Origin: an uncultured Enterobacterales bacterium
GTDB lineage: Bacteria; Myxococcota_A; UBA796; CAJQPC01
Length of the DNA stretch: 64,000 nucleotides
Assembly: GCA_964519895.1 (NCBI GenBank)
Contig: CAZFLE010000008.1
Coordinates: forward strand, 25,767-89,766
Direction: 5' to 3'
In this document: one piece after another, positions 1 to 64,000 of the stretch
Layout of the letters: the number at the start of each line of letters is the position of its first letter
Numbering within the stretch: the first letter of the stretch is position 1
Position numbers and translations under genes: made by a program
The notes under the pieces: model-generated
What the model was told of the DNA's origin: nothing
Seen by the model: only the letters and a program-made list of their open reading frames with translations
Database searches by the model: none

Positions 1-666
<666 letters not shown>

Positions 667-689
667 GGTCCCTCCGAGGAGCCAGCCGC

Positions 690-1295
690 CTATCCGTTCT
701 GACCTCTGGCGGCTTCGATGAATGCGCGGACCCGGTCGGGGTCCTGGCGCCCCGGCTCGTGTTCCACCCCAGACGCCACGTCGACCCCCCAAGGGGCCAC
801 CGCCGCGATGGCATCCGCCACGTTGTCCGGACGCAGTCCGCCGGCCAGGATCATCGAGCCCAGGCCGCGGCAGCGGTGGGCCAGGGCCTCGTCGACCCGC
901 TGGCCGGTGCCGCCAGCCTTGCCCAGCACATGGGCGTCCAGCAGGAAGCGATCGGGCGCCCAGGCGCGGATCTCTGCCTCCACGTCCCGGTGGGCTCGGA
1001 AGGCGCGAAAGGCCGGCACCCCCAGCCACGCCGTGTGGGCCGGGGTCACCCGCCCGTGGAGCTGGAGCGAGCTCGGCGAGATCGCGGCGACCAGGTCTAC
1101 GAGCTGGTCTGCCGTGCGATCCACGAGCACCAGCACCGACTCCACCGACACGGCCCCGGCGATCTCGGCCGCCAGGTCCACCGAGATGGATCGGGCCGAA
1201 GGCGCGTGCAGGTTCAGCCCCACCGCATCGGCCCCGCAGCGCTCGGCCCACAGCGCCTGTTCCACCGTGCGCACGCCGCAGATCTTGACCCACAT
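690..1295 (-). CDS. trpF: Phosphoribosylanthranilate isomerase
   Basis: 201-aa ORF starting [28 protein letters not shown], typical of the PRAI N-terminus. It sits between trpC and trpB with a 7-nt gap to the trpC stop. Confidence 0.85.
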
Positions 1296-1302
1296 GGTGC
1301 CC

Positions 1303-2061
1303 TCAGCCCCGCAGCGCGGCGAGGGCCGCGCCGGGGTCCGGTGCCGTCATCAGCGACGTGCCCACGAGCAGGGCGTCGGCCCCGGCTGCCCGCATCCGGT
1401 CGCGGTCCGCCACCGTGTGGATGCCGGACTCCGCGACCTTGACCACGCCCGCTGGGACCCGCGCCAGGAGCGTCTCGCTGGTCGCCAGATCGATCGCCAG
1501 GGAGTGCAGGTCCCGGTTGTTGACGCCCAGGATGCGCACGCCGGCGGCCAGGGCCCGGTCCAGCTCGGGCCCGTCGTGCACCTCCACCAGGGGCTCCATG
1601 CCCAGTCGACGGGCCTCGTCCATGCACGCCACGAGCTCCTCGTCGGAGAGCATCGCCACGATGAGCAGGCAGCTGTCGGCGGTGGCCACCCGGGCCTCCC
1701 GCACCATGCGCGGGCTGACCAGGAAGTCCTTGCGCACCACCGGGATGTCCACCGCGGCCCTGACGGCCCGCAGATCGTCCAGGGAGCCACCAAAGCGCGG
1801 CAGATCGGTCAGCACCGAGATGGCCGCGGCGCCGGCCGCCTCGTAGCTCTGGGCGATGGCCACCGGATCCGCGCCGGGTCGGATCTCACCCCGAGAGGGC
1901 GAGCGGCGCTTCACCTCGGCGATCCAGGCCAGGTCGGGTCCGTTCAGCGCCGCTAGCAGGTCCCGCGGCGGGGGCGCCTGAGCGGGATCGCCGACCCCCT
2001 CCAGGGCGAGCTGGGCGTCGTGGCGCAGCTTGTCGGCGCGGACGCGCTCCAAGAGGCTCAT
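1303..2061 (-). CDS. trpC: Indole-3-glycerol phosphate synthase
   Basis: 252-aa ORF containing IAEVKRRSPSRGEIR and VLTDLPRFGGSLDDL, which are IGPS motifs. It sits in trp operon context. Confidence 0.9.
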   Translation of the reverse strand: MSLLERVRADKLRHDAQLALEGVGDPAQAPPPRDLLAALNGPDLAWIAEVKRRSPSRGEIRPGADPVAIAQSYEAAGAAAISVLTDLPRFGGSLDDLRAVRAAVDIPVVRKDFLVSPRMVREARVATADSCLLIVAMLSDEELVACMDEARRLGMEPLVEVHDGPELDRALAAGVRILGVNNRDLHSLAIDLATSETLLARVPAGVVKVAESGIHTVADRDRMRAAGADALLVGTSLMTAPDPGAALAALRG

Positions 2062-2070
2062 GGGCCGCGG

Positions 2071-3336
2071 CTATCCCTGGCCGGTGGCCGGGTCGACCCC
2101 CAAGGCCCGGAACATCTTCTCCTCTTGCCAGCGCTGAAAGACCCGGAAGTGCCGGTCCGCGGCGTAGTGCCCGGTGGTCAGGTAGACAAAGGCCCGCAGG
2201 GGCGTGGTCCTGTCCGGGTGGTCCAGCAGCCGATGGGCTTCCCAGAAGAGCCCCTCGGTGCTGCGGTTGTTGCCGTACCAGTACCGGGCGAGCCGCAGGT
2301 AGGCGCGGTACTCCTGGCGAGCGCGGGTGGCGTAGCCGTCCAGGTCCCCCTGGAGCAGCGCGACCGCGGCCCCGAGTCCGGTGCGCACGGCGAAGTCGAC
2401 CCCGCCGCTCAGGATGGGGTCGACAAAGCACGCTGCATCCCCGATCAGGACCCAGCCGGGGCCGTGCAGCTGTCGGTGGGTAAAGGACCAGTCCCGGGCG
2501 TGGTGCAGGGTCCGACCGGCGACCTGGGCCCTGTGCGCACCGGCGAGGGGCAGCCCCGCCAGGGCCAGGGCTTCCTCGAAGTCCTGCTCGGACAGGCGGG
2601 TGCGGCCGCGGTGGACCACACCGACGCTGGTCCGCTCCGCGCTCACAGGGATGAACCAGACCCAGCCCTGGGGAACCGAGACCACCCACTGGACCAGCCG
2701 GCCCAGCACCCCGGGCACGCCGCCCGCACCGTCGAAGTAGGCATAGGTGGCGGTGCTGCGCAGGTCCTCGACGGTGCGGGTCAAGCGGAAGGCCCGTCCC
2801 AGCAGGCATCGCTGGCCGCTGGCATCGACGACGTGGTCGGCGCTCAACTCCTCGGGCCCATCAGGGCCTCGTGCACGCACACCGGTCACGCCGCTGGCGT
2901 CCCCCAGTGGCCCCACGACCTCCCAGCCGTGCCGCACGTCGACGCCCACGACTCGGGCAGCCCCCAGCACCAGGTCGTCGAACACCGCTCGGTCCACGTT
3001 GTAGGCGTGCTCGAAGCCCCCGTCCCGCAGGCCCGCTGCGTCGAGCGCGTCCACCTGGGACTCCAGGGCCGGATCGAAGAGCACGGACCACGGCTCCTGG
3101 TGCTCCCCCCACACGTAGACCGCCCCGTACTTTCGGGGGAAGCCCGCAGCGTCAAGGGCCGGCCCAAGCCCGAAGTGCCGATCGAGCAGGGTCAGGGTGG
3201 CCGGCTGAAGGGACTCCCCCACGTGATGCCGGGGAAACTCGGCGCGCTCGAGCAGGGTCACGTCGGCCCCTTCGGCCGCCAGCAGCCCGGCACAGGCCGC
3301 GCCCCCCGGGCCGCCGCCGACGACGATGACCCGCAC
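2071..3336 (-). CDS. FAD-dependent enzyme with the flavin-dependent halogenase motif set
   Basis: 421 aa. It has GGGPGG at aa 7-12 (GxGxxG), FPRKYGAVYVWG with Lys69, GWVWFIP at aa 224-230 (WxWxIP), and LFWEAHRLL near the C-terminus. It lies 9 nt upstream of the trpC start and 2 nt downstream of the cytochrome gene stop. Confidence 0.7.
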   Translation of the reverse strand: MRVIVVGGGPGGAACAGLLAAEGADVTLLERAEFPRHHVGESLQPATLTLLDRHFGLGPALDAAGFPRKYGAVYVWGEHQEPWSVLFDPALESQVDALDAAGLRDGGFEHAYNVDRAVFDDLVLGAARVVGVDVRHGWEVVGPLGDASGVTGVRARGPDGPEELSADHVVDASGQRCLLGRAFRLTRTVEDLRSTATYAYFDGAGGVPGVLGRLVQWVVSVPQGWVWFIPVSAERTSVGVVHRGRTRLSEQDFEEALALAGLPLAGAHRAQVAGRTLHHARDWSFTHRQLHGPGWVLIGDAACFVDPILSGGVDFAVRTGLGAAVALLQGDLDGYATRARQEYRAYLRLARYWYGNNRSTEGLFWEAHRLLDHPDRTTPLRAFVYLTTGHYAADRHFRVFQRWQEEKMFRALGVDPATGQG

Positions 3337-3338
3337 CC

Positions 3339-3689
3339 TCAGGTCCCGGGCTCAGCGCACGTCAGCCACCACACCAGCCGCTGGCGGTCGTCGGGCTCGA
3401 CCCCACCCTGGGGCGGCATGGTCGGCGGGTCCGTGCCCGCTCGGGCCAGGATGCGGTCCGCCTGGTCCCACGCCTGGTCCACCGTGTCGAAGGACACGTC
3501 TTCCGGGGCACCGAAGCGCTCCTCTGCTGCGCTGGCGTGACAGCCCTGGCAGGCCTCGATCAGGAAGCCCTGCCCCCAGCTATTCCACGTCACTGTCGCG
3601 GCGTCGGCGCAGGCCGTGTCTCCGAGCACGGTGTCCGTGGCCGAGTCGTCGACCGTGCCGCTGCAGGCGCTGAGCAGGAGCCACACCAT
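3339..3689 (-). CDS. Small lipoprotein, monoheme c-type cytochrome-like
   Basis: 116 aa. It has a lipobox LLLSAC, a single CxxCH (CQGCH) and a candidate distal Met in PPTMPPQGG. It is wedged between trpD and the halogenase-like gene. Confidence 0.6.
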   Translation of the reverse strand: MVWLLLSACSGTVDDSATDTVLGDTACADAATVTWNSWGQGFLIEACQGCHASAAEERFGAPEDVSFDTVDQAWDQADRILARAGTDPPTMPPQGGVEPDDRQRLVWWLTCAEPGT

Positions 3690-3709
3690 GGCGGGAGCCT
3701 ACCCGACCC

Positions 3710-4726
3710 TCAGGCCTGGGTGGCCGCGACCAGGGCCGCCAGGGTGTCCTGGACCGCTCCGCTGGCGAGCACGTCCAGCGCTTGCGCGACGCCCTCACGC
3801 AGGTCTTCGGCCCGCCCCGCCGCGTAGAGCGCTGCGCCGGCCCCCAGGGCCACAGCGTCCCGGCGAGGCCCGGTCTCACCGCCGAAGATCGCCCGCAGGA
3901 TCTCGGCGTTGTGCGTCGCGTCGCCGCCGCGCAGGGCTTCGAGCGGCGCGGGCGCCAGCCCGACCTGTTCTGGGGTGACCGTCCAGGAATGCAGGGTGCC
4001 GTCTCGCCACTCGGCCACCTGGGTCGGGCCGGCCAGGCTGAACTCGTCGATACCCCCGGCCCCATGCACCACCAGCGCATGGACCGCACCCAGCTCTCCC
4101 AGCACCCGACCCAGGGGCTCGACCCACTCGGCGCCGAACACCCCGACGACCTGTCGGCGAGCCCCGGCGGGGTTTGTGAGCGGGCCCAGCACGTTGAAGA
4201 CGGTGCGCACGCCGAGCTGGCGTCGGGGGCCCACGGCGAAGCGCGTCGCCGCATGGTGGGCCGGCGCGAACAGGAACGCGATGCCGACCTCCTCGAGCAC
4301 CCGCCCCAGGGTCTCTGGCGGCAGGGTCAAGTTCAGGCCCAGGGCCTCGAGCACATCGGCCGAGCCGCTCTTGCTGCTCACCGAACGGTTCCCGTGCTTG
4401 GCCACCGTCGCGCCGGCCGCCGCGGCGACGAGCGCTGCAGCGGTGGACAGATTGAATGTGCCCGAGCGGTCCCCGCCGGTCCCGCAGGTGTCCACCGGGT
4501 CCAGGCCGGGGGCCACTGGAATTCCGGTCGCGTGCCTTCGCATGATCCGCGCGGCCGCGGCGATCTCGTGCACCGCTTCGCCCTTGGTGCGCAGCGCGAT
4601 CAACAGCCCGGCGATCTGGGCTTCGGTCAGCTGCCCCTGGAGCATGGCGTCAAAGGCCGCCTCGACCTGGGCGGTGGACAGGTCCTGGCCGGCGAGCAGG
4701 AGCTCGAGCAGTGGGGCGACGTTCAC
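3710..4726 (-). CDS. trpD: Anthranilate phosphoribosyltransferase
   Basis: The ORF contains [26 protein letters not shown] and [21 protein letters not shown] place the start at the GTG at 4724-4726, which forms a GTGA overlap with the trpG stop. The track's longer 4858 start adds an Arg/Pro-rich non-homologous extension. Confidence 0.9.
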
Positions 4727-5295
4727 AGGGTCCCCTGGAGGAAGTGGGTGAGGAGCGCCATGCCGTGCTCGGTCAAGATCGACTCCGGGTGGAATTGGAC
4801 TCCGGCGACGGGCAACGAGACATGGCGAAGGCCCATGATCTCGTCGTCGTCGGTCCACGCGTTCACCGCGAGGCAGTCGGGCAGGCTGGCCCGGTCCAGC
4901 GCCAGGGAGTGGTAGCGCGTCGCGGTGAACGGGCTGGGCAGGCCGGAGAACACGCCGCTGCCGTCGTGGTGGATGGGCGATGTCTTGCCGTGCATGAGCC
5001 GCTTGGCCGCCACGACGCGGCCCCCGAAGTGCTGGCCGATGGACTGGTGCCCCAGACAGACGCCCAACAGCGGAATCTCGCCGGCGTAGCGTGCGATGGC
5101 GGCCAGGGAGATGCCCGCCCGATCCGGGTCACATGGGCCGGGGGAGATCAGCAGGCGATCGGGCGAGCGCGCCCCGATCGCCTCGACCGGGATCTGATCG
5201 TTGCGCACCACGTCGACCTGGGCCCCCAGGACCTGGAGGTACTGGACGATGTTCCAGGTGAAGCTGTCGTAGTTGTCGATGACCAGGACGTTCAT
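4723..5295 (-). CDS. trpG: Anthranilate synthase component II (glutamine amidotransferase)
   Basis: 190 aa, starting [20 protein letters not shown]. It contains [12 protein letters not shown] (catalytic Cys) and GVQFHPES. Confidence 0.92.
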
Positions 5296-5302
5296 GGTGT
5301 GA

Positions 5303-6826
5303 CTACAGCCCCTGCTCGGCGAGCTCGAGGGCCCGGAGCACGGCCCCCCCCTTGTTCAGGGTCTCCTGGTACTCGCTGGCGGGCACCGAGTCGGCCACGA
5401 TGCCGGCGCCCACCTGGAGGAACCAGCGCTCGCCCTGGCGCCAGGCGGTGCGGATCGCGATCGCCAGGTCCATCTGGCCGTCGCCCCGGACCCAGCCCAC
5501 CGCCCCACCGTAGGGCCCCCTTGGGACCGGCTCCAGCTCGTCGATGATCTCCATCGCCCGGACCTTGGGCGCCCCGGACAGGGTGCCTGCGGGAAACGTC
5601 GCCCGGACCGCGTCGAAGCCGTCCCGACCCGGGGCCAGCAGTGCACGCACGTCGCTCACGATGTGCATCACGTGGGAGTAGCGCTCGATCTTCATCAGCG
5701 CGTCCACGTGGACCGACCCCGGGGCCGCGACCCGGCCCAGGTCGTTGCGCGCCAGGTCCACCAGCATCACGTGCTCGGCGACCTCCTTGGGGTCCGCCAG
5801 CAGGTCTTCGGCCAGGGCCAGGTCCTCGGCCTCGTTGGCGCCGCGATGGCGCGTGCCGGCGATCGGGCTCACCCAGGCCTGGTCCTCGGCGACACGGACC
5901 ATCACCTCGGGGGATGCGCCGGTGACCAGCTGCTCCGGGTAGCGCAGGTGGAACATATAGGGCGACGGGTTCACGGCCCTGAGGGCCCGGTACAGGTCCA
6001 GAGGATCGCCGCTGAAGCCCAGCCGGAAGCGGTTGCTGAGCACGACCTGGATGCAGTCTCCGGCCCGGACGTAGGCCTTGATGCGCGCGACACCGGCCTC
6101 GAAGGCCGGCTGGTCGAACTCGGGCTCCAGGGTGACCTGGTCGCCCCTGCGGGTGGGGCGCTCGGGCAGCGGGCCCCGGAGCTTGCCGATGATGCGGGCG
6201 ATGCGCTGGACCGCGCCCGCGTGGGCCACTCGGGGGTCCGTGCCCGGCTGGACCGTGACGACCTGGACCACGGCGATGCGGTGGCGCAGGTTGTCGAACA
6301 CCAACAGCGATCGGGGCAGCGAGAACACCAGCGTCGGGGCTGCGTCGGGCTCGGCGGTGAACGGCGAGGGCAGTCTCTCCCACCACCGGACGGCGTCCCA
6401 GGCCAGCCAGCCGACCGCTGCGCCCACCACGCGTGGCACCCCCTCGACGGGCACCGACACGGTCCGGCCCAGCTCGTCCTGGAGGAAGGCCAGGGGGTCG
6501 TCGCGCTCCTCGGAGCGATGGACCCAGCCGTCTCTCAGGACCTCGCACAGGCGTCCACGGGCCCGCACCACGAACGCCGGGTCGAAGCCGATGACGGAGT
6601 AGCGGGCCCAGCGCTCGCCGCCTTCCACGGACTCCAGGAGGAAGGCGTGCGCGTCGGGCCGGTCCAGGGGAGGCTGGCCGTCGCAGACCTTCATGAAGGC
6701 CGACACCGGCGTGTCCAGGTCGGCGAGGACCTCTCGGAAGACCGGGATCGAGACCGCCTGCCCTTCGTGGGCCTGGGCCAGCGCGACGAAGTCCTCGGCC
6801 GTCGGTGTGATCAACGCTTGCTCCAA
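5303..6826 (-). CDS. trpE: Anthranilate synthase component I
   Basis: 507 aa with chorismate-binding family motifs ([26 protein letters not shown]). It has a TTG start per the track. It is the first gene of the minus-strand trp string. Confidence 0.9.
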
Positions 6827-6892
6827 GCCGAGGGGGTGACCCCGGCGTCCGGGTGGTTATCCTTCGGGGCACTGCAGACAAAGGAGCGCCGC

Positions 6893-7273
6893 GTGGGCAA
6901 GCCGTTCGTGTCCCTGACGCCGATCGCCATCGAGAACCTCAAGAAGCTCCTGGCCGACAACGACATGGCCAGTCACGGCCTGCGCTTCGGCGTCCAGGGC
7001 GGAGGCTGCTCAGGCTACTCCTACCTGATGGAATTCGAGGAGGCCGCCCAGGACGGCGACACCACCTTCCACATCGATGGCGTGCCGCTGTACCTGGCCC
7101 CGCTCAAGCGCGACTTCCTCCAGGGTGTGGTCATCGACTACGTCGACGAGCTCATGGAGACCGGCTTCAAGATCCACAACCCGAACGTCGAGCGAGCGTG
7201 TGGTTGTGGCGAGTCCTTCGACATCCCGGAAGGCGTCGCAGCGACCCAGGCCGACAGCGAAGCGCTCGCGTAG
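6893..7273 (+). CDS. IscA/HesB-family iron-sulfur cluster insertion protein
   Basis: The GTG start is preceded by AAGGAG. The sequence is VGKPFVSLTPIAIENLKKLL...GGGCSGYSY...CGCGESF, the HesB/IscA Cys signature. It is in frame with the tail of track ORF 5663..7273. Confidence 0.85.
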   Translation: MGKPFVSLTPIAIENLKKLLADNDMASHGLRFGVQGGGCSGYSYLMEFEEAAQDGDTTFHIDGVPLYLAPLKRDFLQGVVIDYVDELMETGFKIHNPNVERACGCGESFDIPEGVAATQADSEALA

Positions 7274-7283
7274 GACGGGGCCC

Positions 7284-7559
7284 TCAGGTCTCGCCGGGCT
7301 CCAGCCGGACCAAGACGTCCGAGATCACCTGTGCCTGGCAGCCCAGGCGCTGTCCCGGTTCGTCCAGGAAGGGCTCCTCGACGTCCTCCAGCGGCGTGAG
7401 CTCGCCCTCCAACAGCCGCACCCGGCACGTGTTGCAAGCCGCAAAGCCACCACAGGCGGCCTCCATCGGCAGATCGTGCGCCAGGCAGACCTCGTAGAGG
7501 GTCTCGTCGGTCTGGGCCGGGACCGTGACCCCCAGCCCCTCGAAGCGCACCTCGGGCAT
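7284..7559 (-). CDS. 2Fe-2S ferredoxin
   Basis: 91 aa with CGGFAACNTC and a later C in LGCQ, a plant/adrenodoxin-like 2Fe-2S ligand pattern. It is convergent with the IscA-like gene. Confidence 0.8.
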   Translation of the reverse strand: MPEVRFEGLGVTVPAQTDETLYEVCLAHDLPMEAACGGFAACNTCRVRLLEGELTPLEDVEEPFLDEPGQRLGCQAQVISDVLVRLEPGET

Positions 7560-7579
7560 GGGCCGCGCCTAACCGGCCT

Positions 7580-8128
7580 CTAGAAGGCCCCGGCGATCGC
7601 CTGGGCAGAGATGTCCAGGGTGATGGTCACCTCCTCACCTGGCAGGGTCACCAAGGTGCCCGTCGTGATGATGGCCAGGGTGCCCGCGTCCACGTACTTC
7701 TGCAGCGTCGTCCCGTCTGGGAAGGGGACCGTGTACTGGATCTGCTCGGGCGGCAGCTCGGACAGGAACACGATGCGCTCGTCGTCGTCGGAGAGCTGGT
7801 CGTCCGTGGAGACCCACAGCGAGATGTCGGTCAGGTACTCACCCAGGTTGCCCTGGACGGGGCTGGTGATGGTGACCTCCAGCAGCTCCAGGTCGCTGTA
7901 CTCCTGGACCGACTCCGGGAGCTGGCTCATCAGCTGCTCGGTGTCCTGGATCGGCGACGACTCCTCGAATTCCCAGCCATCGGGGTTCTCGGCGAGCGCC
8001 TCGACATCGAATTCCGGCACCACCACGGCGAAGGACTCGTTGATGGGGAAGGTGATGTCGTAGCAACCGGTCAGGGTGCCAGCCGCTGCAAGGGCGACAG
8101 CGGCGAGGGGGAGGGAGGTCTTGGTCAC
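7580..8128 (-). CDS. Acidic lipoprotein, unknown function
   Basis: I prefer the GTG start at 8128 because it has GGAGAC 5 nt upstream. It gives VTKTSLPLAAVALAAAGTLTGC, a lipobox signal peptide. The track start is 8200. Confidence 0.55.
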   Translation of the reverse strand: MTKTSLPLAAVALAAAGTLTGCYDITFPINESFAVVVPEFDVEALAENPDGWEFEESSPIQDTEQLMSQLPESVQEYSDLELLEVTITSPVQGNLGEYLTDISLWVSTDDQLSDDDERIVFLSELPPEQIQYTVPFPDGTTLQKYVDAGTLAIITTGTLVTLPGEEVTITLDISAQAIAGAF

Positions 8129-8338
8129 AGGGTCTCCGGCAGTGGCTTGTTGCCCCTGAAGTCGGAAGACCAGGCCTGCGGCATGAGAGCTCGCTGACAT
8201 CTCGCGACAACAGAAAGGGCTTCCCCGCCCCCCCGTCCCGGACCCTCCTCTTGTCCTGGACAGAACCGTGTGCGCAATCGCTCGGACCCGGTGCGGTGGG
8301 TCTCCGGTGACGCGCCGAAAGGGGCGGGGACCCCTGCT

Positions 8339-8387
8339 GTCTGAGACCCTCTTCGCACCGGGGTCCAGAGGGGTTGAGGCTTTTTTT
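8339..8387 (+). terminator. Hairpin plus T7 tract oriented for plus-strand termination
   Basis: gtctgagaccctct ... agaggggttgaggc forms a 14-position stem with 2 mismatches and 2 GU pairs. It is followed directly by ttttttt (8381-8387), which is rare in this GC-rich context. No plus-strand ORF lies upstream. Confidence 0.35.
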
Positions 8388-8908
8388 CAGCCCGCGTCGA
8401 CCAGGAGCTCCCGGACCGGCCGCCGCCGGTGGGCGTCGCCCCCCTCTTCCTGGCAATAGAGCGCGTTCACGGCCACAAGCACCGCCGTGAGAGTGTCCAC
8501 GGACAGCAGATCGTGGTCCGGCAGGGTCAGGATGGACAGGTCGGTGAAGTTGAGCGGACAGACATCGTGCTGACCCTCCATCACCAGGGGCAGACCGTGG
8601 GAGCGGCAGATCAGCGGCCGCTCGTCGTAGACCGCGCACCCACCGTCGAGCAGGAGCGGGCACGGGGTGGTCTCGGTTCGGGCGCGAAGGCGATCCCGGG
8701 TCTCGGCCGGGAGCGCTGCCACCGCCCGCGCCAGCGCCTCGAACTCGACGTCACTGACGGTGCGCTCGGTCTGGCAGCAGTCCGTGCACCCCAGCCGGCA
8801 GGCGAAGTGGGCGGCGTGACTCAACAAGACCCGCTGGGCGTGGTTGTAGACCCTGTCACGCAGGGCTTCCAGGTTCCGGAACGGGCCGTGGTCAGAGGAG
8901 GTCGGCAT
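8387..8908 (-). CDS. YkgJ/UPF0153-like CxxCxxCC zinc/iron-chelating domain protein
   Basis: It starts at MPTSSDH (aa 64 of the track ORF). It contains CRLGCTDCCQ and later CPLLLDGGCAVYDERPLICRSHG. Confidence 0.7.
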   Translation of the reverse strand: MPTSSDHGPFRNLEALRDRVYNHAQRVLLSHAAHFACRLGCTDCCQTERTVSDVEFEALARAVAALPAETRDRLRARTETTPCPLLLDGGCAVYDERPLICRSHGLPLVMEGQHDVCPLNFTDLSILTLPDHDLLSVDTLTAVLVAVNALYCQEEGGDAHRRRPVRELLVDAG

Positions 8909-9011
8909 TGTTGCCCGCTCTAGCGCGCTGCAGCCGCTGTGGTCAACATCCTCTGGGGTTCCTTGTCGGAAACCCGCGGGCGATGGTACGGGTACAGTCG
9001 ATCGGCCAGGG

Positions 9012-9755
9012 ATGGAGGAAGTGATGCGTAAGGTCCAGGCAGCTCTGCTGATGCTCTTTGGGGGCGCGCTGCTCACCCAGCTCGCCTGTGAGCCCACCTA
9101 CACCTACGTCGGCTACCAGATGTACGACCACGTGCCGCTCGACGCGGACAGGACGTGGACCTACGCCAACGACGGCGAGGCCGGCTACGAGCTCGCCGTG
9201 CACAAGAGCGAGACCGCCGCCTTCAGCACCGAGGAGGGCATCGACGTGTACGTCTTCGAGCACTCCGACGCCGAGACCGGCGATCTGTTGATGGAGGTCC
9301 AGTGGTCCTCGGACTCCCTCTACGGCGTGCTGATCCACGGCTACACCACCTACGTCACGGCCCCTGCTGGCCCGGGCACGGGCACCACGGACACCGGTGG
9401 CGAGACCGGCGACCCGCCGACCATCGGGGACTCGGTGACCTACGACCCGCCGGTCCAGTTCGCCGACGACCGCATGGCCCCTGGGGACACCGAAGAGACC
9501 GTCACCGGCGGCACGACCTTCACCAGCTCCTTCCCCTACACCGAGGCCTGCCCCAACCACTGGACCCAGGACTGGAACGAGTGCCTGCGCGTCGAGCTCG
9601 ACGACGGCGACGGCGACGACGAGGCCGGGTCCCTGATCGCGGGCACCTACTGGCTGGTCACCCGCTATGGCATCGCCTGGTTCGAGCCCACGGGCGCCCC
9701 GGACAAGTGGGTGCTCAAGAAGCACGACTGCACCAAGGAAGGGGTGGAGTGCTAG
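9012..9755 (+). CDS. Lipoprotein 1 of a four-gene lipoprotein operon
   Basis: Signal sequence plus lipobox LLTQLAC. It has a Thr/Gly-rich linker (TGTTDTGGETGDPPT). No recognisable catalytic motif. Confidence 0.6.
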   Translation: MEEVMRKVQAALLMLFGGALLTQLACEPTYTYVGYQMYDHVPLDADRTWTYANDGEAGYELAVHKSETAAFSTEEGIDVYVFEHSDAETGDLLMEVQWSSDSLYGVLIHGYTTYVTAPAGPGTGTTDTGGETGDPPTIGDSVTYDPPVQFADDRMAPGDTEETVTGGTTFTSSFPYTEACPNHWTQDWNECLRVELDDGDGDDEAGSLIAGTYWLVTRYGIAWFEPTGAPDKWVLKKHDCTKEGVEC

Positions 9756-10150
9756 CCCTGTCCGCGCTCACTCTCCTCGTGTGGGCGGGCGGTTGCGGCG
9801 AGCCGGACTACGTGTCCGCGGACCTCCAGCTGGACCTGATCGGCGAGGATCCTGACGGCGCCGAATTCATCCGACTCTGTGTCGGCGGTGTCGGCCAGCG
9901 GGTGTTGGGCTACCGGTTCGCAGGCACCTACAGCTACCCCGGCCTCCCGGTGGGGGTGCCCGTCGATGTGGCCGTCGATGTGCTCGACGCCGCCGGGGAT
10001 GTCCTGGCCCAGGGGCAGGCCCCGGCCCTGGCGGGATACACAGAAGACGTGCTTGTGGAGTGCGTGGGGTGCGAACCGTGCCAGGCGAGCGGAGCAGCAG
10101 CCGACCCCGACGGCGACGCATGGTTGTTGGCGGTGCGGCTCTCGGACTGA
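9749..10150 (+). CDS. Lipoprotein 2 of the operon
   Basis: The GTG at 9749 overlaps the upstream stop by 7 nt. The N-terminus VLALSALTLLVWAGGCGEPD contains a lipobox. It is in frame with the tail of track ORF 9155..10150. Confidence 0.5.
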   Translation: MLALSALTLLVWAGGCGEPDYVSADLQLDLIGEDPDGAEFIRLCVGGVGQRVLGYRFAGTYSYPGLPVGVPVDVAVDVLDAAGDVLAQGQAPALAGYTEDVLVECVGCEPCQASGAAADPDGDAWLLAVRLSD

Positions 10151-10551
10151 CCCTCGGGTCGGCCTGCACCGCGGCCTCGACTGCGGACAGCGGGACGGAC
10201 AGCTCCTTGGCGCCCTTTCGTGTGACCGGCTCCAACCCATCCGATGGCGCCATCGATGTGCCGGAAGCCCGAGTCCCCGAGCTGCGCTTCTCATCGGCGG
10301 CCAACCAGTCGGTCTGCTTCGAAGGGCAGCTCTCGCTGGAGGCCATCAACGACGACGACACCGTCGCCTTCGACCTGTCCTACAGCCTGACCTTCCTGGA
10401 GGGCGGTCACAAGGTCCAGTTCCAGACTTCGGACCTGCTGCCTCGCGGCTACTGGTACGCGATGGTCGCTCGCGATGACACCGAGCGCCCCTGTGTCGAC
10501 GACTTCGACAACCCACTGGAGCCCGCCGGCGTGAAGTTCTACGTGCCATGA
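10120..10551 (+). CDS. Lipoprotein 3, Ig-like (SbsA/Big_5-like) domain
   Basis: MVVGGAALGLTLGSAC lipobox, followed by FRVTGSNPSDGAIDVPEARVPELRFSS. An alternative start lies at 10060. It overlaps gene 2. Confidence 0.55.
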   Translation: MVVGGAALGLTLGSACTAASTADSGTDSSLAPFRVTGSNPSDGAIDVPEARVPELRFSSAANQSVCFEGQLSLEAINDDDTVAFDLSYSLTFLEGGHKVQFQTSDLLPRGYWYAMVARDDTERPCVDDFDNPLEPAGVKFYVP

Positions 10552-12320
10552 GCGGGCTCCTCCCACTGGCCCTGCTGTTCGGCCTGGCCTGCTCCGACAA
10601 GGACGCCGCGCCCACCGACGGCTTGGACCCCTCCGACTCGGCGGGCACGACCTCGGACACCGGCACGCCCGACTCGACCTCTCCGAGCGACACGGGCACC
10701 CCGACCGGCACGACCCACACCGGTTCGACCGGCGAGACCGGCGACCCGGTAGAGACCACGCCCGGAACGCTCTCGGTCTTTCCCCGGGAGCTCGTGGTCG
10801 ACCCTGGGGCGGTCTGGACCCTTCGGACCGTCTACGAGCTCGAAGGGGACCGGGCCGACGTGACCCCCACCTGGTCCTCGTCCGACGACGCCGTGCTCAC
10901 CGTCGACGCGTCGGGACAGGCCGCCGCCGTCGCCCCGGGGGCCGTCACCCTGACCGCGACCTGGGGGGACCTGGAGGCCATCTCGGCCGTCACGGTGCAG
11001 GAGACCCCTGTGCTCAAGGTCTCTCTGGTGCGCAGCGAGGATGGCAGCGTCGTCACCGACGGGCGCATTCGCTACGGCGACGTGTCGATGAACGTCGACG
11101 AGCTGACCGGCACGGCCGAGCTCGAAGTCCCGGCGGGCGAGCCCGTCTGGGTGACCTGTTGGTCCCGCTCCGACGAACGCATCCCGACCACCGTGATGGC
11201 GCTGGTGGGCCGCGAGCTGGTCGTGCGCTTGCGAGCGCCCGGCGGGGTGGCGCTGGCCGACGCCCAGATCGCCGGTGCCTATGACTTTGGCGGTGTGCCC
11301 CCCCTATCCGACGACGAAAAGGCCGCCGGCTACGTGGTCCTGGGGCTGGCGGGCACCAGCATGCCCTGGGGCCCGCTGTACTGGCGTCCCGACGAGCTGC
11401 TGGCCCCGGACCGCGACGCCGTGCTCTATGGCTTGGACGTGGCGATGCCGGGCAATATCGCGATCATGGAAGAGGTCGAGACCTGGGAGTCTCCGGCCTG
11501 GTCCGGCGACGCTGGCATCTGGAGCCTCGCGGGCCCGGTGCCCCTGGCCGAGGCCGTCCTGGGCCTCTCCGACCTGTCCTCGGCCCTGGACTTCTTGCTG
11601 GAGCACGTCGACGGGTTCGTCTACGGCTGGGACGGGGGCCTCGTCGCCGCCGCCGATGCCGACCTGGAGCTCGACGTCCGGCCCGCCTCGTCCCTGTCCG
11701 AGACCGTCCAGGTCGAGCTGCCGGACTGGCCCGCGGGCTTCGACGGCTCCGAGACCGCGATGCTCCTGGCCCTGGACGGGGACGGCCCCGAAGGGCCCGG
11801 CATCGTGGGCATCGGCCGCGGCTTCCCCGGCACCGCCTACACGTCCCGAGCGCCCGGCACCTTCTTCGGCTGGGATGGCAGCGCCGCCCAGGTCCTCGCG
11901 TTCCTCGAGCACGGGGGCACGGGCGAAGGCGGCGCCCGGGTGCTCAGCGCCGCCCCCGTGGTCGACGGCATCGCCACGATCCAGCCCTTCCAAGACCCGC
12001 CTACGCTCGACAGCTTCGACGGCGCCACCCACGACGTGGAGCTCTCCAGCGACGCCGACGCCCAGCTCGTGCACCTCTACATCACCAGCAAGGACGGCGC
12101 CGAGCGGGACTACTACCTGCCGGCGACCAGCGGCCTGGTCAACCTGCCAAGCGAAGGCCCCGGCTTCGGCTGGGGCGTCACCGAGTGGGACATGACCGTC
12201 GTCGAGACCAGCTGGGGAACCTACGACTCCATGACAGCCGAGGGCGCCGTGCTCCGAGAGCACCTGGCGGAACACGCCGTCACGACCTCGCACCTGACAC
12301 ACCAGTTCGGCGGGAGCTGA
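10548..12320 (+). CDS. Lipoprotein 4, large, with a Big_2-like Ig domain
   Basis: ATGA overlap with gene 3. Lipobox LLFGLAC, a Thr/Asp/Gly linker with TGETGDP, and a Big_2-like stretch LTVDASGQAAAVAPGAVTLTATWGDLEA. Confidence 0.65.
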   Translation: MSGLLPLALLFGLACSDKDAAPTDGLDPSDSAGTTSDTGTPDSTSPSDTGTPTGTTHTGSTGETGDPVETTPGTLSVFPRELVVDPGAVWTLRTVYELEGDRADVTPTWSSSDDAVLTVDASGQAAAVAPGAVTLTATWGDLEAISAVTVQETPVLKVSLVRSEDGSVVTDGRIRYGDVSMNVDELTGTAELEVPAGEPVWVTCWSRSDERIPTTVMALVGRELVVRLRAPGGVALADAQIAGAYDFGGVPPLSDDEKAAGYVVLGLAGTSMPWGPLYWRPDELLAPDRDAVLYGLDVAMPGNIAIMEEVETWESPAWSGDAGIWSLAGPVPLAEAVLGLSDLSSALDFLLEHVDGFVYGWDGGLVAAADADLELDVRPASSLSETVQVELPDWPAGFDGSETAMLLALDGDGPEGPGIVGIGRGFPGTAYTSRAPGTFFGWDGSAAQVLAFLEHGGTGEGGARVLSAAPVVDGIATIQPFQDPPTLDSFDGATHDVELSSDADAQLVHLYITSKDGAERDYYLPATSGLVNLPSEGPGFGWGVTEWDMTVVETSWGTYDSMTAEGAVLREHLAEHAVTTSHLTHQFGGS

Positions 12321-12328
12321 TCCATTCC

Positions 12329-14473
12329 ATGAGCACCTTGTTGGAGTCAGCCCGGGCGGGCTTTGCCGGGCTGGCCGTCGACCCCTCCTTTCGCGCCGCA
12401 GCCCTCGAGAACCTGGAGAGCTGGCTCGCCAACCCCCAGGTCCAGGACACCCTGCCTCAGCTCCAGGCCTTGATCGAGGCCGGTCGCTGGGACGTCCTGC
12501 TGGACAGCTTCTACCAGGTCCTGCCCTTTGGCACCGGGGGGCGCCGGGGCCCGGTGGGGGTCGGCCCCAACCGCTACAACGGCTGGACCCTGGCCACGTC
12601 GATCCAGGGCCACGCCGGCTTCCTGCGGGACCAGGCTGATCCCGGCGCGGAGCTGTCCGTGGTCATCGCCTACGACGTGCGCTGCTACAAGGACGCCCGA
12701 GGCCTCTATCGGAGCGATCTGCCCAACCCGCTGCTCGGTCTCACCAGCCGCGACTTCGCTGAGATCGCGGCCGGGGTCTACGCCGCCAACGGCGTGGGGG
12801 TGCACATCCTGCCTCGGGGGAGCCGGACCTACGTCTCCACCCCCGAGCTCTCTTTTGCGATCCGCTACCTGGGCGCAGATGGTGGCCTGAACGTCTCAGC
12901 GAGCCACAACCCCCCCGACGACAACGGGGCCAAGATCTACGACGGCGAAGGAGGCCAGGCCGTCCCGCCCTGGGACGAGGAGCTGGCCGACCGTGTGGCC
13001 GCGGTCACCGAGATTCGCTCCCTCTCCTACGACGACGCGCTCGCCCAGGGCTGGGTCAGCGAGCTCGACCCCCAGGTCCACCAGGCCTACCTCCAGGCGA
13101 ATCTCGCGGTCTCCTTGCGCCGGGACCGTCGGGACTGCCACGTGGTGTTCACCCCGCTCCACGGCACTGGGGACACGACCGTGGCCGAGGTGCTCCGCGC
13201 CGCCGGCTTCCAGGTCACGCTGGAGCCGACCCAGTCGCCTCACGACGGCGCGTTCCCCCAGGTGCCCTTCGGCGTGCCCAATCCAGAGGTCCCCCAGTCC
13301 ATGGATCGCGCGGTGGCCTTGGCTGAGCAGCTGGGCGCGGACCTCGTCATGGCCTGCGACCCCGACGCCGACCGGCTCGGGCTCGTGGTGCGCCACGGCG
13401 ACGGCTTCCGGTTCATGTCGGGCAACGAGCTCGGGGCTCTGGTCGTGCGCTACCTGCTCGAGTTCCGCCGGTCCAGGACCGGACGGGCCCCCATCGTCAT
13501 CAAGACCGAGGTGACCTCGTCCCTGGTGGCGCGGGTCGCCCGGCACCATGGCGCCCGGGTCGTGGGGCACCTCCTGGTGGGCTTCAAGTACATCGGCGAC
13601 GGCCTGCGCCGCTTGGAGCGCGTCGGGCGCTTCTACAACGTCGAGGGCAGCCTGGACGACTTCGCCGCGGGCATCGAGGAGTCCCACGGCGTGCTGGTGA
13701 CCCACGAGGTCCGGGACAAGGACGCCGCTGGCGCCGCTCTGCTCCTGGCCGAAGCCGCGGCCTGGCAGAAGGCCAGCGGGCTCACGCTCGTGGACCTGCT
13801 CGAGGACTGCTGGCGCCAGGTGGGCGCCGTCACCAACAGCCTGCGCTCCCTGGTCATGCGGGGCGCCGAGGGGCGCTCTCGGATCCAGGCCATCCAGGCA
13901 TCGCTCCGGGACGACCCACTCCGGCACGTGGGCGAGCACACGGTCACGGACTTTCACGATCGACGCGACCCTCGGGGCCCCTTTGGACGGCTGAAGTCCG
14001 GCACCGACGCCGCCAGCCGGGACGTGCTGGTGTTCGAGTTCGGGCCTGACGCACGGGTCCTGCTGCGGCCCAGCGGAACAGAGCCCAAGAGCAAGGTCTA
14101 CGTCGAGCTCGTGGGCCCGCCGGGCCAGGACCCGGCCACAGCCTTGCCCCAACTCGAGGCCCAGGCAGCCCGCCTGGCCGAGGACTTCGTGCTTGCGCTC
14201 TTGGACCGGGTCGGGCTGGACCTGCCCAGGTGGGCCCTCGCCATCTCGGACCTGGTGGCGCTGGAGCACAAGGCGCACTTCGCCCAAGAGGTCCTCCCGG
14301 CCCTGGTGGCGCGCCTCGAAGCCGGCGAGGACGTTGGGCCCTGGCTCGACGAGCGGGTGGCCCCCTATGGCAAGGACGCCCACCTGCTGGTCGCACCGGG
14401 CGTCCAGGCCTTCCTGGGCACGGCGCCGCCTTCGGCCGCGGTCAGGGCCAGCCTGGAGTCCCTGTTCGACTGA
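12329..14473 (+). CDS. Alpha-D-phosphohexomutase family protein (phosphoglucomutase/phosphomannomutase-like)
   Basis: It starts at MSTLLES (aa 49 of the track ORF). It has the active-site loop SASHNPPDDNGAKIY, the metal loop DPDADRLG and the C-terminal RPSGTEPK. Confidence 0.85.
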   Translation: MSTLLESARAGFAGLAVDPSFRAAALENLESWLANPQVQDTLPQLQALIEAGRWDVLLDSFYQVLPFGTGGRRGPVGVGPNRYNGWTLATSIQGHAGFLRDQADPGAELSVVIAYDVRCYKDARGLYRSDLPNPLLGLTSRDFAEIAAGVYAANGVGVHILPRGSRTYVSTPELSFAIRYLGADGGLNVSASHNPPDDNGAKIYDGEGGQAVPPWDEELADRVAAVTEIRSLSYDDALAQGWVSELDPQVHQAYLQANLAVSLRRDRRDCHVVFTPLHGTGDTTVAEVLRAAGFQVTLEPTQSPHDGAFPQVPFGVPNPEVPQSMDRAVALAEQLGADLVMACDPDADRLGLVVRHGDGFRFMSGNELGALVVRYLLEFRRSRTGRAPIVIKTEVTSSLVARVARHHGARVVGHLLVGFKYIGDGLRRLERVGRFYNVEGSLDDFAAGIEESHGVLVTHEVRDKDAAGAALLLAEAAAWQKASGLTLVDLLEDCWRQVGAVTNSLRSLVMRGAEGRSRIQAIQASLRDDPLRHVGEHTVTDFHDRRDPRGPFGRLKSGTDAASRDVLVFEFGPDARVLLRPSGTEPKSKVYVELVGPPGQDPATALPQLEAQAARLAEDFVLALLDRVGLDLPRWALAISDLVALEHKAHFAQEVLPALVARLEAGEDVGPWLDERVAPYGKDAHLLVAPGVQAFLGTAPPSAAVRASLESLFD

Positions 14474-14479
14474 GTGAGG

Positions 14480-15400
14480 TCAGTCGTCTCTGCGGCGCAC
14501 GCCGAACAGCACGAGCGCCGGCAACACCCCCACGGCGGCGGGCAACATGCGCGCCAGGGGGTGGCGCCGCAGCACCTCGTCTTCGAGCTCGGCACACGAG
14601 CAGCTGCTTCCGCCGCTGGAGCCCCCGGTCCCACCCGAGCCGCCAGAGGAACTGGAGGTGGCCTGGACCCGGATGCCGTCGGGCGCGGAGTCCGTGGTGC
14701 CGTCGTTCACCACCAGCTCGAACTCATAGGTCCCAGCTTGGTCTGCGGTAAAGGTCGGCCGCGCCACCGTCGGATCGCTCAGGGTGGCCAACGACGTGCC
14801 CGGCCGGCTGATCAAGGCCCAGGACCAGCCCAGCCGATCCCCGTCGGGATCGGTTGAAGCAGTGCCATCCAGAGTCACGACCGTGCCCTCTGTGACGGAC
14901 TGATCCGGACCCGCATCGGCCACTGGCAGCCCGTTGGCCTTGTCCGCGGTGATCACCGCGGTGTCCGAGTCGAACAGGGCCCCGTCCGTGACCGTGAGCT
15001 GGAGCTCGTAGGTGCCCTGGACATCCAGGTAGATGCTGGCGTCGGCCCGGTCCTCGTTGATGAGCTCTGCCGCCGACGCCGGAGGCCGGCTCACGAGGAA
15101 CCACGTGAACTCCAGGGGGTCTCCGTCCGGGTCCATGGAGCCGTTCCCGTCCAGGTTGAGCACGTCGCCCACCCAGCCGGTCAGATCGCCCCCCGCGTCG
15201 GCCGAGGGCGCACCATTGTCCGACGTGGCGGTGTCGTCGAGGGCGTGCCAGCCGGTGTCCGGCGTGCCGGTCTCTGCCGGTGGGAACACGTGACCACTGT
15301 CGGTGGCACCCGTGGTCGCGGGATCCTTGTAGCTGTCCAGTCCGAAGCAGCCAGTGGCCAGGACCAGGGCGAGCGGCGTCATGCCCATTGGGGGCAACAT
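14480..15400 (-). CDS. Secreted/lipoprotein with two PKD domains and a Cys-motif plus TM C-terminal tail
   Basis: Start MLPPMGMTPLALVLATGC (aa 161 of the track ORF). Two PKD-like repeats are present (LDGNGSMDPDGDPLEFTW, LDGTASTDPDGDRLGWSW). The C-terminus is SCSC...LPAAVGVLPALVLFGVRRRDD. Confidence 0.75.
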   Translation of the reverse strand: MLPPMGMTPLALVLATGCFGLDSYKDPATTGATDSGHVFPPAETGTPDTGWHALDDTATSDNGAPSADAGGDLTGWVGDVLNLDGNGSMDPDGDPLEFTWFLVSRPPASAAELINEDRADASIYLDVQGTYELQLTVTDGALFDSDTAVITADKANGLPVADAGPDQSVTEGTVVTLDGTASTDPDGDRLGWSWALISRPGTSLATLSDPTVARPTFTADQAGTYEFELVVNDGTTDSAPDGIRVQATSSSSGGSGGTGGSSGGSSCSCAELEDEVLRRHPLARMLPAAVGVLPALVLFGVRRRDD

Positions 15401-15414
15401 ACTCCGGATCGGGC

Positions 15415-16278
15415 CTATCGGCGTGGACCGTATTCCTGGGGCACCAGGATGATCAGCCCCGCGGCGGGCCAATTCGTGTAGTTGCCCAGGTTGTCGATGT
15501 ACCAGGCCAGCTTGTGGTCCTTGACCATGGGGGCTCCGATCTTGGTGGCGTGTCGCACGGTCGGCACCACGGCGGGCACCGTCAGTCCGACGTGCGTGAT
15601 GGCGATTGGCAGGTGCGGCGCCACCACGCGCAGGGTGAAGACCACTGCCCCATCGGGAATCCGTTCCACCAGGGTCGGGTCCGCGGCAAAGGCCGTCAGG
15701 GGCAAGTGGGAAAAGGTCAGCGTGCCCGTGGGCAAGCGTGCGTCGCCCAGCGAGAACAGGCTGCGGCGGGACCACTGGGCCCAGGTCTGGTCCGTGACCG
15801 TGTGGCTCAGTGCAACCGCCTCGGGGAAGCTCGGCGTCGCGTCGACCAGCCAGCCGTCGTCGACTGTGCCGGGAATCCACTCCGCCAACATGAAGTGGCG
15901 GCGGTTCTCATAGGTGGCCGGTCCGCCGTCCCGGTAGCGCAGGCCTCGGCGAACCCGGGCCACGTCGACCGGATCGTTGCCCAGGGCCAGGGCCAGGGCT
16001 TCCTCGACAAAAGTCAGGCAGTCGAAGGCGTCGTAGCGGGTCACCGGGTCGTCGTCGAAGCCCCCGGCCTCGCCCAGGGGACCGTCCAGATAGGGCACCC
16101 CCAGCCAGGCTTGGGTGATGGCGCCCAGCCGCTCCGGCAGGGGCTTGTCGCGCACGGACGCCGCCAGCGCCGCCATGTCGGGGTCCGTGCGGCCCACGGT
16201 GTCCAGGGGGAGGGGACTGGCCGCCAGGACAGGTGTGATGGCCGCGATCAGGGCGACAGCCACCGGCCGGGTGCCCAC
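15415..16278 (-). CDS. DUF1460-like (N-acetylmuramoyl-L-alanine amidase-like) secreted protein
   Basis: 287 aa with a signal peptide and a GVPYLDGPLGE...RYDAFDCLTFVEEALALAL motif resembling DUF1460. This is a by-eye assignment. Confidence 0.55.
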   Translation of the reverse strand: MGTRPVAVALIAAITPVLAASPLPLDTVGRTDPDMAALAASVRDKPLPERLGAITQAWLGVPYLDGPLGEAGGFDDDPVTRYDAFDCLTFVEEALALALGNDPVDVARVRRGLRYRDGGPATYENRRHFMLAEWIPGTVDDGWLVDATPSFPEAVALSHTVTDQTWAQWSRRSLFSLGDARLPTGTLTFSHLPLTAFAADPTLVERIPDGAVVFTLRVVAPHLPIAITHVGLTVPAVVPTVRHATKIGAPMVKDHKLAWYIDNLGNYTNWPAAGLIILVPQEYGPRR

Positions 16279-16285
16279 CGTCGGA

Positions 16286-17737
16286 CTACAGGCCGATGGC
16301 CTGTTGGTAGCCGGCGATCGACTCCAGCACGCGGTCCAAGGCGTCGTCGTCCAGGGCCTCGCAGGCTGCAGACAGCGCCCGCTCGATCAAGTCCAGCAGC
16401 CCGGTGTTGAGCAGCCGGCGGTGCTCGGCCGCAGGGCGTCGCCGCAGGTTGTGCAGGATCGAGTTGGGGTTGATGGTGCCGTTGCGCCTGGACTCTACCT
16501 GGTAGTAGAGCAGCGAGAAGCCCGCCGGACTGCCGTCCAGCAGCAGCTGCACCTGGGCCTGGCCGCTGCCGGACCCGGTCTTGGCGTCGAAGGCCACGGA
16601 GAGCTGGCCGAGCACGCCGTTCACGACCTCGAGCTTCCGCAAGGCTTCCTGGTTGGTCAGCCTGGGCCCGGTGAAGTTCATCTGGACCTTGGCGATCGGA
16701 CCGTCCTGCTCCGAGCCGTCCGCTTCGCCCATCTCCAGGGGCTGGTCGTGGTCGTCCTGCTCGAACTTGTCGAGCATGTTTCCCTGAGGGACGAGCACGT
16801 CGGTCAGGTCGACGCGGTCCCGGACCGCTCCGGTGAACTGACCGTCGCCCAGGCTGCCCCGGGTCTGATCGTGGTCGGCGAACATGGCCAGCTCGTCGTC
16901 TTCGACGGAGGCCCCGGGCTGGTCGACGAGCGGGACCACCGGCTCGCTCTCGTCGATCAGGGGCTCTGAGCGCAGGGTCTCCACCTCCTCGAAGTCCTGG
17001 TCGACGTCGACCTCGGAGAGCACCGAGATGGCCTCGATGTCGCTGTCGGTGAGCTCCACGCTGGTATGGACGGCCCCGCGCTGGAGCATGTCGGCCAGCA
17101 GATCCAGGCTCTCATAGGGCTCGAAGGGCGAGCCCGTGAGCAGCGCCTGAAGGCTGCAGCCGTCCAGACCCACCAGACGGGCCAGCCGCTGCTCGGTCTG
17201 CAGCGTGGCCCGCTCCGTGCCTGGAATCAGCTCCACCAGGTGGGGCGGGTTTGCGAGGAGACCCGCCGTGCGGTCCAGCACCTCGAACGCATCGGCGAGC
17301 AGTGCGCTCGTGTCGTGGCTGAACTGCAGGTTGGTGACGAAGATCGCCTCCATCGGCGTGAAGGCGCAGGGGCCTTGGCACGCCAGGAAGCGGGTCAGGT
17401 TGTCCTTGAAGCGCCCGAAGAGCACCTCGAGCAGACGGTCCTCTGGGACCACCTCGTAGAGCCGGTCCTCGATGGGCACTTCGGGATCGCCGTCGCGCAG
17501 GGCCTGGACCTGGGTGGCGTTGAGGGTGCCCAGGACCCGCAGGCGGCGCAGGAGCTGCGCCTCGTCGTCTTCGGCGTGAGCTGCGAGCACGTCGCCATTC
17601 ATCAGGTAGACATCGACCACGCCGCCCGCGAGCTCGCGCGTGGTCAGGCGACCTGTGGCACCTTCGGTCAGCTGACGTCGCAGGGCCTGGGTGGTTTGAG
17701 TCGTGTCGCTGCTCAATCCGGCCTCGAGCGCCTCCAT
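16286..17737 (-). CDS. Acidic hypothetical protein, N-terminus DUF4388-like
   Basis: 483 aa. The N-terminal GRLTTRELAGGVVDVYLMNGDVLAAH resembles the DUF4388 pattern. The central region is Asp/Glu-rich. The functional call is weak. Confidence 0.45.
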   Translation of the reverse strand: MEALEAGLSSDTTQTTQALRRQLTEGATGRLTTRELAGGVVDVYLMNGDVLAAHAEDDEAQLLRRLRVLGTLNATQVQALRDGDPEVPIEDRLYEVVPEDRLLEVLFGRFKDNLTRFLACQGPCAFTPMEAIFVTNLQFSHDTSALLADAFEVLDRTAGLLANPPHLVELIPGTERATLQTEQRLARLVGLDGCSLQALLTGSPFEPYESLDLLADMLQRGAVHTSVELTDSDIEAISVLSEVDVDQDFEEVETLRSEPLIDESEPVVPLVDQPGASVEDDELAMFADHDQTRGSLGDGQFTGAVRDRVDLTDVLVPQGNMLDKFEQDDHDQPLEMGEADGSEQDGPIAKVQMNFTGPRLTNQEALRKLEVVNGVLGQLSVAFDAKTGSGSGQAQVQLLLDGSPAGFSLLYYQVESRRNGTINPNSILHNLRRRPAAEHRRLLNTGLLDLIERALSAACEALDDDALDRVLESIAGYQQAIGL

Positions 17738-17780
17738 CCCGGAGGTTCGCGCCAGATGGTACTTGCCGCCCCCGGTGGGG

Positions 17781-18956
17781 TCAACGAGCCCCCACCACGC
17801 TGGATGCTGCCTCGAGCTGTGGGTCGGGCGGTGGGGCCAGAGGAGACGTGGTCACCATGGGGACCACGTCGACCAGCACGTCCGGCCACAACCCGGTGCC
17901 TGCCCAGGATCGGCCCTGGGGTGAGCGGAACGTGGCGTCGAGCAGGCGCACCCGAAGGCCGGTGGAGAGTTGGTGGACATCGGCCCCACAGGCCCGCCCC
18001 GCGGTCGGGGTGCCCACGAGCACGGCCCGCCCTTGCTCTTGCAGCGCTGCGCCGAACAGCTCGGCCACGCTGGCCGTTCCAGCGTTGACCAACAGGGCCA
18101 TTGGCGCGCTGAAGGACACCGGCGTTCGGGCCATCAGCAGGCGCTCTTCTTGATCTCTTCGGCGCACCATGCCCACCACCGAGTCGGCTTCCAGGAACAG
18201 GTCTGCTGCGGCCACGGCTTCCTCGAGCAGACCGCCAGGGTTGTCCCGGAGATCCAGCACCACCGGCGCTTCGCCGAGTCTGGACAGCGTCTGGGCCAGG
18301 ACCTCGGCGGTTCCTTGACCGAAGTGGGCGACCCGGATCACCACGGTTGGGCCGTCGGTGACCACTCGGACCGCCGGGACCCGGAACTCGCCGGGCGTCA
18401 CGGTCAGGGCCCTGCTGACACCTGCGCGGTCGAGCACCTCCAGCGCGACGGGACGCCCACTCAGGCTCGCTGCCGTCTCATACATCTCGGGGGGGGTGCG
18501 GCCGTAGAAGCTGATGCCCCCCATGCTGATGATGGCCTCGCCGGCTCGCAGGCCGGCGACCGCGGCCGGTCCGCCTTGGTAGACATCGAGGACCAGCAGG
18601 CTGTGTCCCGGCACGGCCAGGAGCTCCACCCCGATGCCCTGGTAGACGCCCCGTGCGAGCTCGTCGTAGGGGTCTGGCTCGTCGACGCCGTAGCTGCCGT
18701 TGGCCTGAAAGCCCTGCAGCTGGTCCAGGTGAGCCAGCATGCCGTCGATGGCGGCACGGTACAGGGCGTTCGTGTCGACCGGATCGACGTAGTGGGCGCC
18801 GATCAGCTTCAGCGCTTCCTCGAGGGCTGCTGCGCTCTCGGTCGCGTCGGCGTCCGGCGCGAGCACGTCCGACTGGCGCAGCGCATCGGCGTCAGGGTCG
18901 GCCAAGGAAGGGGACGCCACGAGGGCGAGCAGCGCCCAGGCGCAGGGCCCGGTCAT
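17781..18956 (-). CDS. S41 family C-terminal processing peptidase with PDZ domain
   Basis: It has a signal peptide, a PDZ-like GIGVEL...GGPAAVAGLRAGEAIISMGG, LRDNPGGLLEEAV and LVNAGTASVAELFGAALQ (Ser nucleophile region). Confidence 0.85.
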   Translation of the reverse strand: MTGPCAWALLALVASPSLADPDADALRQSDVLAPDADATESAAALEEALKLIGAHYVDPVDTNALYRAAIDGMLAHLDQLQGFQANGSYGVDEPDPYDELARGVYQGIGVELLAVPGHSLLVLDVYQGGPAAVAGLRAGEAIISMGGISFYGRTPPEMYETAASLSGRPVALEVLDRAGVSRALTVTPGEFRVPAVRVVTDGPTVVIRVAHFGQGTAEVLAQTLSRLGEAPVVLDLRDNPGGLLEEAVAAADLFLEADSVVGMVRRRDQEERLLMARTPVSFSAPMALLVNAGTASVAELFGAALQEQGRAVLVGTPTAGRACGADVHQLSTGLRVRLLDATFRSPQGRSWAGTGLWPDVLVDVVPMVTTSPLAPPPDPQLEAASSVVGAR

Positions 18957-18965
18957 GGACCAGCC

Positions 18966-19127
18966 TAGTCGGGTGAGTCTGAAGTTCGCGGGAATTCGCT
19001 TGCCCTCGACGCCGCTGGCGGCGTTCCGGCTCCTGGACGTGACTCGGCCACGACTGCGTCGCCGCGCCTTGCCAGCGACGCCGATTGCGGCGCGACTTCC
19101 GAAGCGAACATCAGGCTCACCCCACTA
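18966..19127. mobile_element. MITE-like 162-bp element, copy 1 (about 22-bp terminal inverted repeats, TA flanks)
   Basis: It aligns without gaps to 50268..50429 with 6 substitutions. Ends: TA-gtcgggtgagtctgaagttcgc ... gcgaacatcaggctcaccccac-TA. It has no coding capacity of its own. Confidence 0.7.
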
Positions 19128-19712
19128 GAAAGTGCCCCGATAGGGGGTCGTGGCGACGGTGCGGAACGTCGGGGTGGTCGCCGGGGTGGTCAGGGACGGG
19201 CGCTCCAGGGTGCCGGCGGTGCTCCAGAGGGGCGTCGGCTGCAGCACCGGCGCCGCTCGCGGTGCCTGGTCGGCTGCGGCCCCGTCGGTCACACGAGAGC
19301 GCTCGAGACTGTGCAACAGGCGGTCCTTGGCGGCGACGGCCTCGGCGGCCTCCAGGTGGCTGACCCAGGCCCAGCAGATCGCCGTGGCCAGGACCGCGGC
19401 GTAGGCGACCATGTGCACAGCCCCCAGTCGGACCTCGGAGGGCCACCACCGCTGCCGGTGAAAGGCCAGCCCCTGGGCGTCGAGCTGGTCGTACCGCGTC
19501 AACACACCTTCGAGCATGTCGGCCATGAACGGCTCTTGCTCGACGTCCTGGGGTCCGGTGCTCGGTCCGGGCTGGGTGGCCTGGAGGAGGCTCGCGTGGG
19601 CCTGGCAGGTGGTGCACTCGGCCAGGTGGTCCTCGACCTTGTGGGACTCGACAGACGTCAGTTCCTGGTCGAGCCAGGCCACGATGCGGGACCGGGTGCG
19701 CCGACAGCCCAT
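19125..19712 (-). CDS. Anti-sigma factor, zf-HC2 type, single-pass membrane
   Basis: Start MGCRRTRSRIVAWLDQEL, with GAGGAG upstream. It has the H-x3-C-x2-C motif HLAECTTC and one TM helix (VHMVAYAAVLATAICWAWV). It lies downstream of the ECF sigma gene. Its stop TAG lies at the repeat-element junction. Confidence 0.7.
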   Translation of the reverse strand: MGCRRTRSRIVAWLDQELTSVESHKVEDHLAECTTCQAHASLLQATQPGPSTGPQDVEQEPFMADMLEGVLTRYDQLDAQGLAFHRQRWWPSEVRLGAVHMVAYAAVLATAICWAWVSHLEAAEAVAAKDRLLHSLERSRVTDGAAADQAPRAAPVLQPTPLWSTAGTLERPSLTTPATTPTFRTVATTPYRGTF

Positions 19713-19807
19713 GGACTCCTCGGAATACGGCAGGCCGAGGCCGATCCTATAGCGGGAATCGGTTGGGATCACTGGAAACCACACGCCTTGGCCATGCCAG
19801 GGGCTCC

Positions 19808-20413
19808 TCAGACGCCTTCAGCCACGAGCGGGTGCTCTGGGCCCAGCACGCCGGCCAGACGAGTGCGGGCTCGTGACAGACGCGACATCACGGTCCCCAG
19901 CTTGACCTGGAGCACGTCGGCGATCTCGTTGTAGGAAAGGTCGTTGTAGTACCGCAGGAGCAGGATCTCCCGGTGTGCGGGCGTCAGGTGCTCCAAGGCG
20001 GCCATCATCTCCCCTCGCACCTCGCCCGCCAGCACATGCTCCGTGGCGCTCCGGGGAGGGAGCTGGGGCGCTGCCTCCTCCTGGCGGGTGTTCAGCAGGC
20101 CGCCCCGGCGCTTCTTGTCGCGCACGATGTTGAAGCACAGGTTCGAGGTCACTCGGAACAGCCACGCCTTCATCTGGAAGTCCGGCGTGAAGAAGCGAGG
20201 CTCCCGCAGGGCCTTGATGAAGACCTCTTGCACGGCGTCGTAGGCCTCTTGGGGATCACGCACGATGCAGAGGGCATGGTAGTAGAGCTTTGAGCGGTAC
20301 TTTCGCACGACAAGCTCAACCGCCAGGCGACGGTTCTCCTGGCTCAGGCGCTTGAGATCCCCGTCTTCCCAGCGAGTGGGGTCGGGGTGTGGCATGACCT
20401 TGACGGTTCCCAT
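19808..20413 (-). CDS. ECF (group 4) sigma-70 family RNA polymerase sigma factor
   Basis: Region 2 is YDAVQEVFIKAL...AWLFRVTSNLCFNIVRDKKRR. Region 4 is EILLLRYYNDLSYNEIADVLQVKLGTVMSRLSRAR. Confidence 0.9.
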   Translation of the reverse strand: MGTVKVMPHPDPTRWEDGDLKRLSQENRRLAVELVVRKYRSKLYYHALCIVRDPQEAYDAVQEVFIKALREPRFFTPDFQMKAWLFRVTSNLCFNIVRDKKRRGGLLNTRQEEAAPQLPPRSATEHVLAGEVRGEMMAALEHLTPAHREILLLRYYNDLSYNEIADVLQVKLGTVMSRLSRARTRLAGVLGPEHPLVAEGV

Positions 20414-20594
20414 CGGGCGCTCCTCGTTCCCGCAGACCCCCTACCCGGACGGACCATTCCCACCCGGCAGGGTTCTGCAACCACACTTACGCGCGGCTCC
20501 GTCTCCCATTCGTCAAGGGATGTCGCCTGTCGGTTCCAAGGGACTGCTCTGGCGGTCGAAACCCCCCTCTCGACAGGGCCTTGCGCTTCTGAAT

Positions 20595-20623
20595 TTGACT
20601 CCTTGGGCCACAGAGACGACAAT
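20595..20623 (+). promoter_or_regulatory. Candidate sigma-70-like promoter for the KH-domain gene
   Basis: TTGACT (20595-20600), a 17-nt spacer, then GACAAT (20618-20623). It lies in a locally AT-richer patch about 65-75 nt upstream of the start codon. Motif match only. Confidence 0.25.
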
Positions 20624-20685
20624 TTCAGTGCAGGATCCTCCCTGCGGCATTCCCAGCACTGGGACGGGGGGTCGGGTCCGCAGCT

Positions 20686-20976
20686 GTGGCACGACAAATG
20701 GCAGATGCAGTCGCGAGCGAAGAACGCCGGGTCCTCGACGTCCGGGAGCTGGTCGAGGAGATCGTCCGCGCCATCGTGGACTACCCGGAACAGGTCCTCT
20801 GCCGAGAGGTGATGGGCACGCACAGCTGCGTGCTCGAGCTCGAGGTGGCCCCCCAGGACGTGGGCAAGGTCATCGGGCGCAAGGGCGTGCATGCAGACGC
20901 CATCCGACGGCTCGTGCACGCCGCCGGCGGCAAGCGCAAGATGCGCTACGTGCTGGAGATCATCGAGGAACGCTGA
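20686..20976 (+). CDS. KH-domain RNA-binding protein (UPF0109/YlqC-like)
   Basis: It contains ELEVAPQDVGKVIGRKGVHADAIRRLV, with the GxxG KH motif. The start may be the GTG at 20686 or the ATG at 20698. Confidence 0.75.
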   Translation: MARQMADAVASEERRVLDVRELVEEIVRAIVDYPEQVLCREVMGTHSCVLELEVAPQDVGKVIGRKGVHADAIRRLVHAAGGKRKMRYVLEIIEER

Positions 20977-20984
20977 TCGGCGCT

Positions 20985-22637
20985 CTACTCGGTGAGCCCC
21001 GGAATGCGCACGCCGCGGTCGTGGGCGACGTGGATGGCCTGGTCGTAGCCTGCGTCAGCGTGTCGGATCACGCCCATCGCCGGGTCCGAGGTCAGCACCC
21101 GCTCGATTCTTCGTGCCGCCTCTGGGGTACCGTCGGCCACGATGACCTGGCCGGCGTGCAGGCTGTAGCCCATGCCCACCCCGCCACCGTGGTGGAACGA
21201 GACCCAGCTGGCGCCGTTGACCGCGTTGATCAGCGCATTGAGGATGGGCCAGTCCGCCACCGCGTCGGAGCCGTCGCGCATGCCTTCGGTCTCGCGGTTG
21301 GGCGACGCCACCGACCCGCAGTCCAGGTGGTCCCGGCCGATCACGATGGGGGCGGACACCTTGCCGGTGCGCACCAGCTCGTTGAACAGCGCACCGGCCT
21401 TGTCCCGCTCGCCGTAGCCCAGCCAGCAGATACGGGCGGGCAGCCCCTGGAAGTGGACCTGTGCTCGCGCTCGCTCGAGCCACGTGTGCAGGGCCCGGTC
21501 CTGGGGGAAGAGCGCCATCAGGGCTTCGTCGGTGGTGTAGATGTCCTGGGGATCGCCGGACAGTGCGACCCACCTGAAGGGGCCCTTGCCCTCGCAGAAC
21601 AGGGGCCGGATGTAGGCCGGCACGAAGCCGGGAAAGTCGAAGGCGTCGGCGCAACCGCCTTCGACGGCGCCGGCCCGCAGGTTGTTGCCGTAGTCGAAGA
21701 CGTGGCTGCCAGCGGCCTGGAGGTCGAGCATCGCGCGGACGTGGGCGGCCATCGTGGCGTGGGCACGGGCCACGTAGGCGTCTGGGTCCGCTTCGCGGAG
21801 AGCCTGGGCCTGGGCCAGGTCGAGGCCGCTGGGCACGTAGCCCTGGAGCGGGTCGTGGGCCGACGTCTGATCGGTCACCAGATCGGGCGCGATGCCCCGA
21901 CTGGCGAGCTCTGCAAAGCCGTCGGCGGCATTGCCCACGACGCCGACAGATCGCGCCAGGCCGCGAGCCTGGTAGTCAGCGACCCGCGCGAGTGCGGTGT
22001 CCAGATCGGGGGCGAGCTCGTCCAGGTACCCGGTCATGAGGCGCTTCTGGATGCGCTCCTCGTCGACGTCGAATCCTAGGAAGACCGCCCCGGCCATCGT
22101 CGCGGCGAGCGGCTGTGCACCGCCCATGCCTCCCAGGCCCGCGGACAGGATGAGGCGCCCGGTCAGATCGCCGCCGAAGTGCTGCTTGCCGGCCGCCACG
22201 AAGGTCTCGTAGGTGCCCTGGAGGATGCCCTGGGTGCCGATGTAGATCCACGACCCGGCGGTCATCTGGCCGTACATCATCAAGCCTGCTCGCTCGAGCT
22301 CCCTGAAGTGCTCCCACGTGGCCCACTTGCCGACCAGGTTCGAGTTCGCGATCAAGACCCGGGGGGCATCGGCGTGGGTCTTCATCACGCCCACCGGCTT
22401 GCCGGACTGGACCAGCAGGGTCTCGTCGTCCTCGAGGGAGGTGAGGCTGCGCAGGATGGCTTCGAGCGCTGGCCAGCTGCGGGCTGCGCGGCCGGTGCCG
22501 CCGTAGACCACCAGATCGTCCGGACGCTCGGCCACGGCCGGGTCCAGGTTGTTCAAGAGCATGCGGTAGGCGGCTTCTTGCACCCAGCCCTTGCAGGTCA
22601 GGCGGGTCCCTGTCGGGGCCTCCAGGCGGCGCGGCAT
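20985..22637 (-). CDS. hutU: Urocanate hydratase
   Basis: 550 aa. [39 protein letters not shown] and the remainder match the urocanase layout. Confidence 0.95.
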
Positions 22638-22653
22638 GTCGGGTGCGGGGCCC

Positions 22654-22830
22654 TCAGGCCTCGGCGGGCTGCGGCGCGGTCATGCGCGTCTCGGTCTCTT
22701 CGCCTTCCTCGGTCTCGTCGGCCAGGGACGCCAGGTGGTTCTGGTAGTCCTTGCGGGTCACCCGACCCTCACTGATGTGGCGCTCGACCACGCGCACGTC
22801 GAAGAGGCTGACGTCGATGGACTTGGGCAT
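22654..22830 (-). CDS. Small 58-aa ORF downstream of rpoZ (below the track cut-off)
   Basis: The ATG has GGAGAT upstream, 8 nt after the rpoZ stop. Sequence: [58 protein letters not shown]. The composition is protein-like, unlike the GC-artefact ORFs. Confidence 0.4.
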
Positions 22831-22838
22831 GGGATCTC

Positions 22839-23162
22839 CTACTGGCCGGCTTCGGGGGGCAACTCGGCGTCTGCCTGGGGGGGGAGCGGGTCGCCTGCCT
22901 CGGGGGGCAGCTCGTCCTCGCTGGCCTTGACCGGCTGCAGCGTGTACTTGAGAAGGTTCTCGTCGAAGTCGGCCAGGTCTGGTGCGACCACGCCGGCGGC
23001 GATCTCGCGCAGGCTGGTGACGATCTCCTTGTTCTCCCGGTCGTCTTCGATGAGCGACGAGGTGCCCTTCAAGAGCTGCTTGGCACGCTCGGCTGCGACC
23101 AGCACGAGTGTGAAGCGGTTTGGGACCTGCTCGAGGCAGTCTTCGACGGTGATGCGGGCCAC
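22839..23162 (-). CDS. rpoZ: DNA-directed RNA polymerase subunit omega
   Basis: MARITVEDCLEQVPNRFTLVLVAAERAKQL is the RpoZ signature. It has a GTG start with GGAGG upstream and an acidic/Pro C-terminal extension. Confidence 0.9.
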   Translation of the reverse strand: MARITVEDCLEQVPNRFTLVLVAAERAKQLLKGTSSLIEDDRENKEIVTSLREIAAGVVAPDLADFDENLLKYTLQPVKASEDELPPEAGDPLPPQADAELPPEAGQ

Positions 23163-23241
23163 GAGGCCTCCCGGGGTAGAGCCGGGCGTCTCTAATGGAC
23201 TGAGGCGGCCTCCGTCAAGGCCCGAGGCGGGGCCGCGGGGC

Positions 23242-23844
23242 TCAGCTCTCCGGCGTCGTGAGCGGGGGCAGGGCGCCGTGCTCCACGAGCAGCCGCTCCG
23301 CGTGGGCGTCCCGTGTCAGGAGCCACCGCTGGGCCAGCGCCGCCAGGTCTTCCAGGTTCCGGCCGCGGTCTCGGCCCCCGATGCTGCGCAGCACCTGCAG
23401 GCAGTCCCGGAAGGCCTGGGCCATTTCGCCGAAGAGCTCGGCCAGGGGCCCCTGCTCGGTCCAGCCGACGCGACACAAGCCCGCCAGTCGGCAATAGGCC
23501 GCCTGGCCCATGTCGGCGTAGTAGTTCACCCCGACGGTCTTCCGGTCCAGGCTGTCGTGGAAGTAGCCTCCGATGTACAGAGCGCGATCTCCGAGCTGCT
23601 TGTACAGACCGATCGCCTGGCCAGGGGGGCTCCCGCTGGCCCGCAGATGGAGCTCCGCCAGGGTCTGCGGCGCGTCCGGCCGGAAGACCCTGTCGCTCTG
23701 CGCCCGCTCGACCAGGAGCTGCTTGAGGTATCGGGTCACGTCCTTGGGCAGCGCCAAGGCCTGGGTCTCTACCGCGTCGTCGACCCGGGCGTCGAACCAG
23801 TCGAAGAGGTTGGCCTGTGTCATGACGGCGTTCTCTGCGCTCAT
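23242..23844 (-). CDS. Hypothetical protein
   Basis: Start MSAENAVMTQ (aa 59 of the track ORF), with GAGAGGAGGA upstream. No family recognised. Confidence 0.5.
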   Translation of the reverse strand: MSAENAVMTQANLFDWFDARVDDAVETQALALPKDVTRYLKQLLVERAQSDRVFRPDAPQTLAELHLRASGSPPGQAIGLYKQLGDRALYIGGYFHDSLDRKTVGVNYYADMGQAAYCRLAGLCRVGWTEQGPLAELFGEMAQAFRDCLQVLRSIGGRDRGRNLEDLAALAQRWLLTRDAHAERLLVEHGALPPLTTPES

Positions 23845-24056
23845 GGGGGGTCCTCCTCTCTCAAAAAGATGCGTGGGTTGCTTGACGGTGTCCAGTAGGG
23901 GTTTATCTGTGGCCGCGCTGAGGGCTGCCTTGGTCCTCGTGCGCCTGCGGCTGCGGGCTCGGGCTATGTCCTGGTGCCAACACTGCGGTGTCCTCGCACT
24001 CTTCCCACCATTCCTCATCGACCCGCGACAACGCCGGGTTTAGGAGAGGTTCCCCG

Positions 24057-26007
<1,951 letters not shown>

Positions 26008-26024
26008 GCCTGACCCGCTGAGGC

Positions 26025-26061
26025 ACGGCCCGCCGGCATCTCCGGCGGGCCGTTCTTGCTT
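26025..26061 (+). terminator. Rho-independent terminator after groEL
   Basis: A perfect 12-bp stem, acggcccgccgg / ccggcgggccgt, with loop catct, followed by tcttgctt. It begins 18 nt after the groEL stop. Confidence 0.75.
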
Positions 26062-26063
26062 CG

Positions 26064-27047
26064 GTGCCGAGCTATCCTCCGGCCGTGGGACCGCTCGGCC
26101 TGGCACTGCTGCAGCTCACCGGGGCCGCCCTGGCCGACGAGGTCGTGGTGCTCCAGCTCGCCGAGGACACCGGGGGACAAGCCAGCGAACAGCGGTTCGT
26201 GGAGGAGCTGGCCCTGGCCCTGGACGAGGTCGCGGTGACGCCTCGGCCAGTGGACAACCCCGGCTTCGCCCGGGCGCCGTTGACCGCCCAGGTGGAGCGG
26301 GTGCGGCCTTGGCTTGGCAGCGGCAAGGCCGATGCCGTGGCTTGGCTCGACCAGCTCGGCGCCGGCCAGCTCGGTCTGGCGGTCGTGTTCGTCACCGATG
26401 ATCGCGCGGTGGTCCGGCTGGTCCAGGCCGAAGTGGGACCCGACGCCGAGGCGGATCTCGCCCTGGCGGCCCGGGAGATCCTGTGGTCCGCACTCGGAGA
26501 CGTCGACCCGGCGGCGGGCACGGCGGCCCCGGTCGCAGCCGAGGAGCCGGTGGCGACGGTCGGTCGGCGACAGGTCCTGGGGGCACGGCTGTCCCTGCAA
26601 GGGGCGCTGAGCCCCGTCGGCGCCGTCGGGCCCACCGCCCGCATGGGGCTGGAAGGGGCGATCGACGTGTTCATCCAGGAGCGCCTGGGCGTGGGGCTCG
26701 CGGTGTCCGGGTGGACCACGCCGCTCACCGAGCTGTCGGGCCTGGAGGTGCGGGCGTCCCAGGTCGGTCCCGCGCTGCGGTTGCAGCTGTGGAGCTGGCC
26801 GGTCGCGCCCTTCGTCCAGGTGGGCGTGCCGGTGGTCTGGGTCCAGATCGACGAGGAGCTGGCGACGCTGGTCAGTCCCCGGGCAAGCGTGGGCCTGAGC
26901 GGGACGTGGGGCTCGCTCATGCTGGAGCTGCGGGGTGGCGTCCTGCTGTTCGAAGACCAGATCATCCACGGTCCTACGGACACCCAGATCTACGGCTCCG
27001 GTCGGTTCGAGGTGGCCCTGGGTGTGGGCTGGCGCGGCCCGGGCTGA
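26064..27047 (+). CDS. Hypothetical secreted protein
   Basis: 327 aa with an N-terminal LGLALLQLTGAALA signal-like segment. The start is uncertain (26064 or the GTG at 26085). No family recognised. Confidence 0.45.
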   Translation: MPSYPPAVGPLGLALLQLTGAALADEVVVLQLAEDTGGQASEQRFVEELALALDEVAVTPRPVDNPGFARAPLTAQVERVRPWLGSGKADAVAWLDQLGAGQLGLAVVFVTDDRAVVRLVQAEVGPDAEADLALAAREILWSALGDVDPAAGTAAPVAAEEPVATVGRRQVLGARLSLQGALSPVGAVGPTARMGLEGAIDVFIQERLGVGLAVSGWTTPLTELSGLEVRASQVGPALRLQLWSWPVAPFVQVGVPVVWVQIDEELATLVSPRASVGLSGTWGSLMLELRGGVLLFEDQIIHGPTDTQIYGSGRFEVALGVGWRGPG

Positions 27048-27049
27048 AC

Positions 27050-27610
27050 TCAGCGGTCCTGCAAGAGCTGCTCGAGCGCTTGCTCTTCGCCGTAGACCGT
27101 CGCCAGACGGCGCAGGACGCCGGCGAGCTCGGATGTCGCCAGGTAGCCCTGCCACTGCTGGGTCCAGGCGGGGTTCTCCACCACCATGGACAAGCGGAAC
27201 CCGCGCCGCAGGGCCTCGCGCAGCCAGCGGTCCCAGGCCTCGGGTTGCGTGTCCTGAGCGGCCATCTCCGCCAGCTTCAGGGGCACGACCCAGCCGCTCG
27301 GGTGGGCATCCGTGCCGGGAAGGGCGCGGGCAAAGGCCTCCTTGGCTGCCGGCCGCTGGCCGACCAGCAAGCGGACTTCGCCCAGGTCGTACCAGGCGAA
27401 GCCCAGCGAGGGGTCGGCCGCGACACTCTCTTCGAGCCGGGAGAGTGACCAGTCCAGCTGGCCCCTGTGGCGGTAGATGAGCCCCTCCTCGTAGATCAGG
27501 CGGGGGTCATCCGTGACCCGCTCCCGGAAGTCGCTCACCAGGGCCAAGGCCTCGTCGTAGCGCCGCTGGTCCAGCAGCAGATCGGCCTGGGCCTCGACGG
27601 CGGACACCAA
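27050..27610 (-). CDS. TPR-like repeat protein (start uncertain)
   Basis: 186 aa from a TTG start. It has TPR-like helices (YDEALALVSDF, GFAWYDLGEVRLLVGQRPAAKEAFARAL). A signal-peptide-like sequence continues in frame upstream without a canonical start. Confidence 0.55.
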   Translation of the reverse strand: MVSAVEAQADLLLDQRRYDEALALVSDFRERVTDDPRLIYEEGLIYRHRGQLDWSLSRLEESVAADPSLGFAWYDLGEVRLLVGQRPAAKEAFARALPGTDAHPSGWVVPLKLAEMAAQDTQPEAWDRWLREALRRGFRLSMVVENPAWTQQWQGYLATSELAGVLRRLATVYGEEQALEQLLQDR

Positions 27611-27684
27611 CGCCGCCCTGTAGTCGGGCGGCGGGAGCTCGGCGTGGGCGACGGCCAGCGCCGCCGCCCAGACGGGGCCCAGGC

Positions 27685-30468
27685 TCAGCGTCGCCGCCGC
27701 CGGCCACCGGCCACCAGGCCGACCAGCAGCATGAGCCAGGCCGCCGCCGGGTCGACCGGACTGGCGGCGCAGCCGCAGCCACCGGCGTTGAGGCCGGACT
27801 CACCGTCCGGGTCCACGCTGGGGTCGCCGTCGGTCGCGCCGTCGGGATCGGTGCCCGGGTCGGTGCCGGGGTCACCGGTGGGGTCGCCGTCGCCGATCTG
27901 GCTGCTCAGGGCATAGATGCAGACGTCGTCGATGTTCCATCCGCCGAATGCCAGTCCCTGGTCGGACTCCAGGTGCCAGGCCAGCTCGACCGTGCCGTCA
28001 CCGTCCGCGTCCTCGATGCTGTAGGTCGCGAGCGACCAGGCCTCGTCCAGGTGGTGCTCGTCGCCGACGTCGAAGTTCGTGGCGTGGTTCTCCCAGACCT
28101 CCTCGCCGTCGACCTCGACCCAGGCCTCGTCGTAGTAGCCGTCCTCGATGGTGAGCCAGCGGCGGAACTGGAGCAGGAGCGGTGCGCCCTCGCCGCCGCT
28201 GACGTCGATGGCGGGGCTGTACAGGCGGTTGTGCTTGTCGTGCTGGTATTCGCCGTTGTAGTTGCCCGAGCCCAGGTCGTTGCCCCACAGCTGGTCGCCG
28301 GAGAACGCGTCGCTGGGATCGCCGCCGTTGCCCGACGGCCGGCCGAGCTGCCAGTCGTCGGCGCCCAGCTCGTCCACACCGTTCACCAGCTCGTGGCGGA
28401 ATTCGCTGCCGAGCTCGTCTTCGAAGTCGGTGCAGTACAGCTCGACGAGCTCGCCGACGTAGAAGGTGTGCGGGTTGATGGCGCCACCGGCCGGGGCCAT
28501 CTGGACGTCGCCCTCGGCGTCCTCGACGGCCAGGTAGTACTGGACGATCGTGCCGTCGGGCTGGGGCGGGATGAGCCCCGACAGCTCCGAAGTGCTGTCG
28601 ACGGTCATCGTCGCCTGGTGCCAATTTTCACCGCCGTCGGTTGAGAAGTGCACCGTGCCGGCGGTGATCTCGAACTCGTTGCAGTCCGGTGCCAGGTTCA
28701 GCAGCTCGGCATCGACCCACACGTCCTGGTAGGGCAGGTGGTTGTCGACGGTGTTGTGGAGCACGGTGGTGAGGCTCTGGTTGCCACCCGGGCCGAGCCC
28801 GTGCATCTGGAAGGCCTCCAGGATCTGACACTGGTGGGGCGTGCCGTTGCCCAGGTTTCCGTCGTCGTCGTCGGCGACCAGGAACTCGTCGTAGGCGTCC
28901 GGGATCGTGGGGCCGCCCTTGATGCCGTCCGCCAGCAGCTGGCTGGTGACGCGCTGGGCGGCGTCCCGGTCCCCGAGCTCGTCGGTGAGCAGCTGCCACA
29001 GGTCCCACACCGCGCCGGCGAAGATCAGGCCGTCGTAGTGCACCTCGCCGACCCAGTCATCGGGGTAGATGCGGTTGGACTCCATCTCACGGATTCCGGA
29101 GCCGTTCGTCGAGAAGCCGGGGGCCAGGAGCGCATCGTCGGTCAGCAGAGCTGAGATGATGTCGCCGATGCCCTCGGAGATCGAGCCATCGAAGGAGCCG
29201 CTCTGCAGGCTGTAGTAGTGAAAGCCGTGGCCCCACTCGTGGTAGTTGACGTCGGCGATGCGCCCGGTGTTGTTGCAGCCGCTGCCGGCCGTGTAGAAGT
29301 TGACGTTGCCGTCATAGTAGGCGTTGCAGCTGGAGCTCAGGTTCACGTTGCTGCGCAGATCGCTGGTGCTCATCGAGACCTCTGGGGCCGTCGCAAGGCC
29401 CCAGTCCCGCACCTGGTGCAGGAAGATGTAGCTGTCGATCTGGGCCATCGACTCGTCGCCGCTGCGCTCCCAGACAAAGCTCTCCTCGGAGAACACCGCC
29501 TCGAGCTCGCTGCCCGCCTGGTTGTTCACCCGGAGCCAGTCGCCCCGCAGCTCGGTCATGAAGGTGCCGTCCCCGGACGGGTCCAGGTTGAACACGCCGG
29601 TGATGTCGGTGTAGGTCGTGTCGCTGCCGTTGGTCACCTGGGCCAGCGGCACATCGGACTCGGCCAGGTTGCCGTCGACCGTGCGCAGGTCGTGCACGGC
29701 GCTGACGTGGCCTTCCAGGAAGCGGACCTCGTTGTGCACGTTCACCAGCTCGGCGTTGTGTGCGTCGACGAAGTGGACCCAGATGCCCACAGGATCCGCC
29801 GTGCGGGTCCGGATCTCCCAGGTCAGGTCGTAGTGGAGGCCGCCGGACTGCTCGGTCGGGAGCAGCACCAGCCGCGCGCCCTCGAAGCTGTGGTCGGCCT
29901 CGGGCGCCGGCCCCTGGGCGATGGCCTGGCTCAGGGCCAGGTCCTCGCCGATCTCGGGAGATGTGCTGACCCAGTCAGCGCTGGGGTGGGTGTCGATGCC
30001 CAGCAGGATCAGGTTTCCGTGCTTGATCCGCGCGGTCACGCCGCTCCGGTACAGCGGCACACCGTCCACGACGCGATCGAAGTCCACGTACCAGGTGTTG
30101 GTGCGCGCGACGTAGCCGGCGCTCTTCAGGACGAGAGCGTCGGGATCGACGTCGATCAGGTCGGGCTGACGGGCGAAGAAGTCCCGCAGAGCGCGCTCGA
30201 CCTGGTGCTCATCCTCCAGGCTCCCCATCGGGATCCCCGGGCCCCAGGCCCGGTGTGGCGTGCCGGTCCACTCGTCGAACCGTGCCTGCCAGCCAGCACC
30301 CTCGGAGTCCTGGAACTGACGCCACCCTTCGCCGTCTTGAAGTGTGGCCTGGGTGCGCGGGTGGTAGATCGGCAGTCGGTATGGCTCGGTACCGATGTAG
30401 ATGTCATCAGCGGGAGCGAGAGCAAATGCCGGGGCGGGCAGCAGGCCCACGGCGATCAACAAGGACAT
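27685..30468 (-). CDS. Secreted zinc metalloprotease (thermolysin/fungalysin-like gluzincin) with MYXO-CTERM-like tail
   Basis: Start MSLLIAVGLLPAPAFA, with GGAGGG upstream. It has HEWGH (HExxH) followed by SEGIGDIIS (a Glu ligand-like motif). The C-terminus is GGCGCAASPVDPAAAWLMLLVGLVAGGRRRRR. Confidence 0.75.
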   Translation of the reverse strand: MSLLIAVGLLPAPAFALAPADDIYIGTEPYRLPIYHPRTQATLQDGEGWRQFQDSEGAGWQARFDEWTGTPHRAWGPGIPMGSLEDEHQVERALRDFFARQPDLIDVDPDALVLKSAGYVARTNTWYVDFDRVVDGVPLYRSGVTARIKHGNLILLGIDTHPSADWVSTSPEIGEDLALSQAIAQGPAPEADHSFEGARLVLLPTEQSGGLHYDLTWEIRTRTADPVGIWVHFVDAHNAELVNVHNEVRFLEGHVSAVHDLRTVDGNLAESDVPLAQVTNGSDTTYTDITGVFNLDPSGDGTFMTELRGDWLRVNNQAGSELEAVFSEESFVWERSGDESMAQIDSYIFLHQVRDWGLATAPEVSMSTSDLRSNVNLSSSCNAYYDGNVNFYTAGSGCNNTGRIADVNYHEWGHGFHYYSLQSGSFDGSISEGIGDIISALLTDDALLAPGFSTNGSGIREMESNRIYPDDWVGEVHYDGLIFAGAVWDLWQLLTDELGDRDAAQRVTSQLLADGIKGGPTIPDAYDEFLVADDDDGNLGNGTPHQCQILEAFQMHGLGPGGNQSLTTVLHNTVDNHLPYQDVWVDAELLNLAPDCNEFEITAGTVHFSTDGGENWHQATMTVDSTSELSGLIPPQPDGTIVQYYLAVEDAEGDVQMAPAGGAINPHTFYVGELVELYCTDFEDELGSEFRHELVNGVDELGADDWQLGRPSGNGGDPSDAFSGDQLWGNDLGSGNYNGEYQHDKHNRLYSPAIDVSGGEGAPLLLQFRRWLTIEDGYYDEAWVEVDGEEVWENHATNFDVGDEHHLDEAWSLATYSIEDADGDGTVELAWHLESDQGLAFGGWNIDDVCIYALSSQIGDGDPTGDPGTDPGTDPDGATDGDPSVDPDGESGLNAGGCGCAASPVDPAAAWLMLLVGLVAGGRRRRR

Positions 30469-30551
30469 TGGAACCCTCCGTCGGGAGAAGAGGTTCGTTC
30501 GGCAGAGATGATTTCGCAAGCCGTCACACTTCAATCAACACGAATCTTGCA

Positions 30552-32171
30552 GTGCGCCGACAGGGTCTAGACAAGCCCCGGTGGACTCTGGTGTGCTGGG
30601 CACTGTGCCTCGCGCTGCTCCAGGCCTGCTCCAGCGATGCACCGGAGCCCAAGCCTGACTCCGGTCTCCCGGAGCTGCCTGAGCTCGTCGCCGGGCCTGT
30701 GGACCGTGTCGGCGAGGTGCGCGCTCCCCGAGAGATCCAGCTCTTCCTGGTGGGTGAGGTCCGCGGGGAGATCGAGCCCTGCGGCTGCCCGACCCTGCCT
30801 TATGGGGGTTTTGTGCGGCGCCAGGCCCTGCTGGCCCAGGTCTCTGGCTTGGGGATCCCGACATTTCACCTGGACGCGGGCGAGAGTCTGGTCAAGGGAC
30901 TGATCCTGACCGACGCCGGCGCCATGAAGGACCGGGCCGAGCTGTTGGCGGAATTGATGGAGGACGTCGCGGTCGATGCGTGGGTGCCGGGCCCCTCTGA
31001 TCTGGCGCCGGCCGGGCTGAAGGGGCTCAAGGCCCTGTTCCCGGCGGGGACCACGCCCCTCACGAGCGCCACCTGGATCGACCAGGAGGGCGAGCCGCAC
31101 TTTCCCCCGAGCATCGTGCTCTCGCGGGACGGCCTGACGCTTGGCGTGGTGGGCCTCTCCCGCCGTCCCACGTCGCCGGAGCAGCGGGCGATCGTGGGCT
31201 GGCGAGACCCGGTCGACGCCGCCAGAGAGGCGGTGGGGGCGCTCCCCAAAGATCTGGACCTGGTCATTGCGCTCTCCAACCTCCCCAACGAGGACAACGA
31301 TCGGGTCGCGGCCGAGGTGGCCGGGCTCGCCGCGGTGCTCTCCACCGCCGGTGCCCAGCACGACCAGCCCCGGGCGGCCAGTGGTGCGCCGGTCGTCGAG
31401 GTACCGGGCCGGGGGCGCTACGTGACCCTGCTGCGCACCTGGCTGGGGTCGACGGCGGGCCAGCCGCTGGCGTTGGAGACGACCCGGTCCAAGGACCTGA
31501 AGCGGTACGATCAGAGCCGCGTCGCGCTGCGCCGGATGGTGCAGAGCGGCCAGGCCGATCCCACTGCCCAGAGCGCGCTCGAGGGGCGGGTCCAGACCGC
31601 CCTGGCTGCGCTCACGTCGGCCGCCCAGGGACACAACCTGGCGGTGCACGACCTGCGGCCACTGGGCGCTGGCCTGGACAGCGAGGTACCGGTGTCGGCC
31701 CGGATCGCCCGCTACAAGCGCTCGGTGCTGCGCGAGGCACTGGCGGTCGAGACCGCCGAGGTCGAAGAACGCGGTCCGCACTACGCCACAGCATCCGTCT
31801 GTGTCGGCTGTCACCGGCCCCAATTCGCGCGGTGGACCTTCACGTCGCACGCCAAGGCTCACGACACCCTCAAGTCCCGGAACGAGGCGGAGAACCCGGA
31901 GTGCCTGGGGTGCCACACCCTGGGCTTCGGTGAGGAGGGCGGCTTCGGAGAGCTGACGCCGTTCCGCCTCAGCCAGTACGGCGGCGTCCAGTGTGAGGCC
32001 TGCCACGGCATGTTGGCAGGGCACCCCGAGGAGGATGACGTCCGGCCCACTCCTGTCGGGCCCCAGACCTGCTTGCGCTGCCACGACCCGGCCAACTCAC
32101 CGCAGTTCGACTACGACGTCTACCTGCGCAGCGTGCACTGTCCGATCGGCGATGAGATCACGCCCCCTTGA
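30552..32171 (+). CDS. Lipoprotein: degenerate 5'-nucleotidase/metallophosphatase-like region fused to a tetraheme c-type cytochrome
   Basis: GTG start (aa 100 of the track ORF). Lipobox LALLQAC. Four CxxCH motifs (CVGCH, CLGCH, CEACH, CLRCH) lie in the last ~130 aa. The N-terminal region contains GEIEPCGCP. Confidence 0.7.
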   Translation: MRRQGLDKPRWTLVCWALCLALLQACSSDAPEPKPDSGLPELPELVAGPVDRVGEVRAPREIQLFLVGEVRGEIEPCGCPTLPYGGFVRRQALLAQVSGLGIPTFHLDAGESLVKGLILTDAGAMKDRAELLAELMEDVAVDAWVPGPSDLAPAGLKGLKALFPAGTTPLTSATWIDQEGEPHFPPSIVLSRDGLTLGVVGLSRRPTSPEQRAIVGWRDPVDAAREAVGALPKDLDLVIALSNLPNEDNDRVAAEVAGLAAVLSTAGAQHDQPRAASGAPVVEVPGRGRYVTLLRTWLGSTAGQPLALETTRSKDLKRYDQSRVALRRMVQSGQADPTAQSALEGRVQTALAALTSAAQGHNLAVHDLRPLGAGLDSEVPVSARIARYKRSVLREALAVETAEVEERGPHYATASVCVGCHRPQFARWTFTSHAKAHDTLKSRNEAENPECLGCHTLGFGEEGGFGELTPFRLSQYGGVQCEACHGMLAGHPEEDDVRPTPVGPQTCLRCHDPANSPQFDYDVYLRSVHCPIGDEITPP

Positions 32172-32180
32172 ACCGGCGCA

Positions 32181-33257
<1,077 letters not shown>

Positions 33258-33288
33258 GAAGGCGCTCCTGTCCCGGGTTGGACCCGCG

Positions 33289-35298
33289 TCAGCACGTGCT
33301 GAGAAAACGATCGACCTCTTCCCGCTCCATCAGGCCCAGGCTTCGGTCCAGGCAGTGGGAGCAGATGCGGACCACGCCGATGGCCCACACCCCCCTGGAC
33401 TCCAGGTGCGAGCGGTTGCAGAAGGAGCAGCGGGCGTCGTCGGCCGCGAGCAGCTCGGTGCGATTCCGGCTCACTTTGACGACGCAGTGGTCGCAGATCA
33501 CGGCGTCGCTCCCAGCCATCAGGTGGGCGGCCTCGTCGGCGGTGCGGCCACAGGTGGAGCAGTGCACGGCCTCGTCTGTTGCGGCCGGTCGGGGCCCCAG
33601 CTCGGACTGGCGTGGGATCACGTGGCCCAGGAGCGCCCGGACGCGGGCCGAGGCGCCGCGTTGATCGGCCCGATTCACCAGCTGGGCGATGGCCTTGGGG
33701 TCCCCGTACATGGCCAGCCCGGTCTGGGCGGCCACCGCGAGCTCCGGATCCGCCGCGTCGGACCAGCGATCGAGCAGCCGGCGACCGGAGCGAGAGCGGC
33801 GGGCAGCGACCGCCAGCAACACGAGGCTCTGGTACGCGCGGGCGCGATTTCGCTCGTGCTCGACCCGTCGGCGGTGCTCCTCGACATTGGGGGCCGCGTC
33901 GTAGCGGGCCACGGCCGCACGCTTGAGATCGTCTTCTTCGACCCCCAGGCCGCGGGTGAGCACGGGCTCGGGGATCGCGTGGGCGGTCGCCACGGCCTGG
34001 CGACCGAGCTCCGGGTGGAACCGGGCGCCGGGCTCGCGGAGCTGCGTGGCCACGACATCGGCCACCGAGCTTGCGGCCTGGGAGCACGCGGCTTCCCAGA
34101 CCTGGAAGCGCACACCCTCGTCCTGGACCAGGCTCATGCCCTGGAGCATGGCGGGGATCGACGACGGACCCACGGCGCGGAGCTCCTCGAGCAGCACGGC
34201 GATGCGCTCTCGGGTCACGGTCCGGGGCGTCCGCGGCCCGGACTGGAAGGGCAGGCTGTCGAACCGCCGGCACTCGGTGTGCAGGGCCTGGACCAGCCAG
34301 CCGATGTCCCTTGCGGCCCGTCGGGTCCGCGCGAGCTCGACGTAGGAAGAGATGTGGTCGGGGTGGTCCCGCAGGGTCTCCTTGAAGACTCGGACGGCCT
34401 CGGCGGCCCGATCGAGCTCCAACAGCGCGCAGCCCTTGGTGTACCGGGCCAGCAGGTCCGTCGGGTCACAGAGCAGCGCCCGGTCGCAGGCATCGAGGGC
34501 CTGGTCGTGATCCCCGAGCTGGAGGTGGGCCATCGCCACCTGGGCGTGCACCCGTGGAGTCTCCGGGCGGTCCTGGAGGTACTGGCGGAAGTACTGGATG
34601 GCGTTCTTGTACTTGCCCAGCTCATACGCCACGAGGCCCAGGTGGAACCGGGCGGTCGCCGCGTGGTCGTCGTTCTCGCGCAGGCGAAGGAAGAGCCGCT
34701 CGGCCTCCCGAAAGCGGCCCGCGTGCAGACAACCGATGCCCAGATCCCGCAGCAGGGCCGGCAGGACGTGTGGACTGGGCTCGTGCTGCATGGCTTGGAC
34801 CAGGTGGAACTGGGCCCGCTCGTTCAGCCGCTTGGGGTTGCCGTGGACCCGCGCACGCTTTGCCAGGGCACGCCCCAGGTACAGGTGTGTCTCCCAGTCG
34901 TCGGGGGCCAGCCTGCAGGCGTGCTCCAGGGCGGACAGGGCCCGATCCGGCTGCCCCTCGCTGCGGGCGAGGGCCCCCAGTCCCAGGAACAGGTCGGCCC
35001 GTTCCGGTTCGGTGTTCCGGGCCTCCTCGAAGTACTTGTGGGCACCATCGGGTCGACCCAGGCCGACCAGGGACATGCCGGCGGTGATCAGGGCCGGCAC
35101 GTGGCCGGGCTCCAGGCTCAGCACCTTGCGAGCGTGGGACAGGGCCTGGTGGGTCCAGGCTTCGCCACCGCCGTGGTAGAGCCCCTTGGAGAGGCAGGCG
35201 CGGGCGAGTTCGTGGTGGAGCTCGGAGTCGTCGCCGGAATCGGCGACCTGGTGCTGGAGGCGGTCGATCAGCCAGTCCAGCTTCTTGTGCGGGAACAT
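33289..35298 (-). CDS. TPR-repeat protein with two C-terminal ClpX-type C4 zinc fingers
   Basis: 669 aa with multiple TPR-like helices. The C-terminal CSTCGRTADEAAHLMAGSDAVICDHCV and CSFCNRSHLESRGVWAIGVVRICSHCL match the CxxC-x(18-21)-CxxC ClpX zinc-binding domain pattern. Confidence 0.7.
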   Translation of the reverse strand: MFPHKKLDWLIDRLQHQVADSGDDSELHHELARACLSKGLYHGGGEAWTHQALSHARKVLSLEPGHVPALITAGMSLVGLGRPDGAHKYFEEARNTEPERADLFLGLGALARSEGQPDRALSALEHACRLAPDDWETHLYLGRALAKRARVHGNPKRLNERAQFHLVQAMQHEPSPHVLPALLRDLGIGCLHAGRFREAERLFLRLRENDDHAATARFHLGLVAYELGKYKNAIQYFRQYLQDRPETPRVHAQVAMAHLQLGDHDQALDACDRALLCDPTDLLARYTKGCALLELDRAAEAVRVFKETLRDHPDHISSYVELARTRRAARDIGWLVQALHTECRRFDSLPFQSGPRTPRTVTRERIAVLLEELRAVGPSSIPAMLQGMSLVQDEGVRFQVWEAACSQAASSVADVVATQLREPGARFHPELGRQAVATAHAIPEPVLTRGLGVEEDDLKRAAVARYDAAPNVEEHRRRVEHERNRARAYQSLVLLAVAARRSRSGRRLLDRWSDAADPELAVAAQTGLAMYGDPKAIAQLVNRADQRGASARVRALLGHVIPRQSELGPRPAATDEAVHCSTCGRTADEAAHLMAGSDAVICDHCVVKVSRNRTELLAADDARCSFCNRSHLESRGVWAIGVVRICSHCLDRSLGLMEREEVDRFLSTC

Positions 35299-35400
35299 CT
35301 TCGGCGGGGGAGGGCGGCGGGGAGCCGGGGGGATTCTGGGAGGGCCTGGGACGGCCCCGGGGAGGCGTGCTATTCTAACAACGGCACCGACGGAGGGTCC

Positions 35401-35583
35401 ATGACGTTGCGGACACGTCGGGGACAGAGCACCGTCGAGACGGTCATGTTGATCTCGGTCCTGGCGATCGCAATGGTGGCAATGTCCTATGCCTTGATCC
35501 CCGGTCTGCAGGGCGGCCTCCAGGGCCAGCAGCTCATGCTGAGCACGGTCGTCGACGGCGGCGTCGTGGACAAGGGGAGCTGA
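35401..35583 (+). CDS. Mini pilin-like protein 1 (class III signal sequence)
   Basis: 60 aa: MTLRTRRG|QSTVETVMLISVLAIAMVAMSYAL. It has a basic leader, Gly, Glu at +5 and a hydrophobic helix. GGAGGG lies upstream. Confidence 0.5.
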   Translation: MTLRTRRGQSTVETVMLISVLAIAMVAMSYALIPGLQGGLQGQQLMLSTVVDGGVVDKGS

Positions 35584-35585
35584 CG

Positions 35586-35780
35586 ATGAACCTTGCCAAG
35601 AACCTCAGTCGCCGCCGCGGCCAGTCCACGGTCGAGGTGATGCTCCTGATCAGCGTGCTCGTGGTGGCCGTGGTCGCCGCAGGGTTCGCCCTGACCAACG
35701 AAGACAACGGCTTCATCAGCGGCATGCGGGCGATGGCCGACGGCGCTGACACCGTGTTCGCCGAGGAGTATCAACCCTAA
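35586..35780 (+). CDS. Mini pilin-like protein 2 (paralogue of the preceding gene)
   Basis: 64 aa: MNLAKNLSRRRG|QSTVEVMLLISVLVVAVVAAGFAL. It begins 2 nt after gene 1 and shares the RRGQSTVE core. Confidence 0.5.
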   Translation: MNLAKNLSRRRGQSTVEVMLLISVLVVAVVAAGFALTNEDNGFISGMRAMADGADTVFAEEYQP

Positions 35781-35797
35781 GCGGATAGGCGGGCTCC

Positions 35798-38392
35798 ATG
35801 GAAGAGCTCGCGGACCTGCGACGGCAGAGGGTCGTCTCGCTCCTGGCCCCGCTCTTCTTCTTGTCGGGCGGCACCGCGCTGATCTACCAGACCCTGTGGG
35901 TCCGGCAGCTCCACCTGGTGTTTGGCACATCTCAGCAGGCCATCGCCACGGTGCTTGCCGCCTTCATGGGCGGCCTGGCGCTGGGGGGATTCTGGTCGTC
36001 TCGCCACGCCGACTCGCTGGCCAGGCCCCTGGGTCGCTACGCCGTGCTGGAGCTCATCATCGGCGGCTATGCCCTGGTGTTTCCCGTGCTGCTGGGGGTG
36101 GTCACCCCATGGCTGTTGCGCTTCCACAGGGCCTTCGAGCCGTCTCCAGAGGTCTTCGGGGCGGTCCAATTCGCGGTGGTCGCCCTGCTGTTGATGGTGC
36201 CGACCACGTGCATGGGGGCCACGCTGCCCTTGCTCGCCCGCTTCGCCACCCGGCGCGTGGGCGAAGCCGGCGCCGTGGTGGGGTGGCTCTACGGCGTCAA
36301 CACCTTGGGGGCCGTCGCCGGGGTAGCGCTGGGTGGGTTCGTGTTGTTGCCTGGGCTGGGACTGGCCGCGACCACATGGGTCGCGGCCGGGGCCAACGGT
36401 GGCTTGGGGCTGGCTGCCCTGGGCCTGTCGGGCCGGGCGGGTGACCTGCCGGCGCAAGCTCGCGGGGTGCCCGCCGCCGCGCCACCGCGCCGCCTGGAGG
36501 CCGGGCTGCTCGGAGTGGCCGCTCTGTCCGGCTTCGCTGCGTTGATCTACGAGCTGGCCTGGTTCCGGTTGATGGCGCTGATCCTGGGCGGCTCGACCTA
36601 TGCCTTCTCGGTCATGCTGATCGCCTTCCTTGTGGGCATCGCAGGGGGAGGCTGGGTGGCCGGGGGCCCGGCGGACCGCCTTCAGCGGGTGGCGGGACGG
36701 GCGGGCACCCTCCAGGGGCTCGCGGCCATCCAGGTCGGCATCGCGCTGCTGACCTACGCCATGATGTGGCTGTGGCAGGAGCTGCCCTTTGCCTTCGTGG
36801 CGCTCTACGACGCGATCGATGGCATCGACACGCTGCTCTGGGTGGCCACGATGGGGCTGGCGGCAGGGGTCATGGCACCCCCAGCACTGCTCATGGGGGC
36901 CACCTTCACGCTGTTGGTGCGCGCGGCCATCGGTGGGCGAGAAGACCCCCTGGGTCGGGCCGTGGGGCGCCTCTACGGGGCCAACACCCTGGGGGGCATC
37001 GCCGGCGCTGCAGCGGGTGGCTTCCTGCTGCTGCCGCTGCTCGACCTGACCGGCGCCGTGCGGGTGGCGGCCGGCGCGAACTTGCTGGCAGCAGGGGTGG
37101 CGGTCTGGCCCCTGCTGGCACGGGCCAGCGCCCTCATCACCGGACGGGTGGTCGTGGTGATCGCCGGCGCGGCTCTGTTCCTGATCACCGTGCCGCCACC
37201 CTGGAACCCGCTGCTGATGACCGCAGGGATGTACAAGTACGTGTCGGACCTCGACGACCACAGCCGGGAGTCCATCCTGGACTACGCGGTGCACGGCTAC
37301 CGGCTGCTGTTCTACGACGAGGGCTTGAGCACGGTCGTGACCGTGGCGCAGTCCCGGCAGACCGGCAATGTGTGGTTGGCGAACAACGGCAAGGTCGACG
37401 CCTCGACCACGGTGGACATGCCCACCCAGGTCCTGGTCAGCCACCTGCCCATGCTGTTCGCCCAGGAGCGCGAGCACGTGGTGGTGGTGGGGCTGGCGTC
37501 GGGCATCAGCGCCGGTGCGCTCACCCTCTACGACGAGGTGCAGCGGCTGGACGTCGTGGAGCTGGAGCCAGCCATCCTGGAGGCCGCCCGGTTCTTCGAG
37601 GACTACAACCACCACCTGCTCGACGACCCGCGGGTGACGATCACCGCCAACGACGGGCGCAACCACCTGCTGCTTGCAGATCCGGGCTCCATCGACGTCA
37701 TCGTGTCGGAGCCCTCGAATCCCTGGATCTCCGGGGTGTCGAACCTGTTCACCCGGGAGTTCTTCGAGCTGGGCCTGGCCCGGCTCTCGCCGTCCGGGGT
37801 CTGGGGTCAGTGGGTCCAGATGTACGGCATGGACGACGAGGACCTGCGCTCGCTGGTGGGGACCTTCTCCGACGTCTTCCCCCACGTGGCCCTGTTCGCC
37901 GCCGCCGAGGACGCCGACCTGGTGTTGGTGGGCTCCCGCGAACCCCTCGTCCTGGACCCCGTCGCGGCGGCACGCCTGGTCCACGACCACCCCGGGCGCC
38001 GGGCCGAGCTCAAGGCGATCGGCATCGAGACCCCTCACGATCTGCTGGCCTACTTCCAGATGGACGGCGCGGCACTCCAGGCGATGGCCGAAGGCGCCAC
38101 CCGCAACACCGACGACAACATGCGCATCGAATTCTCGGCGCCTCGCAACCTGCACCGGGAGACGGTGCCGGAGAACCTGGCCCTGCTGTACGACCACCTC
38201 CAGTCGCCGTGGCTGGGCACGGTAGAGGACGGTCTGGCGATGGGGCGGGCCTATGCGGGCCGCAAGGAGTGGGTGCGGGCACTGATCGCGGTGCGCGAGG
38301 TGCTCGCGGTCGCACCGGACCACGAGGAAGCGCTGGCGCTGCGCCTGGAGTGGGCTCTGGCCCTCAAAGAGGCGCTGGACGGCCCCGAGTGA
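35798..38392 (+). CDS. Multi-pass membrane protein fused to a spermidine synthase-like methyltransferase fold and a C-terminal TPR-like region
   Basis: 864 aa with many N-terminal TM helices, then VVVVGLASGISAGAL...DVIVSEPSNPWISGVSNLFTREFF (spermidine synthase-like). Confidence 0.8.
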   Translation: MEELADLRRQRVVSLLAPLFFLSGGTALIYQTLWVRQLHLVFGTSQQAIATVLAAFMGGLALGGFWSSRHADSLARPLGRYAVLELIIGGYALVFPVLLGVVTPWLLRFHRAFEPSPEVFGAVQFAVVALLLMVPTTCMGATLPLLARFATRRVGEAGAVVGWLYGVNTLGAVAGVALGGFVLLPGLGLAATTWVAAGANGGLGLAALGLSGRAGDLPAQARGVPAAAPPRRLEAGLLGVAALSGFAALIYELAWFRLMALILGGSTYAFSVMLIAFLVGIAGGGWVAGGPADRLQRVAGRAGTLQGLAAIQVGIALLTYAMMWLWQELPFAFVALYDAIDGIDTLLWVATMGLAAGVMAPPALLMGATFTLLVRAAIGGREDPLGRAVGRLYGANTLGGIAGAAAGGFLLLPLLDLTGAVRVAAGANLLAAGVAVWPLLARASALITGRVVVVIAGAALFLITVPPPWNPLLMTAGMYKYVSDLDDHSRESILDYAVHGYRLLFYDEGLSTVVTVAQSRQTGNVWLANNGKVDASTTVDMPTQVLVSHLPMLFAQEREHVVVVGLASGISAGALTLYDEVQRLDVVELEPAILEAARFFEDYNHHLLDDPRVTITANDGRNHLLLADPGSIDVIVSEPSNPWISGVSNLFTREFFELGLARLSPSGVWGQWVQMYGMDDEDLRSLVGTFSDVFPHVALFAAAEDADLVLVGSREPLVLDPVAAARLVHDHPGRRAELKAIGIETPHDLLAYFQMDGAALQAMAEGATRNTDDNMRIEFSAPRNLHRETVPENLALLYDHLQSPWLGTVEDGLAMGRAYAGRKEWVRALIAVREVLAVAPDHEEALALRLEWALALKEALDGPE

Positions 38393-38401
38393 GACAGGGG
38401 A

Positions 38402-39169
38402 CTACTGATCGTCGTCGTCGAGCTCGACGTGGATGCCGTGGCCAGCGGCCCGGCGGGCGGCGCGTCGACCCAACAGGGCCTCCAGCGGGCCGGACACCAG
38501 GTACAGCACCGCGAGCCCGAACAACCACAGGCTGATGTCGTAGACCAGACCCAGAGCGATGCCGGACCCGGCTGTGAGCGCGAACAGCGCCTTGGTCCGG
38601 GCGTCGAAGCGGAAGGACTTGAAGGTGCGGAAGGGCACCGGCGAGACCATCAGCAGGGCCAGGAGCGCGGTCAGTGCAAGGGGGCCTTCGACGTTGGCGA
38701 CAAAGGTGCGGCCCAAGGCGGCGTGGGACATGACCATCGCGGCGAGCATGCCGCCGGCGATGGTGGTGGTGAGGCCCTCGGAGTGGGTCTCCTTGGTCCC
38801 GTCGGCCGCGACGTTGAAGCGGGCGAGCCGGAAGATGCCGCACAGGGCGAAGCCGAAGCTGACCGCCAGGCCGAACCAGCCCACGGCGTCGAGGCCCCAG
38901 GCGTAGACGAGCACCGCGGGGGCGACGCAGAAGGACACGGCGTCGGAGAAGGAGTCGAGCTGGATGCCGAAGTCCGAGCCTCGACCGGTCACCCGGGCCA
39001 CCCCGCCGTCCAGCAGGTCGAAGACCATCGCGAAGCAGATCAGCAGGCCGGCCTGGTGGAAGACCCTGGGGTCGCCCGGGTTTCCCGCGGCCAGCAGGAT
39101 GGCGTAGAACCCACAGAAGAACCCGGCTGACGTGAACCAGTTCGGTGGATTCAGGAAGTGCTTGAGCAT
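38402..39169 (-). CDS. pssA: CDP-diacylglycerol--serine O-phosphatidyltransferase (CDP-alcohol phosphatidyltransferase family)
   Basis: DLLDGGVARVTGRGSDFGIQLDSFSDAVSF matches D-x2-DG-x2-AR...G-x3-D-x3-D. The protein is multi-TM. Confidence 0.8.
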   Translation of the reverse strand: MLKHFLNPPNWFTSAGFFCGFYAILLAAGNPGDPRVFHQAGLLICFAMVFDLLDGGVARVTGRGSDFGIQLDSFSDAVSFCVAPAVLVYAWGLDAVGWFGLAVSFGFALCGIFRLARFNVAADGTKETHSEGLTTTIAGGMLAAMVMSHAALGRTFVANVEGPLALTALLALLMVSPVPFRTFKSFRFDARTKALFALTAGSGIALGLVYDISLWLFGLAVLYLVSGPLEALLGRRAARRAAGHGIHVELDDDDQ

Positions 39170-39237
39170 CGGGCCATCCCGCGATCGCGCCCAAGATAGG
39201 GCGAGATGGGCTCGGCGGCAATGATTGTTGGCTTATC

Positions 39238-39281
39238 GGCCGGATCATCGAAGTTGCCCGATCAACTTCGGTGACCCGGCC
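39238..39281 (-). terminator. Hairpin immediately after aspartokinase (no U-tract)
   Basis: ggccgg-N5-cgaagttg-loop-caacttcg-N5-ccggcc: an 8-bp perfect inner stem plus a 6-bp outer stem, 2 nt after the stop. There is no T-run, so terminator function is uncertain. Confidence 0.3.
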
Positions 39282-39283
39282 GA

Positions 39284-40426
39284 TCAGGCGGCCCCAGTGC
39301 CGGAGACCAGGGCGTCGTGCAAGACGGCCACCGCGGCATCTCCCGCGTTGACGGCGACACGGAAGCACAGGGTCTCGGGCGCCGCGGACCAGGACAGCAG
39401 GGGGACTCCCGCTGTGGCCAGCGCGGCGAGTCCCCGGGCGCACAGGTCTCCCTGGAGCCCGATGCCGGTGCCCACTGCGGTGACGACCGCCACCCTGCCC
39501 TGGCTTCGGGCCCCCTCTGGGACATGGAAGGCGGCCCGATCGGGCCAGTTCCGCACGTCGACGACGACCTCGCCGCACCCGGCGCTGCGCACACGGGCCC
39601 CCGCCGCGGCCAGGGCCAGCAGCAACGGGGCCGGGTCCTCGCACCCGAAGACCTCGAGCTCCGCGTCGACCGCCAGGGCGGCGACCCGAGGCGGCTGGGG
39701 CGGCACGGAGATGCGCGTGCCGGCACCGGGACTCGCCGTGGCCGACAGCCGCAGCTCGACCCCATGGCGGTGGGCATAGGCCACGGCCTCGTCGTGCAGC
39801 ACGCGGCCGCCACCCCGGGCCAGGGCGAGGGCCTCGTCCAGGCTCATCGTGTCGAGCTTGAGGGCCTGTGAGACCTTGCGAGGGTCTGTCGTGTAGACCC
39901 CGTCCACGTCGGAGCAGATCTCGCACCACGCGGCGTCCAGGGCCGCAGCCAGGACGACCGCGGTGGTGTCCGAGCCCCCGCGCCCCAGGGTGGTGACCTC
40001 GCGGTCGCGGCTGACCCCTTGGAAGCCAGCGACGATGGCCACGTGGCCCTCTTCCAGCGCCGCGAGCAAGCGCTGCGGGCGCACGGCGATGACCTGGGCG
40101 TTGCTGTGGGACTCGTCGGTGATGATGCCGCTCTGGCTGCCGGTGAACGAGCGGGCGGGCACCCCTCGGTCGTTGATCGCCATCGCCAGCAGGGCCATGC
40201 CGATGCGCTCCCCCACGCTGACGAGCATGTCGAGCTCTCGTCGACCAGGCGCTGGCGAGACCTGGCGGGCCAGCGCCAGGAGCTCGTTGGTCGTGTTGCC
40301 CATGGCCGAGCAGACCACCACGACCTGGTGGCCCAGGCCGACGGTGCGGATGATCCGCTCGGCCACCTGGTGGATGCCGGCCACGGTGGCCACAGAGCTG
40401 CCCCCGTACTTCTGGACGACGATCAC
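39284..40426 (-). CDS. lysC: Aspartate kinase
   Basis: [40 protein letters not shown], and a C-terminal ACT-like region. Confidence 0.92.
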
Positions 40427-40439
40427 GGCGCCTCCACCG

Positions 40440-41252
40440 CTACCAGATGTGGACTTCGTCGACGTAGAGCACGTTGGCGCCGCGGTCTGAGCTGTAGAAC
40501 GCCGTCACGTCGCGCAGCACCAGGGCCTCCAGGTCCCCCGGGCGCAAGGGCTCGTTGCCCTCGCGGGGAGGGAAGTCGGTGAGTGCGAACTCGACCGGGA
40601 CCCACCGATCGGTGGGGATGGCGACGGGTTCGTCGGGCGCATAGCTACGACCCCGGTCGTCGTGCAGCGACGGCAGCACATAGGCCGGGAAGTTCTCGCT
40701 GCGCAGGGACATGCGGACCAGCGATGGCGCGGGCTCGGGGTCGTCGAAGTACACGACGATCTGGTCGTCTTCGCGGTCCTCGACCGTGGTGGTCCATGCC
40801 ATCGCCGGCTCGCCCTCGGGCGGCAAGGGTCGGGCCTCGATGGTGCCCTTGTCCCCGTGCTGCCAGCTGTGCAGCCAGTGGGCGGTGCCCAGCCGGAAGT
40901 CGTGGGTCACGGGAAGCCGACGGATGCGAAGTTCCTGGGCGTCGATCTGGCCGAGCAGGGCGCGGGCGTGGGGCGCCGCGGTGGGATCGTCCTGGGCCGC
41001 CCGCAGCTCGCGCCGGGCGCGGTCGGCGTCGCCGCTCAGGTAGCTGGCCCGCCCCATCCAGTAGTGCAGCTCACCCGCGGTGGGATCCGAGTTGTCCAGG
41101 CCCGCGAGCAGGCCCCAGTACCACTCCTGGGCGCCGGCGGCGTCGCCTTCGGCCGCTTCCTTCAGCAGGCCTTCGTACATGCCTTGCCAGGCCCGCAGGT
41201 CCTGGGCCTGTGCTGTCGTCCACAGCCCCGCGAGGAGCAGGGGCAGCACCAA
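40440..41252 (-). CDS. Secreted hypothetical protein
   Basis: 270 aa with signal peptide [17 protein letters not shown] and a TPR-like N-terminal segment. No family recognised. Confidence 0.5.
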
Positions 41253-41257
41253 GGGGC

Positions 41258-41962
41258 TCAGCCCTCTTCGGCGATGAAGCGGTAGCCCACACCGTGCATG
41301 GTCTCGATGAACCGCGGGCTCTGGGCGTTGTCCCCGAGCTTCTTGCGCACGTTCAGGATGTGGGTGTCCACGGTCCGGGTCGTGACGTTTGGGCTGTACT
41401 CCCAGATCTCCTTGAGGAGGAGGTCCCGGGCCAGCACCTTGCCCCGGTGCTCGATCAGGTAGCGCAGCAGCTCCTGCTCGCGGTTGGACAGCCGCTCCTC
41501 GACCCCACTGGGACGGCGGATGACGTAGTTGTCCAGGTCGACGTCGATCTCGCCGAACTTGTAGAAGCTGCGGGCGCCGCCGGAACGGCGGAGCGCCGCC
41601 CGGATCCGAGCGTTCAGCTCGCGCAGCGAGAACGGCTTGGTGATGAAGTCGTCGGCGCCCAGCTCGAACCCCAGGAGCTTGTCCTGTTCGCTGGTGCGGG
41701 CGGTCAGGAAGAGCACGGGGCCCTTGAACTTCTTGGTGTCCCGCAGCGCCCGACAGATCTCGAAACCGTCCATGTCGCCGCCGTTGGGGCCTTCCTGGAG
41801 CATGACGTCGAGGACCGCCACGTCGGGGGGGAAGCGCTCGGCGAGCTCCAACGCCTCGGGGCCCGAGCGGGCGCCGTAGACGTCGAAGCCTTCACGGCGG
41901 AAGTAGGCCTGGAGGGACTTGAGTACCTCGAGCTCGTCTTCGACGAAGAGAATCCGTGCCAT
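41258..41962 (-). CDS. OmpR-family response regulator
   Basis: 234 aa: MARILFVEDE...VAVLDVMLQ (receiver Asp)...TKPFSLRELNARI. It has a winged-helix C-terminus (TRTVDTHILNVRKKL, GVGYRF). It is the last 235 codons of track ORF 41258..45454. Confidence 0.9.
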   Translation of the reverse strand: MARILFVEDELEVLKSLQAYFRREGFDVYGARSGPEALELAERFPPDVAVLDVMLQEGPNGGDMDGFEICRALRDTKKFKGPVLFLTARTSEQDKLLGFELGADDFITKPFSLRELNARIRAALRRSGGARSFYKFGEIDVDLDNYVIRRPSGVEERLSNREQELLRYLIEHRGKVLARDLLLKEIWEYSPNVTTRTVDTHILNVRKKLGDNAQSPRFIETMHGVGYRFIAEEG

Positions 41963-41970
41963 CGTGACCC

Positions 41971-44070
41971 CTAGGCTCCCGTGCTGGACCCCGCGTCGGG
42001 GAGCGGGAAGTGTAACGTGAAGGCCGTGCCGACACCGATCTCGGACGTGACGCCCACCGTGCCCCGGTGGGCCTCCATGATGTAGCGAACGATGGTCAGG
42101 CCGATGCCCGTGCCCTTCTTGCGGCGTGCGGCCTTGTCCCGGCTGCGGAAGAAGCGGTCGAAGATCTGGGGCAGCTCCTCTTCGGCGATGCCCAGCCCCC
42201 GGTCCGAGACGATGATGCGCACCCACTCTTCGTCGTAGCGGCACTCGATGCCGATCCAGCCGCCGTCCTCGCCGTACTTCGCCGCGTTGGAGATCAGGTT
42301 CTGGATCACCTGGCGCACGGCCTCGGGGTCGTGGTGCACCATCGGCAGGTCGTCGGGCAGGACCATGTCCATGACCATGCCGCGGGTCTCCATGGCGTAG
42401 CGGGACGACTCCACGCCCATCCGGATCGTCTCGAGCAGGTCTCCGGGCCGAAGGGTGTACTTCTTGGCCCCCTGTTCGATGGCGGCGAAGTCGAGGATGT
42501 TGTCGACCAGGCTGGAGAGGCGCTCGGACTCCGTCACGATGGCGTCGTAGGAGGACTGGAGGTCCTCTTCGCCTTCGACCAGCCCGAGCTGGAGGAATTC
42601 CCCCTTGAGCCGGATGTTCGTGATCGGGCTCCGGAGCTCGTGGGAGACGTTGGCGGCGAAGTCGGCCTTCATGCGGGCCACATCGAGCTCCTGGCCGATC
42701 ATGCGCCACGTGAGCACCGTGCCGGTAGTGATCATCAGCACCGAGAGCAGGATGATGCCGAGCCGCTGGTTGCGCTTGGTCGCTTGCACGCTGCGCATGG
42801 CCTCGGGGTCTCGGGGGGTCACGACCAGGGACCAGCCGGGCATCCAGGGGGCCAGGCTGCGCCGGGTCATCGCCGCCACGGGCAGGTCCATGTCCGGGGG
42901 CACCAGCGATGCGACCACGGTGCCGTCGGCGCGACCGGCCTGGACGGAGAGCGCTGCAAGGCCCTTGCGCAGCTCGCTCAGGTCCAGGCCGAAGGCGTAG
43001 AGGTCTCCACTCCACCAGATCGTGGCCCACAGCACCCCGCGGATCCGGGTGTAGGCCATCTCGGCCGCCTCGACCGGCAGCGCCAGACCGCCGCCCGTGA
43101 GGGTCTGGAGGTCCGGGTAGAGCTGCTCGGCCCAGAAGAGCAAGCGGGTCTTCTCCTCCAGACGGCCTCGGGCGGTGGCCAACCAGTCCCGCGGTGCGAG
43201 CTCCTCGAGCAGCTCCAGGGCGCGGGCGGCGATCGCGGCTTCGCCACCCTGGCCGATGGTCCAGCGCTCGCTCAGCTTCTCGTCGACCAGGGCCCTCAGC
43301 TCGGCGGTGCCGGCGACCACGTTGCGCTCCAGGTCGAGCTGCCCGAGCTTGAGCTGGGCCAGGTCCCCGAGCCGGAAGCCGTGGATGTCTCGCACGCTGC
43401 TGTACTCGATCACCACTTCGGTGAGCACCAGGGCGGCCTCGTCGTCCTGGTCCGCCTTCATGAGCGCGCGGCCCTTGGAGAACAGGGCCTGGCCCTTGGC
43501 CTGGCGACCCCGGGCGTTGCGAAAGGCGCGGTCGTAGAGCGTCGACGCGATGGGCGGATCGCCCCCCGGCTGCTCGTGTCCTCGGGCGGCGCGCCAGGTG
43601 TCGCTGAAGTACACGGCCTGGTCCACGGGGGGCGCGTCGGCCGGCGCCTCGAAGGGGGCGGCGATGCGGCCCTGACCGTCCAGCCGGACCGCCAGCAGCA
43701 GGTAGGGGGAGATCTCCCCGGTCTGGTCGACGACCGAGCGGCCGGACTCCAGCCGTCGGCGCACGGCGCTCTCGAAGCCACCGAAGAGGGCGTCGGCCCG
43801 GGAGACCACCGCCGCGGCGAGGGTCTGGGCGCGGCGCTCGACCTCGACCCGGACCTGGAGCTCCTCGCCGCGCAGGCTGCTGAGGCTGAAGTACGCCAGC
43901 GCCAGCCCCGGCAGGATGACCGTGAGCAGGAACACCCAGAAGAAGCGCAGCTGGCCCCGCAGCTCCAGCAGCTGCTGGAGGGCCTGGACCTCGCCGCCCT
44001 TGGAGGGGGCGAGCAGGCGGGCGACCAGCCGGAGGAAGCGGCCGGGTCGGCGGGTCTGGAGCTCGGCCAC
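41971..44070 (-). CDS. Sensor histidine kinase with a large extracytoplasmic sensor region
   Basis: 699 aa with two TM segments flanking about 350 aa. It has the H-box FAANVSHELRSPITNI, N/G boxes (NLISNAAKYG, GTGIGLTIV). Confidence 0.85.
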   Translation of the reverse strand: MAELQTRRPGRFLRLVARLLAPSKGGEVQALQQLLELRGQLRFFWVFLLTVILPGLALAYFSLSSLRGEELQVRVEVERRAQTLAAAVVSRADALFGGFESAVRRRLESGRSVVDQTGEISPYLLLAVRLDGQGRIAAPFEAPADAPPVDQAVYFSDTWRAARGHEQPGGDPPIASTLYDRAFRNARGRQAKGQALFSKGRALMKADQDDEAALVLTEVVIEYSSVRDIHGFRLGDLAQLKLGQLDLERNVVAGTAELRALVDEKLSERWTIGQGGEAAIAARALELLEELAPRDWLATARGRLEEKTRLLFWAEQLYPDLQTLTGGGLALPVEAAEMAYTRIRGVLWATIWWSGDLYAFGLDLSELRKGLAALSVQAGRADGTVVASLVPPDMDLPVAAMTRRSLAPWMPGWSLVVTPRDPEAMRSVQATKRNQRLGIILLSVLMITTGTVLTWRMIGQELDVARMKADFAANVSHELRSPITNIRLKGEFLQLGLVEGEEDLQSSYDAIVTESERLSSLVDNILDFAAIEQGAKKYTLRPGDLLETIRMGVESSRYAMETRGMVMDMVLPDDLPMVHHDPEAVRQVIQNLISNAAKYGEDGGWIGIECRYDEEWVRIIVSDRGLGIAEEELPQIFDRFFRSRDKAARRKKGTGIGLTIVRYIMEAHRGTVGVTSEIGVGTAFTLHFPLPDAGSSTGA

Positions 44071-44079
44071 GCCTGCAGC

Positions 44080-45246
44080 TTAGAAGAAGGCCTGGATGCC
44101 GGTGAGGTAGCGCCCGAGGATCAGGTTGTGGATGTCGTGGGTGCCCTCGTAGGTCTTCACGGACTCCAGGTTCACCATGTGGCGCATGACCGGGTACTCG
44201 TCCAGGATGCCGTTGGCGCCGTGGATGTCCCGGGCGACCCGGGCGATGTCCAGGGCGATGTCGACGTTGTTCATCTTGGCCAGGCTGATCTGCTCGGGGA
44301 TCACGGTGCCGGCGTCCTTGAGGCGGCCGCACTGGAGCGCCAGGAGCTGGCCCTTGGTGATCTCGCGGAGCATCCAGGCCAGCTTGTTCTGGATGAGCTG
44401 GTAGCTGGCGATGGGCTTGTCGAACTGGATGCGGCTCTTGCTGTACTCCAGGGCCGAGTGCGCGCAGGCCATCGCCGAGCCCAGGGCACCCCAGCTGATG
44501 CCGAAGCGGGCGTTGTTCAGGCAGCTGAAGGGCCCGCGCAGGCCCCCGACCTCGGGGAGCAGGCGGTCCTTGGGGATGCGGCAGTCCTGGAAGACCAGCT
44601 CGCTGGTGATGCTGGCCTTGAGGCTGTGCTTGCCGGTCATCTCCGGGGCGCTGAAGCCCGGGTCGCCCTGTTCCACGATGAAGCCCCGGATGCGACCATC
44701 GAGCTTGGCCCAGACGATGGCCACATGAGCGATGGTGCCGTTGGTGATCCACATCTTGGCGCCGTTGAGCACGAAGCTGTCGCCGTCGTCGACGGCACGA
44801 GTGATCATGCCGCCGGGGTTGGAGCCGAAGTCCGGTTCGGTCAGGCCGAAGCAGCCGATGAACTCGCCGCTGGCCATCTTGGGCAGGTACTTCTGCTTCT
44901 GGGCCTCGGTCCCGAATTTCCAGATCGGGAACATGGCCAAGGAGCCCTGGACAGAGACGAACGAGCGCAGGCCCGAGTCGCCTCGCTCCAGCTCCTGGCA
45001 GATGAGCCCGTAGGCCACGTTGCTCATGCCTGCGCAGTCGTAGCCGTGCAGGTTGGCGCCCAACAGCCCCATCTCGCCGATCTCGGCGACCAGCTCCATG
45101 GGGAAGGTGCCTGCGCGGCAGTGCCCCTCGATGATGGGGATGATCTTCTCCTCGACCCAGCTGCGCACCAGGTCCCGGACCATCACCTCTTCTTCGGAGA
45201 GGAGCGACTCGATCTGGTAGAAGTCGAAGCCCTGGAACTTCTGCAT
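44080..45246 (-). CDS. gcdH: Acyl-CoA dehydrogenase, glutaryl-CoA dehydrogenase-like
   Basis: 388 aa from MQKFQGFDFYQIESLLSEEE, with GCFGLTEPDFGSNPGGM and YEGTHDIHNLILGRYLTGIQAFF. It is the tail of track ORF 44080..46500. Confidence 0.8.
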   Translation of the reverse strand: MQKFQGFDFYQIESLLSEEEVMVRDLVRSWVEEKIIPIIEGHCRAGTFPMELVAEIGEMGLLGANLHGYDCAGMSNVAYGLICQELERGDSGLRSFVSVQGSLAMFPIWKFGTEAQKQKYLPKMASGEFIGCFGLTEPDFGSNPGGMITRAVDDGDSFVLNGAKMWITNGTIAHVAIVWAKLDGRIRGFIVEQGDPGFSAPEMTGKHSLKASITSELVFQDCRIPKDRLLPEVGGLRGPFSCLNNARFGISWGALGSAMACAHSALEYSKSRIQFDKPIASYQLIQNKLAWMLREITKGQLLALQCGRLKDAGTVIPEQISLAKMNNVDIALDIARVARDIHGANGILDEYPVMRHMVNLESVKTYEGTHDIHNLILGRYLTGIQAFF

Positions 45247-45279
45247 GGGGACCTCCGGAGGGGGCGGCCCGACTAACCG

Positions 45280-46056
45280 ATGATCCTGGTCGACGGCAGA
45301 GCGAGCGCCACCATCCCCGCGGACGATCCCGGTCTGCTGCTGGGGTGGACCGCCTTTGACACGCTGCGGTGCTACGGCGGTGTGCCCTTTCGACTCCAGG
45401 CGCACCTGGCGCGCCTGGCGGCGTCGGCAGTGGCGCTGGACCTGACGGTGCCACCGGCCCCGCTGTTGACCGCCGAGGTCGCCCGGGTCGCGGGGCCGGA
45501 CCACCGAATCCGCATCACCTTGACCCGAGGGGGTCGTCGCATCGTGGACGGCGCACCCATCCCGCCGGGCACCGTGGGGCGCCACGTGAGCGTGGCCCGT
45601 CTGTCCTTTGAGCCGCCCGCATCCCTGCCAGGCACGGTCAAGCACGGCAGTCGGCTGGCCTGGAGCCTGGCGGCCCGGCGAGCCGGTGTGGACGAGGTGC
45701 TGCTGGTGGACCGCCAGGGCCACGTGCTCGAGGCGAGCCGCAGCTGCGTGATGGCGGTGGCCGACGGCACGCTGTGGACCCCGCCGCTGGACGGTCGCCA
45801 GCTGGGCTCCGTGACCCGGGCCGCGATGCTGGATGCGGCGGCGGACGCGGGACTGGCGGTGCGCCAGGCACCGCTGCCTGCGGCGCTGGCGGTGACCGAG
45901 CTGTACCTGGCCAGCACCCTCAAGGAGCTCTCGCCGGTGGTGCAGCTCGACGGCGCCCCGGGCCCAGGCTCGGGTCCGGTGGGCGCGGCCTTGCACCGGG
46001 CGTTCCGCGCCCGGGTGCTGCGGGAGACCGCTCAGGGCGCGGCAGCCACCTGGTAG
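45280..46056 (+). CDS. Class IV aminotransferase family protein (BCAT / aminodeoxychorismate lyase-like)
   Basis: 258 aa with GWTAFDTLRCYGGVPFRLQAHLARL and a fold-type IV layout. Subfamily not resolved. Confidence 0.7.
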   Translation: MILVDGRASATIPADDPGLLLGWTAFDTLRCYGGVPFRLQAHLARLAASAVALDLTVPPAPLLTAEVARVAGPDHRIRITLTRGGRRIVDGAPIPPGTVGRHVSVARLSFEPPASLPGTVKHGSRLAWSLAARRAGVDEVLLVDRQGHVLEASRSCVMAVADGTLWTPPLDGRQLGSVTRAAMLDAAADAGLAVRQAPLPAALAVTELYLASTLKELSPVVQLDGAPGPGSGPVGAALHRAFRARVLRETAQGAAATW

Positions 46057-46547
46057 GCGCAGTCGTCGCCCTCGACCAGCTTGCCGTCGGCCCAGGTCAG
46101 GCTGTTGGGCCGGGCGATGCCCTGGTCGCTGTCGGCCTTGAGCTCGTCGAGCCCGACGCCCGTGTCCGTGGGCCACCAGCGGCCGTTGAAGGCGACGATG
46201 CCCGACCAGGCGCACTGGGCACCCTCGGGGCAGGGGGACACCAGGTCCTGGCCCTCGAAGGTGCGGCGGTCGGCGGGCTCGCCGAAGAAGCTGATCCGGC
46301 GCTCGTAGGTGCGCTCGCCACAGGGCGCGCTGACCCAGTCCCCCACGGGTGTGGGGCCTTCGATCGCCCCGTGTTCGTCCTTGCCGTCGGGATCTTCGGT
46401 CGGCTCGTCGGCCGGCTCGTCGACCACCGGACCGTCTGCCACGGGCGGGTCCTGGGTCGCGTCGTTGTTGTCGGAGGGCTCGTTCTTGGAGCCGGCGCAT
46501 GCCAGCAACAGGGTCACGGCAGAGGCAGTCAGGGTCAGGCGCAGCAT
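46032..46547 (-). CDS. Lipoprotein, unknown function
   Basis: MLRLTLTASAVTLLLAC lipobox and an acidic Pro-rich linker. It lies downstream of the DUF362 gene. Confidence 0.5.
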   Translation of the reverse strand: MLRLTLTASAVTLLLACAGSKNEPSDNNDATQDPPVADGPVVDEPADEPTEDPDGKDEHGAIEGPTPVGDWVSAPCGERTYERRISFFGEPADRRTFEGQDLVSPCPEGAQCAWSGIVAFNGRWWPTDTGVGLDELKADSDQGIARPNSLTWADGKLVEGDDCAYQVAAAP

Positions 46548-46560
46548 AGGGTCATCATCC

Positions 46561-47724
46561 TCAGGCGGTGTCGGGGCGGCGCATCATGCCGCGGAGACCG
46601 CGGCGGCGCTGGGTGGCGAAGGGGTTGCCGTACTCCAGGAATTTGGCCCCCCACTCGGTGTCGTCGAGCCAGCCCTGGACCCGGCCCCAGCCCTCCATCG
46701 GGTACCACCAGTAGTCGTGGTAGACGAAGCTCCCGAAGATGAAGGCGTTGACCAGGGGCGTCTGGAAGGCGAGCTTGGAGAGGGGGCGCAAGGGGCCGGA
46801 CCAGAACAGGTCACCCACGGTGCTGGCGGCGTTGTCGCCGACCACGAATTCCCAGTTGGTCCGCTTGACCTCGGCGGTGTCGAGATCGCCGATGACCTCG
46901 ATGTCGTCCAGGTGGCCGTGGCCCAGGCCCTCTTCGGTGGCCAGGCGGATGCACTTGACGTCCATGGTGTCGAACCCGAGCAGCTTGGCGGTGACGGCGT
47001 CGATGGCCACCTGGTCGGACGACGCCAGCAGCAGGTTCTTCACCACCGGGAACATGGTCCTGGGACCGGGGCCCGAGCCGCAGGTGGTGCCGTCGGCCAC
47101 GGCCAGGGTGCTGGCCTGGATCTCCTGCTGGATGCGCAACAGGTCCACGAGGGTCTCGTGGATGGTCGGGTGGCAGTAGTGACGGGTCTTGTCGAGCAAC
47201 GCCCCGAAGGCGTTCTTCATCGCGCAGGTGTAGTCGGTGTAGATGTGCGTCTTGAGCGTGGGCAGGTGCACCACGTTCTTGCCGAAGAAGTAGTCGGGGA
47301 TCCGGATGCCCTTGGGGAAGACCTTGTCCAGGGTGAGCATCTTGCCCTTGGGCTCATAGGTCACCCAGCGCATGTCTCGCGGGTCGAAGTTGTACTTGAC
47401 CTGGAGCCCGTATTTCTCGTGGACCGGGGTGAAGTTGTTGAGGAATTCACCCTTCTTGGCGTTGGTCACGACCGTCCGGTTCTCGACCACGACCATGTCG
47501 TCGAAGCCGTCGCTCCGGAGCTTGCGGGCCACGCCCTCGACCTGCCAGGGCGTGGTGTTCGCCGACGGGTAGAGCATGTGCCAGGAGATGTTGTTCTTGA
47601 GGATCGTGGTGGCGTCGGGATCCAGGATGTCCTGGTACTCGATCAGGTCCAGGAGTCGCGCGTAGTCCTGGAGCACCGTCTCTGGGGTGGTCCGAACGGC
47701 GGCGACGATGGACTTGTTGCTCAT
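46561..47724 (-). CDS. DUF362 domain-containing protein
   Basis: 387 aa. ILKNNISW..., VADGTTCGSGPGPRTMFP..., LLASSDQVAIDAVTAKLLGF resemble DUF362. This is a by-eye assignment. Confidence 0.6.
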   Translation of the reverse strand: MSNKSIVAAVRTTPETVLQDYARLLDLIEYQDILDPDATTILKNNISWHMLYPSANTTPWQVEGVARKLRSDGFDDMVVVENRTVVTNAKKGEFLNNFTPVHEKYGLQVKYNFDPRDMRWVTYEPKGKMLTLDKVFPKGIRIPDYFFGKNVVHLPTLKTHIYTDYTCAMKNAFGALLDKTRHYCHPTIHETLVDLLRIQQEIQASTLAVADGTTCGSGPGPRTMFPVVKNLLLASSDQVAIDAVTAKLLGFDTMDVKCIRLATEEGLGHGHLDDIEVIGDLDTAEVKRTNWEFVVGDNAASTVGDLFWSGPLRPLSKLAFQTPLVNAFIFGSFVYHDYWWYPMEGWGRVQGWLDDTEWGAKFLEYGNPFATQRRRGLRGMMRRPDTA

Positions 47725-47783
47725 GGGGGCTCCGAGGGCCGGTCAGGGTGCACTGCCATATCCTCTGGAGAGGAGGCGTCGCG

Positions 47784-48953
47784 ATGCTGAGCGGGCTGGA
47801 GGTGTTCCTGGAGGAAGAGGTGGCGAGCCTGCGGGACGCCCGCGTGGGGTTGGTCTGCAACCACACCGCCGTGGACCGGCGCCTGCGCCATGCCGTGGAG
47901 CTGCTGGCTGGCGCCGGGGTCCGGCTCACGCGCTTGTTCGCGCCCGAGCACGGCATCGCCGCCACGGCCCAGGACATGATCCCGGTGGACGGCGAGGACG
48001 GCGAGGTCGCGGTGATCTCGCTCTACGGGGACTCGGCCGCGTCGCTACGGCCCCAGCCCGAGGTGGTCGCGGATCTGGACGTGGTGCTGTTCGACATCCA
48101 GGACGTGGGCGCCCGCTACTACACCTACCAGGCGACCCTGGGGTATCTGATGGAGGTGGCGGCCCAGACCGACACCCGCGTCGTCGTGCTGGATCGGCCC
48201 AACCCCATCAACGGCGTCGACGTGGAAGGCAATGTGGTCCGCGAGGGCTTCGAGTCCTTCGTGAGCGCCTACCCCCTGGCCGTGCGGCACGGCATGACCA
48301 TGGGCGAGCTGGCGGGCTTCTTCCAGCGGCACTGCGGGGTCGGAGGCCAGGTGGACGTGGTGCGATGCCGGGGCTGGCGGCGGGATCAGTGGTTCGACGA
48401 GGTCGACGCGCCGTGGGTCTACCCGAGCCCCAACATGCCGACCCTGGAGACGGCGGTCATCTACCCGGGCATGTGTCTGATCGAAGGCACAAACCTGAGC
48501 GAGGGTCGTGGCACCACGCGGCCCTTCCACCTGGTCGGTGCGCCCTGGCTCCACCCGGGGCGCTTCACCCGGCTCTGTCGGCGAGGGGCCAAGGACAATG
48601 GCCTGACCGGGGTGGCCTTTCGCGAGGCCACCTTCTTGCCGCAATTCCAGAAGCACGCAGGTGTGGTCTGCGGCGGCACCGAGGTCCACGTCGAGGACCG
48701 CGACGCCCTGGAGTCCTTCCTGCTGGGCCTGGTGATCATCGAGGCCGCCCGGCGGGCGGATGCCGAGCACTTCGCCTGGCGCACCGAGACCTACGAATTC
48801 GTCGACGAGCCCATCGCCATCGATCTCTTGTGCGGCAGCCGCGACGCGCGGTTGGCCCTGGAGGCCCGGGTCCGACCCCGGGACCTCCTGGAGGGCTGGC
48901 GGGGAGAGCTGTCGGACTGGCTCGAGCGCCGGGAGAGCTGCCTGCTCTACTGA
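47784..48953 (+). CDS. DUF1343 family protein (exo-beta-N-acetylmuramidase NamZ-like)
   Basis: Start MLSGLEVFL (aa 13 of the track ORF). It contains LFAPEHG, DIQDVGARYYTY, LDRPNPING and RHGMTMGELA. Confidence 0.8.
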   Translation: MLSGLEVFLEEEVASLRDARVGLVCNHTAVDRRLRHAVELLAGAGVRLTRLFAPEHGIAATAQDMIPVDGEDGEVAVISLYGDSAASLRPQPEVVADLDVVLFDIQDVGARYYTYQATLGYLMEVAAQTDTRVVVLDRPNPINGVDVEGNVVREGFESFVSAYPLAVRHGMTMGELAGFFQRHCGVGGQVDVVRCRGWRRDQWFDEVDAPWVYPSPNMPTLETAVIYPGMCLIEGTNLSEGRGTTRPFHLVGAPWLHPGRFTRLCRRGAKDNGLTGVAFREATFLPQFQKHAGVVCGGTEVHVEDRDALESFLLGLVIIEAARRADAEHFAWRTETYEFVDEPIAIDLLCGSRDARLALEARVRPRDLLEGWRGELSDWLERRESCLLY

Positions 48954-50206
48954 CGTCGCCGGGCGAAGACCAGGCCCGGCAGGAGCCAGACCCAGGCGAC
49001 CGGCGGCGTGCGGGTGGCGGTGCAGCCCAGACAGCCCTCCTCGGCGGCGGGCGGCGGCAGGTCGGTGTCCCCTGAGTCGGCCGGGGCCGTGATCGTCCCG
49101 GTGTCGTCGGTGGTGACGTGGGGCCCTGTGTCGTCGGGCACGCTGGTGTCCCCGGTGTCGTCGGGGTCGTCGAAGGCGGCCAGGTCCAGGGTGAGCTCGC
49201 GGATCCGAGGCGACACGTAGCCAGGGGTCCCGGTGATGCGGTCATAGGTCAGCAAGAGCTTGTCGCCCTCGACCAGCATGGAGGGGCGCATGGACCCATC
49301 GGGCACCGGGTCGTCGGTGATCTGGTTCGTCTCCAGCAGGGTCCAGTCCCGGTCGAAGACGGCGATCCACAGGTCCCCCCAGTCGGACTTCCAGCCCTCG
49401 GACCAGGTCTGGTGCATGTAGGCGACCAGGAAGCGGTCTCCGACGGCCTGGACCGACTGGGCCCAGTAGACGCGGCTGTCGGGCGCGTCGTCGAGGGTGA
49501 GCACCGCCCGGTTGTCCAGCACCGTGAGGTCCCACTCCAGGGTGGCCACCTCGATGCTTCCCTGGAACTCGTCGGTGCCGACGTGCAGCAGCTTGCCGGT
49601 GTGCGGGTCCTCGAGCAGCGTCGTGCCTTCGGTCGAGAAGGGGGTGCCCAGGACCTCTTGTCGGGAGGTTTCCTGGGCGTCTTCGTCAAAGGTGAAGAAC
49701 CAGCCGCTGAAGGTGCTGATGTCGTAGAAGGCGGCGACGGTGCCCTGCTCCGAGCAGACCATGGCCATGTCGTTGAAGCGCAAGGTGCCGTGGGACTCCG
49801 AGATGGTGCTGTGGCCGAGGGTCTCGAAGGCCGCGTCGTAGCGCCAGGCGTAGCCACTGTCGTTGTGGGTGCCGACCCCGGCTGAGCCCACGTGGAAGTA
49901 GGAGCCGTCCGGGCACTTGCTGATGGCGTGGTCGTCCAGGGTGTTGAAGTCGGTGAGGCGCACCCGGTTGGCGTCCTGGACATCGAACTCGGCAGACATC
50001 TCGAGGAGGTTGTAGTCCCCGCCTGCGCCGAACAGGAAGTGCCAGGCGCCGACGTTGCTCTCGTCGGGGAAGAGCCGCACCCAGGAGCCGGCGAAGCCCG
50101 GCGTGATCTCCTCGCCGACGGCAGAGATGTGGGCGCTGTCCAGGGCCCAGGACGTGGCGGTGAGGAGCAGGAACACGTCGGACCTCGCTCGGGCATCTTC
50201 GCCCAC
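48947..50206 (-). CDS. Secreted hypothetical protein with MYXO-CTERM-like tail
   Basis: 419 aa from a GTG start, with a signal-like N-terminus. The C-terminus is EEGCLGCTATRTPPVAWVWLLPGLVFARRRQ. Confidence 0.5.
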   Translation of the reverse strand: MGEDARARSDVFLLLTATSWALDSAHISAVGEEITPGFAGSWVRLFPDESNVGAWHFLFGAGGDYNLLEMSAEFDVQDANRVRLTDFNTLDDHAISKCPDGSYFHVGSAGVGTHNDSGYAWRYDAAFETLGHSTISESHGTLRFNDMAMVCSEQGTVAAFYDISTFSGWFFTFDEDAQETSRQEVLGTPFSTEGTTLLEDPHTGKLLHVGTDEFQGSIEVATLEWDLTVLDNRAVLTLDDAPDSRVYWAQSVQAVGDRFLVAYMHQTWSEGWKSDWGDLWIAVFDRDWTLLETNQITDDPVPDGSMRPSMLVEGDKLLLTYDRITGTPGYVSPRIRELTLDLAAFDDPDDTGDTSVPDDTGPHVTTDDTGTITAPADSGDTDLPPPAAEEGCLGCTATRTPPVAWVWLLPGLVFARRRQ

Positions 50207-50267
50207 TGCGGCGGCTGCCGCTGCCCTCGGTGTACGACATGGGGCGTCGGATCGCCAGGTTCGGTCC

Positions 50268-50429
50268 TAGTGGGGTGAGTCTGAAGTTCGCTGGAATTCA
50301 CTTGCCCTCGACGCCGCTGGCGGCGTTCCGGCTCCTGGACGTGACTCGGCCACGACTGCGTCGCCGCGCCTTGCCAGCGACGCCGATTGCGGCGCGACTT
50401 CCGACGCGAACTTCAGCCTCACCCCACTA
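50268..50429. mobile_element. MITE-like 162-bp element, copy 2
   Basis: TA-gtggggtgagtctgaagttcgc ... gcgaacttcagcctcaccccac-TA. The terminal inverted repeats match at 21 of 22 positions. It differs from copy 1 by 6 substitutions. Confidence 0.7.
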
Positions 50430-53400
50430 CAGGCCGCCCTCGCTCAGGATCCAGACGCCGCCGGCGTTGCTGCCGCCGGTGTCGGTCCCTGTTCCCCCGA
50501 TCAACAGGTCTGGCAAGCCGTCCCCGTCGGTGTCGGCCGCGCCCAGGCTGGTGCCTGCGGCGTCGTCGCCGTCGCCTTCGTGCAGGCCGTCGGCCGCGTC
50601 CAGCTCGGTGGTGCCCGAGGTCGGCGCGAGCACCACGAAGACCCTTCCAGCGCCGTCGGCGGCGTCGGGGGCACCCACCACCAGGTCCAGGTTCCCGTCC
50701 CCGTCCAGGTCGCCAGGACCCAGGATGGCCGCGCCGGAGCCGTCGTATCGCTCGGCGCCGTGCACCCGCCAGGCCGCGTCGACCAGGGATCCGCCGGAGA
50801 GGCCGTCGACCACGTAGGTCACCCCGGATGCGAGGGCTGCGCCTGTGGCGCCGGGCGCCCCGATGCCGATGTCGTCCAGGCCGTCGCCGTCGAGATCGCC
50901 CAGTCCGGCCACGGTCGTGCCGGCGTCGTCACCCCCGTCTTCGGCGGTCCAGATCGCGTCGGCGCTGGACAGGGTGAACGTGCCGCTGATCGGGCCGAAC
51001 ACCAGGTAGGCCGCGCCGCCGTCGTCGGTGCCCGGGGCGCCGACCACCACGTCGGCGAAGCCGTCGCCGTCCACGTCGCCTGCACCGGCCGCGGAGTGCC
51101 CGGCGTAGTGGTAGCGATCCTCGCCGACCAACAGGGCCGTTGCGCCGGCCAGGGAGCCGCCGGCGGTGGGGTCGGTCAGCACGTAGACGCCGCCCGCCTT
51201 GCTGCCGCCGGTGCCCAGACGCTCGGTGCCGACGAGCACGTCGGTGTTGCCGTCGCCGTTGATGTCGCCCGCCCCGGCCACGGCGTTGCCCGCCCGATCG
51301 TTGCCGTTCTCACCGGTCCACTCGGTGGCCCCGTTGGTGACCTTGCCGTTCCCGGTGGGGGCCGTCGTGATCAGGTAGACCGCGCCGGCCTTGTTGTCCG
51401 CCGTGCTGTCGTAGGGCCCGCCGACCACCGCGTCGTCGAGCCCGTCGCCGTCTACATCGCCCACGCCGGCGACGGACTGACCGATCTTGTCGTAGCGCTC
51501 GGCCCCATAGCGGCGGTGGCCCACGCTGTAGAGGGCCTGGGCGCCGGAGACCGGGCCGAAGACGACGTAGCTGGTGCCCGACTTGTAGGTGGCTTCGTCG
51601 ACCGTGCGCTTGTAGCCGGGGCTGCCCACCAGGAAGTCCTCGTAGCCGTCGCCGTCCAGGTCGCCGGCGCCGGACACCGAGGTCCCAGCTTCGTAGTCGT
51701 CCCCTTCGCCGTACAGGACCGCATCGGCTGCGCTGAGCCAGGTCGTGCCGTCCAGGCCACAGCCAGCGTCCAGGCCGTCGCAGTCGGAGTCCACCGCGTC
51801 GCCGCAGTAGTCCCGCTCGTCGGGGTTCACCGTGCGGGCGTCGTCGTCGCAGTCGCCGCCCGTCTCCGAGGCCTCGGCGGGCAGGCTGCAGGCGCTGACG
51901 GGGTTGTTGTCGTCGCCCCAGCCGTCGCCGTCCAGGTCGGCGTAGAAGGTCAGGGCGTCGGTGGCGCCGCCTTCGTCCGTGTCGCCGTCGCAGTCGTTGT
52001 CGACGTCGTCGCAGACCTCGGTGCCGTCCGGGTTGACCGTGGCGTCCTTGTCCTTGCAGTCCTCGCTGTTCTGGGTGGTGCCCGAGGGCTGGTCGCAGGC
52101 GTAGACGGGGTCTCGGCTCGCCCCGTAGCCGTCGCCGTCTTCGTCCTGGTACCAGGCGACCGCGTCCACGGCGTCGGGATCGTCGTCGGTGCCGTCGCAG
52201 TCGGAGTCGATGCCGTCGCCGCAGGTCTCGGCCGCGTTGGGGTGCATCGTCGCGTCGGCGTCGTCGCAGTCGGTGCGGTTGACCACGTAGCCGTCGGGCG
52301 CATCGCACGCGTCGACGGTGTCGGACACATCGCCGTACTCGTCGCCGTCGTCGTCGGCGTACCAGGTCGAGCCGGCGTCCTCGTCGGTGGTGCCGTCGCA
52401 GTCGCCGTCCAGGCCGTCGCAGATCTCCGGAGCCAACGGGTAGATCTCGGTGCGGGTGTCGTCGCAGTCGTCGTCCGTTGCCGCGTGGCCCGCCGGCTTC
52501 TCGCACGCCTGGACCGGGTCGCCGGCACCGTGGTGGTCGTTGTCGCCGTCGACGTACCAGGTGCTGGTGTCCGGGGCGTCCTCGTCGACGGTGCCGTCGC
52601 AGTCGTTGTCCTGGCTGTCGCAGAACTCGGCCGCGCCGGGGTGGCTCAGCGCCTCTCGGTCGTCGCAGTCCTGGGCATCCGTGGTGTAGCCGCTGGGCAT
52701 GTCGCAGGTGGCCGTCCAGCGGTTCGGGTCGCCGTAGCCGTCGCTGTCCTCGTCCCGGTACCACACCCCCACGTCCACGGCCGTGTCCTCGTCGACCATC
52801 TCGTCGCAGTCGTTGTCCACGGCGTCCTGACAGAGCTCGTCGGCGCCCGGGGAGACCGCCGGGTCGGCGTCGTCGCAGTCGTCGCCCTGGGCGACAGCAC
52901 TTGTCGGGGGGGTGCAGGCGATCACGCGGGTGTCGGGGTCCCCCCAGCCGTCGCCGTCTGCGTCGGTGTAGAAGCGGGTCGCGTCTTCGGCGCCCTCCTC
53001 GTCGACCATGCTGTCGCAGTCGTTGTCGACCCCATCGCACTGCTCCGTGGCGTCGGGGGAGATCGCCGGGTCGGCGTCGTCGCAGTCGTCGTCGTTGCGC
53101 ACCGCGCCCGAAGGCGCCATGCAGGCCTCGACGGCCTGGGCGGGATCGCCGAAGCCGTCGGCGTCGGTGTCGCTGTAGAACAGGTCGAAGTCGTCGCCGG
53201 AGTCCTCGTCGACCGCGTCGTCGCAGTCGTTGTCCACCAGGTCGCAGATCTCGGCCGCGTCGGGGTTGAGCGTGGCGTCACGGTCGTCGCAGTCCAGGAC
53301 CTCGGCATGGCCGGACTCGGGCTGTTCGCAGGCCACGCGGGACGAGAGGGCGCCGGCGTAGCCGTCGCTGTCGCGGTCCAGGTACCAGGTCGGCGCGTCG

Positions 53401-56400
53401 GCGGCCTCGCCCTCGTCGATGTCGTCGTCGCAGTCGTTGTCGAGGCCGTCGCAGTACTCGTCGGCGCCAGGGCTCAGGCCAGCGTCGTCGTCGTCGCAGT
53501 CTCCTCCGGCGCTGACGGTGCCGCTGGGGGCCTCGCAGCGCTCGACCGTGGTGGCGTCGTCGCCGTAGCCGTCGCCGTCGGCGTCGGTGTACCAGAGGGT
53601 CATCAGGGACTGGTCCTGGTGGATGCTGTCGGTCAGCATCGCCACGCCGCCGCCGGCACCGATCCCGGGGCCGCCCATCACCAGGTCGGGCAAGGCATCG
53701 CCGTCCAGGTCAGGGCTCCAGGCCACGGCCCAGCCCAGGTTGTCGTCGGACATCGCGCCTTCGACGGTTAGATCGGACTCGTCGGTGCTGCGCACGCCCA
53801 GGGGGGTACCGTAGAACAGGTGGACCGCGCCGGCCCGACCCCGGTTGCTGTCGTTCTCGCGGTTGGGGGTGCCCAGGGCGAGGTCGGGGGAGCCGTCGCC
53901 GTCGAAGTCGGCCCCGCCGGCCACCACGTAGCCCACGGGGCCCCCGCCGGTTCCGACGACCGTGGCGTCCGAAGCGGCCAGGTCCACCACCCCGGCGAAG
54001 GGAGACAGCGCCAGGTGCACGGCGCCGGTGACCTCGTGGGTCGCGTCCTCGGTGCCCGGTGCGCCGATGAGCAGGTCGTCGAGCCCGTCGCCGTTCAGGT
54101 CGCCCGCCGTGGACAGGGCGTAGCCGGCCAGGGCGCCTTCGCTCGAGCCGGTGAACACCACGTCGGCGTCCGCGGGGGTCAGATCCCCAGAGAGCGGACC
54201 GCGGAAGAGCAGGGCGGCCCCGGCGTCGGCGTGGGCCGTGTCGTCGCCCCAGGCCCCGATGAGCACGTCGTCGTGGCCGTCGCCGTCTGTGTCGCCCACG
54301 CCGGCCACGCTGTGGCCCAGGAGCAGGAGCGGCGCGTCCCCGCGGATTGCCGCGTCGGCGCTGTCCAGCATCCGGTCGCCGGTGATCGGGCCGTGCACGA
54401 GGTAGGCCGCACCGGACGCCGGGCCGTTGGGGTCGGCTTCGCTGGCGCCGATGAGCAGGTCGTTGAGTCCGTCCCCGTCGACGTCGCCCGCAGCAGCGAC
54501 GCTGACCCCGGCGAAGTCGCCACGGCGCTCGCCGACCAGGATCGCGTCGGCGGCCCCCAGGTCGACCTGGCCCGAGATAGGACCGGTGACGACGAAGACG
54601 GCCCCTTCGTGCCAGCCGTCCGCGGAGAAGGTCCGGCGGTTCGGGGCCCCGATGGCCAGATCGTCGTAGCCGTCGCCGTCGATGTCCCCCAGGCCGGCCA
54701 GGGTGTAGCCGGCCCAGCCGCCTTCGGTGTCGCCGAGCAATACGGCGTCGGCGTCTTCCAGGTCGACCTCGCCCAAGATGGGCCCGTAGAAGACGTAGAC
54801 CGCGCCGGCTTCGCCTTCGTCGCCGGGTGCACCGACCGCCAGGTCGTCGAGGCCGTCGCCGTCGAGGTCGCCGACCGCCGACAGGGCGTAGCCGGCGTCC
54901 TGGCCGTAGCGCTCTCCGGTGATCAGCAGATCGGCAAGGTCGAGCCCCTCCACCGGATCCAGGTCGGCAGGGATCTGATCGGTCCGGCCGTCGCAGTCGT
55001 TGTCGACACCGTCGCAGGTCTCGGTGGCTCCTGGATAGGCCGCGCCGTCGCTGTCGTCGCAGTCGGTGGCGTCGGCGACGGCGTCGCTGGGCTGGTCGCA
55101 GGACTCGACCGGGCTCGCGGCGTCGCCGAAGCCGTCGCCGTCGCCGTCTAGGTACCAGGTGAGCGACTCGCAGGGGTCTTCTTCGGGGGTGTCGTCGACC
55201 GGGTCGTCGTCTTCGGGGGGATCGTTGTCGCTGGGCAGGCCGGTGTCGTCGGGGTCGGGGTCCGGGTCAGCGGTCAGGCCGGTGTCTTGGGGCTCGTCGT
55301 CGGGCTCGTCGTCTGCGGGCTCGTCGTCGGGCTCGTCCTGGGGCTCGTCGTCGTCTGCAGGCTCGTCGTCGTCTGCAGGCTCATCTTCGTCCGCGTCGTC
55401 GGGGAGGTCGGTGACCGGGTCATCTTCTGGTGGGTCGTCGTCTACGGGCTCTTCTTCTACGGGCTCCTCTTCTACGGGCTCGTCATCGGTGGGCTGGTCG
55501 TCGACCGGGTCGTCGATGGGGTCCTCGTCCGCGGGGTCGTCGACCGGGTCGTCGACCGGATCATCCACCGGGTCGTCGATTACGGGGTCGTCGTCGGTGG
55601 TGTCGCCGCAGGCCTCCAGGCCCTCGTCGACGGCGCCGTCGCAGTCGTCGTCTCCTTCGTCGCAGACCTCGTCGGCCCCGGGAAAGGTCTGGGCGTCGGC
55701 GTCGTCGCAGTCGTCGGCGTCATCCAGGGCGCCGGGTCCGGCCTCGCAGGCCTGGACTGTCGTGTCGGCATCGCCGTGGCCATCGCCGTCTGTGTCTGCG
55801 AAGAAGTCGGCGCCCAGGTACTGCTCGGCGGCGTCGGCACCAGGGATCAGGAAGGCCGCACCGGCATTGCGCCCGCCGACGTCGTCTCTCAGCGCACCGA
55901 CGGCGAAGTCGGGCACGCCGTCCCCGTCGGTGTCGCCCGCGCCGGTCACACTGAACCCGGCCAGAGCGCCGGCCCCGCCGCGGGCCATCAGGGCGCCGTC
56001 ATCGAGGGTCAGGCTGCCGGTCACCGGTCCGGAGAAGAGCACGGCGCTGCCGAAGTCTCCGGCAGGTGCGCCGATCACCACGTCGCCCAGGCCGTCGCCG
56101 TCCACGTCACCCACGCCGGCCACGGAGAAGCCCGCGTCAGAGGACACGCCGTTGCCGTCGAGCAAGGTGTCCGCCAGCCCCAGGCTCAGCTCGCCGTCGA
56201 CCGGGGACAGCAGGACATAGGCCCGGTCCTGACCCGGGGCACCGACCAACAGGTCGGCCAGCCCGTCGCCGTCCAAGTCGCCGGCGCCGGCCACCGACGT
56301 GCCGGCGCTGGCAAAATCCGTCTCGCCGATGAGCACGGCGTCGGCGTCTTCCAGGCTGAGCTCTCCGGCCACTGGGCCGCGCACCAGGTAGACGGCCCCG

Positions 56401-57521
56401 GACTCGGCCCCGCCGCCGTCGTGGCCGATGGCCCCGACCAGCAGATCGTCGGTACCGTCGCCGTCGGTGTCGCCGGCCATCGCCACGGACCAGCCGGCGG
56501 CGTCAGCGGCGTCGGCTCCCCACAGCAGAGCGTCCGCCTGGGACCAGTGTCGGGTCTCCAGCACCGGTCCGTAGAACACGGCCACGGCACCGGCCATGGG
56601 CAGGTCTTCGCCATCCCGGGCCCACGCGCCCACGACCACGTCGTCGACGCCGTCTCCGTTCAGGTCTCCACCGCCTGCTGCGGACCAGCCGAAGCCTTCG
56701 CCGACCCCGCTGCCCACGATGCGCCCGGCGCTGTCCGCCAGGTCCACGTCGCCGACCACCGGGCCGGTGACCACGTAGACGGTGCCTTCCACCAGATCCC
56801 CAGCCAGGTCCTGGTCCACGTGCTGGGTCGACGTGACCAGCAGATCCCCGAGCCCGTCCCCGTCCTGGTCGCCGGCCGCAGCGACCACGAAGCCGGCGCC
56901 ATCTCCCGGATCCTCGCCGTTCAAGGTGGCCACGACCCGTCCGCCGGAGACCAGCAGGGCCTGCCCGGGCACGGCCACTTCACTGGTGTCGCCAGGCACG
57001 CCGACCAGCACGTCGGCGAGCCCGTCGCCGTCGGCGTCACCGACCCCAGCCACGCTGTGTCCGGCGCTGTCTCCGGACAAGGTGCCAGACGCGATCAGCA
57101 GCTCCGTGCCCAGCACCGGACTGTCTCCCAGGCCGGGCGCCAGGGTGTCGATCCGGCCGTCGCAGTCATTGTCGACGCCGTCACAGACCTCGACCCCGCG
57201 CGGGTTCACGTCGGGGTCGGCGTCGTCGCAGTCCCCGACCACCGTGCTGCGGTCGGTGGTGGCTTCACAGGTGGGCACCGAGTCGTCGTCGCCGTAGCCG
57301 TCGCTGTCCTTGTCGACGTACCACCCGCTCATGCCGTCTTCGTCGACCGCGCCGTCGCAGTCGTTGTCCACCCCGTCGCACAGCTCAGGGGCGCCCGGGT
57401 AGGTCGTCGGATCCCGATCGTCGCAGTCCTGGTCGCGATCGACGCCGTCCCTGTCCCAATCGCAGCTGGTCAGGCAGAGTGCGCTGAGCGCAAGGAGGAC
57501 GCGGACTCTGGGCATGCACAC
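50427..57521 (-). CDS. Giant lipoprotein: three sets of seven FG-GAP (integrin-alpha-like) repeats plus about 13 MopE-like Cys-rich metal-binding motifs
   Basis: 2364 aa. Lipobox LSALCLTSC. There are 21 GD-x-DGDG-x-x-D-hydrophobic-VGAP-type blades in three groups of seven. Repeated CDG-x-DNDCDG-x-x-DE motifs occur, nine of them in a tandem array. Confidence 0.85.
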   Translation of the reverse strand: MCMPRVRVLLALSALCLTSCDWDRDGVDRDQDCDDRDPTTYPGAPELCDGVDNDCDGAVDEDGMSGWYVDKDSDGYGDDDSVPTCEATTDRSTVVGDCDDADPDVNPRGVEVCDGVDNDCDGRIDTLAPGLGDSPVLGTELLIASGTLSGDSAGHSVAGVGDADGDGLADVLVGVPGDTSEVAVPGQALLVSGGRVVATLNGEDPGDGAGFVVAAAGDQDGDGLGDLLVTSTQHVDQDLAGDLVEGTVYVVTGPVVGDVDLADSAGRIVGSGVGEGFGWSAAGGGDLNGDGVDDVVVGAWARDGEDLPMAGAVAVFYGPVLETRHWSQADALLWGADAADAAGWSVAMAGDTDGDGTDDLLVGAIGHDGGGAESGAVYLVRGPVAGELSLEDADAVLIGETDFASAGTSVAGAGDLDGDGLADLLVGAPGQDRAYVLLSPVDGELSLGLADTLLDGNGVSSDAGFSVAGVGDVDGDGLGDVVIGAPAGDFGSAVLFSGPVTGSLTLDDGALMARGGAGALAGFSVTGAGDTDGDGVPDFAVGALRDDVGGRNAGAAFLIPGADAAEQYLGADFFADTDGDGHGDADTTVQACEAGPGALDDADDCDDADAQTFPGADEVCDEGDDDCDGAVDEGLEACGDTTDDDPVIDDPVDDPVDDPVDDPADEDPIDDPVDDQPTDDEPVEEEPVEEEPVDDDPPEDDPVTDLPDDADEDEPADDDEPADDDEPQDEPDDEPADDEPDDEPQDTGLTADPDPDPDDTGLPSDNDPPEDDDPVDDTPEEDPCESLTWYLDGDGDGFGDAASPVESCDQPSDAVADATDCDDSDGAAYPGATETCDGVDNDCDGRTDQIPADLDPVEGLDLADLLITGERYGQDAGYALSAVGDLDGDGLDDLAVGAPGDEGEAGAVYVFYGPILGEVDLEDADAVLLGDTEGGWAGYTLAGLGDIDGDGYDDLAIGAPNRRTFSADGWHEGAVFVVTGPISGQVDLGAADAILVGERRGDFAGVSVAAAGDVDGDGLNDLLIGASEADPNGPASGAAYLVHGPITGDRMLDSADAAIRGDAPLLLLGHSVAGVGDTDGDGHDDVLIGAWGDDTAHADAGAALLFRGPLSGDLTPADADVVFTGSSEGALAGYALSTAGDLNGDGLDDLLIGAPGTEDATHEVTGAVHLALSPFAGVVDLAASDATVVGTGGGPVGYVVAGGADFDGDGSPDLALGTPNRENDSNRGRAGAVHLFYGTPLGVRSTDESDLTVEGAMSDDNLGWAVAWSPDLDGDALPDLVMGGPGIGAGGGVAMLTDSIHQDQSLMTLWYTDADGDGYGDDATTVERCEAPSGTVSAGGDCDDDDAGLSPGADEYCDGLDNDCDDDIDEGEAADAPTWYLDRDSDGYAGALSSRVACEQPESGHAEVLDCDDRDATLNPDAAEICDLVDNDCDDAVDEDSGDDFDLFYSDTDADGFGDPAQAVEACMAPSGAVRNDDDCDDADPAISPDATEQCDGVDNDCDSMVDEEGAEDATRFYTDADGDGWGDPDTRVIACTPPTSAVAQGDDCDDADPAVSPGADELCQDAVDNDCDEMVDEDTAVDVGVWYRDEDSDGYGDPNRWTATCDMPSGYTTDAQDCDDREALSHPGAAEFCDSQDNDCDGTVDEDAPDTSTWYVDGDNDHHGAGDPVQACEKPAGHAATDDDCDDTRTEIYPLAPEICDGLDGDCDGTTDEDAGSTWYADDDGDEYGDVSDTVDACDAPDGYVVNRTDCDDADATMHPNAAETCGDGIDSDCDGTDDDPDAVDAVAWYQDEDGDGYGASRDPVYACDQPSGTTQNSEDCKDKDATVNPDGTEVCDDVDNDCDGDTDEGGATDALTFYADLDGDGWGDDNNPVSACSLPAEASETGGDCDDDARTVNPDERDYCGDAVDSDCDGLDAGCGLDGTTWLSAADAVLYGEGDDYEAGTSVSGAGDLDGDGYEDFLVGSPGYKRTVDEATYKSGTSYVVFGPVSGAQALYSVGHRRYGAERYDKIGQSVAGVGDVDGDGLDDAVVGGPYDSTADNKAGAVYLITTAPTGNGKVTNGATEWTGENGNDRAGNAVAGAGDINGDGNTDVLVGTERLGTGGSKAGGVYVLTDPTAGGSLAGATALLVGEDRYHYAGHSAAGAGDVDGDGFADVVVGAPGTDDGGAAYLVFGPISGTFTLSSADAIWTAEDGGDDAGTTVAGLGDLDGDGLDDIGIGAPGATGAALASGVTYVVDGLSGGSLVDAAWRVHGAERYDGSGAAILGPGDLDGDGNLDLVVGAPDAADGAGRVFVVLAPTSGTTELDAADGLHEGDGDDAAGTSLGAADTDGDGLPDLLIGGTGTDTGGSNAGGVWILSEGGL
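55176..55600. repeat. Short in-frame tandem DNA repeats encoding an Asp/Glu/Pro linker
   Basis: An 18-nt unit gctcgtcgtcgtctgcag x2 (PADDDE), a 15-nt unit tctacgggctcNtct x3 (EEPVE), and 12-nt units gtcgaccgggtc (DPVD). All lie within the giant gene. Confidence 0.8.
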
Positions 57522-57599
57522 TCTCGGCGGACCCCGGACCCCTCGGGAATCGACACAGCGGGCGTCGAGCGTGAGGGGGGGCCTGTCGAGAAGACGCGA

Positions 57600-59414
57600 T
57601 CAGCCGAACAGGGCCTCGTTCAGGCAGCTCTCGTCGGCCGTGCGGATGGACTTGCCCAGGGCGATCGCGCTGGGCAAGGTGTTGGCCACGTAGAAGTCCA
57701 GGCCCAGCACCTTGCCGCGGTAGAAGGCCTGGTCCGAGCCGGTTGCGCCACCGTCCAGAGCCTGGCGAGCGATGCGTGCCTGCTCCAGGGCGTGAAGTCC
57801 CAGCACCACCGTGCCCATCATCTCCAGCAGTGGCGTGGCCTGAACCATCACCCCGGCCAGGTTGTCTTCGGCCCCCACGCTGCCCAGGTGCATCGCCGTG
57901 GCGCCGACGGCCTGAACCGCCCGTTCCAGCGCGTTCGCCTGGTCGGCGAGACCGGCGTCCCGGGCGGCCTGGATGCCGTCGCCGGCCTCCTGGATCCACT
58001 GCAACAGCAGCATGCCGCCGCCGCGGGTGAGCTTGCGGCCCAGCAGGTCCATGGCCTGGATCCCGTTGGTGCCCTCGTAGAGCGACGCGATCTTGAGGTC
58101 CCGCATGTGTTGCTCGACGGGGTACTCGCTGATGTAGCCGTAGCCCCCATAGGTCTGGATCGCGAGCCGGGTGCACTCGAAGCCCAGGTCCGAGCACCAG
58201 GCCTTGACGATGGGTGTCATGAGCTCGACCAGGTTGTCGAAGTGCTTGCGCCGGTCCGGGTCCGGGTGGCGGTTCGCCATGTCGTTGCGCCAGGCCGTGG
58301 TGTAGACCAGCGAGCGCATGGTCTCGACCGAGGTCTTCTGGAGCATGAGCATCCGGCGCACGTCGGGGTGGTGCACGATGGCGACCCGGGGAGCGCTCGG
58401 GTCCCGCCACTGTTCGACGGCGGAGCCCTGGATGCGCTCGCGGGCATAGGTCAGCGCGTTCAGATAGGCCGCGCTCGCCGACGCCAGGCCCTGGAGGCCG
58501 ACCTGGATCCGGGCGTCGTTCATCATCATGAACATGATGCGCATGCCGCTGTGTTCGTCGCCGAGCAGGTAGCCGCGGCAGGGGCCGTTGGCGCCCAGCA
58601 CCAGGGTGCAGGTGGCCGAGCCGTGCAGGCCCATCTTCTCCTCGATCCCGACCACCACCGCGTCGTTTCGCGCACCCACGTCGTCGCCGGCGATCTGCAG
58701 CTTGGGCACCAGGAAGATGGAGATGCCCTTGGTGCCTTCGGGTGCCCCGGGTGTCCGGGCCAGGACCAGGTGGAGGATGTTGTCGGTGAGGTCCTGGTCG
58801 CCGGCGGTGATGAAGACCTTTTCGCCCTCGAGGTGGTACACGCCGGGCTCGTCGGTCGGGGTGGCCCGGGCCCGGTTGTCGCCGACGCTGCTGCCCGCAC
58901 CGGCTTCGGTCAGGCACATCGTGCCGGCCCACTCGCCAGCGTACATCTTGGGCAAGCACAGGTCCTTGATCCATCCGGGGGCGTGCTCGGTGACGAGCTC
59001 TGCCGCGCCGCGGATCAATCCCGGGTAGGTCATGAAGGCGGTGTTCGCCGCCGAGAAGATCTCCCCCACCGCGGCGCCCACCGGCCGGGGCAGCCCGATG
59101 CCGCCCCACTCGGCGGGGGCCATGGTGCCGATCCAGCCCGACGCGCGGAACTGGGCAAAGGCCATTGGAAAGCCGGACGGTGTCGTGACGTTGCCGTCGG
59201 CGTCGAGCTGGCAGCCCTGGACGTCGCCGGACTTGTTGAGTGGCCACAAGAGCTCGGTCGCGACCTTGGCGGCCTGGTCGATCATCGCGTCGTAGAGGTC
59301 CTGGTCCATGTCGGCGAAGGCCTCGAAGTCCTTGAGCGTGTCCTGGACCCGGAGCTGCTCGAAGAGGACGAAGCGGATGTCGCGCAGGTCGAAGTTGATC
59401 CCGGTGGCGCTCAT
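57600..59414 (-). CDS. Long-form acyl-CoA dehydrogenase (FadE-like, about 600 aa)
   Basis: 604 aa with TMCLTEAGAGSSVGD, EGEKVFITAGDQDL, GISIFLVPK and YEGTNGIQAMDLLGRK. Confidence 0.88.
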   Translation of the reverse strand: MSATGINFDLRDIRFVLFEQLRVQDTLKDFEAFADMDQDLYDAMIDQAAKVATELLWPLNKSGDVQGCQLDADGNVTTPSGFPMAFAQFRASGWIGTMAPAEWGGIGLPRPVGAAVGEIFSAANTAFMTYPGLIRGAAELVTEHAPGWIKDLCLPKMYAGEWAGTMCLTEAGAGSSVGDNRARATPTDEPGVYHLEGEKVFITAGDQDLTDNILHLVLARTPGAPEGTKGISIFLVPKLQIAGDDVGARNDAVVVGIEEKMGLHGSATCTLVLGANGPCRGYLLGDEHSGMRIMFMMMNDARIQVGLQGLASASAAYLNALTYARERIQGSAVEQWRDPSAPRVAIVHHPDVRRMLMLQKTSVETMRSLVYTTAWRNDMANRHPDPDRRKHFDNLVELMTPIVKAWCSDLGFECTRLAIQTYGGYGYISEYPVEQHMRDLKIASLYEGTNGIQAMDLLGRKLTRGGGMLLLQWIQEAGDGIQAARDAGLADQANALERAVQAVGATAMHLGSVGAEDNLAGVMVQATPLLEMMGTVVLGLHALEQARIARQALDGGATGSDQAFYRGKVLGLDFYVANTLPSAIALGKSIRTADESCLNEALFG

Positions 59415-59478
59415 GGGACTCCCCTGGAAATGAATGGCGGCTCAGTGGTGTAGCGGGCCTAACAAGGCGGGGGGGTGG

Positions 59479-60687
59479 TCACCCCAGGAAGCAGCCCCCG
59501 GCGCCTCGGTAGGTCGCGACACGGTCCAGCACGCCTTGTCCCCGCAGGAACAGGTACTCGGTGAAGTGCTCGGCGAGCTCCCCGGCCTTGGCGTGGCGGA
59601 AGAAGACCGGGTCTCCCAGGGACAGGGCCAGCCCCTTGGGCACGCGGAGCGGCGTCTGCACCTCGCCGGCGCCCTCCATGCCGAGCAGCGCCAGGCCCTG
59701 GGGCAGCCACGGCACGGGGAGTTTGTCGGGGCCTGCCGCGCCGCTGGCTACGTAGCCCCCGCCGTGACAGGTCACGTGGCGAGGGTCGGGCCGCCGGACG
59801 ACCTGCAGGGCAAAGGCGATGGCCGGGTCCAGGTCCAGGCCCTGGAAGTAGTCGAACAGGTGGGAGTCCACGAAGCCACTGCCAGCGGTGACCTCGGTCA
59901 GGTGTGGTTCGGCTGCGGTCAACGACACGCTCCCGGTGCCGCCGCCGTTGAACAGGTCATAGGCGATGCCGCGTGCGCGAAGGCCCGCGGCGATGCGGGC
60001 CCGCACCTCGACCACGTGGGGGTGGGCCTTGCGCTTCATCCAGCGCGTGGCCGCGTTCATGGGGCCGGACACGAAGGGGCTGGCGTCCTGGACCCCGGCG
60101 ATGTGGGACTCGTAGCCCATCACGCCTTGGAGGCGCAGACCGGGCCGGCCGGCGATGTGCTCGCACAGCGACAACACCCCCGCCGGCGTGCGCAGGGGAC
60201 TGCGCCGGGCGCCCACGTGCACCCACGGACCGAGGGGGCGGTAGCTGGTGTCGACCTCGACCACCACGGGGATGACGCTGTCGACCGCCCGGGCTGCCCG
60301 ATCGAGCAGGTCCAGCTGTCCGGTGCTGTCCACGACGATGCCCACGGTGGCCGGGCCCAGGTTGGCCTGGGCGAGCAGGTCTGCGTCGCACAACTGACCC
60401 GTGGGGTAGGCCACGAAGAGGTCGTGGAAGCCCCGCTGTGCCAGCCACGCGGCTTCGGTCGCCGAGAAGCACATCACACCCTTCAGCGTGTCCCCGCCCT
60501 GGGCGAACAGGTGCTCCATGAGCGCCACACAGCGCAGGGACTTGCTGGCCATGCGCAGCGTCTTGCCGGCCGCCCGGACCGGGGCGAGCAGGGTCTCCAG
60601 GTTCCGGTCCACCGCGTCCAGGTCCACGAAGGCGCAGGGCAGGGGCTCGCCCTGGAGTGCGGCTCGGTAGTGGGCATAGGTGCTCAT
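59479..60687 (-). CDS. PLP-dependent alanine racemase-fold enzyme (D-serine dehydratase / D-threonine aldolase-like)
   Basis: 402 aa. FVDLDAVDRNLETLL...LRMASKSLRC contains the candidate PLP Lys. It has a 4-nt ATGA overlap with the radA stop. Confidence 0.65.
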   Translation of the reverse strand: MSTYAHYRAALQGEPLPCAFVDLDAVDRNLETLLAPVRAAGKTLRMASKSLRCVALMEHLFAQGGDTLKGVMCFSATEAAWLAQRGFHDLFVAYPTGQLCDADLLAQANLGPATVGIVVDSTGQLDLLDRAARAVDSVIPVVVEVDTSYRPLGPWVHVGARRSPLRTPAGVLSLCEHIAGRPGLRLQGVMGYESHIAGVQDASPFVSGPMNAATRWMKRKAHPHVVEVRARIAAGLRARGIAYDLFNGGGTGSVSLTAAEPHLTEVTAGSGFVDSHLFDYFQGLDLDPAIAFALQVVRRPDPRHVTCHGGGYVASGAAGPDKLPVPWLPQGLALLGMEGAGEVQTPLRVPKGLALSLGDPVFFRHAKAGELAEHFTEYLFLRGQGVLDRVATYRGAGGCFLG

Positions 60688-62051
60688 CGGAGCAGCGCGT
60701 CCAGGGCCTCGCGCACGGTGCGGACCGGCACCAGGCTCAGGCCGGGTGGCGGCTCGACCTTGCTGCTCGCTGGCACGATCGCCCGTCGGAAGCCGTGCTG
60801 GGCGGCTTCCTTGAGCCGCAGCAGCGGGTGCCCGACGGCCCGGACCTCGCCCACCAGGCCGACCTCGCCAAACGCCAGCGCGTGGGGATCGAGGGCGCGG
60901 TCCCGGAAGCTGCTGGCGATCGCCGCGACCAGGCCCAGGTCCACCGCCGGCTCGACGATGCGCAGTCCCCCGGCCGCCGAGACGAAGACGTCGCGCTCGC
61001 TCATGGGCAGGCCGAGCTTGCCCAGAACCGCCAGGAGCATCATGAGACGCCCACGATCGAGCCCCACCGCGGTCCGAGCCGGGCTGCCCAGGCCAGGCGC
61101 ACCGACCAGGGCCTGGACCTCGGCCAGCACCGGCCTGCTGCCCTCCATCGCGGCGACCACGGCGGTTCCAGATGCGGTCGGGACCCGCTCCTGGAGCAGG
61201 CGTGCCGAGGCGTCGGGGACCTCGACCAGGCCCTCGTCGCGCATCTCGAACAGGCCGGTCTCGCCCGTGGGCCCGAAGCGGTTCTTGACCGCTCGGAGCA
61301 TGCGCAGGCTGGAGCGGCCATCGCCCTCGAAGTAGACGACCGTGTCGACCAGGTGCTCCAACATGCGCGGCCCAGCCAGGCTGCCTTCCTTGGTGACGTG
61401 GCCGATCAGGAAGGTGGCGATGCCCTCGCCCTTGGCCAGGGCCATGGCCTGGCTGGCGACCTGGCGGACCTGGGACACCGCACCGGGCACGCCCTGGAGC
61501 GCCGGGTCATGGAGGGTCTGGACCGAGTCCATGACGACCGCAGCAGGCCGCAGCCGACGCACGGCTTCGACCACGGCCGGCAGGTCGGTCTCGGCCAGCA
61601 GCGACAGGCCATCGCCGGCCAGGCCGAGCCGATCGGCCCGCAGACGGACCTGGGCGGCGGACTCTTCGCCTGTGACGTACAGGGTCTGCAGGCCCCGCCG
61701 GCCCAGGGCGTCCAGGGCCATCAGCAGCAGGGTGGACTTGCCGACCCCGGGATCGCCGCCCAGCAGCACCAGGGAGCCGGCGACCAGGCCCCCCCCCAGG
61801 ATCCGATCGAGCTCTCCGATGCCCACCCGCAGGCGGACCTCGCCGCCGCCGCGGACCGAGACGTCCTGGAGGGGGGTCGGGGTTAGGACCCGGGCCTTGG
61901 ACGGTGGGGTGCCCACGCCCCCAGGTGCCGGGGTCTCCTCGACCAGGGTGTTCCAGGCGGTACAGCCGGCGCAACGCCCGGCCCAGCGTGTCTCGACGTG
62001 ACCACAGGACGTGCAGCGGAACCGGGTTCGCGGGCGAGCCATGGCCGGCAC
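60684..62051 (-). CDS. radA: DNA repair protein RadA/Sms
   Basis: It has an N-terminal zinc finger (CTSCGHVETRWAGRCAGC), Walker A (GGDPGVGKSTLLL), KNRFGPTGE and a Lon-like C-terminal domain. The start may be 62042. Confidence 0.92.
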   Translation of the reverse strand: MPAMARPRTRFRCTSCGHVETRWAGRCAGCTAWNTLVEETPAPGGVGTPPSKARVLTPTPLQDVSVRGGGEVRLRVGIGELDRILGGGLVAGSLVLLGGDPGVGKSTLLLMALDALGRRGLQTLYVTGEESAAQVRLRADRLGLAGDGLSLLAETDLPAVVEAVRRLRPAAVVMDSVQTLHDPALQGVPGAVSQVRQVASQAMALAKGEGIATFLIGHVTKEGSLAGPRMLEHLVDTVVYFEGDGRSSLRMLRAVKNRFGPTGETGLFEMRDEGLVEVPDASARLLQERVPTASGTAVVAAMEGSRPVLAEVQALVGAPGLGSPARTAVGLDRGRLMMLLAVLGKLGLPMSERDVFVSAAGGLRIVEPAVDLGLVAAIASSFRDRALDPHALAFGEVGLVGEVRAVGHPLLRLKEAAQHGFRRAIVPASSKVEPPPGLSLVPVRTVREALDALLR

Positions 62052-62143
62052 GTACGCCCGCGGGACTGCGACGGCAACCAGGGGTGTGCCAGAAGGTGTC
62101 CGGACGGGAGCGGTAGTGTGCGTCGGACGGACGGGAGCACGGG

Positions 62144-62836
62144 ATGAGACGGGTGATCGCGGTCATGGTGGGCCTGTTGCTGGGCGTGGTCTTGGGGCGG
62201 CTCGGGCCGGCCAGCGAGCTGGCCGAATTCGAGGCCCGGCTGGCCCAGGCCGAGGCGGCCGCAGACTGCGAGGCGCAGTCCCTGGGACGGGACCTGGCCG
62301 CGTTGATGGGGAGCGGGCTGGCGACGCCGCCACCGCGCCGGGCACCGCCGCCGGCCGTGGACCTCGAAGAGCTGGAGGGAGAGCTGGCCGAGGCCGAGGC
62401 CGAGGCCGAAGCCCTGCGCGAGGAGGCCAAGGCGGACCTCAAGCGAGAGCTCGCCGACGACCAGGAGCTCCAGGCGGCCCGGGCGGCCCTCGCCCTCCGA
62501 CGGAGCCAGGCCCGGGCAGCCCTCATCGAGGACGCCGATCCCAGCGACGCGCAGCTGGCGGACATCGACGCCGCGGTGGACGACATGAACGCGTCCCTGG
62601 AGGTCCTGGCCCAGGACCTGGTGGACATGTTCGACCAGGGCGGGGAGCCCGGTCGCCGGGACGCGATGGTCTTTGCCGCCGAGGCCCTGGACACCATGAT
62701 CGCCGCCGAAGACCAGATCTGGGACGCCCTGGACTCAGACCAGCGCGACGCGGTGGACGACGGCGCCGTGGACCCCTTCAGCTACGTGGACGAGGGCATC
62801 GTGGACGTGCTGGCCGCTCTGGGGGACACGCCCTGA
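62144..62836 (+). CDS. Membrane-anchored coiled-coil hypothetical protein
   Basis: 230 aa with an N-terminal TM helix (VIAVMVGLLLGVVLG) and an Ala/Glu-rich predicted coiled coil. Confidence 0.5.
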   Translation: MRRVIAVMVGLLLGVVLGRLGPASELAEFEARLAQAEAAADCEAQSLGRDLAALMGSGLATPPPRRAPPPAVDLEELEGELAEAEAEAEALREEAKADLKRELADDQELQAARAALALRRSQARAALIEDADPSDAQLADIDAAVDDMNASLEVLAQDLVDMFDQGGEPGRRDAMVFAAEALDTMIAAEDQIWDALDSDQRDAVDDGAVDPFSYVDEGIVDVLAALGDTP

Positions 62837-63762
62837 TGGCAGGGCCCGGCCGCCCCGACCCCAGCCCGCTGCAGTCGCTCACCGACACCCTGCTGGTGGC
62901 CCGCTTCCACTTTGCTCGCGCCGTGCGCACCCGCAGCGCCCTGAACCTGTGCGCGCTGTTCACCCTCTGCGCCACCGGCTCGGCCATCGGCTTTCGCCAG
63001 ATCTTGAAGGCGATGGAGGACATGGCCTCGCGCACACTCGGGGTGCCCACGACGGACACCCCGGGCGCGATGTTCGACACCCTGCGGGTCCAGGGGGACC
63101 TGGAGTCGATGCTCGAGGCCATGCTGGGCAACGTGGAGCTGGTCGAGTGGGCGCTGACCACGCCCTACATGACCGTCACCTGGGCCTGGTCCGGGCTGGG
63201 GCTGATCCCCTTCCTGGCAGCGGCTGTCGGGGCCAACGCGATCTCCCCGGACCTGGCCGGGCGCACGATCCGCTTCGAGGCGCTGCGGACCGGCCGGCTC
63301 GAGATCGTGGGCGGGCGCTTCCTGGGGCTGGCGGTGCTGGTCTTGATCGCCATCGCTCTGAGCATCTCGGCACCGCTGGCCGTGGCGATGTTCTGGATGG
63401 CGGAGCAGCCCGCCCTGCGCCAGCTGACGACGCTCCTGGCCTTTGTGCCCAGGCTGTGGTTCTGGTCGCTGCCCTTCGTGGCGCTGGGGCTGAGCTGCTC
63501 GACGATGGTGAGCAACGTGAACTGGTCTCGGCTGTTCTCGGCCGGCGCGGTGGTGCTGACCTGGATCGGCTGGCGGGCAGCGGATCACTACGGCGAGGGC
63601 CAGGCGTGGTCCGATCTGGTCATCCTGTTGCTCCCCCAGGGCTGGATCGCCGGCCTGTGGGGACCCGGCACGGGCTGGCTGACCGCCGGGATCGTGCTGG
63701 CGGCGATCGGCGTGACCTATGCGATCCCCGGCCACTGGCTCCTGTCGCGGCGGGACCTGTGA
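62836..63762 (+). CDS. ABC-2-type transporter permease-like membrane protein
   Basis: The ATG overlaps the upstream TGA. It has about 6 hydrophobic segments and is directly followed, with a GTGA overlap, by an ABC ATPase gene. Confidence 0.55.
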   Translation: MAGPGRPDPSPLQSLTDTLLVARFHFARAVRTRSALNLCALFTLCATGSAIGFRQILKAMEDMASRTLGVPTTDTPGAMFDTLRVQGDLESMLEAMLGNVELVEWALTTPYMTVTWAWSGLGLIPFLAAAVGANAISPDLAGRTIRFEALRTGRLEIVGGRFLGLAVLVLIAIALSISAPLAVAMFWMAEQPALRQLTTLLAFVPRLWFWSLPFVALGLSCSTMVSNVNWSRLFSAGAVVLTWIGWRAADHYGEGQAWSDLVILLLPQGWIAGLWGPGTGWLTAGIVLAAIGVTYAIPGHWLLSRRDL

Positions 63763-64000
63763 CGGCCCCCGCCCTGACCCTGCGAGACCTGCGCAAGCGC
63801 TACGAGCGCGGCGGTCCCTGGGCCCTGGACGGCCTGAGTTGCAGCTTCCCCCGGGGAGCCATCAGCGGACTGGTGGGGCCCAATGGCGCTGGCAAGACCA
63901 CCCTGTTCTCGGCCGTGGCCGGGTACCTCCAGCTCCAGGGCGGCACGGTCGACATCCTGGGGGAGGGGCCCTTTGATCCCTTCCGGATGAAGGGGCGATT
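63759..64000 (+). CDS. ABC transporter ATP-binding protein (5' part; runs off the window)
   Basis: VTAPALTLRDLRKRYERGGPWALDGLSCSFPRGAISGLVGPNGAGKTTLFS contains a Walker A motif. Confidence 0.85.
   Translation, partial: MTAPALTLRDLRKRYERGGPWALDGLSCSFPRGAISGLVGPNGAGKTTLFSAVAGYLQLQGGTVDILGEGPFDPFRMKGR

Follow-up and report, generated by a model that had tools for sequence, protein, structure and literature searches.

The stretch of DNA analysed here (64,000 nt; hereafter the window) carries, within a tryptophan (Trp) biosynthesis operon, a gene for a putative flavin-dependent halogenase (FDH), designated hal. This arrangement raises the question of whether the enzyme acts on a metabolite of the Trp pathway, or whether the operon simply carries its gene.

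The trp operon and its two inserted genes

The genes of the operon and one of its spacers are located as follows.

1..666, minus strand: trpB, N-terminal 222 codons, running off the window (the translation contains HTGAHKINN)
690..1295, minus strand: trpF, phosphoribosylanthranilate isomerase (Pfam PRAI, 1.1e-31)
1303..2061, minus strand: trpC, indole-3-glycerol-phosphate synthase, downstream of hal (Pfam IGPS, 7.5e-77)
2062..2070, minus strand: hal-trpC spacer, part of a segment that survives as a scar in the related loci L089/L090
2071..3336, minus strand: hal, FDH gene with a GTG start, 421 aa (ORF call, Pfam PF04820)
3339..3689, minus strand: cytc, co-inserted gene for a putative small mono-haem c-type cytochrome, 116 aa (CxxCH)
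3710..4726, minus strand: trpD, anthranilate phosphoribosyltransferase, 338 aa on the contig (TIGR01245, 389 bits versus a cutoff of 199)
4723..5295, minus strand: trpG, anthranilate synthase component II (Pfam and NCBIfam)
5303..6826, minus strand: trpE, anthranilate synthase component I, first gene of the operon (Pfam and NCBIfam)

On the full contig trpB is followed by trpA (gene calls: PALP and then Trp_syntA). All seven trp genes lie on one strand, according to Pfam, NCBIfam and the contig calls, and they form a canonical trpEGDCFBA set, with cytc and hal placed between trpD and trpC (operon order trpE-G-D-cytc-hal-C-F-B-A). The region 5′ of trpE is divergent from an Fe-S assembly gene. 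The original prediction, made from the nucleotide sequence, had described a 421-aa ORF at 2071..3336 of the minus strand, tightly embedded among trp genes of the same strand. This ORF was found exactly as claimed, Pfam and NCBIfam bore out the identity and strand of its neighbors, and the embedding recurs in related genomes. The predicted junctions also match: the trpG stop and the trpD start overlap (GTGA), 2 nt separate cytc from hal, and 9 nt separate hal from trpC. The trpD-cytc spacer is 20 nt. Because these spacers are only 2-20 nt long, we infer that hal is probably transcribed together with the trp genes. A scan of positions 1..7600 revealed no terminator-like or sigma-70-like site, the consensus used being of the E. 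coli type, which may miss the signals of this host. No Trp-rich leader peptide was obvious in the region of approximately 80 nt located 5′ of trpE, and no leader, riboswitch or rRNA in the window passed the gathering thresholds of Rfam. Direct and inverted repeats at the borders of the insert occur at chance level only, so there is no sign of insertion by a mobile element.

The operon is flanked by genes for PGM, Fe-S assembly, ferredoxin, nusB, ribH and ribBA. Its synteny is shared with L092 and with L093, the latter representing a sister clade, in which a plain trpEGDCFBA operon lies between identical flanks (PGM...trpEGDCFBA...DUF2752-nusB-ribH-ribBA). This synteny shows that the operon of the window is the orthologous housekeeping trp operon of the lineage and not a paralogue set. 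The original prediction had considered a dedicated second set of trp genes that feeds a halogenated indole metabolite. The hapalindole and welwitindolinone clusters would be parallels, and cyanobacterial clusters joining trp genes with a halogenase are known (PMC4236562). Such a set is very improbable here, given the housekeeping flanks and the intact operon kept by siblings that have no halogenase. Moreover, the annotated parts of the 64-kb window and the 21-kb view of the contig contain no PKS, NRPS or carrier-protein gene; the former also lack any gene for a flavin reductase, a radical-SAM protein or a peptide precursor. The comparison of trp operons among relatives, proposed with the original prediction, revealed the same arrangement, a hal-only state and insert-free states.

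The halogenase and its predicted chemistry

It can be stated that hal is no chance ORF, on the basis of (i) its codon-position G+C content (0.78/0.50/0.89), which is similar to that of the flanking genes, (ii) its Pfam match (6.2e-32), (iii) its homologues, which number in the hundreds, and (iv) its dN/dS of 0.11-0.27. The profile comparison suggested with the original prediction assigned the protein to the Pfam family Trp_halogenase (PF04820; 111.5 bits versus a gathering cutoff of 21). The best NCBIfam match is the CmlS halogenase, the CmlS equivalog NF033113 scoring 167.8 bits versus a cutoff of 900, with an alignment confined to positions 1-321 of the 570-position model. The second-best is QhpG (NF049967; 116.9 bits versus a cutoff of 240, 1e-33).

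A search of PDB sequences gave, as closest solved relatives, FasV (8zop; 4.5e-57), CndH (3e1t; 4.8e-53) and CmlS (3i3l; 4.7e-41), each with approximately 33% identity to the hal product, followed by ChlB4, PltA, Mpy16, Bmp2 and RadH (down to E 1e-24). The QhpG structure (7ctq) matched at 4.7e-4, and PrnA/RebH matched within residues 2-56, or weakly within residues 164-317 (E 1e-4 to 9e-4). The best Foldseek matches of the AF2 model (pLDDT 80.8) are all FDHs (TM 0.66-0.76). By profile, PDB and Foldseek matches, the protein is CndH/CmlS/PltA-like, and the original prediction was right to place it in the short phenol/pyrrole class and outside the classical Trp 5/6/7-halogenases (421 aa versus approximately 530 aa, with a weak PrnA/RebH match).

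Motif invariance was read from an alignment of 19 family sequences. The motifs named in the original prediction (GxGxxG, K69, WxWxIP and LFWEAH) are all present as described and are invariant in this alignment: (i) GxGxxG corresponds to G7-G-G9-P-G-G12 (G7, G9 and G12 invariant), (ii) K69 lies in FPRKYGAVYVWG, in an invariant column, (iii) WxWxIP lies within G224-W-V-W-F-I-P230 (W225, W227, I229 and P230 invariant), and is aligned to GWLWYIP (FasV), GWFWYIP (CndH) and GWVWMIP (CmlS), and (iv) LFWEAH occupies positions 363-368 (F364, W365, A367 and H368 invariant). The tunnel motif FxxPxxSxG is represented by F304-V-D-P307-I-L-S310-G-G312 (F304, D306, P307, S310, G311 and G312 invariant), which is aligned to FIDPLLSTG, FVDPVFSSG and FTDPLFSQG. 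E41 is a further key residue, and the C-terminal block 346-415 is conserved. As the original prediction had anticipated, K69 aligns, in ungapped pairwise comparisons, with the Lys of CndH (FPIKRGG), FasV (QRKYGG), CmlS (VKKPSA) and ChlB4 (FPKKYGA). We take K76 of CndH and K71 of CmlS to be the catalytic lysines, and the position of K69 is presumably the equivalent of PrnA K79 and RadH K74, the lysine at the end of the tunnel. RadH K74 is essential (PMC10377541). GxGxxG, WxWxIP, FxxPxxSxG and the Lys are the motifs given for active FDHs in PMC8407142, from which the definition of WxWxIP is also taken.

The protein also matches the geranylgeranyl reductase model TIGR02032 (GG-red-SF; E 8.8e-30) and Pfam FAD_binding_3 (5e-20), as might be expected of a mis-assigned geranylgeranyl reductase or UbiH-type hydroxylase that resembles halogenases. 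However, the GG-red-SF score of 104.4 bits falls below the cutoff of 158.8, and the geranylgeranyl reductase-type digeranylgeranylglycerophospholipid reductase 3oz2 matches at 6e-8, versus approximately 1e-57 for halogenases. In addition, WxWxIP replaces the reductase motif and is invariant, as are K69 and FxxPxxSxG, and halogenases, together with the FDH-like 3nix, make up the top 20 structural matches. A reductase or monooxygenase is hence most improbable, and the exclusion of a geranylgeranyl reductase in the original prediction stands. The best explanation of the motifs and matches is that hal encodes a genuine two-component FDH of the short, CndH/FasV/CmlS-like type. An identity of approximately 33% to characterized halogenases does not fix the reaction, since QhpG dihydroxylates peptidyl-Trp although its fold is CmlS-like (PMC7876137).

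If the enzyme works as its motifs predict, free FADH2 supplied by a cellular flavin reductase would bind at the GxGxxG/Rossmann site and react with O2 to give the flavin-C4a-hydroperoxide, on which chloride or bromide would attack, yielding HOCl or HOBr. The WxWxIP wall would hold the organic substrate off the flavin. Through a tunnel with F304xxP307xxS310xG312 in its wall, the hypohalous acid would reach K69, which would hand the electrophilic halogen to an electron-rich aromatic ring.

Insertion, retention and loss

The insert is confined to one small uncultured high-GC clade (TrpD identity of 78% or more). Within it, cytc and hal occur together in four lineages and hal alone in a fifth; a sixth lacks both genes but retains a scar, and a seventh is clean. 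The complete insert is found in L001, L007 and L095/L096, and hal without cytc in L008. Among assemblies, GCA_964344945.1 carries the insert, as does the bin of the window, whereas GCA_964567625.1 and the JGI 3300007510 bin lack it. In at least five diverged lineages hal is kept between trpD and trpC with tight junctions.

In L089/L090, trpD and trpC are separated by a 79-nt gap that contains neither cytc nor hal. This gap holds GCCCTGGGGGTCGAC...CCAGGCCGGCGGATAG, matching the end of the halogenase (...ALGVD...*), and the remnant is derived from a halogenase gene, since ALGVD lies in the conserved C-terminus of the FDH family. DNA alignment showed that the scar consists of the last ~35-50 nt of the hal ORF (about 2071-2120) and the spacer 2062..2070; the match (88.6% over 35 nt, blastn-short) exceeds 200 of 200 shuffles. 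The trpD-trpC gap of L092 is 26 nt. Internal bootstraps of the clade tree are below 50%, which makes both the number of losses and the possibility that L092 never had the insert uncertain.

The dN/dS values of hal (0.11-0.27) are comparable to those of trpD (0.13-0.23) and trpC (0.14-0.35); where it is kept, purifying selection acts on hal no less strongly than on these two genes. The gene is nevertheless dispensable, one lineage having deleted cytc and another both genes, leaving a 3′ remnant of hal. The halogenase had been described in the original prediction as hard-wired into the trp genes, which does not agree with an insert limited to one small clade, whose siblings have lost it, in one case with a scar.

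The persistence of hal in the trp operon across at least five lineages, even after the loss of cytc, could mean a functional tie to Trp synthesis and not hitch-hiking.

The product of cytc is a putative class I c-type cytochrome and probably a lipoprotein. It has an N-terminal MVWLLLSAC with a predicted 8-residue signal peptide, C47QGCH51 as the likely haem-binding site, T90MPP93 with M91 as the candidate distal ligand, and the invariant C27 and C111; in an alignment of 21 sequences C9, C27, C47, C50, H51, M91-P92-P93 and C111 are invariant, and conserved Trp residues are present. Its score against Pfam Cytochrome_CBB3 (23.9 bits) is under the cutoff of 27, and its AF2 model, with a pLDDT of 60, is too weak for a fold search. 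Orthologues occupy the same position in L001, L007, L095 and L096, with dN/dS of 0.19-0.27, and the gene is absent in L008. The TrpD of L008 is 6 aa longer, and the 3′ end of its gene loosely resembles that of cytc, which is suggestive, at the level of sequence resemblance, of a scar left by deletion of cytc. A general partnership of cytc with the FDH family was considered and rejected: outside the trp clade, a profile search of all 88 loci recovered the gene solely in L033, where a homologue adjoins, in convergent orientation, a family member with 50% identity (1 of approximately 30 other family loci).

The trp-embedded FDHs are monophyletic (99/100) inside a wider family of Myxococcota type, an affiliation that derives from the names of the nearest homologues only. 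Among relatives with 50-63% identity, none of the 82 other loci lies next to trp genes; only members of the clade adjoin them. The neighbors at other family loci include radical-SAM genes (16 of 29 loci), PapB/HxsB/HxsC-like maturases, radical-SAM/SPASM proteins, HxsD and an aKG-HExxH peptide beta-hydroxylase, which scores above its curated cutoff. The source subfamily thus usually resides in radical-SAM, RiPP-like neighborhoods. In the trp-embedded branch a single family-conserved column is changed (R149 to G), which gives no sign of a substrate switch.

The comparison of the genomes shows a history of single insertion, retention under selection and deletions. In the ancestor of the small high-GC clade, a single event placed one copy of the Myxococcota-type FDH subfamily between trpD and trpC of the housekeeping trpEGDCFBA operon, and the small gene for the putative lipoprotein cytochrome c most likely arrived with it. 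The halogenase is most likely an accessory passenger that borrows the expression of the trp operon. We favor this reading as a whole, a two-component halogenase that the operon acquired a single time and carries as an accessory, with moderate confidence. Even as a passenger, hal offers a natural experiment, close genomes being available in three states (cytc and hal, hal only, and neither with a scar), the comparison of which can reveal what co-varies with the halogenase, e.g. a substrate gene, a reductase or the habitat.

Candidate substrates and comparison with known systems

The original prediction had proposed the halogenation of anthranilate, indole or Trp. In this case hal would act on a free aromatic of the Trp pathway, and induction of the trp genes would yield chloro- or bromo-anthranilate, -indole or -tryptophan, which could function in signalling, as an antimetabolite or as a building block. 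FDHs halogenate electron-rich aromatics of the kind represented by anthranilate, indole and Trp. The retention of hal between trpD and trpC in the diverged lineages, with tight junctions, and the purifying selection on it even where cytc has been deleted are consistent with such a role, and the lack of a carrier protein or cluster in the annotated parts of the window favors a free, common substrate. However, the link to the Trp halogenases comprises the flavin module only (PrnA/RebH, E ~1e-4, N-terminal), the C-terminal substrate module being missing. The proposal is also a case of guilt by association, as none of the 82 other loci is near trp genes, and over half of the relatives (16 of 29 loci) are found beside radical-SAM/SPASM genes in mostly RiPP-like clusters. 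The R149 to G change points to no new substrate, and siblings have deleted hal with the trp operon intact. We consider action on a free Trp-pathway aromatic possible but rather unlikely. Recruitment for a Trp-pathway aromatic in the wider sense (free anthranilate, indole or Trp, or Trp residues), with primary trp expression coupled to a halogenated product, is likewise unlikely in our estimation. The likelihood that the substrate is a peptide or some other aromatic, encoded elsewhere in the genome, is no lower than that of a Trp-pathway metabolite.

The neighborhoods of the wider family, in which radical-SAM/SPASM maturases, HxsD and the aKG-HExxH beta-hydroxylase are the commonest neighbors, raise the possibility of a peptide- or protein-modifying flavoenzyme, similar to a RiPP halogenase of the MibH type or a peptidyl-Trp hydroxylase of the QhpG type. 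Such an enzyme would halogenate or hydroxylate an aromatic residue of a ribosomal peptide or protein encoded elsewhere, or of the adjacent cytochrome c before its export. The second rank of QhpG among the NCBIfam matches, the conserved Trp residues of the cytochrome and the cytc homologue that adjoins a family member in L033 agree with this possibility, and the CmlS-like fold of QhpG uses the "HOCl tunnel" as its peptide-Trp site (PMC7876137). Against it stand the QhpG score, far under its cutoff, and the poor structure match (5e-4 versus approximately 1e-57 for true halogenases). The persistence of hal without cytc in L008, and the single, convergent occurrence of cytc beside another FDH, also disagree with it. 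The annotated parts of the window contain no radical-SAM or precursor gene, which leaves the idea of a peptide substrate without local support. We regard a peptide-modifying role for this particular protein as quite unlikely, and the passenger reading remains the preferred one.

No description of a halogenase inside a primary trp operon was found in the searchable literature, and the original prediction knew of no such case either. If the coupling to Trp is true, hal would be the first case of a halogenase gene built into an operon for primary amino-acid synthesis, and would provide a substrate clue for a whole uncharacterized subfamily of Myxococcota FDHs. An enzyme acting on a Trp-pathway metabolite would represent rare secondary-type chemistry wired into a primary operon, and a compact, 421-aa CndH-like halogenase for free anthranilate, indole or Trp would be of interest for biocatalysis. 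The same subfamily, by virtue of its position beside radical-SAM/HExxH peptide-maturation genes, contains candidate RiPP halogenases.

Among known systems, FasV and the myxobacterial CndH are the best matches in both sequence and structure (identity 32-34%, TM 0.74-0.76). They resemble the hal product in size (about 410-510 aa) and share GxGxxG, the Lys in F/Q-x-K, WxWxIP, FxDPxxSxG and a C-terminal "FW.A". In contrast to hal, which lies in a trp operon and is cluster-free in the annotated window, their genes sit in polyketide or hybrid clusters and the enzymes chlorinate phenolics of these pathways. CmlS, PltA, Mpy16, Bmp2, ChlB4 and RadH also have the fold and motifs in common with hal (E 1e-41 to 1e-24), and we know of none of them in a primary-metabolic operon. 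FasV chlorinates a free naphthacenone (PMC11420778), and CndH presumably acts on a tyrosine analogue tethered to a carrier (PMC8407142). RadH acts on a free substrate (variant A) yet is structurally closest to the enzymes of tethered substrates (variant B) (PMC10377541), and the variant can therefore not be read from similarity to CndH or PltA. Neither the annotated parts of the window nor the 21-kb view of the contig shows the carrier, NRPS or PKS neighbors that mark variant B.

PrnA, RebH, PyrH and Thal belong to the same superfamily as hal and presumably share its chemistry, and Pfam family PF04820 is named after the Trp halogenases. The hal product, being approximately 100 aa shorter than the PrnA/RebH-type enzymes and having no counterpart of their C-terminal Trp-binding module, falls outside this subgroup, and a Trp substrate can therefore not be deduced from the Pfam name. 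The hapalindole, ambiguine and welwitindolinone clusters link trp genes to a halogenase, as is the case here (PMC4236562), but they serve secondary metabolism, contain additional trp paralogues and encode a halogenase of the Fe/2OG type. Here the polarity is reversed: one FDH and a cytochrome gene lie inside a housekeeping operon, with no other biosynthetic genes in the annotated parts of the window. Finally, QhpG, LodB and GoxB are FDH-like peptidyl-tryptophan hydroxylases with NCBIfam matches to hal of 1e-33 to 1e-16. The protein scores far under their curated cutoffs (117 versus 240, and 77 versus 400) and is far closer to the true halogenases. These hydroxylases work with radical-SAM/SPASM partners, as is also suggested by the neighbors of the wider FDH family.

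Organization of the trp operon and its insert

The original prediction placed a halogenase-signature gene within a tryptophan operon, and the corresponding ORF (2071..3336, minus strand; GTG start, 421 aa) is indeed present. Its G+C content by codon position (0.78/0.50/0.89) is typical of real genes; that of the window is 72%. The gene, referred to here as hal, has the following same-strand neighbours.

Neighbours of hal, assigned with Pfam and NCBIfam models
1..666, minus strand, trpB (N-terminal part)
690..1295, minus strand, trpF
1303..2061, minus strand, trpC
3339..3689, minus strand, cytc (116-aa CxxCH protein)
3710..4726, minus strand, trpD
4723..5295, minus strand, trpG
5303..6826, minus strand, trpE

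On the 96-kb metagenome contig containing the window trpB is followed by trpA, and the operon therefore reads trpE-G-D-cytc-hal-C-F-B-A. The junctions are as predicted (a GTGA overlap of trpG and trpD, 2 nt between cytc and hal, 9 nt between hal and trpC), and trpD and cytc are separated by 20 nt. No terminator-like or sigma-70-like sites were found in 1..7600, a result of little weight, since the scans relied on an E. coli-type consensus that may not suit the host.

The window also encodes a 2364-aa protein (50427-57521, minus strand) with approximately 12 MopE-type putative metal-binding motifs and approximately 12 FG-GAP repeats. Genes for an ECF sigma factor and an adjacent zf-HC2 anti-sigma factor, then a urocanase gene (19125-20413 and 20985-22637, minus strand), are ordinary and unrelated to hal. 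Three large ORFs in a row (27685-33257, minus strand; 949, 505 and 358 aa) have good coding statistics and no Pfam match at E ≤ 1e-4.

Identity of the Hal and Cytc proteins

The Pfam Trp_halogenase model matched Hal with 111.5 bits (gathering score 21). The top NCBIfam model was CmlS halogenase (168 bits), followed by QhpG (117) and the geranylgeranyl-reductase superfamily (104), all under their curated cutoffs. The best PDB sequence matches were FasV (8zop; 4.5e-57), CndH (3e1t; 4.8e-53) and CmlS (4.7e-41), then ChlB4, PltA, Mpy16, Bmp2 and RadH. The same halogenase set gave the top Foldseek matches (TM 0.66-0.76) with the AlphaFold model of Hal (19 homologues; pLDDT 80.8, the last 65 C-terminal residues being of low confidence). 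Hal is a flavin-dependent halogenase (FDH) family member of the short, phenol/pyrrole type, the class initially proposed, as borne out by the profile, PDB-sequence and Foldseek matches. The classical tryptophan halogenases PrnA and RebH matched at about 1e-4, in the N-terminal flavin motif only, and this assignment was rejected.

Matches to a geranylgeranyl reductase-type digeranylgeranylglycerophospholipid reductase (3oz2; 6e-8) and to QhpG (7ctq; 5e-4) were far weaker than those to the halogenases. A mis-assigned reductase or monooxygenase is highly improbable and effectively excluded. In pairwise alignments K69 falls on the Lys of CndH (FPIKRGG), FasV (QRKYGG), CmlS (VKKPSA) and ChlB4 (FPKKYGA), and W225xW227xI229P230 and F304xxP307xxS310xG312 fall on the WxWxIP and FxDPxxSxG motifs of the same four enzymes. 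These residues and G7/G9/G12 are invariant in a 19-sequence family alignment, and a recent review gives the corresponding motifs as diagnostic of active FDHs (PMC8407142). E41 (GESL) is likewise invariant; it is not discriminating, because it is part of a flavin site common to QhpG. Halogenating activity of Hal is thus far predicted from its sequence.

The cytc product has a lipobox-type Cys9, C47QGCH51, M91PP and two more cysteines, all invariant in 21 homologues. Searches retrieved only 34 relatives, from sources named as Myxococcota or Deltaproteobacteria; its Pfam match is sub-threshold and its predicted model poor. The signal peptide is unusually short: the 8 residues ahead of the Cys (MVWLLLSA; 3663-3689, minus strand) lack a basic n-region and form a putative lipoprotein signal, and several family members have equally short N-termini. 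If exported, the protein would be unable to serve a cytoplasmic halogenase directly. The only cytc-FDH adjacency outside the trp-embedded clade is at locus L033 (9403-9819, minus strand), where a homologue (37% identity; lipoprotein signal of full length) is encoded in convergent orientation, approximately 60 nt downstream from a distant member of the FDH family.

Distribution and loss of the insert

A search of 5.8 billion proteins revealed only four clusters at least 79% identical to Hal, the next being at most 63% identical. All four are trp-embedded: that of the window, L001 (complete trpEGD-cytc-hal-trpCFBA), L007 and L008 (trpD-hal-trpC, lacking cytc). A fifth, more diverged lineage (L095/L096) carries trpG-trpD-cytc-hal, with 74% (Hal), 64% (Cytc) and 78% (TrpD) identity to the window. 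The TrpD of L008 has six additional residues, and the 3′ end of its gene bears a loose resemblance to that of cytc, which is weakly consistent with deletion of cytc. In L001 (5320-5894) the trpG match is split into two pieces in different frames, and a product of just 175 aa is called; the frameshift reflects an assembly error or marks a pseudogene. The dN/dS values (hal 0.11-0.27, cytc 0.19-0.27, trpD 0.13-0.23, trpC 0.14-0.35) indicate that the inserted genes are functional where kept.

Metagenomes were scanned with a TrpC alignment, and the closest TrpD proteins were looked up. Three insert-free loci found in this way are as close to the window as the insert-bearing ones: L092, with a trpD-trpC gap of 26 nt, and L089 (same contig as L091) and L090, with a gap of 79 nt. 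The latter gap holds GCCCTGGGGGTCGAC...CCAGGCCGGCGGATAG ahead of the usual hal-trpC spacer, and aligns with the final halogenase codons (...ALGVD...stop). Its blastn-short match to L008 (88.6% over 35 nt) exceeded 200 of 200 shuffles, and its best matches lay at the halogenase 3′ end in 4/4 insert-bearing loci. As ALGVD is part of the conserved C-terminus of the FDH family, the gap contains the remnant of a halogenase gene; the insert was lost from L089/L090 rather than never present.

The sister clade L093/L094 (TrpD about 71% identical) has a plain trpEGDCFBA operon with overlapping trpD and trpC, and shares both flanks with the window (PGM upstream; DUF2752-nusB-ribH-ribBA downstream). The window operon is therefore the orthologous housekeeping operon, and the uninterrupted state is ancestral. 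This synteny argues against the dedicated trp paralogue set suggested earlier; trp genes devoted to a biosynthetic gene cluster are most improbable and effectively excluded. The six-member clade has 100% support versus L093, its internal branch order being unsupported. The cytc/hal arrangement is real, ancestral to this small clade and dispensable.

Family context and possible function

A genome scan yielded 572 relatives of Hal. Those at 50-63% identity come from MAGs whose names refer to Myxococcota, Polyangiaceae or Deltaproteobacteria or are obvious placeholders; affiliation was taken from the names of neighbouring homologues. Records L017, L023, L030 and L036 have Myxococcota-like genes and are titled "uncultured Enterobacteriaceae/Klebsiella/Enterobacterales", which look like placeholder or wrong labels. 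In tblastn searches of the 88 fetched loci with the Trp proteins of the window, trp genes occurred beside an FDH only in the clade with at least 79% identity, and neighbour-joining placed the trp-embedded enzymes on one branch (99/100) nested within the family. The trp location is derived and arose in a single event. No flanking repeats were found at the insertion, and the family-conserved columns give no sign of a substrate change in the trp branch, only R149 being altered (to G).

When neighbouring ORFs were clustered, 16 of 29 loci had radical-SAM genes no more than 4 genes away from the FDH, and some of these loci belong to basal branches. Representatives match PapB/HxsB/HxsC-type radical-SAM/SPASM peptide maturases and a B12-radical-SAM (ApyD-like) enzyme, all below curated cutoffs. 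Other neighbours are an aKG-HExxH peptide beta-hydroxylase (94.9 bits, cutoff 40), HxsD at one locus and WelO5-like genes at another (L006); a further FDH subgroup lies among housekeeping genes. The usual setting of the family is thus RiPP-like tailoring. At L003, L009, L011, L015, L019-L024, L026, L027, L030, L032, L033 and L037 the FDH is usually accompanied by several radical-SAM/SPASM peptide-maturase-like genes (for example, L037:1685-13987). Genes for a CarH-like MerR-B12 regulator and for a cyanophycinase-like peptidase also occur in these surroundings, and the 50-63% subfamily seems to represent a halogenating system of RiPP type, so far undescribed, in Myxococcota MAGs. The neighbours of a 60%-identity relative at L006 (1-12321) include a prenyltransferase gene, three WelO5-like Fe/2OG genes and two genes of FGE-sulfatase-like type, possibly a multi-halogenase cluster. 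The family members P0059, P0065, P0085 and P0099 (~670 aa) are extended by roughly 230 aa, for which no Pfam domain is recorded.

This family context, together with the precedent of QhpG (PMC7876137), would fit modification of a peptide or protein by Hal, possibly by hydroxylation, but the annotated parts of the window offer no local support and we consider such a role decidedly unlikely. Functional coupling to an aromatic compound of the Trp pathway is suggested by the persistence of hal at the exact site in five lineages and by the absence of a cluster from the annotated surroundings in the window; it seems doubtful, however, in view of the genomic contexts of the relatives, the observed losses and the lack of Trp-halogenase features in Hal. 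We favour, with moderate confidence, a true two-component halogenase, which would use the canonical FADH2/O2/halide to HOX to Lys69 route. On this reading the gene was captured once, probably along with cytc, by the trp operon; it would be transcribed jointly with the trp genes and retained by selection as an accessory function whose loss is harmless to the operon.

Hal itself is a new and uncharacterised addition to a known family. Its context, though unusual, is facultative and restricted to one lineage; the demonstration of a Trp-pathway substrate would make the finding far more interesting. No natural FDH within a trp operon came up in full-text literature searches; the matches were limited to engineering papers and to the hapalindole-type clusters of cyanobacteria, which carry extra trp genes.

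Follow-up and report, generated by a model that had tools for sequence, protein, structure and literature searches.

The window, as we call the whole 64,000-nt stretch of DNA analysed here, is part of a metagenome contig with a G+C content of 70% and contains two copies of a short repeat, both at junctions between co-directional minus-strand genes (Table 1). Copy 1 sits in a run of genes for an ECF sigma factor, a zf-HC2 anti-sigma factor and an S41 peptidase, between the second and the third. ORFs and Pfam domains bear out an earlier note, made from the sequence alone, that had placed it there, 9 nt from the protease start (ATG at 18954-18956, minus strand). The anti-sigma stop codon (19125-19127) consists of the right-hand TA and the terminal base of the element. 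Copy 2 repeats this arrangement at the end of a gene for a long repeat protein, which also takes its TAG stop from the right-hand TA and the terminal element base.

Table 1 Features of the two element copies, their neighbouring genes and related tandem arrays (window coordinates unless a contig handle is given).
Feature	Coordinates	Strand	Remarks
ECF sigma factor gene	19808-20413	-	Pfam Sigma70_r2, Sigma70_r4_2, Sigma70_ECF; first of the sigma / anti-sigma / protease run
zf-HC2 anti-sigma factor gene	19125-19784	-	Pfam PF13490; TAG stop overlaps right end of copy 1
S41 (C-terminal processing) peptidase gene	17781-18956	-	Peptidase_S41; start 9 nt beyond left TA of copy 1
Copy 1	18966-19127	-	158-nt element 18968-19125 plus TA on each side; R1 match 18968-19125, minus, 148.7 bits
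Copy 1 left TA, target-site duplication	18966-18967	.	One TA (TTC-TAG) in orthologous empty sites
Copy 1 right TA, target-site duplication	19126-19127	.	With base 19125 forms the anti-sigma TAG stop, minus
Copy 1 left terminal inverted repeat	18968-18989	+	GTCGGGTGAGTCTGAAGTTCGC
Copy 1 right terminal inverted repeat	19104-19125	-	GTGGGGTGAGCCTGATGTTCGC, minus-strand reading
Copy 1 conserved core hairpin	18998-19096	-	66-74% identity to actinobacterial relatives
FG-GAP / MopE-repeat protein gene, 2364 aa	50427-57521	-	TAG stop overlaps right end of copy 2
Copy 2	50268-50429	-	158-nt element 50270-50427 plus TA on each side; R1 152 bits, minus
Copy 2 left terminal inverted repeat	50270-50291	+	Pattern match
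Copy 2 right terminal inverted repeat	50406-50427	-	Pattern match
Co-directional gene downstream of copy 2	48947-50206	-	No Pfam match; GC3 0.94; start 61 nt from element
Tandem array	L014 10046-10600		Junction CCAC-T-GTGG
Tandem array	L033 10036-10530		Junction CCAC-T-GTGG
Tandem array	L034 9999-10662		Junction GAC-TCGAAA-GTGG
Tandem array 1	L035 10180-10600		Junction CCAC-T-GTGG
Tandem array 2	L035 18380-18785		Junction CCAC-A-GTGG

Aligned over 162 nt, the two copies (18966-19127 and 50268-50429) differ by six substitutions (positions 5, 25, 33, 138, 145 and 150) and no indels, and repeat detection in the window recovered them as one family of 2 copies, 164 nt, at 96% identity. Their flanks are unrelated, and similarity ends at the element boundaries except for a CC common to the left sides. 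Each copy is a 158-bp non-coding sequence of 68% G+C with the layout TA-GTGGGGTGAG...CTCACCCCAC-TA, in which the string after the first TA is the 5' start of inverted repeats of 22-24 bp and the duplicated TA lies outside. Over the terminal 22 nt, the inverted repeats match at 19/22 positions in copy 1 and 21/22 in copy 2. A degenerate inverted-repeat pattern (GTNGGGTGAGNCTGANGTTCGC) matched the window four times, compared with 0.00 expected from shuffles, and all four matches are element arms. In its entirety the element is a long, imperfect palindrome around a conserved hairpin, and a small palindrome, ACGCCGC-TG-GCGGCGT, is located at 19009-19024 in copy 1 and 50311-50326 in copy 2. Copy number, substitutions, inverted repeats, TA flanks and internal palindrome are thus as the earlier note had given them, and so is the lack of coding capacity: searched against proteins as one concatenated query, the four stop-free frames had a sole match, a spurious ORF over a related repeat. 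The element lacks coding capacity of its own.

A third copy, 95% identical, was found by scanning metagenome contigs with the pattern and occupies positions 5559-5720 of L005, on contig Ga0209992_10000335, where its neighbours are a polyprenyl synthase gene and tlyA and the locus is unrelated to those in the window. Its junctions read ...CAC ATC TA[G...C]TA G ATG..., so the upstream TAG stop is again made of a TA and the first G of the element. The three copies, all that are known from the window and the metagenome contigs, occupy three unrelated loci at pairwise identities of 94-96%, have TA on both sides in every case and are all oriented alike with respect to the co-directional genes on either side (chance probability 0.25). 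Copy 1 is present in two independent assemblies, JGI 3300009481 (contig Ga0114932_10000099, 96 kb) and ENA ERZ27249630 (contig k141_195958). Neither an nhmmer profile nor a covariance model (R1), which recovered all known copies at 119-180 bits, found more diverged copies in the window, L005 or the orthologous loci.

Following S41 peptidase orthologues (65-82% identical) back to the contigs that encode them provided five lineages in which the sigma / anti-sigma / protease order is kept and the element is absent. Exactly at the insertion point of copy 1, the orthologue junctions have TTC-TAG, then 8-11 nt, then ATG. In the nearest relative (L037) the junction is cactttcTAGgcaggtcctATG, compared with cactttcTA[element]TAggctggtccATG in the window, and the empty-site sequence is TTCTAGGCTGGTCCATG. 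Given that the empty site has a single TA and the element is enclosed by two, the comparison shows copy 1 as an evident insertion into the TA of a pre-existing TAG stop codon, with the TA duplicated, even though the empty site by itself cannot separate TA duplication from CTAG duplication or from a T/A insertion without duplication. The first base of the element, G, restores the upstream stop (TA+G), which leaves the upstream protein as it was. The spacing from the anti-sigma stop to the protease start was 8 nt before the insertion and is 170 nt after it.

The reconstructed targets of the three copies are C-TA-G, C-TA-C and C-TA-G. The window has 11 CTAG sites where 175 would be expected, an approximately 16-fold deficit, and element ends account for three of them. 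The window has no TTAA where 32 are expected and 525 TA dinucleotides where 1423 are expected. One-third of the predicted window genes (15/45) end in TAG, which is high for a 70% G+C genome, and 17 of the approximately 77 TAs outside coding sequence fall within stop codons. If insertion were random among non-disruptive TAs, the probability of finding all three copies at stop codons would be approximately 0.01. Such placement suggests that the element prefers a sequence such as (C/G)TAG and that insertions within genes are selected against.

Bacterial MITEs, among them Correia, RUP and ERIC, have been described as elements of less than 200 bp with TA ends, terminal inverted repeats and transcripts that form long stem-loops (PMC2229807). 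The sequence studied here is small and non-coding, has inverted repeats and a TA duplication with an empty site, and is dispersed with unrelated flanks, all of which are MITE characteristics. The best explanation, which we regard as very probable, is a non-coding, TA-duplicating bacterial MITE with a transposase presumably supplied in trans; it is apparently an undescribed member of this well-known class. The earlier note's reading of a MITE-like element was right in kind, in view of the third copy, the five empty sites and the lack of an Rfam match. Having no transposase of its own, such an element would depend for cut-and-paste movement on a DDE transposase acting in trans from another genomic locus, most likely one of the IS630/Tc1-mariner type, the family that targets and duplicates TA. 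TA duplication is a hallmark of IS630/Tc1-mariner transposition (PMC2170065), and we infer the IS630 assignment from the fit of the target duplication. The copies are TA insertions in an NTAN/CTAG context, as for IS630-type elements; for copies 1 and 3, duplication of the 4 bp CTAG would fit just as well. The derivation from IS630/Tc1-mariner elements that the earlier note had proposed fits the TA duplication and inverted repeats; the parent insertion sequence was not found in the collections scanned.

The earlier note had also seen no transposase in the window, and this held: Pfam detected housekeeping domains only and no transposase domain among the predicted genes, and the pattern marks nothing beyond the four element arms. 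Scans of metagenome contigs, viral contigs and GTDB genomes (one representative per species) revealed no insertion sequence with matching inverted repeats, and in the same collections no second arm (L005 aside) or transposase lay beside any inverted-repeat pattern match. The single match among GTDB representatives (L003) is due to chance, only L005 among the ten metagenome loci is a real copy, and viral contigs gave nothing or low-GC chance matches. The other matches are single arms and, apart from L011, attributable to chance.

On L011, an unrelated contig of 56% G+C, 24 nt (445-468, minus) directly at the probable TAG stop of an AraC-like gene are identical to the TA and left inverted repeat of copy 2. 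The family core is absent and other hairpin repeats follow (GGCTTTAGCC). This match is apparently too exact for chance (about 1 in 1000 beyond the pattern). Another 24-nt inverted-repeat match, at 1718-1741 of L013 over the GTG start of a gene for a 548-aa large serine recombinase, was judged to be chance. The surrounding element, with FtsK-like and replication-initiator-like genes, resembles an actinomycete integrative conjugative element.

Relatives were found by comparing the translated element with protein databases and tracing spurious ORFs to the underlying DNA; an exhaustive protein search gave 26 representative clusters at E<=0.001. The related DNA repeats (L014, L033-L036 and L038) have units of 159-166 nt that end in GTGG...CCAC. 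One of the contigs, L035 (ENA ERZ25072384 ctg341730_266x_c), is a 3.38-Mb circle carrying WhiB, which we take as a marker of Actinobacteria in assigning its host. Local alignment of the element with an actinobacterial relative reaches a z of 20 against shuffles. The homology is centred on the core, with 66-74% identity to the window element compared with 44-59% in the outer arms, which differ (GTGGTCTGTCTG... against GTGGGGTGAGTCTG...). In the relatives, five of the seven left ends examined have TA in front of GTGG. Several actinobacterial units begin at an upstream gene's TAG stop, and the relatives as a whole show no uniform orientation with respect to adjacent genes.

Most relatives are tandem arrays of 2-4 units (Table 1), while L038 has a single intergenic copy. 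Units in L014, L033 and L035 are joined by a single base, whereas two insertions sharing a duplication would give TA. One possibility is that loss of a base from a palindromic CCAC-TA-GTGG froze a dimer, which then expanded by unequal exchange. A single related copy at 10189-10352 of L036 lies inside an AAA_14/DUF4143 ATPase gene that is now called as two ORFs; it is flanked by T...T, not TA...TA, and lies in an island with many HEPN, GmrSD and Schlafen-like genes. Hypothetical proteins P0001 and P0122-P0154 in public collections are translations of repeat arrays only, and one such pseudo-protein bears the precomputed Pfam label PF07131. Spurious ORFs can run through successive units because most frames are open and some units are 162 nt long, a multiple of three.

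The predicted RNA folds are very stable for both copy 1 (-101.4 kcal/mol, z -7.9) and copy 2 (-107.3 kcal/mol, z -9.9), and the overall range is -101 to -109 kcal/mol (z -7.9 to -9.9). Among the three copies, element positions 34-119 are invariant and 10 of the 11 variable sites fall in the outer 60 nt, with one in the inner 102 nt, a skew with a probability of about 3.5e-4 under uniform substitution. The core is thus more conserved than the inverted repeats both within the three copies and in comparison with the actinobacterial relatives, which is the reverse of the expectation for a MITE constrained purely by its transposase. Furthermore, in all members tested it is the same strand that has the better fold, by 10-30 kcal/mol with RNA and 5-18 kcal/mol with DNA parameters, and this is the minus strand of the window and the mRNA sense strand for copies 1-3. 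A double-strand cut-and-paste element has no need of such a strand bias.

These observations would fit a reading in which the core is a functional single-stranded module, either an RNA used by the host, for example in mRNA processing or stability at operon junctions, or a DNA hairpin recognised on one strand by its mobilising enzyme, and transposition is merely its means of spread. Besides the conservation and the strand bias, pairing supports it: in the core alignment of the two families, 28 predicted pairs are 100% paired and six show compensatory changes, compared with 0-1 in slid controls, and compensatory change occurs in 17/47 pairs of a ten-sequence alignment. However, the alignments effectively compare two deep lineages, and quasi-palindrome correction by template switching can yield compensatory changes without selection. 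Over the consensus pairs, the better-folding strand has 33 G.U cells and 4 A.C cells. Since this strand was the one used to predict the structure, the count is biased; counted by pair positions, the figures are 11 vs 4 (p ~0.06). The better strand is the sense strand of the flanking gene at L038 but antisense at L014, L034 and L036, the last of these copies lies inside a coding gene, local GC skew around eight loci has mixed signs, and no Rfam family matches. We consider this reading possible but doubtful. RNA, single-stranded DNA or a mutational process (quasi-palindrome correction) may each cause the strand bias and core conservation.

In its broadest form the proposal would unite the window element and the actinobacterial arrays in one undescribed cross-phylum family of TA-flanked units of about 160 nt. 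The strand-specific structured core, rather than the transposase-binding ends, would be conserved as a functional single-stranded module (RNA or ssDNA), carried into distant hosts on exchangeable inverted repeats and found preferentially at TAG stops of operon junctions. We put this forward only tentatively. According to a recent survey, no cluster of bacterial MITEs extends across phyla at 95% identity (PMC11602168).

A TA-duplicating MITE moved by an IS630-type transposase remains our preferred reading, and a different mover appears improbable. It could be an IS5-family transposase that duplicates CTAG or TA, or the element could insert with its own terminal TA next to a target TA and no duplication. 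Copies 1 and 3 have CTAG...CTAG flanks, which would allow a 4-bp duplication around an element TGGGG...CCCCA, the empty site TTCTAGG is equally compatible with TA and CTAG duplication, no IS630 partner was found in GTDB representatives or metagenome contigs, and the 1-nt junctions in the relatives' arrays are not predicted by simple TA duplication. However, copy 2 is flanked by CTAG...CTAC, which requires one extra later mutation under a 4-bp duplication, and every relative retains the terminal G...C (TA-GTGG in L014, L033, L034 and both L035 arrays), as fits a base of the element itself. A 2-nt target would also be atypical of single-strand transposons. TA duplication is preferred because it is perfect in 3/3 copies and the terminal G...C is kept family-wide. 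We give practically no credence to an immobile origin by segmental duplication, assembly artefact or chance palindrome: the window has only two copies and comes from a metagenome assembly, but the flanks are unrelated beyond the element ends with no longer duplication, the locus recurs in independent ENA and JGI assemblies and related elements occur in other organisms, and the precise empty sites in orthologues together with the third copy at an unrelated locus refute it.

Among known systems, the Correia elements of Neisseria (CREE/NEMIS) are alike in having long terminal inverted repeats, TA ends with TA duplication, a single long hairpin and neighbours that are often co-transcribed. Fetched Correia copies measure 155-157 nt including the TAs, compared with 162 nt here, and their ends begin with TA-TAGTGG, those of the element with TA-GTGG. 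A cognate transposase is known for neither (PMC2229807, PMC2649163). The element is 68% G+C without promoter-like hexamers and belongs to an uncultured marine bacterium of 70% G+C, whereas Correia is A+T-rich. A likeness in sequence (ends TATAGTGG..., GC-rich internal motifs) was not significant, with an E of about 1 for an HMM built from 10 real Correia copies taken from IMG/VR and local alignment z values of 3.8 and -0.1, and homology was rejected. The resemblance is thus one of architecture only.

RUP of Streptococcus pneumoniae, for which the partner insertion sequence IS630-Spn1 is known, is like the element in being non-coding, having inverted repeats and inserting at TA. Mobilisation of RUP in trans by an IS630-family transposase (PMC2229807) is the model we propose here; RUP has a matching insertion sequence, whereas none was found for the element in GTDB representatives, metagenome contigs or viral contigs. 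ERIC (IRU) of enterobacteria shares with the element an imperfect palindrome of about 130-160 nt, a transcribed intergenic location, TA ends and a centre conserved across distant hosts, but its terminal repeats are 7 bp compared with 22 bp. Orientation-dependent effects of ERIC on mRNA stability have been described (PMC2229807).

Identity with ERIC or other E. coli repeats was rejected, as blastn (word size 11, E<=1) gave 0 matches in 5,426 complete E. coli genomes. The window element had no blastn match in plasmid and phage collections, nor did an actinobacterial copy among plasmids. No known RNA accounts for it either: Rfam returned no family at E<=10 over 18700-19400 and none at E<=1 for the actinobacterial arrays. 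Literature searches with strings of the element sequence gave unrelated primer matches only. REP and REPIN sequences are palindromic units of 20-40 nt tagged GTAG or CGTC and accompanied by a RAYT gene; we rejected this class because the element here is one palindrome of 158 nt that has 22-nt inverted repeats and a TA duplication, and no Y1 transposase domain occurs among the window genes. Elements of the IS200/IS605 type have no inverted repeats, produce no duplication and insert 3' of a 4-5-nt target. Inverted repeats and a matching TA on both sides argue against this type, and the strand asymmetry of folding is the sole feature that points towards it.

At copy 1 the consequences for expression can be considered, given the known neighbours. 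Transcription of the operon would produce an element hairpin of about -100 kcal/mol with its base 9 nt from the protease AUG, which would break translational coupling from the anti-sigma factor to the protease. The TA duplication regenerates the stop codon and a weak UAGG upstream of the AUG. A scan for promoters and terminators found no sigma-70-like promoter or intrinsic terminator in either window copy. Correia and ERIC elements have been shown to act as RNase targets or mRNA stability elements (PMC2229807, PMC2649163), and by analogy the hairpin could be a target for double-strand RNases or a stability element. The most likely effects, if the analogy applies, would be loss of translational coupling and cleavage by a double-stranded RNase, and the predicted structure makes a role in processing, attenuation or occlusion plausible.

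The sigma / anti-sigma / protease operon has thus been altered recently, with 162 nt of strongly folding sequence now between anti-sigma and protease, and the locus is a natural test case for the effect of a MITE hairpin on downstream gene expression. Occurring in an uncultured marine bacterium and having homologues in Actinobacteria, the element is a counterpart of Correia and ERIC that is rich in G+C. Should its conserved, strand-biased core have a function, MITEs of different phyla would share a structured module, which is rare. It is in other respects an ordinary TA-duplicating MITE, and the cross-phylum core, the strand bias and the stop-codon habit set it somewhat apart from a routine repeat. 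For annotation the repeat should be masked, given that its relatives already yield spurious ORFs in protein databases.

Other features of the window deserve mention. The 2364-aa protein encoded upstream of copy 2 (50427-57521, minus) combines 12 or more FG-GAP repeats with 12 or more MopE-type metal-binding repeats, and the DNA of its gene contains families of periodic repeats of 170-210 nt. Approximately eight tandem GGTGTC hexanucleotides lie at 33114-33170 inside the gene at 32181-33257 (minus), where they would encode an Asp-Thr repeat, and this tract could be a site of length variation. A tryptophan operon (trpE, trpG, trpD, trpC and trpF) occupies 690-6826 (minus), and its trpD and trpC are separated by genes for a tryptophan-halogenase-like FAD enzyme (2071-3336) and a small cytochrome c (3339-3689).
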